Source: Leucoraja erinacea
Taxonomy: Eukaryota
DNA length: 64,000 bases
Reading direction: 5' to 3'
Assembly: GCF_028641065.1 (NCBI RefSeq)
Contig: NW_026575913.1
Coordinates: 124,001-188,000, forward strand
Within the stretch, counting starts at the first letter, position 1. The number at the start of each line of letters is the position of its first letter. The notes under the pieces are model-generated. The model did not search any database, was not told where the DNA came from, and was given only the letters and a program-made list of their open reading frames with translations. Of this stretch, positions 1 to 64,000 are shown piece after piece. The translations under genes were made by a program, and so were the position numbers.

Positions 1-215
1 GGTGAAGGCGGAGGTAAAGGGACAGGCGTTGCATCTCCTGCAGTTGCAGGGGAAAGTACCCGGGGTGGGGGTGGTTTGTGTGTGAAGGGATGAGTTGACC
101 AGGGAGTTTTCCTTGGGAACGGTCTCTGCACAAAGCAGAAAGTGGTGAGATGGGAAGTGGCTAGTAATGGGATCCTGCTGGAGGTGGCGATAATGATGGA
201 GGGTTATATGCTGTA
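1..215 (-). mobile_element. Penelope-like element fragment (RT/GIY-YIG linker region)
   Basis: Reverse complement resembles 50750-50930 of the Penelope element in this window (PGTFPCN.RRCN.CPFTS). Confidence 0.8.
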
Positions 216-226
216 CTTACTAATAA

Positions 227-790
227 TCTATCTATCTATCTATACATATGTACAACTCTCATCTTGTTATATTCCGGTTTGGCGGTCTTTTTATTTGTGC
301 AAAAATGGATTGCGATAGTGCAACGATATTTCACCAGTTCACTCACCGTTCTCCTGTGCTGCGAGTGCACCAAGTTTCGTTCCGATCGGTTGAATGCCGT
401 AAATGTTAGCGAGGTTTCAAAATCTTTAAAAACGCGCATGCGCAGATCGATCTCTTCTCCTGCCAGTCGGCGTCGCGCAGATTAGTCTCATCCCCATCAC
501 TCCCCGGAACGGTCTACCCCTTCCTGCGCCATCGCGTCTTTACAGGAGCTGAAGGTGGCCGGCGTAGGTTTCCAACCAGTCTTTCAGAGAGATCCGACCC
601 AGCCCAGCCCCTCCCCAAGCAGCAGCCCAGCGTCGGAGACCTGACCCAGCCCAGTCCAACGTGGGAGACCCAGCCCGGAGTCGGTGACCCAGCCCAGTCG
701 GAGATGTCGCCGATGTCTCCACAAGCCCCTCCCCACCACAAGCCCCCCTGCCCACACCCAGTCCCCCACGCACACCCAGCCCCCCACGCA
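227..790 (+). mobile_element. Helitron-like non-autonomous element (5' part) with internal GC-rich tandem repeats
   Basis: Starts A|TCTATC..., then ...aactctcatcttg, similar to the A|TCTATATTACTAAAACTCTGTTCTTG start at 57396; GACCCAGCCCAG repeats at 595-700; no 3' CTAG/hairpin end identified. Confidence 0.4.
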
Positions 791-796
791 CAACCC

Positions 797-1952
797 CCAC
801 CCCCCATTATCCCACACACACTAGGGGCAATTTACATTTATACAAAGCCAATTAGCCGACAAACCTGTATGTCTTTGGAGTGTGGGAGGAAACCAAGATC
901 TCTGAGAAAACTCAAGCGGTCACGGGGAAAACGTACAAACTCCATACAGACAGCAGTCTTGTACCTTGGTCTATGGCACTGTGAGGCAGCAATATGTTTG
1001 GAGAAGTTGGAAGAATTCTGCCTTTGGCAGAAACATCACTACAGAATGCCGACCTGATCCTATATTAACGATGGCTCTTCCTTTGAGCGGAATTAAGATG
1101 AAAGGAAAGAAACCCTGGATATATGCCCCAGGTGTGAAATAAGCTCATATTTGTTACAATTACTTTAGTTTAGGTTAGAGATAAAGCATGAAAACAGGCC
1201 CTTCAGCCCACTGTGCCCTCATCGCCCAGCAATATCTGTACATCAGTACTATCCCACATACGAGGTACAATCTACAATTTTTACCGAAGCCAATTAACCT
1301 ACAAACATGTGAGTCTTTGGATTGTTGGATGAAACTGGAACAATTAGAGAAAACCCTCACAGTCACGAGGTCAATGTACAAACTACGTACCGACAACACC
1401 CGGAGTCAGGATCGAACCCAGGTCTCTGTAGCTGTGAGGCAGCAACTCTACCGCTGTGCCACCATGCTACCCTGTGTCATTAGTATTGTGTGTTGAAATG
1501 TTTCCATCAGTGATTATAGCAACTCTCTCTCTAAACCTCTGTACTTTTTCAGTTGACCAAGCAGTTCCTCCTTCCACCTTATGAGGCTAAGTTATTGGAT
1601 GGCTGAACTTTTGGGGGAAACTCCTCACTGCAAGCTTGGTTTAGTTTATTTTAGTTTAGAGATACAGTGCAGAAACAGGCCATTCGGCCCACCGAGTCCA
1701 CACCAAGCAGTGATCCCCACACATTAACACTATTTTACACGCACTAGGCACATTTATACCGAGCCAATTAACCTACAAACCTGTACGTCTTTGGAGTGTG
1801 GATGGAAACCGAAGATAATGGAGAAAACCCACACAGGTCACGGTGAGAACGTACAAACTCTGTACAGACACCACTCGTAGTCAGGATCAAACCCACGTCT
1901 CTGGCGCTGCAAGTGCTGTAAGGCAGCAACTCTACCACCGTGCCACTGTGCC
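797..1952 (-). mobile_element. Three tRNA-derived V-SINE (HE1-like) copies (~797-991, 1165-1465, 1640-1952)
   Basis: tRNA-like head (GGTAGAGTTGCTGCC...GGTTCGATCC), V-SINE core (GTTTCCTCCCACACTCCAAAGAC) and CR1-like tail GCCTGTTTC..CTGTATCTCTAAACTAAA on the minus strand. Confidence 0.85.
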
Positions 1953-2255
1953 GCATGATCTATTGGCTTTGCTGATAATTATGATCATTTTTTATCTTAT
2001 ATTGTGTTCTCTTTGCTTATTGCATATAAACAAATATAAAGCTGCAAAGGTTGGATCCTTTCGAGACCCGAGCTGACCCTTCTTTCACCACAAAAGTGCT
2101 TCCTATGGTTAGAGAAATATATATATAAGGCTCACCCCTCATGGCCATTGAAGGATTTCTCTAAACTATGGAGATCATGAAGCTGTTCCCTGCCAAGTTT
2201 AATTTTACTAGTGGCCATGACCCGAGTGTACTCGGGGGTGGCATTGAACAGGTTA

Positions 2256-2762
2256 AACATAGAAACATAGAACATAGGTGCAGGAGTAGGCCATTCGGCC
2301 CTTCGAGCCTGCACCATTCGCCATTCAATATGATCATGGCTGATCATCCAACTCAGTATCCTGTACCTGCCTTCCCTCCATACCCCCTGATCCCTTTAGC
2401 CACAAGGACCACATCCAACTCCCTTTTAAATATAGTCAATGAACTGGCCTCAACTACCCTCTGCGGGAGAGAATTCCAGAGATTCACCACTCTGTGTGAA
2501 AAATGTTTTCCTCATTTCAGTCCATCTCTATCCACATCAATACTGAACCCGCCAATACCGTGTGCTTTAAGTTTGTATACTAACCTCTTATGTGGGACCT
2601 TGTCGAAAGCCTTCTGAAAGTCCAGATATAACACATCCACTGGTTCTCCCTTATCCACTCTACTAGTTACATCCTCGAAAAATTCTATAAGATTCGTCAG
2701 GCATGATTTACCTTTCGTAAATCCATGCTGACTTTGTCCAATGATTTCACCACTTTCCAAAT
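2256..2762 (-). mobile_element. CR1-B LINE fragment (3' end joined to an RT segment by an internal deletion)
   Basis: (CATAGAAA)n tail, 3' UTR, ORF QHGFTKGKSCLTNL...LDFQKAFDKVPH. Confidence 0.9.
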
Positions 2763-3699
2763 GTTTAAGATGTTAAAGATATCCAGTGATGTGTGACTGC
2801 TCTACCTTTCCTTGGTATTCTTAGGTGATTCATTCCCTCTGGCACAAAAAAGCTTATGCCAACCAGTAGCAATAAGGAAGGGACAAAACTTGGATGATGT
2901 TTTAATTCCAATAAGAAACATCACAAACATTGATAGCTGAATAATAAGTAATGATGTTGTCTAGGTAACGGGTCTTCATTTCAAGTTGCTTGCTGCAGTC
3001 ATTTATTTGTGTTCTGCAGGTCTTTCAGTGTCTCTCATCTTCGTCTTTTCAAGAAACACCACAAGTAGCTGACTATATACTAATTATAGAAACTTGGAAA
3101 TATAGGTGCAGGAGTAGGCCATTCGGCCCTTCGAGCCAGCACCACCATTCAATATGATCATGGCTGATCATCTAAAATCAGTATCCCGGTCCTGCCTTCT
3201 CCCCATATCCCTTGATTCCTTTAGCCTTAAGAGCTAAATCTAAATCACTCTTGAAAGTACATTGTTTAGATAAGAGCCTTCTTCTCACGCTTCTTTCTGC
3301 AGTCTTTTAGTTGAATTTTACAGGTGCTTTAGTTTGTCTCGTCTTCTCTCTGCTAAATATGTAACAACTACAAGCTATGAATAACAAACATCCTTGAAAA
3401 CTAACACTGGACTGAGTGTGAGTACAATGCATGTTCTAACGTGACATGACTTCAGTCTGAAATCGGATCCCCACCCGAAATGTCACTGATCCATGTTCTC
3501 CAGACGCTGCTTGACCCGCTGATTTCCTCCCGCACTTTGAGTTTTTTGTATAAACCAGCATCTGCACTTCCTTTAATCTAGAATTTTTAAATAGTTCAAT
3601 CTAGCCAATTAGTTCAATTTTACAGTTGACTAAAATAAGAAGGCAATTCAAGGGTAAATAACTGCCTATGATTCCGTGTGACAGAGAAAGAGGCCTTTC

Positions 3700-5399
3700 C
3701 ATATAACCATATAACAACCATATAACAATTACAGCACGGAAACAGGCCATCTCGACCCTTCTAGTCCGTGCCGAACACATAATCTCCCCTAGTCCCATAT
3801 ACCTGCGCTCAGACCATAACCCTCCATTCCCATCCATATAACTACCCAATTTATTTTTAAATGATAAAAACGAACCTGCCTCCACCACCTTCACTGGAAG
3901 CTCATACCACACAGCTACCACTCTCTGAGTAAAGAAGTTCCCCCTCATGTTACCCCTAAACTTCAGTCCCTTAATTCTCATGTCATGTCCCCTTGTTTGA
4001 ATCTTCCCTACTCTCAGTGGGAAAAGCTTTTCCACGTCAACTCTATCTATCCCTCTCATCATTTTAAAAACCTCTATCAAGTCCCCCCTTAACCTTCTGC
4101 GCTCCAAAGAATAAAGCCCTAACTTGTTCAACCTTTCTCTGTAACTTAGTTGCTGAAACCCAGGCAACATTCTAGTAAATCTCCTCTGTACTCTCTCTAT
4201 TTTGTTGACATCCTTCCTATAATTAGTCGACCAAAATTGTACACCATACTCCAGAATTGGCCTCACCAATGCCTTGTACAATTTTAACATTACATCCCAA
4301 CTTCTATACTCAATGCTCTGATTTATAAAGGCCAGCACACCAAAAGCTTTCTTTACCACCCTATCTACATGAGATTCCACTTTCAGGGAACTGTGCACAG
4401 TTATTCCCAGATCCCTCTGTTCACCTACATTCTTCAATTCCCTACCATTTACCATGTACGTCCTATTTTGATTTGTCCTGCCAAGATGTAGCACCTCACA
4501 CATTAAACTCCATCTGCCATCTTTCAGCCCACTCTTCCAACTGGCATAAATCTCTCTGTAGACTTTGAAACTCTACTTCATTACCCGCAACCCCACCTAT
4601 CTTAGTATCATCTGCATACTTACTAATCCAAGCCTCCTGAGCCCACTCTAGCCCAGAGAACAAAATTATTCCATCACTAATTTTCCCCAAAACAGATCTT
4701 CCTCATTTCTATCAATGCCACAAATCCACCTTTACAAGAGACATATGCAGTAGTCGATTAATCTACTAAACTCACCAGTCCCTGCCTCTGCCCGTTGCCC
4801 TTCCTAACTGTGACCCAGTTTTCTGTCTCCCGTGGTCTTGGAGTGACCACCTCCCTGTAACTCCTTTCTATGACCTCCTCGCTCTCCCTGAGCAGACAGA
4901 GGTCATCGAGTTGCTGTTCCAGGTTCCTGACACGGTCCCTTAGGAGCTCCATCTCGACGCACCTTGCGCAGATGTGGACGTCTGGAGGGCACTCCGACTC
5001 CATGACCTCCCACATCTGACATCCAGAACAGTAAACTGCCCTGGCCTTCATTCTCCCCCTTATCCAAATACAATAAAGCCTTACAATTACAATACAAATA
5101 CAATACAAGCCAATCAGCCAATCAGCTGCTTCTGCTGGTCCTCTTCCACCAATCAGAGGCTTCCACCAGAATCAGAATCTTTCTCTGGAAGTGAGATGGA
5201 ACGTTGGTGATTTGGGTAACTCACAGCTCCAGGTAACTCCTCCTCTCACCAACAGCTCCCCGGGCCTCTGTAGAAGCAAGCCCCGCGCTGTTTTTATACT
5301 CACAGCTCCAGGTAAGTCCTCCTCGCACCAACGGCTCCCCGGGCCTCTGTAGAAAGCAAGCCCCGCGCTGTTTTTATACTCACAGCTCCAGGTAAGTCC
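3700..5399 (-). mobile_element. CR1-A LINE with a large internal deletion (5'UTR and ORF1 start joined to the RT 3' half via ~140 bp of unrelated sequence)
   Basis: RT C-terminal ORF 3601-4503, YADDTK at ~4610, ORF1 N-terminus (CSGC...CARC) 4775-5050, (ATAACCAT)-type tail at 3700-3725. Confidence 0.9.
5219..5399 (-). repeat. ~79-80 bp tandem monomers at the CR1-A 5' end (about 2.3 copies)
   Basis: ACTCACAGCTCCAGGTAA...GCCCCGCGCTGTTTTTAT repeated directly. Confidence 0.9.
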
Positions 5400-5410
5400 A
5401 CCCTTAGTAT

Positions 5411-6032
5411 GACCACATATTCATGATTCATGATTAATTACTTTTTAAAACATTGCTTTTTGTTACCTCTTTGGTTACACATTAAACAAATTATATTTAA
5501 TCTTTAACCCTGGGACACCCTTACACCCTGGTACACCCTTAGTATTACCCTTAGTAATATGATCACCCTTAGCCTCCTGTGCTCCATGGAATAAAGCCCT
5601 GGCTTGCCCAATCTCTCCCTCTTGTTCACACCCTGGAGCCCCGGCAATATGCTCATAAATCTCATAAACATAACAATGTTGCAGATAATATGAGCACCAT
5701 GATTAATGCAAATAAAATAATCTTATTTTTGAAGGCAATATGATTCAATAAACATGGTTCAATGAATCTGACGATAATCCCATCAATGTCATTCACGTTA
5801 ATTCACATGTAATTTGAAAATAATAATAAATATTGCAAGAAAATATAATAATAAATATTGCATGGAAAATTGATAGAAATTATGCCCAGCGCATAATATT
5901 TTGAGGTATTGTACACACCTTAACCTGTCCCAGGGTTAAAGATTAAATATAATTTGTTTAATGTGTAACCAAAGAGGTAACAAAAAGCAATGTTTTAAAA
6001 AGTAATTAATCATGAATCATGAATATGTGGTC
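5411..6032. repeat. 107-bp perfect inverted repeat (5411-5517 / 5926-6032)
   Basis: GACCACATATTCATG...AACCCTGGGACA is the reverse complement of TGTCCCAGGGTT...GAATATGTGGTC. Confidence 0.95.
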
Positions 6033-7078
6033 CTAATGAATACCCAAGGTATGACAATAGACAATAGGTGCAGGAGTAGGCCATTCGGCCCTTCGAGCCA
6101 GCACCGCCATTCAATGTGATCATGGCTGATCGTCCCCAATCAGTACCCCGTTTTTGCCTTGAGAAAAAGTGTTTCCTTGTTTCCCTTCTAAACGGCTTAC
6201 TCCTTATTCTTAAACTGTGGCCCCTGGTTTTGGACTCCCCCAACATCGGGATCATGTTTCCTGTCTCAAGCATGTCCAAACCCTTAACAACCTTATATGT
6301 TTCAATGAGATGCCCTCTCATCCTTCTAAACTCCAGAGTGCACAAGCCCAGCTGCTCCATTCCCTCAGCATATGACAGTCCCGCCATCCCAGGAAATAAC
6401 CATGTAAACCTACGCTGCACTCCCTCAATAGCAAGAATGTCCTTCCTCAAATTAGGGGACCAAAACTGCACACAATACTCCAGGTGTGGTCTCACTAGGG
6501 ATCTGTGCAACTGCAGATCCCTTTGCTCCTATTATCGACTCCTCTTGTTATAATGGCCATTCACTTTCTTCACTGCCTGCTGTAACTGCATGCTTACTTT
6601 CATAGACTGATGTACAAGAACCCCCAGATCCCGTTGTACTTCCCCTTTTCCCATCTTGACGCCATTTAGATAATAAACTGCCTTCCTGTTTCTGCTACCA
6701 AAGTGCATAACCTCACATTTATCCGCATTAAACTTCATATGCCATGCATCTGCCCACTCCCCTAACCTGTCCAAGTCACCCTGCATTCTCATAGCATCCT
6801 CCTCACAGTACACATTGCCACCCAGATTTGTGTCATCTGCAACTTTGCTAATGTTACTTTGAATCCCTTCATCCAAATCATTGATGTATATTGTAAATAG
6901 CTGCGGTCCCAGCACCGAGCCTTGCTGTACCCCACTAGTCACTGCCTGCCATTCTGAAAGGGACCCGTTAATCCCTACTCTTTGTTTCCTGTCGGCCAAC
7001 CGTTTGCCTATTCATGTCAGCACTCTACCTCCAATACCATGTGCCCTAATTTTGCCCACTAATCTCCTATGTGGGACC

Positions 7079-10000
7079 ATATAATAACCATTTAACAATT
7101 ACAGCACGGAAACAGGCCATCTCGACCCTTCTAGTCCGTGCCGAAAACAAATTCTCCCCTAGTCCCATACACCTACATTCAGACCATAACCCTCCATACC
7201 TTTCCCGTCCATATAACTATCCAATTTATTTTTAAATAATAAAAACGAAACTGCCTCCACCACCTTCACTGGAAGCTCATTCCACACCGCCACCACTCTC
7301 TGAGTAAAGAAGTTCCCCCTCATGTTACCCCTAAATTTCTGTCCCTTAATTCTCAAGTCATGTCCCCTTCTTTGAATCTTCCCTACTCTCAGTGGGAAAA
7401 GCTTATCCACTTCAACTCTGTCTATACCTCTCATCATTTTAAAGACCTCTATCAAGTTCCCCCTTAACCTTCTGCGCTCCAAAGAATAAAGCCCTAACTT
7501 GTTCAACCTTTGCCTTGTACAATTTTAACATTACATCCCAACTTCTATACTCAATGCTCTGATTTATAAAGGCCAGCACACCAAAAGCTTTCTTTACCAC
7601 CCTATCTACATGAGATTCCACTTTCAGGGAACTGTGCACAGTTATTCCCAGATCCCTCTGTTCACCTGCATTCTTCAATTCCCTACCATTTACCATGTAC
7701 GTCCTATTTTGATTTGTCCTGCCAAGATGTAGCACCTCACACTTATCAGCATTAAACTCCACCTGCCATCTTTCAGCCCACTCTTCCAACTGGCATAAAT
7801 CTCTCTGTAGACTTTGAAAATCTACTTCATTATCCACAACCCCACCTATCTTAGTATCATCTGCATACTTACTAATCCAATTTACCACACCATCATCCAG
7901 ATCATTGATGTACATGACAAACAACAGTGGACCCAACACAGATCCCTGTGACACCCCACCAGTCACTGGCCTCCAACCTGACAAACAACCATCCACCATT
8001 ACTCTCTGGCATCTCCCATTCAGCCACTGTTGAATCCATCTTGCTACTCCTCCATTAATCCCCAACCATTGAACCTTCTTAACCAACCTCCCGTGAGGAA
8101 CCTTGTCAAAGGCCTTACTGAAGTCCATGTATACAACATCCACTGCTTTACCCTCATCAATTTCCTGAGTAACCTTTTAAAAAAATTCAAGAAGATTAGT
8201 CAAACATGATCTTCCAGGCACAAATCCATGTTGACTGTTCCTAATCAGACCCTGTTTATCCAGATGCTTATATATATATTATCTCTAAGTATCCTTTCCA
8301 TTAATTTGACCACCACTGACGTCAAACTAACAGGTCTATAATTGCTAGGTTTACTCTTAGACCCCTTTTTAAACAATGGAACAACATGCGCAGTACGCCA
8401 ATCCTCTGGCACTATTCCCGTTTCTAATGACATTTGAAATATTTCTGTCATAGCCCCTGCTATTTCTATACTAACTTCCCACAATGTCCTAGGGAATATC
8501 CTGTCCGGACCTGGAGACTTATTCACTTTTATATTTCTCAAAAGTGTCAGTACTTCCTCTTCTTTGATCCTCATAGTTTCCCTAGCTACTCTACTTGTTT
8601 CCCTTACCTCACATAATTCAATATCCTTCTCCTTGGTGAATACCAAAGAAAATAAATTGTTCAATATCTCCCCCATCTCTTTTGACTCTGCAGATAGCTG
8701 TCCACTCTGACTCTCTAAGGACCAATTTTATCCCTCGTTATCCTTTTGCTATTAATATAGCTGTAGAAACCCTTTCGATTTAATTTCACCTTACTTGTCA
8801 AAGCAACCTCATATCTTCTTTTCTTATTTCTTATTTCTTTCTTGAGATTCTTTTTTCATTCTTTATACTCCTCAAGCACCACATTTACTTCATGCTGCCT
8901 ATAATTATTGTAGAGCTCCCTCTTTTTCCGAACCAAGTGTCCAATTTCCCTTGAAAACCATGGCTCTTTCCAATTTTTACTATTTCCTTTCAACTGAACA
9001 GGGACATAAAGATTCTGTACTCTTAAAATTTCACCTTGAAATGTATTCCATTTCTCTTCCACATCTTTCCCATAAAACAAACTGTCCCAATTTACTCCTT
9101 TTAAATCCTTTCGCATCTCATCAAAGTTAGCCTTTCTCCAATCAAAAATCTCAACCCTATGTCCAGTTCTGACCCTCTCTATAATTATATTGAAACTAAT
9201 GGTATTGTGATCACTGGTCCCGAACTGTTCCCCAACGCATACCTCTGCCACCTGACCCGTCTCATTTCCTAACAGGAGGTCCAGCACTGCCCCTTCTCTA
9301 GTAGGTACTTCTATGTATTGCTGCAAAAAGCTATCCTGCACACATTTTACAAACTCCAACCCATCCAGCCCATTTACAGAATGTGTTTCCCAGTCTATGT
9401 GTGGAAAATTGAAATCTCCCACAATCACTACCTTGTGCTTACTACAAATATCTGCAATCTCCTTACATATTTGCTCTTCCAATTCTCGCTCCCCATTTGG
9501 CGGTCTATAATACACCCCTATAAGTGTTGCTACCCCTTTCCCATTTCTCAGTTCCACCCAAATAGCCTCCCTAGACGAGCCCTCTAATCTATCCTGCCAA
9601 AGCACTGCTGTAATATCTTCCCTGATAAGTAATGCAACACCTCCACCTCTTGCCCCACCAATTCTATCACACCTGAAGCAACAAAATCCTGGAATATTTA
9701 GTTTCCAATCACAGCCCTCCTGCAACCATGTTTCACTGATCGCCACAACATCATACTTCCAGGTGTCAATCCAGGCTCTAAGTTCATTCACCTTTCTTAC
9801 AATGCTCCTAGCATTAAAATATACACATTTAAGAAACGCACCATCTCTTATTCTCTGTTTATTTTCTTTTTCTGATCTCTCCCCTACATTTTGGGTCAGA
9901 GTGCTACCATTCTCTGCCTCCTGCCTCACACACTGACTGCTAGCTTTCCCAATTCGAGTCCCTCCCCCCAACCATACTAGTTTAAAGTCTCCCCAGTAGC

Positions 10001-11065
10001 CTTTGCAAATCTCCCCACCAGGATATTGGTCCCTCTCGAGTTCAAGTGCAACCTGTCTTTTCTGTACAGGTCGCACCTTCCCCAAAAGAGGTCCCAATGA
10101 TCCAGAAACTTAAATCCATACCCACTGCACCAGTCCCTCATCCACGCATTTATTCTCCACCTCACTCCATTCCTACTCTCACTGTCGCGTGGCACAGGCA
10201 GTAATCCTGAGATTGTTACCTTTCCAGTCCTTCTCCTTAACTCTCTACCTAACTTCCTAAATTCTTCTTTCAGGACCTCTTCTCTTTTTTTACCTATGTC
10301 GTTGGTACCTATATGCACCACAACCTCAGGCTCCTCTCCCTCCCATTTCAGGATTTCTTGGACACGTTCAGACACATCCCTGACCCTGGCACCAGGGAGG
10401 CAAACTACCATCCGGGTCTTCTGTCTACGCCCACAGAATCGCCTATCCGACCCCCTAACTATAGAGTCCCCTATTACAATTGCCCTCCTCTTCTTTTCCT
10501 TACCCTTCTGAGCAACAGGGCCGGACCTTGTGCCAGAGGCCCGGCCGCTGCCGCTGCCCCCAGGTAGGCTGTCTCCCCCACCCTTACTCAAACATGAGTA
10601 CTTATTTTCAAGGTGTCCAGCCACCGGGGTACTCACCAGTTCCTGCCTCTGCCCATTGCCCTTCCTAACTGTGACCCAGTTTTCTGTCTCCCGTGGTCTT
10701 GGAGTGGCCACCTCCCTGTAACTCCTATCTATGACCTCCTCGCTCTCCCTGAGCAGACAGAGGTCATCGAGTTGCTGTTCCAGGTTCCTGACACGGTCCC
10801 TTAGGAGCCCCATCTCGACGCACCTTGCGCAGATGTGGACGTCTGGAGGGCACTCCGACTCCATAACCTCCCACATCTGACATCCAGAACAGTAAACTGC
10901 CCCGGCCCTCATTCTCCCCCTTATCCAAATACAATAAAGCCTTACCTGGGATACAAGCCAATCAGCTGCTTCCTCTGGTCCGTTCGACCAATCAGAGGCT
11001 TCCACCAGAATCCTTCTCTGGAAGTGAGATGGAACGTTGCAGATTTGGGTAACTCACAGCTCCAG
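7079..11065 (-). mobile_element. Near full-length CR1-A LINE (ORF1 + broken ORF2)
   Basis: ORF1, EN (YFNARS, SETW, VGDFN, SDH), RT (YADD), 3' UTR and tail all present in order; ORF2 is frameshifted and has internal deletions. Confidence 0.95.
9977..10912 (-). CDS. CR1 ORF1: CxxC..CxxC zinc finger/leucine zipper plus SGNH/GDSL esterase domain
   Basis: Open frame with CSGC, CARC, IVIGDSIVRG, VVHIGTNDI, DRLHLN. Confidence 0.9.
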   Translation of the reverse strand: MRAGAVYCSGCQMWEVMESECPPDVHICARCVEMGLLRDRVRNLEQQLDDLCLLRESEEVIDRSYREVATPRPRETENWVTVRKGNGQRQELVSTPVAGHLENKYSCLSKGGGDSLPGGSGSGRASGTRSGPVAQKGKEKKRRAIVIGDSIVRGSDRRFCGRRQKTRMVVCLPGARVRDVSERVQEILKWEGEEPEVVVHIGTNDIGKKREEVLKEEFRKLGRELRRRTGKVTISGLLPVPRDSESRNGVRWRINAWMRDWCSGYGFKFLDHWDLFWGRCDLYRKDRLHLNSRGTNILVGRFAKATGETLN

Positions 11066-11930
11066 GTAGGTATGTTACAAAACCTACCTGAATCGCCATT
11101 GGGAATCTGCCCTCAGCCAGGCCCGCGATTTTGGCGCTGTTTGGAGGGGGCGGGTTTAAAACGCGATTTTTACTAGGCTGTACTAATCGCACATGTTCAG
11201 CCTAGTAAATCATTAACGAAAAATCGCTGCAAGACCCGGTCGCAAAAGGTATTATTAGTTTTATAGGCCTCGATAATATAGTTCTAATAGATTTAAAATT
11301 ACTGTTTCATCTCGCAACCTCTCGCAGCCCCAGGGTTTTATAGAGCAAACAATTAAAGGTATGTACCTTATTTTTACATTAAATGGGGCATATATATAAC
11401 CCTATATATCAAATTATCTATAACGAATAGCTCATTTTGGGCTTTTTATATCCCGCAGTATTTTTCTCGGCACTTGAGGGCACTGATCCAGCGCTATGTC
11501 AACGTTCTAAACCGGCGCGTTCCACATGAACCCACTAGAAAGCCGATTTAAATGGGCATTTATTTACAGCAATTGAACACTAAATTCCTTCCATTTGGCC
11601 TGTAAATTAATGTAAATTAGATATAAAAATCATGTTATATTGTGAATTATTTGTGAATAATCTTTGGACACTTAGGCTATTTAAAAATGTTAATCTTTCC
11701 TTAAGAAATGGGCTTTTGACTATCCAAGATCACAGCTTTTTTGTAATGTCCATTGAAAATCAATAGGGAACAAGATGCTAATTTCCGAGTATGAAAATGG
11801 TCATAACTTTTTTAATACTTGAGATATGAAAGTGAATTTGGTGTCAAATTAAACTTATTGTTATGCTTTATCTGATGGGATAAATTGCAGACTTGATTTT
11901 TTAAATCTCAAAATTTTGTAACATTGCTAC
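11066..11930. mobile_element. Non-autonomous TIR DNA transposon (~865 bp) inserted at the CR1-A 5' end
   Basis: TIRs GTAGGTATGTTACAAAA / TTTTGTAACATTGCTAC (15/17 match); flanked by duplicated TCCAG within a longer repeated CTCCAGGTA. Confidence 0.85.
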
Positions 11931-12460
11931 TCCAGGTACCTTATCAAATGCTTTCTGAAAGTCCAGGTACACTACATCCACTAGCTCTCCCTTGTCCATT
12001 TTCTTAGTTACATCTTCAAAAAATTCCCAAAGATTAATCAAGCATGATTTCCCCTTCGTAAATTCATGCTGACTCGGACCGATCCTGTTACTGCTATCCA
12101 AATGTGCGGCTATCTCATCTTTTATAATTGACTCTTCCCCACCACGGACGTCAGGCTAACGGGTCTATAATTCCCTGTTTTCTCTCGCCCGCCTTTCTTA
12201 AAAAGTGGGATAACATTAGCTACCCTCCAATCCACAGGAACTGATCCCGAGTCAAAAATTATCAACAATGCATCCATGATTTCTAGAGCCACTTCCTTAA
12301 GTATCCTGGGATGCAGACCATTAGCCCCTGGGGATTTATCAGCCTTCAGTCCCATCAGTCCATCCAACACCATTTCCTGCCCAATGTGGATTTCCTTCAG
12401 TTCCTCTGTCACCCCAGATCCTCTGGCCACTACTATATCAGGAATATTCTTTGTGTCCTC

Positions 12461-13990
12461 CTGACACTTTTGAGAAATATAAAAGTGGATAAGTCCCCAG
12501 GTCCGGACAGGATATTCCCTAGGACATTGAGGGAAGTTAGTGTAGAAATAGCAGGGGCTATGGCAGAAATCTTTCAAGCGTCATTAGAAACGGGAATAGT
12601 GCCGGGGGATTGGCGTACTGCGCATGTTGTTCCATTGTTTAAAAAGGGGTCTAAGAGTAAACCTAGCAATTATAGACCTGTTAGTTTGACGTCAGTGGTG
12701 GGCAAATTAGTGGAAAGAATACTTAGAGATAATATATATAAGCATCTGGATAAACAGGGTCTGATTAGGAACAGTCAACATGGATTTGTGCCTGGAAGGT
12801 CATGTTTGACTAATCTTCTTGAATTTTTTGAAGATGTTACTTGGGAAATTGATGAGGGTAAAGCAGTGGATGTTGTGTATATGGACTTCAGTAAGCCCTT
12901 TGTCAAGGTTCCTCATGGAAGGTTGGTTAAGAAGGTTCAATGGTTGGGTATTAATGGTGGAGTAGCAAGATGGATTCAACAGTGGCGGAATGGGAGATGC
13001 CAGAGAGTAATGGTGGATGGTTGTTTGTCAGGTTGGAGGCCAGTGACGAGTGGGGTGCCACAGGGATCTGTGTTGGGTCCACTGTTGTTTGTCATGTACA
13101 TCAATGATCTGGATGATGGTGTGGTAAATTGGATTAGTAAGTATGCAGATGATACTAAGATAGGTGGGGTTGCGGGTAATGAAGTAGAGTTTCAAAGTCT
13201 ACAGAGAGATTTATGCCAGTTGGAAGAGTGGGCTGAAAGATGGCAGATGGAGTTTAATGCTTATAAGTGTGAGGTGCTCATCTTGGCAGGACAAATCAAA
13301 ATAGGATGTACATGGTAAATGGAATCTCATGTAGATAGGGTGGTAAATAAAGCTTTTGGTTTGCTGGCCTTTATAAATCAGAGCATTGAGTATAGATGTT
13401 GGGATGTGATGTTAAAATTGTACAAGGCATTGGTGAGACCAATTCTGGAGTATGGTGTACAATTTTGGTCGCCTAATTATAGGAAGGATGTCAACAAAAT
13501 AGAGAGAGTGCAGAGGAGATTTACTAGAATGTTGCCTGGGTTTCAGCAACTAAGTTACAGAGAAAGGTTGAACAAGTTACGGGTTTTATTCTTTGGAGCG
13601 CAGAAGGTTAAGGGGGGACTTGATAGAGGTTTTTAAAATGATGAGAGGGATAGACAGAGTTGACGTGGAAAAGCTTTTCCCACTGAGAGTAGGGAAGATT
13701 CAAACAAGGGGACATGACTTGAGAATTAAGGGACTGAAGTTTAGGGGTAACATGAGGGGGAACTTCTTTACTCAGAGAGTGGTGGCTGTGTGGAATGAGC
13801 TTCCAGTGAAGGTGGTGGAGGCAGGTTCATTTTTATCATTTAAAAATAAATTGGATAGTTATATGGACGGGAAGGGAATGGAAGGTTATGGTCTGAGCGC
13901 AGGTATATGGGACTAGGGGAGAATATGTGTTCAGCACGGACTAGAAGGGTCGAGATGGCATGTTTCCGTGCTGTAATTGTTATATGGTTA
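12461..13990 (+). mobile_element. 5'-truncated CR1-A LINE (RT region)
   Basis: ORFs KSPGPDRIFP...YADDTK...VWNELP; 3' UTR and TTATATGGTTA tail; interrupts CR1-B. Confidence 0.93.
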
Positions 13991-14848
13991 GTGAAGGCAG
14001 ATCTAAAGTACCTGTTCAACTCATCTGTCATTTCCTTGTTCCCCATAATAAATTCACCTTTTTCGGTCTTCAAGGGTCCAACTTTGGTCTTCGTCGTTTT
14101 AGTTTTTATACTGTCCCTTACATCCCTTGTGAGTCATGGTCATCCCTTCCTCTCCTTGGAATCTTTCTTCCTCCTAGGAATGAACTGATCCTGCACCTTC
14201 TGTATTATTCCTGGAAACACCTGCCATTTTTGTTCCACTGGCATCTCTGCTAGTGTATCTTTCCAGTCAACTTTGGCCAGCTTCTCCCTCATGGCCCAAT
14301 AGTCCCCTTTACTCAACGGCAACACTGACACCTCCGATCTACTCTTCTCCCTCTCCAATTGTAGATTAAACCTGACCATGTTATGGTCCCTGCCTCCTAA
14401 TGGCTTGATTAATTAACCTCAAGGTCCTTTATCAAATCCGGTTCATTACATACCACTAAATCCAGAATTGCCTTCTCCCTGGTAGGGTCCAATACAAGCT
14501 GCTCTATGAATCCATCACAAAGGCACTCTACAAAGTCCTTTTCTTGGGGTCCTATACCAACCTGATTTTCCCAGTCTACCTGCATGTTGAAATCTCCCAT
14601 AACAACCACAGCATTACTTTTACTACATGCCAATTGTAATTCCTGATTCAACTTGCACCCTATTTCCAGGCTACTGTTTGGGGGCATGTAGATTAGTCCC
14701 ATTAGGGTCTTTTTACACTTACAGTTCCTTAGTTCTATCCATACTGACTCCACGTCTCCTGTTTCAATGTCACCCCTTGCAAGGGACTGAATTTAATTCC
14801 TCACCAACAGGGCAACCCCACCCCCTCTGCCCACCTGTCTGTCTTTTC

Positions 14849-15792
14849 AATAACCATATAACAATTACAGCACGGAAACAGGCCATCTCGGCCTTACAAG
14901 TCCGTGCCGAACAACCTTTTTTCCCTTAGTCCCACCTGCCTGCACTCATACCATAACCCTCCATTCCCTTCTCATCTATATGCCTATCCAATTTATTTTT
15001 AAATGATACCAACGAACCTGCCTCCACCACTTCCACTGGAAGCTCATTCCACACCGCTACCACTCTCTGAGTAAAGAAGTTCCCCCTCATATTACCCCTA
15101 AACTTCTGTCCCTTAATTCTGAAGTCATGTCCTCTTGTTTGAATCTTCCCTATTCTCAAAGGGAAAAGCTTGTCCACATCAACTCTGTCTATCCCTCTCA
15201 TCATTTTAAAGACCTCTATCAAGTCCCCCCTTAACCTTCTGCGCTCCAGAGAATAAAGACCTAACTTATTCAACCTTTCTCTGTAACTAGTTGTTGAAAC
15301 CCACGCAACATTCTAGTAAATCTCCTCTGTACTCTCTCTATTTTGTTGACATCCTTCCTATAATTGGGCGACCAAAATTGTACACCATTCTCCAGATTTG
15401 GTCTCACCAATGCCTTGTACAATTTTAACATTACATCCCAGCTTCTATACTCAATGCTCTGATTTATAAAGGCTAGCATACCAAAAGCTTTCTTTACCAC
15501 CCTATCTATATGAGATTCCACCTTCAAGGAACTATGCATGGTTATACCCATATCCCTCTGTTCAACTGTATTCTTCAATTCCCTACCATTTACCATGTAT
15601 GTCCTATTTTTGATTTGTCCTGCCAAGGTGTAGCACCTCACATTTATCAGCATTAAACTCCATCTGCCATCTTTCAGCCCATTCTTCCAAATGGCCAAAA
15701 TAACTCTGTAGACTTTGGAAATCCTCTTCATTATCCACAACACCCCCTATCTTGGTATCATCTGCATACTTACTAATCCAATTTACCACACC
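14849..15792 (-). mobile_element. 5'-truncated CR1-A LINE
   Basis: RT C-terminal ORFs and tail; CAATA repeated at both junctions. Confidence 0.92.
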
Positions 15793-16682
15793 AATAGGAG
15801 GTATATCCTTGAATATTCAGTTCCCAGCTCTGGCCCTCATGCAGCCATGACTCAGTAATTCCCACAACATCATACTTGGCAGTTTCTAACTGAGCCTCAA
15901 GCTCATCCACTTTATTCCTTATACGTCGCGCATTCATATACAGTACTTTGACTCTGCAAAGAATCTTCACATAAAGGGCACCAATAAAGTTATAAAGTAT
16001 CACACACACCAGTTGCTCCTTTGATCTTCCACCTCCCGCCACCCCCCCTCCCCCATCCGCCCCCACACTATCTATCCCCCTCCACCACCTCCCCTTCCCT
16101 CACACCACACCCCCTCCCCTCCTCCACTGACATTTTGTTTTTTATTTCACATTTCCTGCATTTGCAGTTATTAATTAGGTTGGACACAGCATGGAAACGG
16201 TCCATGCCGACCATCGATCATCAATTCATTAATCTGAGGTCACTCAGTGGAACAGGCAGCATCTCTGGATAGAAGGTATGGGTGATGTCTGAGGAAGGGT
16301 CTCGACCCAAAACTATACCTTCTATCCAGAGATGCTGCCTGTCCCGCTGAGTTACTCCAGCATTTTGTGTCTATCTTTGCTGTAAACCAGCATCTGCAGT
16401 TCATTCCTACACATCTACAGTATGTTATCCACATTCTCACCCAAGCTCCGCACTACAACGAGAGTAATTTACAGAGCCCAATTAACCTACAAACCTGCAC
16501 GTTTACAAGATATAGGACAAAACTGGAGCACCTGGAGGAAATATGTGTGGTCACAGGGAGAATGTGTAAACTTGCTCGAGATCAGGATCAAACCTGGATC
16601 TCTGCTACAGCGAGGTATTTCTTTGAGATTTGTTTTATTTACATTGATCACTATCCAAATTTATTGAAATGAATGAACTAAC

Positions 16683-16943
16683 TTGCTGTTTCATTGTGCC
16701 TCCGCATCCATTCATCCACTTGCCCTTTGATGATTCCATGGAAACCAGTTTCAGTGAACGTATCTGTTACCCAGTACTTCCGGTCAAATGCAGCCGCCAT
16801 CCATTTCTGTCTTGGGACTGCAATGTCCATGTTGTTGTCATAATACTGTATCTCACAACCGTCCAGAACACCCACAAAACTATATTCTTCTAGATGAGTA
16901 CTCCTGTGGTTCAGGGTGTAGTAATAGATCAGTGTGTGAGGCC
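16683..16943 (-). CDS. MHC class I-like heavy chain, exon 2 (alpha-1 domain)
   Basis: 261-nt phase-1/phase-1 exon with acceptor tgtctag| and donor |gttagt; translation GPHTLIYYYT...EEYSFVGVLDGCEIQYYDNN...AVPRQKWM...KYW...MRRHNETA matches class I alpha-1 motifs (H3, Y7, VG.xD, YYD, PR..W, YW, N86 sequon); no stops. Confidence 0.9.
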
Positions 16944-17304
16944 CTAGACACAAATAAAATACAATTATTGTCTAGTAATGGAAATATCTATGGATAGGAA
17001 AGGTTTGGAGGGAAATCGGCAAAACACCAATCAGATTTACATTGCACTAAACATGACACCCTTTACCCTCTATCTATCGATTGTGAACGGCTTCATTGCA
17101 ATGTAGTCTTTTCACTGACTGGATAGCACACAAGAAACATTTTCACTGCAAAACAGTACGTGTCACATTAATATTAAATTAAATTAAGCTAAAATGTAGG
17201 TAGGTGGGTCAAGAATATTTGGGGCATCTTGGCCAGCATAGATAAGCTGGGCTGAAGGGCCTGTTTATATGTTGTATATAATTCTAAATGTCAAGATTAC
17301 TTAG

Positions 17305-19950
17305 ATTATTTTAGTTTAGAGATACAGAGTGGAAACAGGCCCTTCGGCACAACGAGTCGGCACAAATCCAGCACATTAACACTATCCTACACACGAAGGA
17401 CAATTTACATTTATTTCAAGCCTATTAACCAACAAACCTGAACGTCGTTGGAGTGTGGGAGGAAACTGGACATCTTGGAGAAAACCCACACTGGTCATGG
17501 GGAGAACGTACAAACTCCCTACAAACAGCACCCTTAGTCAGGATCGGACCCGGGGCTCTGGCACTTTAAGGCAGCAACTCTATCACTGCCCCATCATGCC
17601 GCCCGCCCTAACCAATCAACATGTGGAAATAATATGATATTCAGATATTCCACCCACAAAGGTAAGTCATGGCAGTTATTTGGTTCACAGGCTACCATAC
17701 ATTACTCCGTGTGTCGTTAAAGAGTAACATTTAGGGGTAGGTATTGGAAATATCAGGAAGATAAAAAGAGATCAGGTACCAAAAGGGTTAGCATGGACTT
17801 GGTGGGTCAAAGGGCTTGTTTCTGTGCTGCACTCTCTATGCTGCACATTCAACTATTTGCATCACATCGTAACCTTCATAAGTCGTAACCTTCAGTTGAT
17901 TAGTCTAACAAGGATTCATCCACTGGTGTGTCAGACGGTGTGTATATATGGTTAACTGGTCGCCCGACGCGTCACAGAGTGCATCGTGTCGTCGGTTCCG
18001 GGGATCGCCACGAGGAGGCTTCTGTCATGATCCCTCCTATTTCAGTATAGGAGCAGGGAGGTTCTACTGCAGTTGTAAAGGGGGTTAGTGAGACCACACC
18101 TGGAGTATTGCGTACAGTTTTGGTCTCCTAATCTGAGGAAAGACATTCTTGCCATAAAGGGAGTACAGAGAAGGTTCACCAGACTGATTCCTGGGATGTC
18201 AGGACTTTCATATGAAGAAAGACTGGACAGACGCGGCTTGTACTCGCTAGAATTTGGAAGATTGAGGGGTATCTTAAAGAAACTTACAAAATTCTTAAGG
18301 GGTTGGACAGGCTAGATGCAGGAAGATTGTTCCTGGTGTTGGGGAAGTCCAGAACAAGAGGTCACAGTTTAAGGATAAGGGGGAAATCTGTTAGGACCGA
18401 GATGAGAAAAACATTTTTCACACAGAGAGTGGTGAATCTCTGGAATTCTCTGGCACAGAGGTAGTTGAGGCCAGTTCATTGGCTACATCTAAGAGGGAGT
18501 TAGATGTGGCCCTTGTGGCTAAAGGGATCAGGGGGTATGGAGAGAAGGCAGGTACAGGATGTTGAGTTGGATGATCAGCCATGATCATATTGAATGGCGG
18601 TGCAAGCTCGAAGGGCCGAATGGCCTACTCCTGAACCTATTTTCTATGTTTCTATGTTTCTAAACAAGGGTGATAGTCGAACAGAGGTAGAGTTACTGCC
18701 TTAGAGTTCAAAAGACAGCCAGGTTCAATCCTGACCATGGGTGCTGTCTGCATGCAGTCTTTACATTCTACCTGTGGGTTTTCCCTGGGTGCTCCAGTTT
18801 CCTCCCACACTCCAAAGCCGAGTTTGTAGTTTAATAGGCTTTGGTAAAGATTGTAAATTGTTGCTGGTCTATAGGATATTGCTACTGTACAGGTATCGCT
18901 GTTCAGCATGGTGGGTTGAAGAGCCTGTTCGCATGCTATATCTCTATGTCATCTTGAGCTGCAATATACAGTAGACTGTTGAAATCGGCTTGCACCATGG
19001 CAGTACATCAAGAGCAGACTCTAAAAATATCAATGTAACATTTAACTTCTGTTTTGATATGACCTCCTGGTGACTTTCTGATAGTTCACCACATCACCAC
19101 ATCCTCCTTTGTTCCCCTATCATCTCACTGGAGAGGCCCCACATTCACACTTCCTCAAATACCACAGATTTCCTGCTAGACTAGTTATTCAACTATTTAT
19201 TCCCACAGTCTGCTCTGTGAACATGCAGAAATTAACATCACAAACAATCAGGATTGAACAGCTCATTATCAACCTTAGACACAAAGTGCTAAAGTAACTC
19301 AGCGAGACCGGCAGCATCTCTGGAAAAAAAGGCTGGATGACACTTCGGGTCAAGACCCTACTTCAGTCTCAAGCAGGGTTAGTCTGAAGAAGGGTCCCAA
19401 CCCGACACATCAGACTGAAGAAGGTTTCCAACCTGAAGCTTCACCCAGCATCACCTATCCCTTTTCTACAGAGATGCTGTTTGACCCGTTGAGTTACTCC
19501 AGCATTTTGTGACTCTCTTTGGTACTAGCAGCATCTGCAATTTGTTGTTTCTACATCATTATCTATCTCTTTGAGAAAGCTTTCCCATAGAACTTGCCCC
19601 CTAACAAAATAAGATCACACAAAGTTACCAATTAGGGAGGCACGGTGCACAGCGGTAGAGTTGCTGCCTCCCAGTGTTTGCAGTGCCAGAGTCCCAGTTT
19701 CAATCCTGACTATGGGTGCTCTCAGTACGGAGTTAGTACGCTCTCCCCGTGACCTGCGTGGATTTTCGCCGAGATCTTTAATTTACTCCTACACTCCAAA
19801 GACGTGCAGGAATATAGGTTAATTCACTTGATGCATGTGTAAAATTGCCCCTCATGTGCATAGGACAGTGTTGGTGTGCGGGGTAGTCGCTGGTCGGTGC
19901 AGACTCGGTGGGCCGAAGGGCCTGTTTCCGTGCTGTATAGCTAAACTAAA
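17305..19950. mobile_element. V-SINE copies (~17305-17600 -, 18665-18945 +, 19634-19950 +) and a CR1-B 3' fragment (18045-18662 +)
   Basis: Same SINE head/core/tail as above; CR1-B RPHLEYCVQFWSP and (TTTCTATG)n tail. Confidence 0.85.
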
Positions 19951-20548
19951 ACAAATGAAAGAACCTATTTTACATATGTCACTTCCTTTGGTTCAGGCAG
20001 TGTTCTCTCTGGTGTAGACTGCCTGATAGTAATTTTCAGCTTATTCTGGTGAATAGAGATAGCAACATGAAAACCACAGAAATAATCTTAAAATAAACGG
20101 AATCATGCAGCATATGAACAGGCCCATTTGCCTAAGCTTGTTTATGCTGACCGAGATGTTTATCTACAATTACATGAATTACGCCCTTATCCCTCCCTGA
20201 CTTTCCTACCAAAAGTCCAAATGCTTTAAACATTGTGATTATCTCTGCCTCTATCATCTCCCCTGCAGCTCATTCCAGATAACTACTGTGGTGAGAAACA
20301 TCTGCTCAAATCCCCTTGACATTTCTCTCCCATCACCTTAAACCTTCAGTTCTAGTCTCCACTGTAATAGAAAGCTGAAAAAGAGAGGTGGGGCTGGGAC
20401 AAAGCCTGGCAAGTGATACAGGTGATAAGACCATAAAATGCTGGAGTAACTCAGTGGGTCAGGCAGCATCTCTGGAGAGAAGGAATGGGTGCCTTTTCAG
20501 GTCGAGATTCTTCTTCAGACTACTTGAGGATAAGGGAAACAAGAGGTA

Positions 20549-21348
20549 CAGGTGCACAACCTTTTTTATCCGGTGTTCCAGAAACCGAAAAGCTCCGAAA
20601 ACCGGCCATTTTTTCCAGATGTCGTCTGCGCACCAAAGCTCGCGTTTGGCGCCAAACTTGACCTAAAACGACCCACGGTCAACCCAGGTCTGTACTACTG
20701 TAGCGGCTGCCTCCTCCCTGGAGACCGGGAGACGCTTAAACATCTGTAAATCATTGCTTAAATGTTAGTCAGTTAGTTTGGAGGGCTTTTATGTGAAGGG
20801 GGGTGAAGGGGTAAACTTTAAATAACCGGCAGCGGTGGGCGGCGCTGGTTGTAGCTCCGCTACCCCTGGCTGCGAGGCGCTCCAAATCCAGCGCGGCCCG
20901 CGGCCAGACGCCCCAGCTCCGCGAATGTCGGGTGCAGCGGCAAGCTCCGAAGCAAGAAGCCAGGGGTAGAGTTGCCGGGGTCGGAGCCGACGTTTCCCGC
21001 GGCGGCCGGACGGAGAGCTCCGCGGCTCCAAAACAGATTTTGCCCGCTCCCCGCTGGTATCCCAGCGCTGCGAAGTCCGGCCGCGGGCGGCGCTGGATTT
21101 GGAGCGCCTCGCAGCCAGGGGTAGAGTTGCCGGGGTCGGAGCTACAACCGGCGCCGCCCGCGGCCGGACGGAGGCTCCGCGAGGTTGGGAGTCGCCGACC
21201 AGGACTAAGAATTAAAAGACTCCACCACCACCACATAAAATCCCTCCAAACTAACTAACTAACATTTGCAATGATTCTCCCGGTCAACGCGCTACCTACC
21301 TAATCTACAAGAGGTCCCAAGGCTTTCGGATAAAAGGTTGTGCACCTG
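20549..21348. mobile_element. Tc1/mariner-superfamily (pogo/Tigger-like) MITE, 800 bp
   Basis: TA|CAGGTGCACAACCTTTT...AAAAGGTTGTGCACCTG|TA; TA target duplication; internal inverted repeats. Confidence 0.9.
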
Positions 21349-21879
21349 TATAGACAATGATGTTGAGAGATAAAGAAGAATGAATGAAAGATATGCAAAA
21401 ATGTAACAATAATAAGGGAAACAGGCCATTGTAAGCTATTTGTTGGGTGGAAGCAAGAAGCTGGTCCGACTTGAGAACAGATTTTGATAAGTAGATGGGT
21501 GGAGTAAGTGGCAACGGCAAGAGGTGAAAAGGTTACAAAGGGTCTGAAGAAGGGTCTCGACCAGAAACGTCCCATTCCTTCTATCCAGAGATACTGCCTG
21601 TATCTCTGGATAGAAGGAGTTACTCCAGCTTTTTGTGTCTATCTTTGGTTTAAACCGCATCTGCAGTTCCTCCTTACACAAGAGACAAATGGGGTCAGGT
21701 AAGGAGTTAGATGTGGCCCTTGTGGCTAAGGGGATCAGGGGGTATGGAGAGAAGGCAGGTACGGGATACTGAGTTGGATGATCAGCCATGATCATATTGA
21801 ATGGCGGTGCAGGCTCGAAGGGCCGAATGGCCTACTCCTGCACCTAATTTCTATGTTTCTATGTTTCTATGAGATAAGA

Positions 21880-21920
21880 GGAGTGAAATCTAAAGCCAGA
21901 TGAAGGCCATAGGTGGGAAC

Positions 21921-21961
<41 letters not shown>

Positions 21962-22400
21962 GGAGAAAGATTGGGGATAAAAGTGCAATGAGAGAATTGA
22001 GGAAGGTAGATGCATAAACAAAGGGGAAAGGAACTGAGTGATTGGGAGGGTGGGTGTTAGTGGGAGAAATAGGCGCACATCAGGGTGGACAGGAAAGAAT
22101 GGGTGTTGGGGGGGGGGTGGGGGGGGACGGGGAGGAAGGGGAGGGTATTGCCTCAAGTTGAACAATTCAATGTCCATAACATTGGACTGTAAGCTATCCA
22201 AGTAGAACATGAAGTGCTGTTCCTCCAGATTGCATGTGTCCTCACTCTGGCAATGGAAGAAGCTAAAGACAGAAAGGTGGGTCTGGTACTGGGAAGGGGG
22301 GGGGGGGGGGGGGGGGTTGAAAGGGTTAGAGTTGGGAGATCCAGCAGGTGTTGGCAGAAAGAATGCAAGTGCTTTATAAAATGGTGGTCCCGTCTATGCT
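21880..22400 (-). mobile_element. Degenerate Penelope-like 3' fragment with poly-G tracts
   Basis: Reverse complement resembles the GIY-YIG C-terminus (LEEQH..F.L.SL....M.IE) and downstream flank at 51050-51400. Confidence 0.7.
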
Positions 22401-23079
22401 GATGCAAAAGAGGCTACTTAGGGACACAGAAAGTGGTAGGTGCTTGGAACACACTCTCAGGAGAGGTGGATGCAGATACTACAGCACAATATATGTGGAT
22501 ATGCAGACACACACATGAACAGGCAGGAAATAGAGGGCTATAGACCACATGGTAACGTGGAATTAATTTAAATAGGCATCACGGTCAGCCTAGATCTCAC
22601 GGGCGGAAAATACTGTATGAAAAAGGGTCTCGACCAGAAACATCACCCATTCCTTCCCTCCAGAGAAGCTGCCTGTCCCACCGAGTTACTCCAGCTTTAT
22701 GTGTCTATCTACTGATTTAACCAGTTTCAGCAGTTCCTTCCTGTACATCCTGCCTGTGCAGCATTGTTCTGTGTTTACACATAGAGTGTAAATAAAACCT
22801 GCCATCCAGTGTGCCATTTAAATCAATTATGAGTGATGTATATTTTTATTCCATGTCATCCTACAAAATACCCCACAAATATACCACTCAGTGGCAGCAT
22901 TCAGTGGATGGTGGCTGAGGCAAGGCAGCTATCAACTAGTTCATAGATTACATTTGTTTTCTTTTGACATTGTCAAGTTACTGAACGTTTTCCACAGGAA
23001 GTACTTTTTATGGCCCATTCTAGTGAGAATATTGATGAATGAAAAACAAGAAAACTGTTCTTTTGGACAGCACTATTAT

Positions 23080-23400
23080 GGGGGTCACGGTGCAGTAGAG
23101 GTAGAGCTACTGCCTTACAGCGCCAACAACCCGGGTTCGATCCTGACTACAGGTGCTGTCTGTACGGAGTTTGTACGTTCTCCCCGTGACCTGCATGGGT
23201 TTTCTCCAAGACCTTTGATTTCCTCCCACACTCCAAAGACGTACAGGTTTGTAGGTTAATGGGCTTTGTGTAAATATTAGATTGTGTGTCGTGTGTGTGC
23301 GTGCGTGCCTGCGTGTGGTAGCGATAGTGCGGTAATCGCTGGCCGGTGCGGACTCGGTGGGCTGAAGGGCCTGTTTCTGCTCTGTATCTCTGAACTAAAC
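23080..23400 (+). mobile_element. V-SINE (HE1-like), near full length
   Basis: GGTTCGATCC B-box, V core, tail CTGTATCTCTGAACTAAACTA. Confidence 0.9.
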
Positions 23401-24998
23401 TAGTACCAAAACAAATAAAGAGGAAAATAAAGTCATCGAACACAGAAACTTGTGTCTGTGCGAGTGGTCAAGCACTAATCCCACACTAAACTGTTCCAAA
23501 TGTTGCAGGAGTCCAGAACCAGGGGTCAGTTTAAAACTAAGGGGTAGGTTATTGAGAACTGAGATCAGGAAGAACTTTTTCAACCAGATAGTTGTGAATC
23601 TGTGGTATTCTCTGCCACAGAGGGCAGTGGAGACCAATTCATGGGATGTTTTCAAGACAGTTAGATTTAGCTCTTAGGGCTATTGGAATCAAATCATATG
23701 GGGGGAAAAGCAGGAACGAGGTAATGATTTTGGATGATCAGCCATGATCATATTGCATAATATGATTCGAAGGACCGAATGGCCTCTTCCTGCACCTAAA
23801 GTATTTTCATTGTTTCTTTGTAAATCACATTCCCATTAACTTCCCTCCCTTCTCAATTTTCCCACCACCCACATTCACTCAGGGAAGATGACCTTCCAGT
23901 CAAATAACCTGATCCTACCTCACAAATGTTTATAAATGCTTTAAATGTAACCTTGTTAAATGTTTTCTGAACTGGTGATTAATCTATATCTCCCATTTCC
24001 CCTCCCTTCTCATAAATGTACTGTACACTGCACAATGACAATAGAGATCTGATGTACTGTACATACTTCAGCCGGCATAACTTCACTTTTACACACTCTT
24101 CTCTCTGATACATGCACAGCAGGTGAAGAGCACAATTGCTCGAGCCGTGAGGAATGTATTGCTGGAGTCGACTATCAATATTAATCAGCAAAAGACCCAT
24201 GTTCTAGGGTATGATTACATTACAAAAACTACCAAATAACCTTTCCGTTTTCAGTAGAAAATAGGATAAAATAATGGCGTGGTGCTATAAACTTGACACA
24301 GAAATAAGACGATGGAAATAATCCAACAGCGTCTGTGGAGATAAATAGAGTTGCAACATTTTACATTCCAAATTAAATGATGAAGGTCCAGAATGTGAAT
24401 TCAGATTTCCTCTCCTTAAGCTTAACATTTTCCAAGGTTTCTGGGTATTTAGTTTGATTTAGAGATACAGTGCAGAAACAGCCCGCCATTTTCTTGCTGA
24501 CCAGCGATCCCTGCAAACTATCACATTTCTATGCACACACTTGAGACAATTTAGAATTTTACTAAGGCAATTGGTATGTCATTGGCGTGTGGGAGGAAAC
24601 CGGAGTGCCCGGAGGAAACCTGCACCTGTCATGGGATGGGAAGTACATACATAGAAACATAGAAATTAGGTGCAGGAGTAGGCCATTCGGCCCTTCGAGC
24701 CTGCACCGCCATTCAATATGATCATGGCTGATCATCGAACTCAGTATCCCGTACCTGCCTTCTCTCCATACCCCCTGATCCCCTTAGCCACAAGGGCCAC
24801 ATCTAACTCCCTCTTAAATATAGCCATACGCCATACAGTACAAAAACGTATGGCGTTTGTACATATAGTACAAACGCCATACAGACAAAAACCGTAGTCA
24901 GGATTGAACCCGGGCCCCTTGCGCTGTAAAGCAGCAACTCTACCGCTGCACCACAGTGCCAAACCATATTTTTAGCATTTCCTGCCGAATCCTAAACT

Positions 24999-26447
24999 GT
25001 AAGGTGTATTATAGACCGCTAAATGGGGATCGAGAATTGGAAGAGCAAATATGTAAGGAGATAGCAGATATTAGTAGTAATCACAAGGTAGTGATTGTGG
25101 GAGATTTCAACTTTACACACATAGACTGGGAAACACATTCTGTAAATGGGCTGGATGGTTTGGAGTTTGTAAAATGTATGCAGGATAGTTTTTTGCAGCA
25201 ATACATAGAGGTACCTACTAGAGGAGGGGCAGTGCTGGACCTCCTGTTAGGAAATGAGACGGGCCAGGTGGCGGAGGTATGCGTTGGGGAGCACTTCGGG
25301 TCCAGTGATCACAATACCATTAGTTTCAATATAATTATGGAGAGGGTCAGAACTGGACCTAGGGTTGAGATTTTTGATTGGAGAAAGGCTAACTTTGATG
25401 CGATGCGAAATGATTTAAAAGGAGTGAACTGGGACATTTTGTTTTATGGGAAGGATGTGGAAGAGAAATGGAGGACATTTAAAGGGGAAATTTTAAGAGT
25501 ACAGAATCTTTATGTTCCTGTTCGGTTGAAAGGAAACAGTAAAAATTGGAAAGAGCCCTGGTTTTCAAGGGAAATTGGACACCTTGTTCATAAAAAGAGG
25601 GAGATCTACAATAATTATAGGCAGCATGGAGTAAATGAGGTGCTTGAGGAGTATAGAGAATGTTAAAAGAATCTTAAGAAAGAAATTAGAAAAGCTAAAA
25701 GACACGAGGTTGCTTTGGCAAGTAAGGTGAAAGTACATCCAAAGGGTTTCTACAGCTATATTAATAGCAAAAGGATAATGAGGGATAAAATTGGTCCATT
25801 GGAGAGACATCTGGATAAACAGGGTCTGATTAGGAACAGTCAACATGGATTTGTGCCTGGAAGGTCATGTTTGACTAATTTTCATGAATTTTTTGAAGAT
25901 GTTACTAGGGAAATTGACGAGGGTAAAGCAGTGGATGTTGTCTATATGGACTTTAGTAAGGCCTTTGACAAGGTTCCTCATGGAAGGTTGGTTAAGAAGG
26001 TTCAACTGTTGGGTATAAATGCAGGAGTAGCAAGATGGATTCAACAGTGGCTGAATGGGAGACGCCAGAGGGTAATGGTGGATGGCTGTTTGTCGGGTTG
26101 GAGGCAGGTGACTAGTGGGGTGCCTCAGGGATCTGTGTTGGGTCCTTTGTTGTTTGTCATGTACATCAATGATCTGGATGAAGGTGTGGTAAATTGGATT
26201 AGTAAGTATGCAGATGATACCAAGATAGGGGGTGTTGTGGATAATGAAGAGGATTTCCAAAGTCTACAGAGTGATTTAGGCCATTTGGATGAATGGGCTG
26301 AAAGATGGCAGATGGAGTTTAATGCTGATAAATGTGAGGTGCTACACCTTGGCAGGACAAATCAAAATAGGACGTACATGGTAAATGGTCGGGAATTGAA
26401 GAATGCAGTTGAACAGAGGGATCTGGGAATAACCGTGCATAGTTCCT
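24999..26447 (+). mobile_element. CR1-A LINE fragment (EN to RT, internal deletion at ~25805)
   Basis: YYRP, VGDFN, SDH, then QHGF...YADDTK. Confidence 0.92.
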
Positions 26448-26814
26448 TTGTCCTGCCCCCCCCCCCACCCCACTTCTAGCTCTATTTACCCTCACAATCA
26501 GTCTGAAGAATGGTCCCAGCCCGAATCATCACCATCCCACGTTCTCAAGTAATGCTGCCCGTCCCACTGAGTTATTCCAACACTGTGTTTTTTTTTGTTA
26601 ACCAGCTTCTTCAGTTCCTCGTTTCTTCTTTCTCCTCCTTCCTGGTCCTGAAGGGTCACTGGCCTGAAGCATTAGCTCTGCTTTCCTTCCCACATATGAC
26701 CCACTGCATATTGCCAGTGTTTTCTGTATTTTACTAATGTAAATTTTAACATTACTATTCCTGCATGCATTATTGAACTGCTATCCTTTCCAACAATGTT
26801 CAACATAGCTGTGT

Positions 26815-28665
26815 TTACAGATACAGCACGGAGACAGGCCCTTTGGCCCACCGGGTCCGTGCCGACCAGTGATCCCCGTACATTAACATCCACTAGGGAC
26901 TATTTTCACATTTACCAAGCCAATTAACCTCTAAACCTACACGTCTTTAGAATGTGGGAGGAAACCGAAGATTTCGGAGAAAATCCACGCAGGTCACAGG
27001 GAGAATATACGAACTCCGTACAGACATGGGGATCGAACCCGGGTCTCTGGCACTGCACTCACTGTCTCGTGCTGCACCACCTTTGTGACTGCCCTTTGTT
27101 CAAGGTACGAACATTTCAGCATGCAATTCTAATGCAGAAATATCACATAAAATACCAAACAACAGTGTTATTCAAACAAGTAGATTATATACAGACATGT
27201 TGGAATCTTCAGCAATGAAATACTGGAGGAACTCAGCGAGTCAGGCAGCATCTGTGGATGGATAGGACAGGTAACGTTTTCAGTCAGAACCTGTCTTTAG
27301 TAGTTTAAATAGGTTGAATCCAGCCACTTGCAATACATCAGTAATTTTATTGTTCTTTAGGTTAGTTTAGAGTTACAGCATGGAAATGGGCCCTTTGGCC
27401 CACTGAGCCCATGCTGACCATTGATCTCCCATTCACTCAGTTAATCCACTTTCTCGTCCACTCCTTCCACTCGGGGCAATTTACATCGGCAAATTAACTC
27501 ACAAACCTGCATGCCTTTGGGGTGTGGGATGAAACCGGAGCACCTGGAGGAAGCCCACGTGGTCACAGCGAAAACGTGCAAACTCCGCATAGACAGACCC
27601 GAGGTCAGGATTGAACCTGGGTCTCTGGCACTACGAGGCAGCAGCTCTCTACCATTGTACCACTGTGCCGTATTTCACAAAATCCATTAACCAGCTCAAC
27701 ACAGGTTAATGGCATTGGCGGCCATGGATGTCTGTGTTCCATGGAAAATAAAGTTGGGAGGAACAGAACTAATGAATGATGGAAAGAATGAATTGTCAAT
27801 GAATTGAATACTGTATTGTCACATGTACCTAGGGGACCTGGGCTTAGTGAAATGCTTTGTTTTCCATACAACCTCAGTCTATCCTTGACAGGACTTTGCT
27901 GGCTTCACCTCACCCTAAATATTATTCCCTTATCATGTATCTCTACACTGTAAATGCATTGAATTTAACCATGTATTGTCTTTCTACTGACTGGTTAGCA
28001 AGCGACAAAAAGCTTTTCACTGTACCTCGGTACACATGACAATAAACTAAACTGAACCTAGGTAGTACAAAAGTGTTGCCATGTGTTTGCGCAGACAAAG
28101 CTACAAAAGTTACAAAAGTACCAAGCAGTCCTTTCCACTGCCTGTTGCCGCACGTGGCAGCAGACCCCACCCCCACAGCTCCCCCTTTGTTCTCGTCCCC
28201 TCCAATGGGACAGCCTCCCTGTGCTGAATGCTCTACGTCTACAATGTTCTAAGTATAAGATTAGATTAAGCAATGCTCACTGTTGGACTTTGTACCTGCA
28301 AACCTTTATTACTTTGTTGTTCTCTTTGAATAAAACTTTATTGAGTGTTCTTGTCTGTACAAACTAAAATGTGTTGGTTTTTCCGTGACGTTTGAATTCG
28401 GGTATCATGCTCACCAATCTTATTTAACAGATGCAGCATGGAAACAGGCCTTTCTGCCCACTGAGTCTGTGCTCACCATCAATCACCCAAACACTAGTTC
28501 TATGGTTTCCCTGTTTCACATCCTACAAACTCAGGACAATTTACAGAGGCCAATAAACCTACAAACCCACACGTCTTTGGAATGTGGGAGGAAACCGGAA
28601 CATCCACAGGAAACCCGAGCAGTCACAGGAAGATCGTACAAACTCCATACAAACAGAACCCATTG
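26815..28665 (-). mobile_element. V-SINE copies (~26815-27085, 27360-27670, 28425-28665)
   Basis: Same SINE consensus on the minus strand. Confidence 0.8.
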
Positions 28666-29794
28666 TTTGGATCCTTCCTGTATTTGTGTAGGAAGGAACT
28701 GCAGATGCTGGTTTACACCAAAGATAGAGACAAAATGCTGGAGTAACGCAGTGGAACAGGCAGCATCCCTGGATAGAAGGATTTAGCATTTTAAAGATCA
28801 ATAATTTGAGGGCCCCCTTCACAATGATATGTGCACATATATAGTCACAGAGACACACAAACAGAACCTTCAGCCGACAGAGTCCATTCTGACCACAAAG
28901 TACTAATTCCATACCATAACTTCCCACCATTGAATGGATCTACAGGAGGTGCTGCCTCAGAATGACAGCTAATATCATCAGAGACCCACACCACCCTGGC
29001 CATACTCTCAGGGCCGGCCACCCTGGACCAGGAATTCACCCGGAAGATCTGACCCATCCATCATGGATGGAGTTCTTGCTCGCTGTGGACCGAGGATGGA
29101 GGACCCACCTGGAAGGCCCAGCTCGCCCGGCCAGAGTTGAACGAGTCAGTTGGATGGCTTATAGGCAGTCTGGCTGCGGGAGGGAATGCACTGCCTCAAC
29201 GGTGGAGTGGGAGCTGGAGGCCCAGCAGCAGCCAGGGGCTTGGCTGTTCCAGGCGCCGCTCCAAGAGGCCAGGAACATATACCAGTTGAGCCCTGCAGCA
29301 GTAGAGGACACCACAGCTTCACATGGCCAGTCCAAACCTGCAACAATGCCAGGACAATGGGCCTCATGGTCAGGCCTAGAACCCTTACTTACAACTTGAG
29401 GGCCGTGAAAATGGCACCAAAAACTGGCGACACTGTATACTGTCTCAGCGTACTACTGCTATACACTTGTACTGTATCTGACATGCTTATCTAAGACGTA
29501 TCTAAGGGCTTATATACAGTGATACCTTTACTAAACTGTATACAAAAATGAATTTCACTGTACCTCGGTACATGCCACAAATAAAATACCATTAAAACAA
29601 TGAACTACCTTTGAGGTTAGAAAGCCTGAGAACTGTTAGCTCCAGGTTTAAGAGCAGCTTTTTTCTCACGGGCAGCAGGCTTTTAAACACTGCACAACAC
29701 TAATCACAACCTTACCTCAACAACTCTGATCTATGATGGACTTTATTTTGGTTGCAGTTTTGTATTTCCACTGTTATGGTCTGGTTACCTAGTA

Positions 29795-31536
29795 TATAAC
29801 CATATAACAATTACAGCACGGAAACAGGCCATCTCAACCATTCTAGTCCGCGCCGAACACTTATTCTCCTCTAGTCCCATCTACCTGCACTCAGACCATA
29901 ACCCTCCATTCCCTTCGCATCTATATGCCTATCCAATTTATTCTTAAATGATACCAACGAACCTGCCTCCACCACTTCCACTGGGAGCTCATTCCACACA
30001 GCTACCACTCTCCGAGTAAAGAAGTTCCCCCTCATGTTACCCCTAAACTTCTGTCCTTTAATTCTCAAATCATGTCCTCTTGTTTGAATCTTCCCTACTG
30101 TCAATGGAAAAAGCTAATCCACATCAATTCTGTCTATCCCTCTCATCATTTTAAAGACCTCTATCAAGTCCCCCCTTAACCTTCTGCGCTCCAAAAAATA
30201 AAGACCTAACTTGTTCAACCTTTCTCTGTAACTTAGGTGCTGAAAATAAGGCAACATTCTAGTAAATCTAATATTAAATTATTGTGTCATTGATTGTTTT
30301 ATATTTAATATGTGTATAAGAATGTCATTGTTCCATTGCCAGTACAGATGACAATTAAACTCTTGCTCTTGTCCAACCCATTCTTATTCTCTGTAAATTA
30401 CCATCATCTCTCTCCAGATTCTATCACTTACCTACAAATGACAGTCAACTTACATGGTACAAACAAGGAACTACAAATGTTGGTTCACAAAGAAATAGAC
30501 GCAAAGTTCTGGAGCACCTTGGTGGGTCAGGTAGCATCCCTGGAGAACGGATATGTGTCGATGGATAGATGTTTTGGGTCAAGACCCCTTCTTCACTCTG
30601 TGGAAGGGTGTTGACCCTAAATGTCATCTCTCCATGTTCTCCGGAGATGCTGCCTGACCAGCTGAGTTACTCCAGCACTTAAGAGTTAGACAAAAAATGC
30701 TGGAGTAACTCAGTGGGACAGGCAGCATCTCTGGAGAGAAGGTCTCAAACTGAAATGCCACCTATTCCCTTTCTACAGAGTCGCTGTCTGACCCGCTGAA
30801 TTACTCAAGCTTTTTGTGTCTATCTTTGGTTTAAACCAGCATCTGCAGTTGTTGGGAGGAACCTATTCCTCAACCTGGAAGTCATGGTTTTCAAGCACCT
30901 ATACTTTCTTCCCCATGGTGGGAGGTATTAAAAGTGTGGCCAGGGGGATGATGTTGGCTGCCTTTTTGAGTCAGGGTGTCGTGTGGATCCCTTCGATGGT
31001 GGTGAGGTCAGTATAGCATCCTGATTATTCACAAATCTAAGTACTTCATCTGAAGAGCAGGCCTAAGTTGTAGAATTGCTCTCTAAATATCCCTTCCTAA
31101 CCATATAACAATTACAGCACGGAAACAGGCCATCTCGGCCCTACAAGTCCGTGCCAAACAACTTTTTTTCCCCTTAGTCCCACCTGCCTGCACTCATACC
31201 ATAACCCTCCATTCCCTTCTCATCCATATGCCTATCCAATTTATTTTTAAATAATACCAATGAACCTGCCTCCACCACTTCCACTGGAAGCTCATTCCAC
31301 ACCGCTACCACTCTCTGAGTAAAGAAGTTCCCCCTCATATTACCCCTAAACCTCTGTCCCTTAATTCTGAAGTCATGTCCTCTTGTTTGAATCTTCCCTA
31401 TTCTCAAGGGGAAAAGCATGTCCACATCAACTCTGTCTATCCCTCTCATCATTTTAAAGACCTCTATCAAGTCCCCCGTTAACCTTCTGCGCTGCAGGGA
31501 ATAAAGACCTAACTTATTCAACCTATCTCTGTAACT
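29795..31536 (-). mobile_element. Two short 5'-truncated CR1-A 3' ends (29795-30268, 31099-31536)
   Basis: TRGH...NFFT.RVVAVWNELP and tail. Confidence 0.9.
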
Positions 31537-32631
31537 ATTATACTTCCTCTTATACTTCCTTTAAGATGCACCTTAACTGTTCATTTTGCTAATTGTCATG
31601 TAATGCCATTATACTGCTCGAAGTAAAATGTTACAGAATATATTCTTACGAATCTCATTGAAGCATTTTCCTACATTGAAACTGCTATAAATATGTTATT
31701 CGTTATATCTATTCCTGTTTCCCCTTTCACTAAACTAGATTATTACCATCAAACGAGAATGTCATTGTTTTGTTTGGCTCTGGAGATGTGTGCTGGAATG
31801 TGATCATTAAAATCTTCCCGTATATTGAACCCTGAACTACGCTACACTCAACTATGAATAATCAACAAAATAAATACAAAGTGTTGGAGTAACTCAGCAG
31901 ATCAGGCAGCGTCGCTGGTGAGAATGGATAGGTAATGTGTCGAATCGGCCCCTGTAGACCGATGGACTGTCTTTGGTTAAACTAAGCATTCGAGGTGTTT
32001 TTGCACAAATATTGGGATTATCAATTTACTGAATTTTTAGCATGTTATCTATTTGTATTGTCTTACAGGTCTGCTAAGCTGCTGCAAGAATGTCATTATT
32101 TGGTAGTCAGCACATATGACTATTGAACATTCTATACTCTTCTGGACTCTCTTTTGGAGTGAGAACAAACCTAACATAAGCAAAATGGTGCCATTCATCC
32201 TTTGTCCCCAATCTCTGATATTCTATAAGATCCTCTAGCAGACCACCATTTTTCCAAACAATCCCACAATTCCTTTTGTATCCAAGCATCTTCCTATCCG
32301 TGCCTCAAGCATCTGATTGACTGAATGCCCGCACCCTTCTTGGACAGAGAATTAGAAAGACTAATTACCCTCTAGGTGAAAAGGTTTCATCTCTTTACTG
32401 CACTGAATTCAATGATTCAATGATATTTTATTGTCACATGCACCTAGGTACAGTGAAATGCTCTGTTCCGCATACAACTCGGTAAAATCATATAGCAGAC
32501 CTAACCGCGGCAATACACAAGTGTCACCATGTTTTGCTGCCATAAGAATGTCTGAACCCTTATTTCTAAACTGTGAATTTTGGTTCCAGACACATCAGTC
32601 TGGGGAGAAATAAAAAGATCATCCCTCATGA

Positions 32632-35600
32632 CCCTTATAACATATAACATTATAACCATAGGTTACACCTACATTTCTGTACCTTAATTCTGAAGTCATG
32701 TCCTCTTGTTTGAATCTTCCCTATTCTAAAAGGGAAAAGCTTGACCACATCAACTCTGTCAATCCCTCTCATCATTTTAAAGACCTCTATCAAGTCCCCC
32801 CTTAACCTTCTGCGCTCCAGAGAATAAAGACCTAACTTATTCAACCTTTCTCTGTAACTTAGTTGCTGAAACCCAGGCAACATTCTAGTAAATCTCCTCT
32901 GTACTCTCTCTATTTTGTTGACATCCTTCCAATAATTGGGCGACCAAAATTGTACACCGTACTCCAGATTTGGTCTCACCAATGCCTTGTACAATTTTAA
33001 CATTACATCCCAGCTTCTATACTCAATGCTCCGATTTATAAAGGCTAGCATAACAAAAGCTTTCTTTACCACCCTATCTATATGAGATTCCACCTTCAAG
33101 GAACTATGCACGGTTATTCCAGATCCCTCTGTTCAACTGCATTCTTCAATTCCCTACCATTTACCATGTACGTCCTATTTTGATTTGTCCTGCCAAGGTG
33201 TAGCACCTCACATTTATCAGCATTAAACTCCATCTGCCATCTTTCAGCCCATTCTTCCAAATGGCCTAAACCACTCTATAGACTTTGGAAATCCTCTTCA
33301 TTATCCACAACACCCGCTATCTTGGTATCATCTGCATACTTACTAATCCAATTTACCACACCTTCATCCAGATCATTGATGTACATGACAAACAACAAAG
33401 GGTCCAACAGATCCCTGAGGCACCTCACTATTCACCTGCCTCCAACCCGACAAACAGCCATCCACCATTACCCTCTGGCGTCTCTCATTCAGCCACTGTT
33501 GAATCCATCTTGCTATTCCTGCATTTATACCCAACAGTTGAACCTTCTTAACCAACCTTCCATGAGGAACCTTGTTAAAGGCCTTACTAAAGTCCATATA
33601 GACAACATCCACTGCTTTACCCTCGTCAATTTCCCTAGTAACCTCTTCAAAAAATTCAAGAAGATTAGTCAAACATGACCTTCCAGGCACAAATCCATGT
33701 TGACTGTTCCTAATCAGATCCTGTCTATCCAGATGCTTATATATAGTATATTTTCCATTAATTTGCCCACCACTGAAGTCAAACTAACAGGTCTATAATT
33801 GCTAGGTTTACTCTTAGTACCCTTTTTAAACAATGGAACAACATGCGCAGTACGCCAATCCTCGGGGACTATTCCCGTTTCTAATGACATTTGAAATATT
33901 TCTGTCATAGCCCCGGCTATTTCTACACTAACTTCCCTCAATGTGCTAGGGAATATCCTGTCAGGACCTGGAGACTTGTCCACTTTTATATTTTTCAAAA
34001 ATGTCAGTACTTCTTTTACTTTGAAACTCATAGTATCCATGGAACTCTACTAGTTTTCCTTACCTCACATAATTTAATATCCTTCTCCTTGGTGAATACC
34101 GAAGAAAATAAATTGATCAACAGCTCCCCCATCTCTTTTGGCTCTGCAGATAGCTGTCCACTCTGTCTCTCCAATGGACCAATTTTATCCCTCGTTATCC
34201 TTTTGCTATTAATATAGCTGTAGAAACCCTTTGGATTTACTTTCACCTTACTTGCCAAAGCAACCTCATGTCTTCTTTTAGCTTTTCTAATTTCTTTCTT
34301 AAGATTCTTTTTACATTCCTTATACTCCTCAAGCACCTCATTTACTTCATGCTGCCCATATTTATTGTAGATCTCCCTCTTTTTCCCAAACAAGATGTCC
34401 AATTTCCCTTGAAAACCAGGGCTCTTTCCAATTTTTACTGTTTCCTTTCAACCGAACAGGAACATAAAGATTCTGTACTCTTAAAATTTCCCTTTTAAAT
34501 GTCCTCCATTTCTCTTCTACATCCTTCCCATAGAACAAAATGTCCCAGTTCACTTCTTTTTAAATCATTTCGCATCTCATCAAAATTAGCCTTTCTCGAA
34601 TCAAATATCTCAACCTTAGGTCCAGTTCTGATCCTATCCATAATTATATTGAAACTAATGGTATTGTGATCACTGGACCCCAAGTGCTCCCCAACGCATA
34701 CCTCCGCCACCTATCCCGTCTCATTTCCTAACAGGACGTCCAGCAATGTCCCTCCTCTAGTAGGTACCTCTATGTATTGCTGCAAAAAACTATCCTGCAC
34801 ACATTTTACAAACTCCAACCCATCCTGCCCATTTACAGAATGTGTTTCCAAGTCTATGTGTGGAAGGTTGAAATCTCCCACAATCACTATCTTGTGCTTA
34901 CTACTAATATCTGCAATCTCCTTACATATTTGCTCTTCCAATTCTCGTTCCCCATTTGGGGGTCTATAATACCCCCCTATAAGTGTTGCTACACCTTTCC
35001 CACTTCTCAATTCCACCCAAATAGCCTCCCTAGATGAGCCCTCCAATCTATCCTGCCAAAGCACTGCTGTAATATCTTCCCTGACTAGCAATGCAACACC
35101 TCCACCTCTTGCCCCTCCAATTCTATCACACCTGAAGCAACGAAATCCTGGAATATTTAGTTTCCAATCACAGCCCTCCTGCAACCACGTTTCACTGATC
35201 GCCACAACATCATACTTCCAGGTGTCAATCCAGGCTCTAAGTTCATCCACCTTTCTTACAATGCTCCTAGCATTAAAATATGCACATTTAAGAAACCCCC
35301 GTCTCTTATTCTCTGTTTATTTCCTTTTTTTTCTTTCTCCTCTTGTGTCCGAGTGCTTCCCTTTTCTGCTTCCTGCCTCCCATTCTGTCTACTAGCTTTC
35401 GCTATTTGAGTCCCTCGCCCCAACCATTCTAGTTTAAAGTCTCCCCAGTAACCTTTGCAAATTTCCCCGCTAGGATATTGGTCCCCCTCGGGTTCAAGTG
35501 CAACCCATCCTTTCTGTACAGGTCCCACCTTCCCCAAAAGAAGTCCGAATGATCCAGAAACTTGAATCCCTGCCCTCTGCACCAGTCTTTCAGCCACGCA

Positions 35601-36395
35601 TTTATCCTCCACCTCGCTCCATTCCTACTCTCACTGTCGCGTGGCACAGGCAGTAATCCTGATATGGTTACCTTTTTGGTCCTTTTTCTTAACTCTCCTC
35701 CCAACTCCCTAAATCCTCCCTTCAGGACCTCTTCCCTTTTTTTACCTATGTCATTGGTACCTATATGTACCACGACCTCAGGCTCCTCTCCCTCTGATTT
35801 AAGGATATCTTGGATGCGTTGAGACACGTCCGAGACCTTGGCACCAGGGAGGCAGACCACCATCCTGGTCTCCCGACTGCGTCCACAGAATCGCCTATCT
35901 GACCCCCTAACAATAGAGTCCCCAATTACCATTGCCCTCTTTTTTTCCCTACCTTTTGGAGCAAATGGGCCTGTCTCTGTGCTGGAGGCCCGTCCGCTGT
36001 CGCTACCCCCGGGTAGGCTGTCACCCCCATCCGTACTCAAACAGGAGTACTTATTTGCGAGGTGTACTGACATTGGAGTACTCACTCGTTCCTGCCTCTG
36101 CCCTTTGCCCTTCCTTAGCGTGACCCACATGTCTCTCTCCCGTGGTTTTGGAGTGACCACCTCCCTATAATTCCCCTCTATGACCTCCTCACTCTCCCTG
36201 ATCAGACAGAGGTCATCGAGCTGCTGCTCCAGGATCCTAATACGGTCCCTTAGGAGCCCCATCTCGCTGCACCTGGTGCAGATGTGGACGTCTGGAGGGC
36301 CATCCGACACCATGACCTCCCACATCTGACATCCAGAACAGTACACTGCTCTGACTGTCATTCTCCCGCCTTACCCTGGATCTGATACAAGTACA
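32632..36395 (-). mobile_element. Near full-length CR1-A LINE; ORF1 35429-36361 open, ORF2 frameshifted, 3' UTR deleted
   Basis: ORF1 esterase (GDSIV, GTND, DGLH), EN and RT ORFs in order; tail abuts the truncated ORF2 end. Confidence 0.93.
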
Positions 36396-36530
36396 ATACA
36401 ATAGAAACTGCTGGGAGAAAAATTTCCTAACAGGAGTTCCAGCACTGCCCCTCCTCTAGTAGGTACCTCAATGTATTGCTGCAAAAAAACTATCCTGCAC
36501 ACATTTTAGAAACTCCAAACCAAACCATCC

Positions 36531-38298
36531 ATTGGAACAAGGATATGGCGGACCAATTGAATAACTACTTTGGTTCCGTCTTCACTAAGGAAGACATAAA
36601 TAATTTGCCGGAAATAGCAGGGGACCGCGGGTCAAAGGAGTTGGATGAATTGAGTGAAATCCAGGTTAGCCGGGAAGTGGTGTTGGGTAAATTGAATGGA
36701 TTAAAGGCCGATAAATCCCCAGGGCCAGATAGGCTGCATACCAGAGTACTTAAGGAAGTAGCTCCAGAAATAGTGGATGCATTAGTAATAATCTTTCAAA
36801 ACTCTTTAGATTCTGGAGTAGTTCCTGAAGATTGGCGGGTAGCAAACGTAACCCCACTTTTTAAGAAGGGAGGGAGAGAGAAAATGGGGAATTACAGACC
36901 AGTTAGTCTAACATCGGTAGTGGGGAAACTGCTAGAGTCAGTTATTAAAGATGGGATAGCAGCACATTTGGAAAGTGGTGAAATCATTGGACAAAGTCAG
37001 CATGGATTTACGAAAGGTAAATCATGTCTGACGAATCTTATAGAATTTTTCGAGGATGTAACTAGTAGCGTGGATAGGGGAGAACCAGTGGATGTGGTGT
37101 ATCTGGACTTCCAGAAGGCTTTCGACAAGATCCCACATAAAAAATTAGTATACAAACTTAAAGCACAAGGCATTGGGGGTTCAGTATTGATGTGGATAGA
37201 GAACTGGCTGGCAAACAGGAAGCAAAGAGTAGGAGTAAACGGGTCCTTTTCACAATGGCAGGCAGTGACTAGTGGGGTACCCCAAGGCTCAGTACTGGGA
37301 CCCCAGCTATTTACAATATATATTAATGATCTGGATGAAGGAATTGAAGGCAATATCTCCAAGTTTGCGGATGACACTAAGCTGGGGGGCAGTGTTAGCT
37401 GTGAGGAGGATGCTAGGAGACTGCAGGGTGACTTGGATAGGCTGGGTGAGTGGGCAAATGTTTGGCAGATGCAGTATAATGTGGATAAATGTGAGGTTAT
37501 CCATTTTGGTGGCAAAAACAGGAAAGCAGACTATTATCTAAATGGTGGCCGATTGGGAAAGGGGGAGATGCAGCGAGACCTGGGTGTCATGGTACACCAG
37601 TCATTGAAGGTAGGCATGCAGGTGCAGCAGGCAGTAAAGAAAGCGAATGGTATGTTAGCTTTCATTGCAAAAGGATTTGAGTATAGGAGCAGAGAGGTTC
37701 TACTGCAGTTGTACAGGGTCTTGGTGAGACCACACCTGGAGTATTGCGTACAGTTTTGGTCTCCAAATCTGAGGAAGGACATTATTGCCATAGAGGGAGT
37801 GCAGAGACGGTTCACCAGACTGATTCCTGGGATGTCAGGACTGTCTTATGAAGAAAGACTGGATAGACTGGTTTATACTCTCTAGAATTTAGAAGATTGA
37901 GAGGGGATCTTATAGAAACTTACAAAATTCTTAAGGGGTTGGACAGGCTAGATGCAGGAAGATTGTTCCCGATGTTAGGGAGTCCAGGACAAGGGGTCAC
38001 AGCTTAAGGATAAAGGGGAAATCCTTTAAAACCGAGATGAGAAGAACTTTTTTCACACAGAGAGTGGTGAATCTCTGGAATTCTCTGCCACAGAGGGTAG
38101 TTGAGGCCACTTCATTGGCTATATTTAAGAGGGAGTTAGATGTGGCCCTTGTGGCTAAGGGGATCAGAGGGTATGGAGAGAAGGCAGGTACGGGATACTG
38201 AGTTGGATGATCAGCCATGATCATATTGAATGGCGGTGCAGGCTCGAAGGGCCGAATGGCCTACTCCTGCACCTATGTTTCTATGTTTCTATGTTTCT
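36531..38298 (+). mobile_element. 5'-truncated CR1-B LINE with a long open RT frame, inserted into a CR1-A EN fragment (36423-38345)
   Basis: Long open RT frame with FADDTK; (TTTCTATG)n tail; ATCCA at both junctions. Confidence 0.93.
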
Positions 38299-38339
38299 AT
38301 CCAGCCCATTTACAGAATGTGTTTCACAGTCTATGTGTG

Positions 38340-38500
38340 GAAATTGGTGGTGAAGTTGATGGAGTCAGTGAGTTTTGCATGGGTGCAGGAAGTAGCACCA
38401 ATGCAGTCGTCAATGTAGCGGTGGTAGAGTTCAGGGATCGGGCCAGTGTACGCCTGGAACAGTAACTGTTCGACATTCCCTACAAAGAGGCAAGCACAGC
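38340..38500 (-). mobile_element. Penelope-like RT fragment
   Basis: ACLFVGNVEQ...YHRYIDDCIGATSCT matches the 50140-50300 translation. Confidence 0.85.
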
Positions 38501-38829
38501 CCTTTCCCGCCTCTCCCACATATTCCCATTCTTACAATAAGAACTTGAAATCAAAGATGTTTTTGCTTCAAACCGCGTCGCTCCCGTTTGTTTTACACGA
38601 GTTAAAATGCAGTTTAAACCAATACCTGCAGTTCCTTCTCTCACAAAGGAAACGGTGCATGGTACAAATCAAAGCAGAAATTCCAGTCTGTATTGTACCG
38701 AAACAGGGGAGATTGAACCGTTTTAACGTCTACATGAACCTCAGACTGAATGTGTATTGCGCGCTTTTTTTAAACTAAATAGAGATAAAGCCAAGCCAGT
38801 AACGAATAAAATGAGAATCATTAACTTAC

Positions 38830-38881
38830 CTGCAAGAGCCCCTTGTACGTGGAAGAAACTCAGCAAGATGAACAGAATCAT
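38830..38881 (-). CDS. MHC class I-like heavy chain, exon 1 (signal peptide MILFILLSFFHVQGALA-G)
   Basis: Hydrophobic leader ending A-L-A; phase-1 donor G|GTAAGT fits the phase-1 acceptor of the alpha-1 exon to give ...ALA-G-PHTLIY; an in-frame upstream ATG lies at 38902. Confidence 0.78.
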
Positions 38882-39277
38882 TTCGCGTACAACCTCTCGC
38901 ATCAACAGCAGCAACTGAGCCAAACTTCACCAACAACAAAGCAGGATAATCTCATCATACAATCAGAATAAAAATACTACGGTCGTCACCAGTTGTCGAG
39001 CGGTGTCATTGGACCAGCAGGAAACCATTGACTGCAATGGAGACACGAGGAGGTGCTGAGGTGTAACTCAGGTCGCAAGTCCGGAGAGCATAGATGGTGA
39101 CGATAGACACAAAGCGCTGGAATAACTCAACGGGTCGAGCAGCATCTTTGGAGAAAAAGGATAGGTGACTATTGTCAATCTGAAGTAGGGTCCCAATCTG
39201 AAATAGCGCCTGTCAATGTCTTCCAGAGATGTTGCCCGACCTGCTGAGTCACTACAACACTTTGTTTTTTCGCACTA

Positions 39278-39997
39278 TATAGCAAATGGAATGGAATGGC
39301 AGGGCGTAGTTGCCTGGAAATGTAATTATGTTTCAGATAACGCACCATTCTTGTGCTGCTAACTGCTCCTAATGTTCCTTTATGATTCAGCAGACCCATA
39401 AATCCAATCGCCTATCCTGACTTGAATCATTACAATGCAGAACAAAAGGAGGAAACCAAACACTGTCCACAGCTGGTAGAGCTGCTGCCTCACAGTACTA
39501 GCGACCAGCGTTAGATCATCACCTCTGGTATTATCTGTAGATATTCTTTAAGAAAGAACTGCAGATGCTGAAAAATCGAATGTAGACACAAATGCTGGAG
39601 AAACTCAGTGGGTGAGGCAGCATCTATGGAGTGAAGGAATAGGCGATGTTTCGGGTCGGGGCCCTCCAAGAAGGGTCTTCTTCATTCTTTCTGTGACCAC
39701 TGTGTTCTTCCCGGGTACTCTGGTTTTCTCCCACATTCCTCAGATGTGTGGGTTTGTCAGTTAATTGACCTCTGTAAATTGTCCCTAGCGTGTGTGGGGA
39801 TTGGACAACATTGAAATAGTGTGAAGGGGTGACTGATGGTCATCATGATGGGCTGAAGGGCCTGTGTCCATATTGTATCTTTCAACTCAAAATGGAATTA
39901 TGTAAAGAAGTTATATTGGAAGCTTGGTTGGACATTGAAACTGTGCAGCGCATGGTGGTGAATATAGACGGCAATGGTGTCTAAGAGTTTATCAAGG
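39278..39997 (+). repeat. ~720-bp local direct duplication, copy 1
   Basis: Near-identical to 42840-43554, including unique flanks and nested repeats. Confidence 0.95.
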
Positions 39998-40264
39998 TCC
40001 TATCTATCAGGTATGGGGAGAACTTACACAACAGCATTGGTATTTGTTTATAATTGTCACTTTTATTGAGATATAGTGAAAAGCTTTTGTTAGCGTCATA
40101 ATCAACTCAGATCAGGAATGACTGAGGGATTGTATTGAACGACAGCGCAGGCTTGTGGGCCTGTTTCAATGCAATAAACTCCATATTAACGTATCATATA
40201 AAGAATGCAGGTGCTTGTACGTTTGGTGATGAGCCCAAAATATTGCTTTGGTAATTCAAGATAT

Positions 40265-41900
40265 TCTCAGTGTCGCAACGGTAGAGTTGCTGCCTATAGC
40301 AGCAGAAACTCAGGTCCATTCCGACTAATGGTGCTGTCTGTACGGTGTTTGTACGTTCTCCCTGTGTGTGGTGTTTTTCTCTGGGTGCTCCAGTTTTCTT
40401 CCACATCTCAAAGAAGTACAGGTTTTTAGGTTAATTCGCTTTGGTAAAATTGTAAATTGTCACTTGTCGTGGTATAGTACTAGTGTACGGGGAGTCAGCG
40501 AGGACTCAGTGGGCCGGAGGACCTGCTTCCGTGCTGCACCTCTGACGTCTAAACTCAAAATGTTAATTTCTATTCATTTTAATTTTCATCTCTTAACTAA
40601 AATCATTTCAATCAACCCAAACATGACTGTTTCTCCCTCACGACACCAGATTTAAATCTGCACTTTTAAAAAGGTTTATAATTTTGCTCGGATAGTGCTG
40701 AACTAATTCACTTTTTTAACAGAAGTTGCAACTCATAGCAGTGACCAGAGTAAGCAAGAGACATCAAATACATGAACACAAGAAACGAGAAGCAGGAATA
40801 GGCCCACAAGTCACTGGCGGACCTAGTCCAAACCAACGTTTTAGTCCATATTACTCATCCACTGATTGAGGCCACATTATTCTGCTCCCTTCTCCATCAA
40901 GTTTAGTTTAGTTTATTATTGTAATGTGTATACAAATACAGTGAAATACTATGTTTTGCATGCCATCCAGTCATAATACACCATACATGAGTGCAATGAT
41001 AGACAAGTAAGTGCAATGATTGCAGTGGGTCATTGTAGAGATCACAAGAACAATGATGTATTTGTTGGCCATGAGAAAAGTCTGTTCTACAGCTCAATTG
41101 GGTCATGACTGATCTACTCCTGACCAGAAGAGTCTGTAACCAATAACCCACAACTTCCCAAAGAAACAAATCCATCCTTCTCAGTAACATAATGAATCTA
41201 CACTCTGCAGTTGAAGATTCCCACCATTCGTTATCATCTGGGAGAAAATAAAACAATTTTCTCCTCAGTTTGAAACCTTGGCCTCCAAGGTCAAGTTTCC
41301 TTCATGAGGGGGAATATCAAGAACAGGAAGAAATAGAAGAGTGGTAGGCTATCAGCCCCATAGATAGTCACCAAACTTGTCCCACCATTCAATAAAATGA
41401 TCACTGATCAGTTGGCCTCGGCTCCTTAGTTTAGTTAGATTTAGAGGCACAGCATGGAAACAGGCGCTTAGGCCTGTCCTGGCCAGTGATCCCCACAAAC
41501 CAACACTGCCCTACATACACTTGGGGCTAATTAACCTGCAAACCTGTACGTCTTTGGTGTGTGGGAGGAAGCTGGAGCCCCCAGAGATAACCCACGCATG
41601 TCAAGGGGAGAACGTATAAACACCATACATACAACCCCCGTGGTCAGGCACTGTAGTAACTCTACTGCTGCACCTCCGTGCCACCTACACAGTTCTATCC
41701 TCTACACATGGGACAATTTACAGATGCCAATTAACCTACAAACCTGCAGGCCTTTGTAACTGGGAGGAAACCAAAGCACCATGGGAAAACCAATGTGGTC
41801 ACAGATAGAACATACAAAGTTGGTACAGTCAGCACCCTTAGTCAGGATCAAACCTGTCACAGGTACTGCAAGGAAGTAACTCTACTGCTGTGCCACCGTG
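40265..41900. mobile_element. V-SINE copies (~40265-40550 +, 41425-41685 -, 41690-41900 -)
   Basis: SINE consensus matches. Confidence 0.78.
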
Positions 41901-42839
41901 AGGCCCTTCTGTTTAAAATGTTGGTTGCAAGTTCTAACTTTATTCATGAGGTTAATCGTCAAGAACACGAGAAAAAATAACAGGAGTAGACTAAGAAGTA
42001 GTTACATTACCCCTTAACTCTCAATTGCTTGAATCTTTCAAAGATTTCTCTATCTGTTCTTAAACATATTTAATGCCTTGGTCACCACAACCTCTGGGCA
42101 GAGAATTCCAGCGATTCATTCCCTCCTGAAAGAAGTAATTTTTATGTACCTCAGTTTTAAACAGCTGGTCCCTTATTCTGTAGTTGTTTCCCATTGACTT
42201 TAGACTTTCCCACCAGTGAAACATCTCAACTTCTATCATGAAAAGCCCCTTAAGATATTGCATGTGTGAATAAGGTCACTCATCACTTTCAACACTCCTA
42301 GGAATGCAGACCTGTCTTGATGGGACAACCTTTTCATCTCTTGACTTAGTTTGGTGAATTTCATCTGGTCTGCATCCAATGCTCCTATACCCTTTTAATG
42401 TTAAAACTGTGTGGGGTATTCCAGTTATTGACTCGCTATCATCCTGCATAATTCCAATATAACCTCTATTTCTTAAATTTCATCCCCTTTGCAGTAAAGA
42501 CTGCATTTATTCCATTGGTTATTGGGCCTGCTGCTAACTTATTTTGATGCATGCACTTGAATACCAAGATCCCAACTGAACCACTCATTTACAGTCTCAC
42601 TCCATTTAGACAATAATCCACCATTTAAGGTTTAGCTTGAGGTTTGTTATTATGATGTGTACCAAGGTACGGTGAAAAGCACTGTTTTTACTGCTGTATA
42701 CATAAATACAACCAAGGCAAACGCAAGTACAATATGCAGACTGAAGGATAAGGTACAGAGTGAAGAAAATAGCTCTCAACATTATTGTTCAACAATTCCA
42801 GAGAAAAAATCCAAAGGTCATATTCTTAAAAGGAGAATC

Positions 42840-43554
42840 TATAGCAAATGGAATGGCAGGGCGTAGTTGCCTGGAAATGTAATTATGTTTCAGATAACGC
42901 ACCATTCTTGTGCTGCTAACTGCTCCTAATGTTCTTTTATGATTCAGGAGACCCATAAATCCAATCGCCTATCCTGACTTGAATCATTACAATGCAGAAC
43001 AAAAGCAAGAAACCAAACACTGTCCACAGCTGGTAGAGCTGCTGCCTCACAGTACCAGCGACCAGCGTTAGATCATCACCTCTGGTATTATCTGTAGATT
43101 CTCTTTAAGAAAGAACTGCAGATGCTGAAAAATCGAATGTAGACACAAATGCTGGAGAAACTCAGTGGGTGAGGCAGCATCTATGGAGTGAAGGAATAGG
43201 CGACGTTTCGGGTCGGGGCCCTCCAAGAAGGGTCTTCTTCGTTCTTTCTGTGACCACTGTGTTCTTCCCGAGTACTCTGGTTTTCTCCCACATTCCTCAG
43301 ATGTGTGGGTTTGTCAGTTAATTGACCTCTGTAAATTTTCCCTAGCGTATGCGGGGATTGGACAACATTGAACTAGTGTGAAGGGGTGACTGATGGTCAG
43401 CATGATGGGCTGAAGGGCCTGTGTCCATGTTGTATCTTTCAACTCAAAATGGAATGATGTAAAGAAGTTATATTGGAAGCTAGGTTGGACATTGAAACTG
43501 TGCAGCGCATGGTGGTGAATATAGACGGCAATGGTGTCTACGAGTTTATCAAGG
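42840..43554 (+). repeat. ~715-bp local direct duplication, copy 2
   Basis: Near-identical to 39278-39997. Confidence 0.95.
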
Positions 43555-43624
43555 AAATTAAATGGAGTAATACTGCTCAGATGAAGGAGGCGTCCCGGAT
43601 GCAATCGTAGATGAGGCGGTGAAG

Positions 43625-43816
43625 ATAAGTATGAGGAGATGACCGAGAGCTGATTTCTTACCTCAACTGGGTTGAAGTCAGCACACACGATTACAATGGA
43701 ATCTCCCTTGTTGATGGATTTTATAACAATGTCGGCATTGTTGCTGAGAGAGTAGGCCTGTGCGTGCAGAAGTGACGAGATGCGTAAGTAGAGTAGAGAA
43801 TTCTACACGGTTCATT
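43625..43816 (-). mobile_element. Ancient Penelope-like fragment
   Basis: Translation NRVEFSTLLTH / LSNNADIVIKSINKGDSIVIVCADFNPVEVRNQLSVISSYL aligns to NRLNFSTPLSH...LRNNPDLVIKPADKGGVVVVWRADLYKAEATRQLSDTSSYL of the intact copy. Confidence 0.75.
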
Positions 43817-44372
43817 TCGTGCCCGCATTTGGAAATAAAAAGGTGCAGGTAAGGCACACAGGACTGAACCGTTTCGGCTCAAAACAAAGAAACATAACGC
43901 TGAATAACTCGGGGGACGAGGCAGCATTCCTGGAGAACATGGTATGGCGATGTTTCGGGTCACAACAATTCTTTAGACTGAAGTTAAAAATTTGCTTATC
44001 CATGTTCTCCAGCGTCAATTTACTTCCGCATTTTGTCTCTCTCTTCGGTATAAACCGGGACAGACAGATCTTTACCATGAGATGCTGCTCGACCTGCTGA
44101 TTTATTCCACCACATTTGTCCTTTTTCGAAAACCAATACCTGCTCGTCTTTGGGTTAAAGTACAGCAACCTAAACTAAACTAATTTTACTTCGGAGTCAC
44201 GTGAGTGACTACGTGAGAACCCGCTCAGTGCGCAGGCGCGGCATTACGCCAGCAGTGCAACAGCGGCGGCAGCTGGAGTCAGGCTCCCCAGCTGCACTTT
44301 AAAAACGGACCGTCAGGTAAGTATACGGTGCGTGTGGAACTAACGTAGTTGGAGTTGTGTTTGCCTTACAGA

Positions 44373-45617
44373 ATGTCGACACAACATAGAAAACTCTCAA
44401 AGAGAACTGCCCCGGTTTCAACTCCACCAGAGGAGCGTTCCATTCCAGCGGGGCAGCAACCGGCGGCAGCGTCACTCTCAGAGCGTTTCGCTATCCCCGA
44501 GACCGAGCCAAGCCCAGTCTCGCCAAAGCCTGCACGGCGGACTGGGAAAGCGGCGAGGAAGTCCAACCGGCCGGTCATCTCCGATTCGTCAAAGGGGGAC
44601 ATGTCTCCACCAAAGCGGAGGAGAGACAGCCGCCTGAGCTGCATTCAGCAGCTCCTGGAGCAGGTGCTCCACCGGGACACGCAGCAAGAGCACTCCCGGG
44701 GAGGAAGGACAGGTACCTCCTCCACAGTGTCTTGTGCACTGCCCTCTGCTCCCTCAGTACTGGAGGCTAGCATTGGTGACCAGGGCTGGACTGGTCTGGA
44801 ACAGGGGCAGGCGGACGAATTCGGGAGTATGCCAGGGGTGCAGGAGCAGGAAGAGCTGTTGGGTGTGGTGGACCACTTTGTAGCAACCCCACGGGCTGGA
44901 GCACTGCTGGAACCAAGAATGGCGGCCAGCATCAACCATCTATCCAACAAACCATTACTGGAAAAGGTGCTCGCTGAGGTGCTAGAAAAACACACAGCAC
45001 CAGAAAACTGTGAGGCTCTCAAAGTAAAAAGTGTCAACAGCCAAATCTGGGGGCATGTGGGGGTCACACATCGGACCCAAGAACTCAAGCTACAGCGGAT
45101 CCTAAGGCTCCTGACGTCGGCCATCACAGCCTTTGCTCGTTCCATGGAGACCACGGAGATGAATACCTGCCAGCAGGATGTGCTGGCATTAATGTGTACC
45201 ACACAATTTGAGATCAACAATCTCCGGAGGGAAATCATAAGACCTGCCCTCAATCCCAAATTTGCTGGCTTGTGTAAAGCCCCAGCTGCGGAGACGGACG
45301 CGCTGCTATTTGGGAAAGATCTCAATAAAAAACTGAAGGAGATGGAGGAAGCATCATAAACCTTCGGCCTAATGAGGGCAGGCCCTGGGACGAGCAAACC
45401 AAGACCTCCAATACCCAAGCGGCAGCACCCCATGGCATCCACCAGTCGACGTCCGCAATATGGTACTGGTGAACGCTTGGGGTCCGCACATTATCCCCAA
45501 AGATCTTTTTTAGATCAGGGCCCGCAGCGGACCCCCTTGAAAATGTGCCTCCCCCCAACATCGCCAGCACGTCAGAACAGAACCTTCAGGAAAATGAAGA
45601 AACATAATCGCCAATAA
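44373..45617 (+). pseudogene. DIRS gag-like ORF (premature stop at 45357-45359)
   Basis: Long ORF ending LLFGKDL..LKE, continuing in the same frame to 45617; lies upstream of RT. Confidence 0.75.
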
Positions 45618-45619
45618 CC

Positions 45620-47281
45620 ATGGAGGTAGGTGGGTCTGGTTCCTACCAGCATATAGAGAATAAGGGTGCTTTACTAACAGGGGGGAGATTACACTTGTTT
45701 AAAGAAGCATGGGGTATGGTCATGAGTGACAAGTATATATTCAACAGCATTAGTGGATATAAAATTCAGTTTATATCTGAAAAAACGCCGCCAGTTCAAC
45801 ATTGGCCCCAAAGGGTATTTTCTCCCTCCGTCAAAGAGCAACGGGAGGGACAAGCTGAACTTGTGAGACATATCACAAAGGGGGTCATAGAAAAGACCAA
45901 ACATGAACCCTTGGAATTTGTATCCAATATATTCACCAAAACCAAAAAAGATGGTGGATGTCGCATCATCATTGACTTAACATCACTAAACAAATTCGTT
46001 AAGTATATACATTTCAAAATGGAAACATTTGTTACTGCTAGACAACTGATTTCCATAGGATACTACATGGCAAGCATTGATCTCAAAGATGCTTACTATC
46101 TAATACCCATACACAAGGATCATAGCAGATACCTAAAAATTATCTGGATGGGGCAGCTGTGGCAGTACAAAGCATTGCCTAATGGGCTCACTTCACCCCC
46201 AAGATTATTCACAAAAATATTGAAGCCAGCCATGGCAAAACTAAGGAAACAAAAACATATTGTCATGGCATATTTGGATGACATCCTCGTAGTGGGGAAA
46301 ACAATGGAACTGGCTGTGGCAGCAGTCTCAGCTACAAAACAGCTCCTTGAAACTCTGGGGTTCGTCCTACATCCAGATAAATCCAAGTTAAATCCATCCA
46401 CTATCATGGACTAGCTGGGTTTCACAATTAACTCAGTCAATATGACTGTTACCCTGCCAAGGGAGAAAATGATTGGATTAGCACAATCATGCAATAATTT
46501 AATGGTCAACAAAAGACCAACTATTCGACAAGTAGCAACAGTGATTGGTAAAATGGTAGCAGCATTTCGAGCTACACAATTTGAACCTTTGCACTATCAA
46601 AATTTACAAAGAGCAAAGGTACAGGCACTAAAACGACATAGAGGTCACTATGATCGTGTCATGATATTACCCACGGAAGCAATATCAGAGCTACAGTGGT
46701 GGACACAAAATGTTTGGCATAGTTTCAGTCCTATTATCATCACTAACCCTAATTTAGTTCTTCAGACAGATTCCAGTGCTCAAGGCTGGGGAGCAACTAA
46801 CTCCATATCCAGCACAGGTGGTAGATGGACTAACCCAGAGTCATCATTACTATCTACACTGGGCATTAACTGTTTAGAAATGTTGGGCGCCTTTTATGGT
46901 TTAAAAGCATATGCATGCAATATGCAGCACTTGCATGTTCGGTTACAAATTGATAATACTTATGGCTTATATTAACCATATGGGTGGCATAAAATCTTTA
47001 TCATGTGACAAATTGGTCAATATGATTTGGCAATGGTGTGTCGAAAGACATATTTGGTTTTCAGCTACCTATCTACCAGGTAAGCTAAACACAGTGGCAG
47101 ACACCAGGTCACGCAGATTCAATGACAACATCGAATGGATGTTAAACCCTAAAGTATTTGCTAAAGTTATCAAGCAATATGGAATGCCAGATATCGATTT
47201 ATTTGCATCAAGACTAAATCACCAGTTACCTATGTATGTCGCTTGGGAAGCAGACCCAGAGGCAGCAGCGGTAGATGCGTT
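45620..47281 (+). pseudogene. DIRS pol (RT-RNase H-MT); stop at 46412, frameshift ~46960, truncated
   Basis: ORFs 45620-46414, 46442-46975 and 46911-47281 are collinear with DIRS pol motifs. Confidence 0.88.
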
Positions 47282-47800
47282 GAGGAACATAATGAATAAA
47301 ATGGGTACAACTGGGGTTAAAATGGTTTCGATCACCGAAAGTGCTGCCCATATCGGTGTGGTGTAGACGTCTGATGTTATCCAACAGTACCAAGCCACTT
47401 TGTCAATATTGTATAACGGTAACTAGGAAAATATACACTGGAATATTTTGAATAATACTTAAGATAAATGTTACTGCTATCACCACAGATGCAGTTTTCT
47501 CATTGCAATACTTTGCTCGTAAACTCTGATTACAAATAGTGATAAATCGATCGAAGGTGAAAGTCACCGTTAGCCAGACAGAGCAATCAATGGTATTACA
47601 ATTAAACAAAATACGCAGCCTACAAATGTGATATAGGTTGAGGAATGAAAACGGAAAATAGGCACCTGACATCTCAGAGAGAATTACCTCGAAGATCAGA
47701 ACCATTAAATCAGCCACGGCCATGGATACCAGATAGCGAGTGATACATTTGGAGAGACCACAATTTCTTCGGGAGAGAATAACGATTGCCAACAGGTTAG
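47276..47800 (-). pseudogene. GPR139-like class A GPCR, exon 2 (TM1 end to TM5), frameshifted at ~47415-47435 and truncated after TM5
   Basis: Acceptor tcttcttcag|CT AAC; ANLLAIVILSR..CGLSKCITRYLVSMAVADLMV, FTFDRFITIC, YCNEKTA; after a +1 shift PLYNIDKVAWYC...ILTPVVPILFIMFLNA. Confidence 0.88.
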
Positions 47801-48224
47801 CTGAAGAAGAGACGAAATTAAAATCGTCGTCTTTTATTGTTCCAGACAATGTTAGTTTAACACTTCTTCGAACGCAAATGAGTGGATTATTTGATTCTGT
47901 ATCTCGCATCGAGATGATAGGCATATATGTGTCCGGTAAGAGGAATGCCCACCCTCATATTCCTCGGTATCGGTCGCAGATTAATTTCAGGTTCGCAGAT
48001 GAATGCAGATTTAGCATCCAAATAACGCCCATTCCCGACCCCATTTGCTTTATAAGGATTACAATTTTGATTACCATTTTCCCTAAAAACAAATGGAAAG
48101 CAGTAACCTTTTCCTGATAGCTCCATCGTCGGAGATTCGATACTTATTACTGGAGTTGGTTATGTGGAGTTTGTACCTTTACCACGTGGTCAAGTTGGTA
48201 TGCCTGCGTGAATGATTGATTGGT

Positions 48225-48480
48225 GTAATGCCTTCCCTTACCTTCAATGCCTTGCCTTGCTTTCCATGCCCTGCCTTGCCACCGTTCAATGCCTTGCCGT
48301 GCCTTCAATTAATTGCATTCAATGTCATGCCACCAATGACTTGCCTTCCATTTAATGTATTGCCTTCAATACCTTTCCTTACGTTGTCGTCAACGCCTAG
48401 ACATCAACGCCTGCCTTGTTTAGCGTTCAATGCCTTGCCTTACATTGCCCTGCCTTGTCTTGTCTTTGATAGATTGCCTG
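48225..48480 (+). repeat. Degenerate (TTCAATGCCTTGCC)-like simple repeat
   Basis: Recurrent TTGCC / TTCAATGCC units. Confidence 0.75.
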
Positions 48481-48689
48481 ATTGAAACAGCATGGCAACA
48501 GCCCTGCGGCACACCGAGGCATGCTGATCATTTATCACCCATTCACACTAGTTCCATTTCTCCCAACAATCGCATCCACTGGTTGTTGGAGGACGCTGGA
48601 GCACCGGTGACTTATGGAGGATTAATCAACGTGGTTCCAAGCAGAAAGTACGAACCACCCAGGCACCCGCCGATGTCAGGATCAGATCC

Positions 48690-51495
48690 GGGTCGAAAAC
48701 TAAGGGAGGGGGGGAGGAGGGCATAGAGCCAGAAGCACTGGACTCTTACCATCGGGTCCGTTGACCCTCGCCACTCCACCTCCCTCCAACAACCCACAGC
48801 CGCCGCCTTACCTGGAGCCTGGACTCTCCACTGGGCCTGAAGCCCTCACGCTGCTTACTCCCACTCTCCTGGGCTTGACTCCACTGGGTCCTAGTGCCAG
48901 TCGAACCAGCCTGGTCTACCTCAGTGGCAGTTCGACTGAGTCTCCTCCCCCCACCCCCTCTAACTGTGTGGCCCCTGCTCTTCCCCACCCACACCACAGC
49001 CCTCTCACCCCCCCACCCCCTGACCACCCACCACCCCCCCCACCACACACCGCCTCGTCCCCACCTGCCTTCCTCCGGCCCCAACCCCCATCCCTGTCGG
49101 GTGTTCACCATCCCCCCCCGACCTCCCCCTCTCCAACACCGAACGGTCTGTCCTCAACAGAGGTCTTACCTTTGTCCCCCTCCGTCCCCACCTCAATGAA
49201 TTCCGCGCCCACCACGACTTGGAGCGCTTCTACCGTCGCCTCCGCCTCACAGCGTACTTCCATGGGAAGGAGTCCTCGCCCATCACTGATGACCCCTTTT
49301 CCCGTCTCCAACGCACCCCCTCCTCGTGGAACCCCCCTCGTGGCCAATTTCCGGCTTTAGAACTTTTTATCAATAACTGCCGTCGCGACATCAACCGCCT
49401 CAACTTCTCCACTCCCCTGTCTCACTCCAATCTCTCACCACATGAACGTTCTGCCATCGACTCACTCCGCAACAACCCAGATTTGGTTATCAAACCCGCT
49501 GACAAGGGAGGTGTCGTGGTAGTCTGGCGCGCCGATCTCTACAAAGCTGAGGCCACGCGCCAACTATCGGACACCTCCTCCTACTTACCTCTGGACCATG
49601 ACCCCACTGACGAGCACCAGGCCACCATCTCCAGCACCATCACCAACTTCATCCACTCCAATGCCCTACCTGACCGAGCCTCCAACCTCATCGTTCCCCA
49701 GCCCCGCACAGCCCGATTTTACCTTCTCCCTAAAATCCACAAACCTGACTGTCCCGGAAGACCCATTGTCTCCGCCTGTTCGTGCCCCACCGAACTCATT
49801 TCCAAATACCTTGACTCCATCCTATCACCCTTGGTTAAATCCCTCCCTACCTATGTTCAAGACACCTCAGACACTCTCCGTCGTCTCCGCGCATTCAATT
49901 CTCTAGGCCCTCACCCCCTCATCTTCACCATGGACGTCCAATCACTCTACACCTCCATCCCCCACCACGATGGTCTCATAGCCCTCCGGTTCTTCCTCGA
50001 CCAGAGAAGCAACCTATACCCAGCCACTGACACTCTCCTCCGCCTAGCGGAGCTGGTCCTTACCCTCAATAACTTCACGTTCGACTCCTCCCATTTCCTC
50101 CAATACAAGGCGTAGCTATGGGCACACGCATGGGCCCCAGCTGTGCCTGCCTATTTGTAGGTTACGTCGAGCAATCCCTGTTCAATACATACCAGGGCCC
50201 CATCCCCGACCTCTACCTCTGCTACATCGACGACTGCTTTGGTGCCACCTCCTGCACCCGCACACAACTGACTGACTTCATCCACTTCACCACTAACTTC
50301 CATCCGGCACTCAAATACACCTGGACCATTTCCGACACTTCCCTACCATTCCTTGACCTCACTATCTCCATTGCAGGTGATAGACTTCTGACCGACATAC
50401 ACTATAAACCCACTGACTCCCATGGCTATCTGGACTACACTTCTTCCCACCCTGCTTCCTGTAAGGACTCCATCCCCTACTCCCAATTCCTCCGTCTACG
50501 CCGCATCTGCTCCACGGATGAGGCGTTCCACACCAGGACATCTGAAATGTCCTCATTATTCAGGGAACGGGGGTTCCCCTCCTCCACCATAAATGAGGCT
50601 CGCACCAGGGTCTCTTCCATACCCCGCAACACTGCTCTCTCTCCCCATCCCCGCACTCGCAACAAGGGCCGAGTCCCCCTAGTCCTCACCTTTCACCCCA
50701 CCAGCCGTCACATACAAAAAGTAATCCTCCGTCAGTTTCGCCACCTCCAACGTGACCCCACCACTCGCCACATCTTCCCATCTCCCCCCATATCTGCCTT
50801 CCGCAAAGACCGCTCCCTCCATAACTCCCTTGTCAATTCTTCCCTTCCCTCTCGGTCCACCCCCTCCCCGGGCACTTTCCCTTGCAACCGCAAGAGATGC
50901 AACACTTGTCCCTTTACCTCCCCCCTCGACTCCGTTCAAGGACCCAAGTAATCGTTCCAGGTGCGACAGAGGTTTACCTGCATCTCTTCCAACCTCATCT
51001 ATTGCGTCCGCTGCTCTAGATGTCAGCAGATCTATATCGGTGAGACCAAGCGGAGGTTGGGCGATCGTTTTGCCGAACACCTCCGCTCGGTCCGCAATAA
51101 CCAAGCTGACCTCCCGGTGGCTCAGCACTTCAACTCCCCCTCCCACTCCGTCTCCGACCTCTCTGTCCTGGGTCTCCTCCATGGCCACAGCGAGCAGCAC
51201 CGGAAATTGGAGGAACAGCACCTCATATTCCGTTTGGGGAGTCTGCATCCCGGGGGCATGAACATCGAATTCTCCCAATTTTGTTAGTCCTTGCTGTCTC
51301 CTCCCCTTCCTCAGCCCCCCTGCTGTCTCCTCCCATCCCCCAGCCTTCGGGCTCCTCCTCCTTTTCCCTTTCTTGTCCCCACCCACCCCCGCCCCCGATC
51401 AGTCTGAAGAAGGGTTTCGGCCCGAAACGTTGCCTATTTCCTTCGCTCCATAGATGCTGCTGCACCCGCTGAGTTTCTCCAGCTTTTTTTGTGTA
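48690..51495 (+). mobile_element. Near-complete Penelope-like element (RT + GIY-YIG endonuclease) in the GPCR intron, antisense to the gene
   Basis: KPADKG, FYLLPKIHK, RPIVS, TMDVQSLYTSIP, MGT.MGP, YIDD, CNRKRCNTC, LIYCVRC..C..IYIGETKRRL..RF.EH; frameshift ~50105, stop 50949. Confidence 0.93.
51400..51436 (+). ncRNA. Minimal type I hammerhead-ribozyme-like motif at the Penelope 3' terminus
   Basis: CTGAAGA-A-GGGT(TTCG)GCCC-GAAA-CGTT: conserved core, helix II hairpin, palindromic ACGT in place of helix III; helix I pairing weak. Confidence 0.65.
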
Positions 51496-51791
51496 ACCAG
51501 CGGTGTTTTATAACTTTGTCGGCGCCCTTTACTCTTTGATGCGTGAGTATACAAAACAAGCCCTCTCACTGTAACATGCGACACGTTTCTGAACTAACCT
51601 AATCTAATCCAATCTAATCTAATCTACATGGCACTGAATTTACCATAGATTTTATTGAGTATCTTGGATTTTCGGTGTCAAGAATAGGATTAGTAACTCA
51701 AGCAAACAGTAATAGCAAAAAGTAATTTGTAATTAAATTACTAATAAAGTCTTGACGGCGAAATATCGGCAGAGAATAATAAAGGATTTAC

Positions 51792-51861
51792 CAGGAACAC
51801 CAATGATGACTAGGAGAGGGTAGAAAATGGTTGCTACCTGGTTGACAACTGGCCTTTCCAT
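51792..51861 (-). pseudogene. GPR139-like GPCR exon 1 (MERPVVNQVATIFYPLLVIIGVP)
   Basis: ATG at 51861; phase-1 donor CCTG|GTAAAT splices in frame to exon 2, giving the TM1 motif IIGVPANLL. Confidence 0.85.
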
Positions 51862-52509
51862 GCCCAGAGATAATAGACCTATCCTGCCAGTGGCATCACC
51901 AGTCACTTGTTTTTAACGTTAGCTGCACAGTCTCTTGAGAGATCACATGACGACTCCTGACGGCAAATTAATTGGGATTAATATTAGACATTTAAACAAA
52001 ATTATCCAGGCCACGTTTTCTACCGTTAATTATGAAATGGCGTAATGGCTGCCAGTAAATTTTGTTATTTGTTAAAATATAGATTATATGACTATGTATA
52101 ATAGACAATAGAAATAATTCTAAGCAAGAACATTCACTACCTGTTCTATTTGCAATCTCAGTTCTAAGCAGCAAATTGATTTTGTATTATCTATTCATAC
52201 CCATGAGCTTAACGAAAAGGCTCTTACGTGCTACTTTTACATTGGCTGTCACCTCCATCCAGGCACCCACCACTCTCTGTAAAACAAATTGCTCGCGAAT
52301 CTCCTTTAAACTCCCTCTCACCTATTCCACGTGTCCTCCAATCCCCTCCACGCTGGACAACGTTTATTTGTTAATAAATCATCAATGGCTTTCATAACGT
52401 TGCGATATCAGGTAACCTTTCAACCATCGGCTTTCCAGAGGTTGCAAACCGTCTGTCCTGCTCTCGCTTGTAATGGTGCAGTCCAATCCAGGGATTAGTT
52501 TGTTAAATC

Positions 52510-52600
52510 CAAAGATCCTAGAGGAGCAAGATAGACCACTCCTCGAAAAACGCGTAGTATGACGTGTGTGATCGTCGACGCCATTTTTCGAGGCATTTAT
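52510..52600 (+). mobile_element. Terminus of a CAAAG-ended TIR DNA transposon (P-element-like)
   Basis: CAAAGATCCTAGAGGAGCAAGATAGACCACTCCTC matches the inverted end at 56645-56679 (1 mismatch in 35). Confidence 0.65.
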
Positions 52601-53092
52601 TGAGCTTCCCCCACACTGTCATCGCGCCCTTATCTAAATTTCATCTCACTGCTCTGCTATCAAGTATTCTAATCGTAAATCTAAATGACCCGACCTGTCA
52701 ATCTTTAGGTTCCCCAATAAAAAAGAAAGGTGAGAAAATATTTTTATTATTTTCAGTCGCTATTCTGTCGTGAAAATGTTATTTTCTGTTCTCCCATCAA
52801 CGGCCATTGGGAAACTGGGTTTGTCGGTACATTAGAAAGTTATTAGACTTATTTTTAATAGTTCTTTACTTACCATAATAATAAAGACAATTTTAACACT
52901 TCTGTACGTTTTTGGTCTTGTTCTTGTAAGGGATTGGTCTCCACAATATGTCCCGCGGACACATTAGACCCAGTGACCACGGGATTTTTCGAGCTCAGAT
53001 TCGAGAATGGGCAGCTGTTACCCATTATATTCCTCGAATTGTCAAGACATCACAAGCAAAGATCACAAGCCCGCCGTGAAGAAGGGTGCAAT

Positions 53093-53125
53093 CAAATATT
53101 ATATAACTCTGCTCTATCATCTTTG
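53093..53125. mobile_element. 33-bp TIR-only remnant with perfect 8-bp TSD GGTGCAAT
   Basis: GGTGCAAT-CAAATATTATATAACTCTGCTCTATCATCTTTG-GGTGCAAT. Confidence 0.8.
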
Positions 53126-53168
53126 GGTGCAATGGTGGGTCGGGGGGTTCGGTGGCGGCGGCCGCAAT

Positions 53169-53204
53169 CAAAGATACTAGTGGAGCTCTGCTCTATAATC
53201 TTTG
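53169..53204. mobile_element. 36-bp TIR-only remnant with decayed 8-bp TSD
   Basis: GCCGCAAT-CAAAGATACTAGTGGAGCTCTGCTCTATAATCTTTG-GTCGGAAT (TSD 6/8). Confidence 0.7.
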
Positions 53205-53244
53205 GTCGGAATGGGACGGCTGCGCGTTATAATGTGCTATCGTT

Positions 53245-53530
53245 CCACTCTCCCTCCCCCCCTTCTCCCTCCCCCCCTTCTCCCTGTCCCCCCCTTTCCC
53301 CTTCTCCCTCCCCCTTCTCCCTCTCCCCCTTCTCCCTCTCCCCCCTTCTCCCTCCCCCCTTCTCCCTCTCCCCCCCTTCTCCCTCTCTCTCTCTCGATCT
53401 CTCTCTCCCCTCCTCTCGATCTCTCGCTCCCCTCTCTTCTCTCTCTCTCTCTCTCTCTCTCCCCCTCTCTTCGCGATCTCCCTCCCTTCCCTCTCTCCCT
53501 CCCTTCCATCTCTCCCTCCCTTACCTCTTC
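53245..53530 (+). repeat. CT-rich polypyrimidine low-complexity tract
   Basis: Almost exclusively C/T. Confidence 0.95.
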
Positions 53531-54046
53531 GTGAGAGTTGGCAGCTCTGCTATGCCTTGGGTCCAAAAGAGGATAGAAAGAAAATACTTAATGGTCTTTG
53601 TAAGAAGATTTTAATAAGCTCTTCTACATTTAAGGTAAATTGACATATTAGAGGCAAAACGCATTTTCAATATACAGGTCTCTCCACACAACTGAAAACA
53701 ATTGCATTTAAGTGATATGTCATCCATTGTTCAGGCAAGTAGCACTAGGTTACAATAAACTTCCTACATATTCCAGGAATGCATCTCATAAAAATGGGAG
53801 AGGCTTAAATGCATTGTGAAATCATAAATCCATGTTGACTTGGACTAATCATTTTACTGCTATCCAAATGCCCCATTATTACATCTTTAATAATTGACTC
53901 CAGCATCTTTCACACCACCAAAGTCAGGCTAACTGGTCTGTAATTCCCCGTTTTCTCTCTCGCTCCTTTCTTGAAAAGTGGGATAGCATTAGCTATCCTC
54001 CAATCCACAGGAACTGATCGTAAATCTATTGATCGTTGGAAAATAA

Positions 54047-55970
54047 TAGAAACATAGAAACATAGAAATTAGGTGCAGGAGTAGGCCATTCGGCCCTTCG
54101 AGCCTGCACCGCCATTCAATATGATCATGGCTGATTATCCGACTCAGTATCCCGTACCTGCCTTCTCTCCATACCCTCTGATCCCCTTAGCCACAAGGGC
54201 CACATCTAACTCCCTCTTAAATATAGCCAATGAACTGGCCTCGACTACCCTCTGCGGCAGAGAGTTCCAGAGATTCACCACTCTCTGTGTGAAAAAGGTT
54301 CTTCTCATCTCGGTTTTAAAGGATTTCCCCCTTATCCTTAAGCTGTGACCCCTTGTCCTGGACTTCCCCAACATCGGGAGCAATCTTCCTGCATCTAGCC
54401 TGTCCAACCCCTTAAGAATTTTGTAAGTTTCTATAAGATCCCCTCGCAATCTCCTAAATTCTAGAGAGTATAAACCAAGTCTATCCAGTCTTTCTTCATA
54501 AGACAGTCCTGACATCCCAGGAATCAGTCTGGTGAACCTTCTCTGCACTCCCTCTATGGCAATAATGTCCTTCCTCAGATTTGGAGACCAAAACTGTACC
54601 CAATACTCCAGGTGTGGTCTCACCAAGACCCTGTACAACTGCAGTAGAACCTCCCTGCTCCTATACTCAAATCCTTTCGCTATGAAAGCTAACATACCAT
54701 TCGCTTTCTTCACTGCCTGCTGCACCTGCATGCCTACTTTCAATGACTGGTGTACCATGACACCCAGGTCTCGCTGCATCTCCCCTTTTCCTAGTCGGCC
54801 GCCATTTAGATAATAGTCTGCTTTCCTGTTTTTGCCACCAAAATGGATAACCTCACATTTGTCCACATTATACTGCATCTGCCAAACATTTGCCCACTCA
54901 CCCAGCCTATCCAAGTCACCTTGCAGTCTCCTAGCATCCTCCTCACAGCTAACATCCTCCTCACAGCTGGGGTGTGTGTGTGTGTGGGGGGGGGTGGGAG
55001 GGAGGGGGTAACTTTTAAATCTCTCCCTGCACGGTTGGGGCTGCAATGTGGAGCGGCCTCCAACAGGAGAAGACCGGGGACTCTGGTGCCGACTCACCTC
55101 GTCGCGGAGCTGGCTGAGTCCGGAGCGGGTGGAGCGGTGGTGGAGCGCTGCTGCTGCTACTGCTGCTGCGGCCCGACCTCCGGAGATTCGGAGGCTGCAA
55201 CTGCGGGTCTGGCGGACGGCGACACCGGGAGCCCGCGGGTCCCTGGAGGGAGACCGCTTTTCAGGGCTCCTGCAACGGCGACTTCTCCCGCCCGAGTTGC
55301 GGGGTTGAAGAGCTCCTGGAGCGGGGCCTGACATCACCGCCCCGCACGGCTTGGAATGGCCGCGGGACTCTGCGAGCGCACGCCGGGGGCTCTAACACCA
55401 AGACCCGGTGTGCGACCTTGCATCACCCGGCGTGGCTTTAATGGCCGCGGGATAATCGCCATCGCCAGCCGGGGGCTTTGACTTTGACTCTGACATGGGG
55501 GGGGGAGAGAGTGCAGTGGAGAGATACGTTTTTTTGGCCTTCCATCACAGCGATGTGATGGATGTTTATGTAAAATGTAAATTATGTTGTGTCTTGGGTC
55601 TATTTGTTTGTAATGTATGGCTGCAGAAACGGCATTTCGTTTGGACCTCAAGGGGTCCAAATGACAATTAAATTGAATTAAATTAAATTAAATTAAATTA
55701 AACACTGCCCCCCAGCTTAGTGTCATCCGCAAACGTGGAGATATTGCCTTCAATTCCCTCATCCAGATCATTAATATATATTGTAAATAGCTGGGGTCCC
55801 AGCACTGAGCCTTGCGGTACCCCACTAGTCACTGCCTGCCTAATGAAGAACTCAACCATATTATGGTCACTCTTGCCCAAGGGGGCACGTACAATAAGAT
55901 TGCTAACTAACCCTTCCTCATTACTCAATACCCAGTCTAAAATAGCCTGCTCTCTCGTTGGTTCCTCTAC
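54047..55970 (-). mobile_element. CR1-B LINE fragment interrupted at 54969-55700, with an internal deletion at ~55838; runs into an N gap
   Basis: RT ORF, (CATAGAAA)n tail; sequence resumes (AACACTGCCCCCCAGC) after the insert. Confidence 0.9.
54969..55700 (+). mobile_element. GC-rich non-autonomous retroposon with a 3' stem-loop and (TAAAT)n tail
   Basis: Cleanly interrupts CR1-B; 3' end ATTTCGTTTGGACCTCAAGGGGTCCAAATGACAAT(TAAAT)n; 16-bp local duplication CATCCTCCTCACAGCT at the 5' junction. Confidence 0.75.
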
Positions 55971-56251
55971 NNNNNNNNNNNNNNNNNNNNNNNNNNNNNN
56001 NNNNNNNNNNNNNNNNNNNNNNNNNNNNNNNNNNNNNNNNNNNNNNNNNNNNNNNNNNNNNNNNNNNNNNNNNNNNNNNNNNNNNNNNNNNNNNNNNNCA
56101 TATGNNNNNNNNNNNNNNNNNNNNNNNNNNNNNNNNNNNNNNNNNNNNNNNNNNNNNNNNNNNNNNNNNNNNNNNNNNNNNNNNNNNNNNNNNNNNNNNN
56201 NNNNNNNNNNNNNNNNNNNNNNNNNNNNNNNNNNNNNNNNNNNNNNNNNNN
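55971..56251. other. Assembly gap (N runs with a 6-bp CATATG island)
   Basis: Ns in the sequence. Confidence 1.
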
Positions 56252-56511
56252 CCTTTATGGTTTATGTATATCATCTTACAAGACAAATAAATTAATAGTG
56301 ATTATTTAAATCAAAGTTGCTTCTGATCCATGAGAATAAACTTAATTATCTCTAACTTGCCTCTCACACACAGACACACATTCATATAAATATATAAAAT
56401 ATGTATACGTTAAATTTAATTTTGTGCAGTGTGTGTTAAAGCAATACAATGCAAGGGAAACTACGCAAAGGAGGGGGCTGTTCCCGCTACAAGAGGATCT
56501 TTGCTTTGGAT

Positions 56512-56542
56512 CAAAGATTATAGCGGAGCTCTATAATCTTTG
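56512..56542. mobile_element. 31-bp TIR-only remnant with perfect 12-bp TIR and perfect 8-bp TSD CTTTGGAT
   Basis: CTTTGGAT-CAAAGATTATAG-CGGAGCT-CTATAATCTTTG-CTTTGGAT. Confidence 0.85.
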
Positions 56543-56550
56543 CTTTGGAT

Positions 56551-56679
56551 CACAGCGGGTGGCATACCGGAAGTCGCGTGTCGCATTGAAAAATGGCGGC
56601 CGTGACGTTCCGTCACGTACTACATGCCAGTCCATTGGATTTCGGAGGAGTGGTCTATCTTGGTCCTCTAGGATCTTTG
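56551..56679 (-). mobile_element. Terminus of a CAAAG-ended TIR DNA transposon abutting the L2
   Basis: GAGGAGTGGTCTATCTTGGTCCTCTAGGATCTTTG is the inverted match of 52510-52544. Confidence 0.65.
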
Positions 56680-57395
56680 GCCAGACCCTGTGTGAAGCGC
56701 AGCGGCGTGGTCTCCCTGAACCTCCGCCCGCTGGCATGGGAGCCGCTACCGGCCCTCAACTCACCTGCAGTCCCTGCAAAAGTGGCCCTGATCAATGCGA
56801 GATCAGTGCTGAATAAAACCTTCGTTCTCAATGACTTCTTCACCGCACGTGGATTGGCCTCCCTACTTATCACTGAAACCTGGCTTAATCCTGGCGAGCT
56901 TGCTCCACTCGTGGAACTCTGCCCTGATACCTGTAACTTTTTCAGCTCGCCCAGGGCTCTCAGGTCGAGGTGGGAGCCTAGCCACTGTGTTTAAGAAGAA
57001 TTTCAACTGCCGCCTTCTGAACACTGATCAGGTTTCCAGTTTTGAACATCAACTAATCATAGTTGGTCTAATCTGTCCGCTTTTAATTGTTCTTGTGTAT
57101 CGCCCACCAAAGATGCATTAGGACTTTATCTCACAATTTGGTGATCTTATTGCTAGCTTGTTGCCCAAATTTGACCAGGTCCTGATTCTTGGTGACTTTA
57201 ACATTCTCGTTTGTTTTCCTACGAAGCCTCTTGTGAGTGAATTTATGAACCTGGTTGAGTCCTTCAATCTGTCTCTACTCACCACTGGACCCATGCACAA
57301 GCTTGGCCACACACTAGACCTACTGCTTTCGTCTGGTCTCCTAACTTGTGACACAGATATTATTGATGCCTGCCTGTCTGATCATAATGCTATTA

Positions 57396-57787
57396 TCTAT
57401 ATTACTAAAACTCTGTTCTTGACCGGTTTCGGCTTTCTGTGCTGCGGTTTCAGAGAGAACGCCGCCACCTACGGCCGTCATTTTTGGCCACCTCGCTCAG
57501 AGCCCCCCTCCGCCGCGTGTGATCCAAGGATTTTTCCCGTCGATGAAAATTGACAGAGATATTGTTTTTGACAGAGATAATGTTTTTACAACATTCCTCA
57601 TTCTCTCTGCTGCCCCTGCTGGAGGGAGGGGGAGCGACTATAAAACCAGGAAGTGGTGTGCCTCAATCAGCTTTGAATGACAATGACAAATGTCTACAGC
57701 ATTGTGAGTACCCTTAATTTGGTTTGAAAATGAAAATATGGTTAGAGGTAAAAAAGCACTGCTTGCAATTGGTTGTTTGGGTTAGGG
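57396..57787 (+). mobile_element. Helitron-like non-autonomous insert (5' part; 3' end lost in gap)
   Basis: Interrupts the L2 right after SDHNAI, starting A|TCTATATTACTAAAAC; no TIR seen. Confidence 0.5.
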
Positions 57788-57973
57788 NNNNNNNNNNNNN
57801 NNNNNNNNNNNNNNNNNNNNNNNNNNNNNNNNNNNNNNNNNNNNNNNNNNNNNNNNNNNNNNNNNNNNNNNNNNNNNNNNNNNNNNNNNNNNNNNNNNNN
57901 NNNNNNNNNNNNNNNNNNNNNNNNNNNNNNNNNNNNNNNNNNNNNNNNNNNNNNNNNNNNNNNNNNNNNNNNN
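57788..57973. other. Assembly gap, followed by a C/T low-complexity tract to ~58195
   Basis: Ns in the sequence. Confidence 1.
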
Positions 57974-59881
57974 CTCCCCCCTCTCCTCTCCACTTCTCCT
58001 CTCCCTCTCCTCCCCCCCTCCCCCCCTCTCCGCCCTCTCCTCCCCTCTCTCCTCCCCCCCTCCCTCCCCCTCTCTCTCCCCTCTCTCCCCCCTCCTCCTC
58101 CCCCCTCTCCTCCCCCCTCTCTCCCCCCCCCCTCCTCTCCTCCCTCCTCCCTCCCTCTCCCTCCTCCTCCCCCCTCTCCGCCCCCCTCTCCCCCCTCGTC
58201 ACCGCTATGAAACCTACTACTTGTGCCCTCGACACTGTCCCCTCTGCCCTTCTAAAGGACGTCAATACTACAGCCGGTCTCAGCATCCTCGCCATCTTCA
58301 ACAGCTCTCTGGCCACTGGCACTGTACCTACCTGCTTCAAGCATTCGGTGGTCCAGCCACTCCTGAAAAAACCTAACCTCGACCCCACCTTGCCAAGCAA
58401 CTACAGACCCATTCTAAACTGCCTTTCCTCTCAAAAGCCCTTGAAAAGTTAATTTTAAATTAACTTTTGCCTTACCTTTGCCAAAACACTATCTTGGAAA
58501 CTTTCCAATCAGGTTTCAGGGCCCACCATAGCACAGTCTGCCTTGTTGAAGGTACAAAATGACCTACTGCTCACCGTTGACTCCGGCGACTGTGCAATTC
58601 TGCTCCTTCTCGACCTCAGTGCAGCATTTGATACTGTCGACCACACCATCCTAATTGACCGTCTCCGGTACGGGGTTGGTATTGATGGCACTGCCCTGAG
58701 CTGGTTCATCTCCTACCTCAAAGGTAGGAGTTCCTCTACTAACATAGGAAACTCATTCTCCTCTCCAGCTAGCCTCTGCTGTGGGGTTCCACAAGGTTCC
58801 ATCCTTGACCCCATTCTCTTCTCCCTGTATATGCTCCCCTTAGGCCGAGTCATTGAAAGGCACGGCATTTCCTTCCATTGCTACGCAGAAGATACCCAAC
58901 TCTATCACCCCCTGAAGCCCAAAAACCAATCAAATCTACTTAACCTTACCCACTGCCTCGAGGATATAAAGTGGTGGATGGCCCAGAACTTCCTCCAACT
59001 AAACGAGAGTAGGTCCTATGTCATCCTTCTCGGCCCCTCGGACTCAATCAAAATGATAGTAGGCAGCCTTGGAAGCCTCACCCCACTAGTCAAACCTCAC
59101 GTCAAAAACCTTGTCGTGATATTTGACTCAGCACTGAAATTTGACAAACAAGTCAATGCCGTGGTAAAAGCTAGCTTCTTTCAGCTTCGGACGATAGCTA
59201 AAATAAAACAATTCCTCCAGTTTGATGACGTCAAAAGATCATCCACACATTTATCTCCTCCCGCCTAGATTACTGCAACTCTCTTTACACTGGCATCAGC
59301 CAATCTTCCCTGTCCCGCGTGCAACTGGTCCAAAACGCGGCAGCGAGACTCCTGACGGGCACCCGAAAAAGGGACCACATCCCCCCCAGATCCTGGCCTC
59401 TCTCCATTGGCTCTGAATGGAGCGGTTCCGAATAAACTTCAAGATCCTCCTCCATGTCTACAAAGCCCTCAATGGGCTTGCCCCCACCTACATAAAAAGT
59501 CTTCTCACCCACCACTCCACCTCAAGGCTCCTCAGATCGGCCGACTTGGGATTGCTGAATATCCCACGGTCTAGGCATAAGCTCAGGGGCGACCGCGCCT
59601 TTGTGGTTGCAGCCCCTAGACTGTGGAACAGCATTCCCTTTCCCATCAGAACTGCCCCATCCATCGACTCTTTTAAGTCAAGACTAAAGACTTATCTATA
59701 CTCCCAAGCCTTTACTGACGTCCTCTAAGTGAGGGCTACATGTATGTAGTTTGTTTTGTTGTGCTATTCTTATAACAAATGTAAACCATTTTGGCCAACG
59801 AGAGTTGTTTTTTTAAATGTGCTATATAAATAAATGTGACGTGACTTGACGAATAGATTCTTGGACTCGCAGTTCAATGAG

Positions 59882-59980
59882 TCATGGCTGGTGGACTGGC
59901 ACTTCAGTCACTAACAGCTGATGGGCTGGCAGTTCACTTACCCATGGCTGGTGGGCTGGCATTCCAGTCACTCACGGCTT
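59882..59980 (+). repeat. ~30-bp tandem repeat (about 3 copies)
   Basis: CATGGCTGGTGG.CTGGCA.T.CAGTCACT units. Confidence 0.8.
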
Positions 59981-60394
59981 GTGTGGTGGTCCCCCTCCTC
60001 GCTTCCTCCCCAGTCTGCTCCTTGCCATCCCCCCCACGCATTCAGTACATCTCCACTCAAACTCCCCCCTGTGCACTATTAGTGCCACTCCGACAGCGCA
60101 GCCATTCCTGCCTATTAGGTTCCCATTGTGATGAAGATCACGCAGGCATGGCATGGAAAAATAATTTATTAAAGATTAAAATGTGAATGACTCTTAAAAT
60201 ATAACAACAATTTAAATGTTAAAGGTGAGATGTATTAAGTTCAGTTCTTTCTTGTAGTGTCTCTGGTTGTGTCCAGTTGCTCACTGCCTCTTGATGCCTG
60301 TTTGCTGTTGATAAAAAAAGAAACAATTTTAATATTGAGCGGTCATTTTTTAACAAAGAAAATCTGAGAATTTACATCAGAAGTCATCATTCAG

Positions 60395-61210
60395 CGCAGG
60401 CCAGCAAATCAAATCTCACAGCACTTCAAGCAGAGTGCAGGCCAGCAAACTCAAACTCACAGCACGTCAAACAGTGCCGGCCACCAAATTCACACACCCT
60501 CCACCTCACATACACACATACACTCACACACATATACACTCACTCACACACACACTCACGGCACTTCAAACAGAGTGCAGGCCAGCAAATCCAATCTCAC
60601 ATCACTTCAGGCAGAGTGCAGGCAACAAATCCAATCTCACAGCACTTCAAGGAGAGTGCATGCAGCAAATCCAATCTCATAGCACTTCTAGCAGAGTGGC
60701 AGCAGCAAATCCAATCTCACAGCACTTTGAGATGAGTGGAGACAGCAAATGGAATCGCACAGCACTTCTAGCAGATTTCAGGCAGCAAATCCAATCTCAC
60801 AGAACTTCAAGCAGTGTGCAGGCAGCAAAACCAATCTCACCGCACTTCAAGCAAAGTGCAGGCAGCAATTCCAATTTCACAGCACTTCACATAGAATGCA
60901 GGCAGCAAACCCAATCTCACAGCACATCAAGCAGAGTGCCGGCCACCAAATTCGCACACCCTCCACCTCACACACACACATACACTCACACACATATACA
61001 CTAACACACACACTTACACACACGTGCACAGACTCACACACATACACACACATACATAAACTCCCACACACACATACACTCAAACACACACACATACTCT
61101 CTCTCTCACACACTCTCACACACATATACACTCACACGAATACACTCGCATGTAACACATATACTCACACACTCCCACAAACACAGAGACAATGACACAC
61201 ACACTCACAT
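60395..61210 (+). repeat. ~39-bp minisatellite (about 12 copies) interleaved with (CA)-rich tracts
   Basis: GCAGAGTGCAGGCAGCAAATCCAATCTCACAGCACTTCAA units; the CCACCAAATTC.CACACCCTCCACCTC+(CA)n block occurs twice. Confidence 0.9.
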
Positions 61211-61752
61211 ATACCATATAACCATATAACATTTACAGCACGGAAACAGGCCATCTCGGCCCTACAAGTCCGTGCCGAACAACCTTTTTCCCTTAGTCCC
61301 ACCTGCCTGCACTCATACCATAACCCTCCATTCCCTTCTCATCCATATGCCTATCCAATTTATTTTTAAATGATACCAACGACCCTACCTCCACCACTTC
61401 CACTGGAAGCTCATTCCACACCGCCACCACTCTCTGAATAAAGAAGTTCCCCCTCATGTTACCCCTAAACTTCTGTCCCTTCATTCTGAAGTCATGTCCT
61501 CTTGTTTGAATCTTCCCTATTCTCAAAGGGAAAGGCTGATCCACATCAACTCTGTCTATCCCTCTCATCATTTTAAAGACCTCTATCAAGTCCCCCCTTA
61601 ACCTTCTGCGCTCCAGAGAATAAAGACCTAACTTATTCAACCTATCTCTGTAACTTGGTTGTTGAAACCCAGGCAACATTCTAGTAAATCTCCTCTGTAC
61701 TCTTTCTATTTTGTTGACATCCTTCCTATAATTGGGCGACCAAAATTGTACA
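61211..61752 (-). mobile_element. 5'-truncated CR1-A inserted in a (CA)n tract
   Basis: VQFWSPNYRKD...VWNELP and tail. Confidence 0.92.
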
Positions 61753-61971
61753 CACACACACACACTCACACATACACTTACACTCACACATACACTCACA
61801 GATACACTTACACATATACCCACACATAGACTCACACACACAAACACATTCACACACACTCACACACACATACACATGACAGTAAAAATTCTTGAATGCT
61901 TACACGGCTAACCGCGGTCTCTGCATTGTGGGGCTTCAGAAATAACGTAATGAGCGGGACGTTTGGAGTAC

Positions 61972-62150
61972 ACACAGTCGGACCTAATAAAGCATTTATT
62001 CCTTCCAAACACAGTCGAATATAATAAAGCATTTATTCCTTCCAAACACAGTCGGACAAAATCGGACAAAATAAAACACGTATTCCTTCCAAACACAGTC
62101 GGACCTGATAAAACATGTATTCATTCAAAACACAGTCGGACCTGGTAAAG
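61972..62150 (+). repeat. ~37-48 bp tandem repeat (4-5 copies)
   Basis: TTCCTTCCAAACACAGTCGGACC..ATAAA units. Confidence 0.85.
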
Positions 62151-62186
62151 CATTGCAGTTTCAAGCACAGGCAGAGCAGCAGGCCA

Positions 62187-64000
62187 AACATAGAAACATA
62201 GAAACATAGAAATTAGGTGCAGGAGTAGGCCATTCGGCCCTTCGAGCCTGCACCGCCATTCAATATGATCATGGCTGATCATCCAACTCAGTATCCCGTA
62301 CCTGCCTTCTCTCCATACCCCCTGATCCCCTTAGCCACAAGGGCCACATCTAACTCCCTCTTAAATATAGCCAAAGAAATGGCCTCAACTACCCTCTGTG
62401 GCAGAGAGTTCCAGAGATTCACCACTCTCTGTTGGAAAAAAGTTCTTCTCATCTCGGTTTTAAAGGATTTCCCCTTTATCCTTAAGCTGTGACCCCTTGT
62501 CCTGGACTTCCCCAACATCGGGAACAATCTTCCTGCATCTAGCCTGTCCAACCCCTTAAGAATTTTGTAAGTTTCTATAAGATCCCCTCTCAATCTTCTA
62601 AATTCTAGAGAGTATAAACCAAGTCTATCCAGTCTTTCTTCATAAGACAGTCCTGACATCCCAGGAATCAGTCTGATGAACCGTCTCTGCACTCCCTCTA
62701 TGGCAATAATGTCCTTCCTCAGATTTGGAGACCAAAACTGTACGCAATACTCCAGGTGTGGTCTCACCAAGACCCTGTACGACTGCAGTAGAACCTCTCT
62801 GCTCCTATACTCAAATCCTTTTGCAATGAAAGCTAACATACCATTCGCTTTCTTTACTGCCTGCTGCACCTGCATGCCTACCTTCAATGACTGGTGTACC
62901 ATGACACCCAGGTCTCGCTGCATCTCCCCCTTTCCCAATCGGCCACCATTTAGATAATAGTCTGCTTTCCTGTTTTTGCCGCCAAAATGGATAACCTCAC
63001 ATTTATCCACATTATACTGCATCTGCCAAACATTTGCCCACTCACCCAGCCTATCCAAGTCACCCTGCAGTCTCCTAGCATCCTCCTCACAGCTAACACT
63101 GCCCCCCAGCTTAGTGTCATCCGCAAAGTTGGAGATATTGCCTTCAATTCCCTCATCCAGATCATTAATATATATTGGAAATAGCTGGGGTCCCAGTACT
63201 GAGCCTTGGGGTACCCCACTAGTCACTGCCTGCCATTGTGAAAAGGACCTGTTTATTCCTACTCTTTGCTTCCTGTTTGCCAGCCAGTTCTCTATCCACA
63301 TCAATACTGAACCCCCAATGCCTTGTGCTTTAAGTTTGTATACTAATCTCTTATGTGGGACCTTGTCGAAAGCCTTCTGGAAGTCCAGATACACCACATC
63401 CACTGGTTCTCCCCATCCACGCTACTAGTTACATCCTCGAAAAATTCTATAAGATTCGTCAGACATGATTTACCTTTCGTAAATCCATGCTGACTTTGTC
63501 CAATGATTTCACCACTTTCCAAATGTGCTGCTATCCCATCTTTAATAACTGACTCTAGCAGTTTCCCCACTGCCGATGTTAGACTAACTGGTCTGTAATT
63601 CCCCATTTTCTCTCTCCCTCCCTTCTTAAAAAGTGGGGTTACGTTTGCTACCCGCCAATCTTCAGGAACTACTCCAGAATCTAAAGAGTTTTGAAAGATT
63701 ATTACTAATGCATCCACTATTTCTGGAGCTACTTCCTTAAATACTCTGGGATGCAGCCTATCTGGCACTGGGGATTTATCGGCCTTTAATCCATTCAATT
63801 TACCCAACACCACTTCCCGGCTAACCTGGATTTCACTCAATTCCTCCAACTCCTTTGACCCGTGGTCCCCTGCTATTTCCGGCAGATTATTTATGTCTTC
63901 CTTAGTGAAGATGGAACCAAAGTAGTTATTCAATTGGTCCACCATATCCTTGTTCCCCATGATCAACTCACCTGTTTCTGACTGCAAGGGACCTACATTT
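62187..64000 (-). mobile_element. CR1-B LINE RT region (continues beyond the window)
   Basis: 371-aa and 214-aa RT ORFs separated by one frameshift; (CATAGAAA)n tail. Confidence 0.95.

What the first reader, a model, noticed from the sequence alone, without database searches (positions are those of the whole stretch)
16683..38881. Divergent MHC class I-like gene hidden in TE-rich DNA, with a ~21.9-kb first intron
Seen: a 52-nt leader exon and a 261-nt alpha-1 exon with compatible phase-1 splice sites and no disablements. By manual alignment to classical class I, alpha-1 appears to keep Y7, Y59-W60, R84 and the N86 glycan sequon (NET). It is otherwise divergent (LNHRSTHLEEYSF; DTFTETGFHGIIKGQVDEW) and has a lone Cys (DGCEI). 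Established: cartilaginous fish carry classical UAA and non-classical lineages (UBA, UCA, UDA, UEA). Inference: a non-classical gene, possibly of an unassigned lineage. Pairing this leader with this alpha-1 exon is inferred from strand, phase and the lack of alternatives.
Basis: partly seen in the sequence, partly recalled or inferred. Interest (0 to 1): 0.7.

Follow-up and report, generated by a model that had tools for sequence, protein, structure and literature searches.

The report
Skate UGA, a CD1-like MHC gene
This is an intact, transcribed, already catalogued skate immune gene of the non-classical MHC class I lineage UGA, which likely presents fats rather than peptides to T cells and carries a tail signal predicted to route it through endosomes, as in our CD1 proteins.

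Summary
The two exons begin an intact six-exon gene spanning 64 kb, four exons lying left of the window. The protein is identical to RefSeq little-skate LOC129716032 and to a short-contig assembly. Its alpha-1 differs by one residue from 'Lerinacea_UGA' in a 2023 supplement, and the best structural match is PDB 9CH4, 'shark nonclassical MHC class I, UGA'. A review reports UGA as a CD1-like lipid binder, citing personal communication. My checks agree: four peptide anchors are replaced, the groove is more hydrophobic than classical class I, and the tail RRDYQNIQ closely matches CD1b/CD1d sorting motifs, with YxxΦ in 11 of 14 genera. The long intron is repeat-filled and ordinary. RefSeq MHC-GPCR fusion isoforms got no support from the few reads laid. 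Side leads: a probable inverted second copy, and a conserved UGA sister lineage that I could not match to any published label.

The parts
38830..38902 (-). Exon 1, signal peptide. Coding from the ATG at 38881 (52 nt) or the upstream in-frame ATG at 38902 (73 nt); phase-1 GT donor
   Evidence: same leader in P0016-P0018 and homologous leaders in orthologues
16944..38829 (-). Intron 1, 21,886 nt. At least 62% has another hit on the same 250-kb scaffold; 5 open stretches of 200 aa or more, LINE-like by recalled motifs (24908-26477, 34713-37883)
16683..16943 (-). Exon 2, alpha-1 domain of UGA (87 codons, phase 1/1). The rest of the gene lies left of the window on G000:C732: alpha-2 122324-122049, alpha-3 113500-113234, TM 103733-103626, cytoplasmic tail with stop 98846-98806
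   Evidence: all five introns GT-AG; the joined CDS equals P0018 and P0012 from residue 8
27198..27251 (-). Alternative first exon used only by RefSeq isoform X2 (P0009); not a hydrophobic leader; probably a minor or spurious start
   Evidence: for place; status inferred
38960..39012 (-). Promoter-like stretch: CCAAT, then TGACG, then CTGATTG 22 nt further on, resembling an MHC X2-Y module (consensus recalled, not tested)
   Evidence: sequence

Best explanation
This is the little-skate gene of the elasmobranch non-classical MHC class I lineage UGA, a transcribed six-exon membrane protein that likely presents lipids rather than peptides and is predicted to recycle through endosomes by a tyrosine tail motif, like CD1. 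Shown here: exon structure, open frame, spliced transcripts, lineage, class I fold of the model, loss of four peptide anchors, a relatively hydrophobic groove, and a YxxΦ tail. Reported second-hand: lipid binding by shark UFA/UGA. Inferred: pairing with beta-2-microglobulin, AP-2/AP-3 binding of the tail, lipid exchange in endosomes, recognition by innate-like T cells.
For: Identity: 100% over 86 aa to Leucoraja erinacea LOC129716032. By eye, alpha-1 differs by 1 residue from 'Lerinacea_UGA_NODE_9696', alpha-3 is identical and alpha-2 differs by 3. 9CH4_A is the top hit by sequence (E 1.3e-114, next 3.5e-48) and by fold (Z 30.6, rmsd 1.4 over 268; next Z 27.5; title names UGA). The UGA clade has SH-aLRT 100 in two quick trees (80 and 63 rows). 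Splicing: P0016-P0018 are full 334-aa products on contigs of 1,435-3,455 nt against a 64-kb gene; RNA reads join alpha-3/TM and TM/tail. Anchors: Y123A, T143F, Y159L and W167Y are replaced. Mean Kyte-Doolittle over 37 recalled groove positions is +0.27 here and +0.41 to +0.86 in 6 other UGA rows, against -0.15 to -0.44 in 4 classical-type rows. Tail RRDYQNIQ versus human CD1b RRRSYQNIP and pig CD1d RRRVYQNIQ (PMC5002277 Table 2); the CD1b tail binds AP-2 and AP-3 (PMC2715062). YxxΦ is present in at least one model from 11 of 14 genera (6 of 6 batoid, 5 of 8 shark) and in 0 of 20 other chondrichthyan class I rows where a tail was detected (8 of 12 and 12 of 18 rows had one). Six exons with tail and 3'UTR combined is the CD1/MR1 layout. 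Lipid binding: PMC12562908.
Against: The lipid claim rests on a personal communication in a review; I saw neither the primary paper nor the ligand in 9CH4. Y7, Y59, R84, K146, W147 and Y171 are kept, which could still hold peptide ends. This copy has the least hydrophobic groove of the 7 UGA rows; a UBA-like row (+0.21) and an MR1-like row (+0.12) score almost as high. No CD1 chain is among the best 60 of 460 sequence matches or the rows shown by either fold search. Three shark genera and 2 of 3 Pristis paralogues show no YxxΦ in the models seen. No listed read spanned the leader/alpha-1 junction; alpha-1 depth was 0 in 2 of 4 runs and about 1-3 in the other two.
Confidence: 0.8

Rival explanations
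1. UGA binds short hydrophobic peptides, lipopeptides or small metabolites, as chicken YF1 or MR1 do, rather than CD1-type two-tailed lipids.
For: Y7/Y59/Y171 and K146/W147 retained. After 9CH4 the nearest structures are classical class I, MR1 and YF1, the last with N-acylated amino acids by entry title. Six charged groove positions remain.
Against: Review reports lipids comparable to those of CD1d from crystal and mass-spectrometry work. T143F, Y159L, L114, L116, F156 and W81 are hydrophobic in 7 of 7 UGA rows. CD1-type tail.
Confidence: 0.14
2. The locus makes a functional MHC-GPCR fusion protein (RefSeq isoforms X1-X4 splice the TM exon into a downstream GPR139-like receptor).
For: P0008 carries MHC_I, C1-set and 7tm_1 domains; its exons map with AG/GT ends on C732.
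Against: All 12 listed records crossing the TM exon's 3' end (1 contig, 7 reads, 4 reads) continue into the normal tail exon; one further X12 read has no listed end, and ends under 3 reads are not listed. The entry site is a weak acceptor upstream of the receptor's own ATG. One MHC TM helix would put the receptor's N-terminus in the cytoplasm (inference). None of the other-species UGA models fetched shows such a fusion.
Confidence: 0.03
3. The gene is an unassigned new lineage, or an orphan or pseudogenic exon.
For: Only 22-33% identity to UAA-, UBA- and UDA-like rows in alpha-1 and alpha-2; the lineage has no formal description in the papers I could open.
Against: Published label UGA on a near-identical skate sequence; PDB title; complete CDS equal to an assembled transcript product.
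Confidence: 0.02

Closest known systems
Elasmobranch MHC-Ib lineage UGA (Lerinacea_UGA and Gcirratum_UGA, PMC10751288 suppl. file 10; PDB 9CH4)
   Same: Near-identical to the published skate sequence; 57-58% identical to 9CH4 with no gaps over 268 residues, rmsd 1.4.
   Different: This copy has Tyr at 167 where the 6 other UGA rows tabulated have Leu, and Phe24. The batoid tail is longer and ends in Cys; shark tails stop right after YNx(V/I).
CD1b / CD1d
   Same: Six-exon layout, YxxΦ tail nearly letter for letter, hydrophobic groove, reported lipid binding.
   Different: Keeps Y7, Y59, K146, W147 and Y171; closer in sequence and fold ranking to classical class I and MR1 than to CD1; sits among MHC-Ib genes. 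Orthology is untested, and PMC10751288 calls CD1-UFA orthology hard to assess.
Classical shark class Ia UAA (PDB 6LUP; Triakis P0060)
   Same: Fold, N86 glycan site, Y7/Y59/R84/K146/W147/Y171.
   Different: 29-31% identity per domain; T143, Y159 and W167 replaced; at most 8 differences in 268 aa among 5 skate sequences; UAA-type tails lack YxxΦ.
UFA (CD1-like shark lineage)
   Same: Hydrophobic groove; a UFA-like row joined UGA at SH-aLRT 93 in one tree.
   Different: 17% identity in alpha-2; the join fell to 62 in the second tree and the row is a long branch.

Membership tests
MHC class I heavy chain | Leader, alpha-1, alpha-2, alpha-3 (C1-set), TM and tail on phase-1 exons | tested here: met
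MHC class I heavy chain | Association with beta-2-microglobulin | not tested
   inferred from family only
UGA lineage | Sequence identity with published UGA-labelled sequences | tested here: met
   1, 3 and 0 differences in alpha-1, -2 and -3 from Lerinacea_UGA, compared by eye
UGA lineage | One clade with shark and ray orthologues, apart from UAA/UBA/UDA/UEA-like rows | tested here: met
   SH-aLRT 100 in quick trees; other lineages labelled by short motifs and by eye; the careful tree did not finish
UGA lineage | Single or low copy, MHC-linked | tested here: inconclusive
   2 copies on unplaced scaffolds beside other class I exons and GPR139-like genes, a mix also seen in the sawfish MHC table; Rhinoraja has 10 near-identical proteins
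Classical class Ia (UAA) | Full set of peptide-terminus anchors | tested here: not met
   T143F, Y159L, W167Y, 123A
Classical class Ia (UAA) | High allelic polymorphism in the groove | tested here: inconclusive
   0-8 differences among only 5 sequences, two of them possibly paralogues
CD1 family | YxxΦ endosomal sorting motif in the tail | tested here: met
CD1 family | Deep hydrophobic A'/F' pockets holding lipid | tested here: inconclusive
   Hydropathy is raised but pocket volume and ligand were not measurable; reported
CD1 family | Phylogenetic orthology with CD1 | not tested
   No row known to be CD1 was in my trees; CD1 is not among the top rows

The most novel reading that the evidence does not exclude
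UGA, UFA and a third, apparently unnamed lineage (P0043 on C1104, with orthologues in 11 further shark and ray genera and the most hydrophobic groove of 18 rows scored) form an ancient clade of lipid-presenting class I molecules. UGA alone kept a CD1b/d-type YQNI sorting tail from a common ancestor with CD1, while the tail-less sister samples early compartments like CD1a. That would place the CD1a/CD1b division of labour, and CD1 itself, at the root of jawed vertebrates.
Probability: 0.2. Interest if true: 0.65.

Novelty: already known. Interest (0 to 1): 0.25.

Why it matters
The gene itself is known, so the finding as stated is ordinary. It sits on a live question: whether CD1-type lipid presentation is as old as classical MHC. 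The conserved CD1-like tail gives a cheap test (tail mutant, adaptor binding), and the sister lineage gives a natural tail-less comparison. I did not find either point in the papers I could open, but the paper behind 9CH4 and two Almeida papers were not available and may cover both.

Tried and rejected
Pfam scan of the alpha-1 exon alone: no family. Run search: no RNA holder listed on record. First read lay: swamped by repeats, and it showed no leader junction. The careful tree did not finish, so quick trees were used. Exon ends were off by 1-2 bases and were corrected. PMC8454915 and PMC7002201 were not held. Searches for a primary UGA paper returned only the review. CD1 absent from the listed fold matches: not taken as exclusion. 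A search for a second TM exon found only this one, so the second copy's TM exon is missing from the assembly or from the search. Tandem repeats in intron 1: 3 trivial arrays. Promoter literature search seen as a listing only. Chimaera 'UGA' (P0139) did not join elasmobranch UGA in either tree, so no claim is made on holocephalans. Lone Cys31: not invariant (Tyr in P0005, Ser in P0253), left unexplained. No complex prediction was run, since a beta-2m pass would follow from likeness to solved structures.

Full report
Observation. On the minus strand the leader (38881-38830, 52 nt from ATG) and alpha-1 exon (16943-16683, 261 nt) have canonical phase-1 splice sites and join in frame. The quoted residues are in place. 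An in-frame ATG lies 7 codons upstream at 38902. RefSeq uses it, and five shark orthologues begin at the same offset, four with Val at the second site, so the start codon is open.

The whole gene. The window is G000:C732:124001-188000. I fetched the rest of the scaffold and mapped alpha-2 (122324-122049), alpha-3 (113500-113234), TM (103733-103626) and tail (98846-98806). All five introns are GT-AG, of 21,886, 18,358, 8,548, 9,500 and 4,779 nt. The joined frame gives 334 aa, identical to P0018 and to RefSeq isoform X6 from residue 8. P0016-P0018 lie on assembled contigs of 1,435-3,455 nt, which a 64-kb gene can give only after splicing. They include the leader/alpha-1 junction. Raw reads join alpha-3 to TM and TM to tail. 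My lay over alpha-1 was dominated by repeats: depth on the exon was 0 in two runs and about 1-3 in two, and no leader junction was listed. The long intron is ordinary. At least 62% of it is repeated on the same scaffold, the second copy's introns 1 and 2 are about 18 and 26 kb, and white-shark MHC-Ib genes listed span up to 99 kb.

Identity. The protein is Leucoraja erinacea LOC129716032. In supplementary file 10 of PMC10751288 (I read passages of the main text, supplement parts 1, 97 and 98, and two supplement searches), 'Lerinacea_UGA_NODE_9696' differs from it by 1, 3 and 0 residues in alpha-1, -2 and -3, compared by eye. The 9CH4 chain reads as 'Gcirratum_UGA' of the same file, also by eye. 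An AlphaFold model from 80 sequences (pLDDT 87.8) matches 9CH4 best, titled 'shark nonclassical MHC CLASS I, UGA', released March 2026 (Foldseek E 2.9e-37; Z 30.6, rmsd 1.4, 268 aligned). Two quick trees give UGA as a clade at SH-aLRT 100. Relatives were found in 14 shark and ray genera. The chimaera sequence labelled UGA did not join the clade.

How it likely works. Y7, Y59, R84, K146, W147 and Y171 are kept; 123 is Ala, 143 Phe, 159 Leu and 167 Tyr. Over 37 recalled groove positions the mean hydropathy is +0.27, with other UGA rows at +0.41 to +0.86. Four classical-type rows score -0.15 to -0.44, two UDA-like rows -0.39 and -0.70, a UBA-like row +0.21 and an MR1-like row +0.12. The contrast is clear for the lineage and modest for this copy. 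The tail reads RRDYQNIQ; Table 2 of PMC5002277 (passages read) gives human CD1b RRRSYQNIP and pig CD1d RRRVYQNIQ and says YXXZ motifs drive recycling to endosomes. PMC2715062 (passages) says the CD1b tail binds AP-2 and AP-3. YxxΦ occurs in 19 of 22 UGA rows (not independent: five batoid genera) and in 6 of 11 further rows. By genus that is 6 of 6 batoids and 5 of 8 sharks; two of the three misses are represented by second isoforms only. It was absent from 20 other chondrichthyan tails detected among 30 rows. PMC12562908 (passages) reports, from a personal communication, that UFA and UGA bind lipids comparable to those of CD1d. I therefore infer loading with self lipid in the ER, surface display with beta-2m, adaptor-driven recycling, lipid exchange and T-cell recognition. 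None of these steps was tested here. Against full CD1 membership: peptide anchors are partly kept and CD1 is not among the top matches by sequence or fold. It works like CD1; being a CD1 orthologue is untested.

Rivals. A YF1- or MR1-like ligand remains possible (0.14). The RefSeq MHC-GPCR fusion isoforms are real models, but all 12 listed records at the TM exon's 3' end go to the normal tail exon. One further read is unlisted, and depth is low. The topology would also be inverted, so I treat them as read-through (0.03).

Surroundings. C732 opens with an inverted near-copy of the gene's 3' end, and C1104 carries the matching 5' part of a second UGA copy; paralogue versus haplotig is unresolved. 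C1104 also carries P0043, a member of a conserved lineage sister to UGA (SH-aLRT 91) that I could not match to the 26 labelled rows of the published query file. It may be named in work I could not open. The scan's earlier notes held no look-alike of this protein. Of 16 notes fitting a genome look-up, 8 were shown, and one concerns the GPR139-like family.

Verdict. The CD1-type tail and the sister lineage are the parts worth following.

Noticed in passing
G000:C1104:112159-102889 (L031-L032), P0043: A second class I gene upstream of the other UGA copy, 36-41% identical to UGA per domain. It has full-length relatives at 54-72% in 11 other shark and ray genera, forms a clade at SH-aLRT 100, sister to UGA at 91, has groove hydropathy +1.08 and no YxxΦ in 8 detected tails. 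By eye it matches none of the 26 labelled class I rows in the PMC10751288 query files.
   Followed up: partly
G000:C732:3-49815 versus 98975-63320; C1104:1-70278: The scaffold begins with a 97.5-98.7% identical inverted copy of the UGA last exon and the GPR139-like genes. C1104 holds a second UGA copy (8 of 268 aa differ) that ends just where that copy would need its TM exon. Probably two tail-to-tail paralogues split over two scaffolds, or a haplotig. Transcript and published sequences are mosaics of the two.
   Followed up: partly
G000:C732:70132-64299 (L006): RefSeq isoforms X1-X5 splice the UGA TM exon into a GPR139-like receptor exon; probably read-through.
   Followed up: yes
G000:C732:214989-214729 (L016): A lone classical- or UBA-like alpha-1 exon; no matching alpha-2 or alpha-3 was found on the scaffold.
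   Followed up: no
window 47279-47813, minus strand: A GPR139-like receptor piece, interrupted and partial; several more lie on the scaffold. GPR139-like genes also lie among MHC-Ib genes in the sawfish table.
   Followed up: no
P0003, P0020-P0028: Rhinoraja longicauda has 10 near-identical UGA proteins on one 41-Mb sequence (7 compared differ by 1-12 aa); Pristis and Pristiophorus have 3 each. The review calls UGA single- or low-copy.
   Followed up: partly
window 38960-39012: X2-Y-like promoter boxes upstream of the leader (consensus recalled).
   Followed up: no
L003:9694: A G>A variant in the TM exon (Ala to Val) in 5 of 6 reads of X12 and 1 of 6 of X10: an allele or the second copy.
   Followed up: no

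What the first reader, a model, noticed from the sequence alone, without database searches (positions are those of the whole stretch)
53049..56550. Cluster of TIR-only 'empty' elements with 8-bp TSDs: probable excision footprints of a P-element-like transposon
Seen: four sites where an 8-bp direct repeat brackets only transposon-end sequence. They are 56512-56542 (31 bp, TSD CTTTGGAT), 53093-53125 (33 bp, TSD GGTGCAAT), 53169-53204 (36 bp, TSD 6/8 match) and 53057-53061 (only CAAAG, TSD ATCACAAG). In the three longer sites each half keeps about 14-19 nt of a CAAAGAT(T/C).TAG.G.AG end, which also starts longer elements at 52510 and 56679. Established: Drosophila P transposase makes 8-bp TSDs and a 17-nt staggered cut, so end-joining repair leaves roughly 15-18 nt of each TIR at the donor site; vertebrate relatives include THAP9 and zebrafish P-like elements. 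Inference: these are repeated germline insertion/excision scars of a P-superfamily element, recording a long-stagger cleavage mechanism in a cartilaginous fish.
Basis: partly seen in the sequence, partly recalled or inferred. Interest (0 to 1): 0.8.

Follow-up and report, generated by a model that had tools for sequence, protein, structure and literature searches.

The report
P-transposon excision scars, motif-set cut
These tiny palindromes are likely scars left when a P-type jumping gene cut itself out; the ones here were copied along inside a larger element of the same family, the genome holds nearly 4,000 such marks, and the sampled ones suggest the enzyme cuts 18, 19 or 20 bases into its own ends at a point likely set by a short inner repeat, not at the fruit fly's fixed 17.

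Summary
All four units are real, but they are not four local events. They lie inside one internally deleted P element (52510-56679). Other copies carry them at the same places, including TSD-bounded copies that encode a P transposase; three sit in the region of intron 1. The class is genome-wide: 3,887 end-to-end units of 22-52 bp (control 9), against 124 of 53-82 bp. Of 59 flank-distinct sites, 37 have an exact 8-bp duplication and 52 differ in sequence; some have empty paralogous sites. Element ends come in three lengths: 18, 19 or 20 nt up to a C followed by a nearly invariant AAGAT. Scar halves stop at that C (102 of 116), even in 18+20 blunt joins. I infer a nick placed from inside, before a repeat of tip bases 3-7, matching the fold-back helix of the fly transpososome. 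No cut was measured. This scan noted the same thing before, in this genome and others; those notes are not independent support.

The parts
52510..56679 (+). Internally deleted, non-coding copy of a P-superfamily element; holds all four units, unrelated repeat pieces and an N stretch; its outer flanks do not form a target duplication (4 of 8)
52510..52549 (+). Left terminal inverted repeat, 18-nt class
52528..52532 (+). Inner AAGAT, a direct repeat of tip bases 3-7; the inferred nick lies just 5' of it
   Evidence: sequence; conservation; position of the nick inferred
52641..52730 (+). Decayed first THAP exon of the transposase (in-frame stop), ending at a GT donor at 52730
   Evidence: tblastn; PF05485 positions 1-28 in the C956 copy, E 0.0036, below cut-off; splice joint in a sister copy
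52730..53742 (+). Sequence homologous to transposase intron 1, which carries the three 5' units
53049..53069 (.). 5-bp unit with duplicated ATCACAAG; likely a one-sided scar joined at AT; inherited passenger; weakest case
53085..53133 (.). 33-bp scar with duplicated GGTGCAAT; reads as a decayed 15-nt half plus a 20-nt half with 2-nt overlap; inherited passenger
   Evidence: no empty site found
53161..53212 (.). 36-bp scar, 18-nt half plus 20-nt half with 2-nt GC overlap; flanks 6 of 8; inherited passenger
   Evidence: parent type with 18/20 ends L168; same junction at an unrelated site L257
53537..53544 (+). Single 8-mer: the empty site of a 36-bp scar that the C1676 copy carries between two copies of this 8-mer
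56504..56550 (.). 31-bp scar with duplicated CTTTGGAT; 18-nt half (one later change) plus 15-nt half with GC overlap; inherited passenger near the right end
56640..56679 (-). Right terminal inverted repeat, 18-nt class; inner repeat at 56657-56661

Best explanation
The units are likely donor-site scars of a P-superfamily cut-and-paste transposon, and the four in this window are passengers copied inside one element of that same family. Shown: the family's ends, 8-bp target duplications, a spliced THAP-RNaseH-GTP-domain transposase gene, thousands of end-to-end units, and halves that stop at the same C in three end-length classes. Inferred mechanism: the transposase cuts the transferred strand at the tip and nicks the other strand just 5' of an inner AAGAT. 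The donor keeps a 3' overhang of 18, 19 or 20 nt on each side. End joining seals these overhangs mostly at the terminal GC (a+b-2: 34, 36, 37, 38 bp), less often blunt (36, 38, 39, 40 bp), at inner palindromes (22, 28, 31-33 bp) or with templated inserts. Because one element can leave an 18-nt and a 20-nt half, the nick is likely placed from inside. The freed 5' AAGAT would pair with the complement of tip bases 3-7, as in the fold-back helix of the fly strand-transfer complex, and the loop between would absorb the length difference. Scars that landed in intron 1 or near the right end of a master copy were tolerated and amplified with it.
For: Transposase: PF21787, PF21788, PF21789 and PF12017 over cut-off; only PDB hit 6P5A, E 1.3e-42; THAP pieces; 38 GTP-domain matches in the genome. 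Copies C956:134044-144562 and C1676:46274-55927 have these ends and exact 8-bp duplications. Two splice joints (GT-AG, GC-AG) in 3 of 3 runs guessed to be RNA, from three studies, and absent from the one DNA run. Units: 3,887 of 22-52 bp against 124 of 53-82 bp. 37 of 59 flank clusters exact 8-bp, 50 of 59 at least 7 of 8, 52 distinct sequences. Cap: 102 of 116 halves that reach the C keep no further parental base. A prediction made from 19-nt ends seen held: 28 of 31 such halves stop at 19. Blunt joins 18+18 x5, 20+20 x7, 18+20 x2, 19+20 x1. Mixed-end parents with duplications: L168 (18/20), L222, L224, L241 (19/20). Inner AAGAT 80-82 of 82 per column when anchored on another motif; the three bases after it vary. 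Empty paralogs: C1676 scar against window 53537-53544 and 12 other hits; L114; L123. Fly precedent: PMC7776569 sections 7 and 8; PMC2895639 passages.
Against: No cut was measured. No site was found in both the occupied and the scarred state: 0 shared flanks among 81 long ends and 267 scar flanks. The nick could be 1 nt further in: three 18+A+18 joins exist, and 9 of 116 halves keep one more A, 3 keep two and 2 keep four or five. The tip bases were fixed by my search patterns, so tip-to-inner covariation is untested; AAGAT may be conserved as a protein-binding site instead. The fly pairing register could not be read (papers not held). No empty site for the 33-bp unit or among the first 100 of 118 copies of the 5-bp unit. 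The three empty copies of the 31-bp site do not group together in a poorly resolved tree, and one pairs with a filled copy, so they may be later losses. 9 of 59 sampled clusters have 5 or fewer of 8 flank bases alike.
Confidence: 0.8

Rival explanations
1. They are P excision scars, but the enzyme leaves one fixed, longer overhang (20 nt or more) on every end, and repair trims each back to the nearest GC.
For: GC overlap is the commonest junction. A few halves keep 1-2 more parental bases (12 of 116). End joining does clip short 3' flaps (general knowledge).
Against: Blunt joins use no overlap yet still stop at the C in every class (15 clusters). In the first 100 of 141 rows no 18-class pair keeps AA on both sides and only 3 rows keep AA at all (counted by eye).
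Confidence: 0.1
2. Transposase-independent deletion inside the stem formed by the two inverted repeats (slippage or aborted gap repair) leaves the outer parts of both ends.
For: Many junctions sit at short palindromes in the ends (22- and 28-bp units). A few units keep the whole AAGAT or more: 1 of the first 100 rows, 4 of the first 100, 1 of 31 (counted by eye). Nearly precise excision of Tn10 is a recalled precedent, not checked.
Against: The 40-nt stem has further 2-nt palindromes inside the C that are almost never used. Blunt joins have no overlap. The cap moves with end class. Units of 53-82 bp are rare (124) and many listed ones are built of repeated end or flank pieces (by eye).
Confidence: 0.05
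3. The short units are a tiny MITE that moves as it is.
For: Identical 22-, 31-, 32-, 34- and 36-bp units recur: 23 of the first 50 sites match the window's two longer types (by eye); the 22-bp length falls in 6 flank clusters.
Against: The recurring 31-, 32- and 36-bp units share their flanks and sit in larger elements. 52 distinct sequences in 59 clusters. The units lack the inner half of the end.
Confidence: 0.03
4. Different transposase subfamilies each cut at their own fixed depth (18 or 20), so no motif-anchored nick is needed.
For: The genome holds transposase genes about 78-82% identical in DNA to the C956 one, and most paired ends seen are of one class.
Against: Single scars with exact duplications join an 18- and a 20-nt half (L250, L251) or a 19- and a 20-nt half (L295, 7 of 8), and mixed-end parents exist.
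Confidence: 0.02

Closest known systems
Drosophila melanogaster P element, its transposase (PDB 6P5A/6PE2) and its donor-site junctions (PMC7776569 sections 7 and 8 read; PMC2895639 passages with junction tables read)
   Same: Domain order THAP, HTH, split RNase H with GTP-binding insertion; the three catalytic acids align; 8-bp target duplication; donor junctions that keep end sequence, joined blunt, at 1-3 nt overlaps or with templated inserts.
   Different: About 40-nt ends of other sequence. Retained length 18, 19 or 20 nt by end class (inferred) against 17. The junctions are fixed in the genome by the thousand and not recovered from crosses. The family carries and amplifies its own scars.
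Zebrafish Pdre2 / zfTHAP9 (bioRxiv 10.1101/2024.03.22.586318, passages read)
   Same: Vertebrate P-like element with 8-bp target duplication and an active transposase.
   Different: 13-bp ends of unrelated sequence plus subterminal repeats. The passages seen report flanking deletions and do not give an overhang length. Named protein hits here are mollusc P transposases at 35-40% identity (3 named species-level hits among 120 listed); no direct comparison with THAP9 was run.
hAT elements (8-bp duplication; recalled)
   Same: 8-bp duplication and ends starting CA.
   Different: The enclosed transposase has only P-family domains. hAT excision is recalled to leave no end sequence at the donor site.

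Membership tests
P superfamily | RNase H-like transposase with GTP-binding insertion, between the same terminal repeats | tested here: met
   PF21787, PF21788, PF21789 over cut-off in C956, whose ends and duplication are exact
P superfamily | Catalytic D, D, E matching fly D230, D303, E531 | tested here: met
   D206, D296, E524 of the 773-aa frame, counted by hand from the alignment and positions
P superfamily | GTP-contact residues listed in PMC7776569 section 8 | tested here: met
   7 of 8 identical, K400 aligns to R (read by hand)
P superfamily | N-terminal THAP domain and HTH domain | tested here: met
   PF05485 positions 49-87 E 2e-6 (over cut-off) and 1-28 E 0.0036 (under) on two exons; exons joined; PF12017
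P superfamily | 8-bp target-site duplication | tested here: met
   37 of 59 exact at 8 bp; 2 at 7; 0 at 5, 6, 9, 10; full elements
P superfamily | Long staggered cut leaving end sequence at the donor | tested here: inconclusive
   Strongly implied by the length cap; not measured
Drosophila-type P cleavage | Stagger of exactly 17 nt | tested here: not met
   Blunt 18+18, 18+20, 19+20 and 20+20 joins
P superfamily | GTP dependence and fold-back A-form helix | not testable with these tools
   Only sequence compatibility: inner AAGAT repeats tip bases 3-7
P superfamily | Internal THAP binding sites | not tested
   No site mapping done
hAT superfamily | hAT transposase domains | tested here: not met
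   Only P-family Pfam domains in 5 of 5 frames scanned
Domesticated THAP9 gene | Single copy without terminal repeats or duplication (recalled) | tested here: not met
   38 GTP-domain matches; ends and duplications intact
MITE | Sequence-uniform unit at unrelated sites | tested here: not met
   52 distinct sequences in 59 clusters; uniform units share flanks

The most novel reading that the evidence does not exclude
This P transposase does not count bases from the tip: it nicks just before an inner copy of the tip sequence, so one enzyme leaves 18-, 19- or 20-nt overhangs, even on the two ends of one element. The fold-back helix of the fly structure would then be the general ruler of P cleavage. 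The genome also keeps over a thousand independent germline end-joining products of a defined long-overhang break, made by a family whose transposase is still spliced.
Probability: 0.6. Interest if true: 0.75.

Novelty: new variant of a known kind. Interest (0 to 1): 0.6.

Why it matters
[quoted passage not shown] Natural ends of three lengths with matching scar lengths give a direct, testable rule for what sets the nick. The scars are also a large natural catalogue of germline end-joining outcomes in a non-model animal. A spliced transposase gene with near-identical copies is a candidate for excision assays. For genome scans, the caution is that clusters of such scars can be inherited cargo, so counts must be corrected by flank.

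Tried and rejected
Independent local events: rejected. 17-nt stagger: rejected by blunt joins. Empty site of the 33-bp unit: none. Empty site of the 5-bp unit: none among the first 100 of 118 rows. Empty copies of the 31-bp site: 3 found, not usable as ancestral state. Occupied-versus-scar pair at one site: none in the loci held. Laying four public DNA runs on a two-scar locus: no contig spanned the site, uninformative. One search listed no holder on record as RNA; the runs used are only guessed to be RNA. One search gave 18 of 102 sites with a candidate empty paralog. Several are self or tandem hits or a misalignment (L087, L153, L205, L218). I printed three more: L114 and L123 are clean, L237 differs at the 8-mer. 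Short one-sided scars: 27 rows against 4-11 for eight control 5-mers, with both strands and passengers counted, so only suggestive; the second 5-bp case (L280) may be chance. Primary fly papers PMC6948148 and PMC316450 were not held; nothing was seen of them. Literature searches listed no paper on genome-wide natural P scars or on a stagger other than 17; I saw listings only, subscription papers, Repbase and Dfam were not searchable, and no supplements were read.

Full report
1. The observation. The ends at 52510 and 56679 are the two arms of one inverted repeat of about 40 nt, so all four units lie inside one 4.2-kb element. The window is G000:C732:124001-188000 in a 2.19-Gb genome; the organism was not identified here.

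2. The element is a P element. A search for the GTP-binding insertion domain gave 38 matches. I fetched 20 of them with flanks and 20 neighbouring stretches. Two carry the window's ends with exact 8-bp duplications: C956:134044-144562 and C1676:46274-55927. The 773-aa frame of C956 matches PF21787, PF21788, PF21789 and PF12017 over their cut-offs. Its only PDB hit is the fly transposase 6P5A (E 1.3e-42), where the three catalytic acids and 7 of 8 listed GTP contacts align (read by hand). THAP is split over two upstream exons. In 3 of 3 runs guessed to be RNA, from three studies, contigs skip 1,039 and 1,052 bases with GT-AG and GC-AG ends; the DNA run shows neither joint. The window keeps a decayed exon 1 and intron-1 sequence and shows no match to exons 2 and 3.

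3. The window's units are passengers. The 33- and 36-bp units stand at the same places in the coding copies, inside intron 1, and the 31-bp unit near their right end. The 5' region with the 5-bp unit occurs 118 times, and 20 of 20 fetched copies show the two longer 5' units, some with changes or small deletions. By eye, 23 of the first 50 sites are the window's 31- or 36-bp type. So the cluster records a few old events in a master copy, not repeated events at this locus.

4. The class is genome-wide and behaves like repair products. There are 3,887 end-to-end units of 22-52 bp (control 9) and 124 of 53-82 bp (control 4); long element ends number 2,957. From the 100 sites listed I fetched 70 (71 units). 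They fall into 59 flank clusters. Taking the best-matched member of each, 37 have an exact 8-bp duplication, 50 at least 7 of 8, and 52 differ in sequence. Of the 100 listed lengths, 97 are 22-42 bp. Independent events are fewer than 3,887; more than a thousand is a rough estimate, not a count. Empty paralogous sites exist: the C1676 copy has a private 36-bp unit between two 8-mers where the window (53537-53544) and 12 other hits have one, and L114 and L123 are clean cases too.

5. Where the halves stop. Anchored on an inner motif, 82 of 84 distinct long ends fall into three classes, with 18 (23), 19 (6) or 20 (53) bases up to a C that is followed by AAGAT; those five columns are 80-82 of 82 conserved and the next three vary. 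In 115 flank clusters with good duplications, 116 halves reach that C; 102 keep no further parental base, 9 keep one, 3 two, 2 four or five. This pool was enriched for non-T junctions, which favours longer retention. Blunt joins without overlap are 18+18 (5), 20+20 (7), 18+20 (2) and 19+20 (1). After seeing 19/20 parents I predicted 37-bp units with 19-nt halves: one search found 31 units, 12 of that form, and 28 stop at base 19; some share flanks. Parents with mixed ends and duplications exist (L168, L222, L224, L241). The window's units decode as 18+20-2 (36 bp), 18+15-2 (31 bp), 15+20-2 (33 bp, decayed) and, less surely, 7+0 with an AT overlap (5 bp).

6. Mechanism. In the fly, the enzyme cuts at the tip on one strand and 17 nt inside on the other, and in the strand-transfer complex the transferred strand loops out and folds back to pair with the 5' part of the other strand (PMC7776569, sections 7 and 8 read whole). 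Fly junctions keep up to 17 nt per side and join blunt, at short overlaps or with templated inserts (PMC2895639, passages). Here the same logic gives 3' overhangs of 18-20 nt. A nick before the inner AAGAT frees a 5' end identical to tip bases 3-7, so it could form the fold-back helix, with the loop taking up the length difference. This step is inference. The primary structure paper was not held, the tip was fixed by my patterns, and AAGAT could equally be a binding site; in both cases the nick is set from inside.

7. Against. No cut was measured. No site was seen both occupied and scarred, and the read test failed to cover the locus. Three 18+A+18 joins leave a one-base doubt. No empty site was found for the 33- or 5-bp units, and the three empty 31-bp sites may be later losses.

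8. Known and new. It is a member of the P superfamily by every sequence feature tested, and it works like the fly element except for the stagger length. Named protein relatives are mollusc P transposases at 35-40%. Eight literature searches (listings only) showed no report of natural genome-wide P scars or of a variable stagger; the library is incomplete and supplements were not read. The zebrafish preprint (passages) gives no overhang length in what I saw. This scan's earlier notes reach the same reading in this genome and others. I saw them after writing my reading (note); they are unreviewed and add no evidence.

9. Verdict. Real feature; first reading right on family and scar model, wrong on local independence and on the 17-nt length. 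New variant of a known kind. Interest 0.6; 0.75 if the motif-set nick is confirmed.

Noticed in passing
window 52502-52509 and 56680-56687: The window's element has no target duplication (4 of 8) and the two flanks look like different repeats; an N stretch lies inside (55971-56251). It may be a rearranged or mis-joined pair of copies.
   Followed up: partly
window 56490-56503: A further decayed end-like piece abuts the 31-bp unit's left 8-mer; sister copies have a longer 21-nt form that looks like an older scar.
   Followed up: partly
window 20678-20685: Single 8-mer in another repeat: the empty site of the 33-bp scar in L114.
   Followed up: yes
L014 1117-1708; L224 1129-1533; L241 1501-1900: MITE families of about 400-600 bp share these ends; the 590-bp family carries its own 32-bp passenger scar.
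   Followed up: partly
L212 and other rows: Scars inside scars and ends inserted into ends: the family seems to insert into or beside its own copies.
   Followed up: no
L050 6044-7095 (minus strand): Intron 2 of the transposase has GC-AG ends; alternative joints inside intron 1 also appear.
   Followed up: no
L046 about 7330-7420: The THAP exon 2 of the C956 copy is frameshifted; five other copies aligned did not show that shift.
   Followed up: partly
C956, C1087, C1188, C1305, C1296, C154: The longest open transposase frames (772-773 aa, about 99% identical in the four compared with C956) lie on small contigs and share one inserted repeat; they may be recent copies or duplicated assembly.
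   Followed up: no
target sites: Duplicated 8-mers have a palindromic bias: G or C then T at the start, A then C or G at the end.
   Followed up: partly
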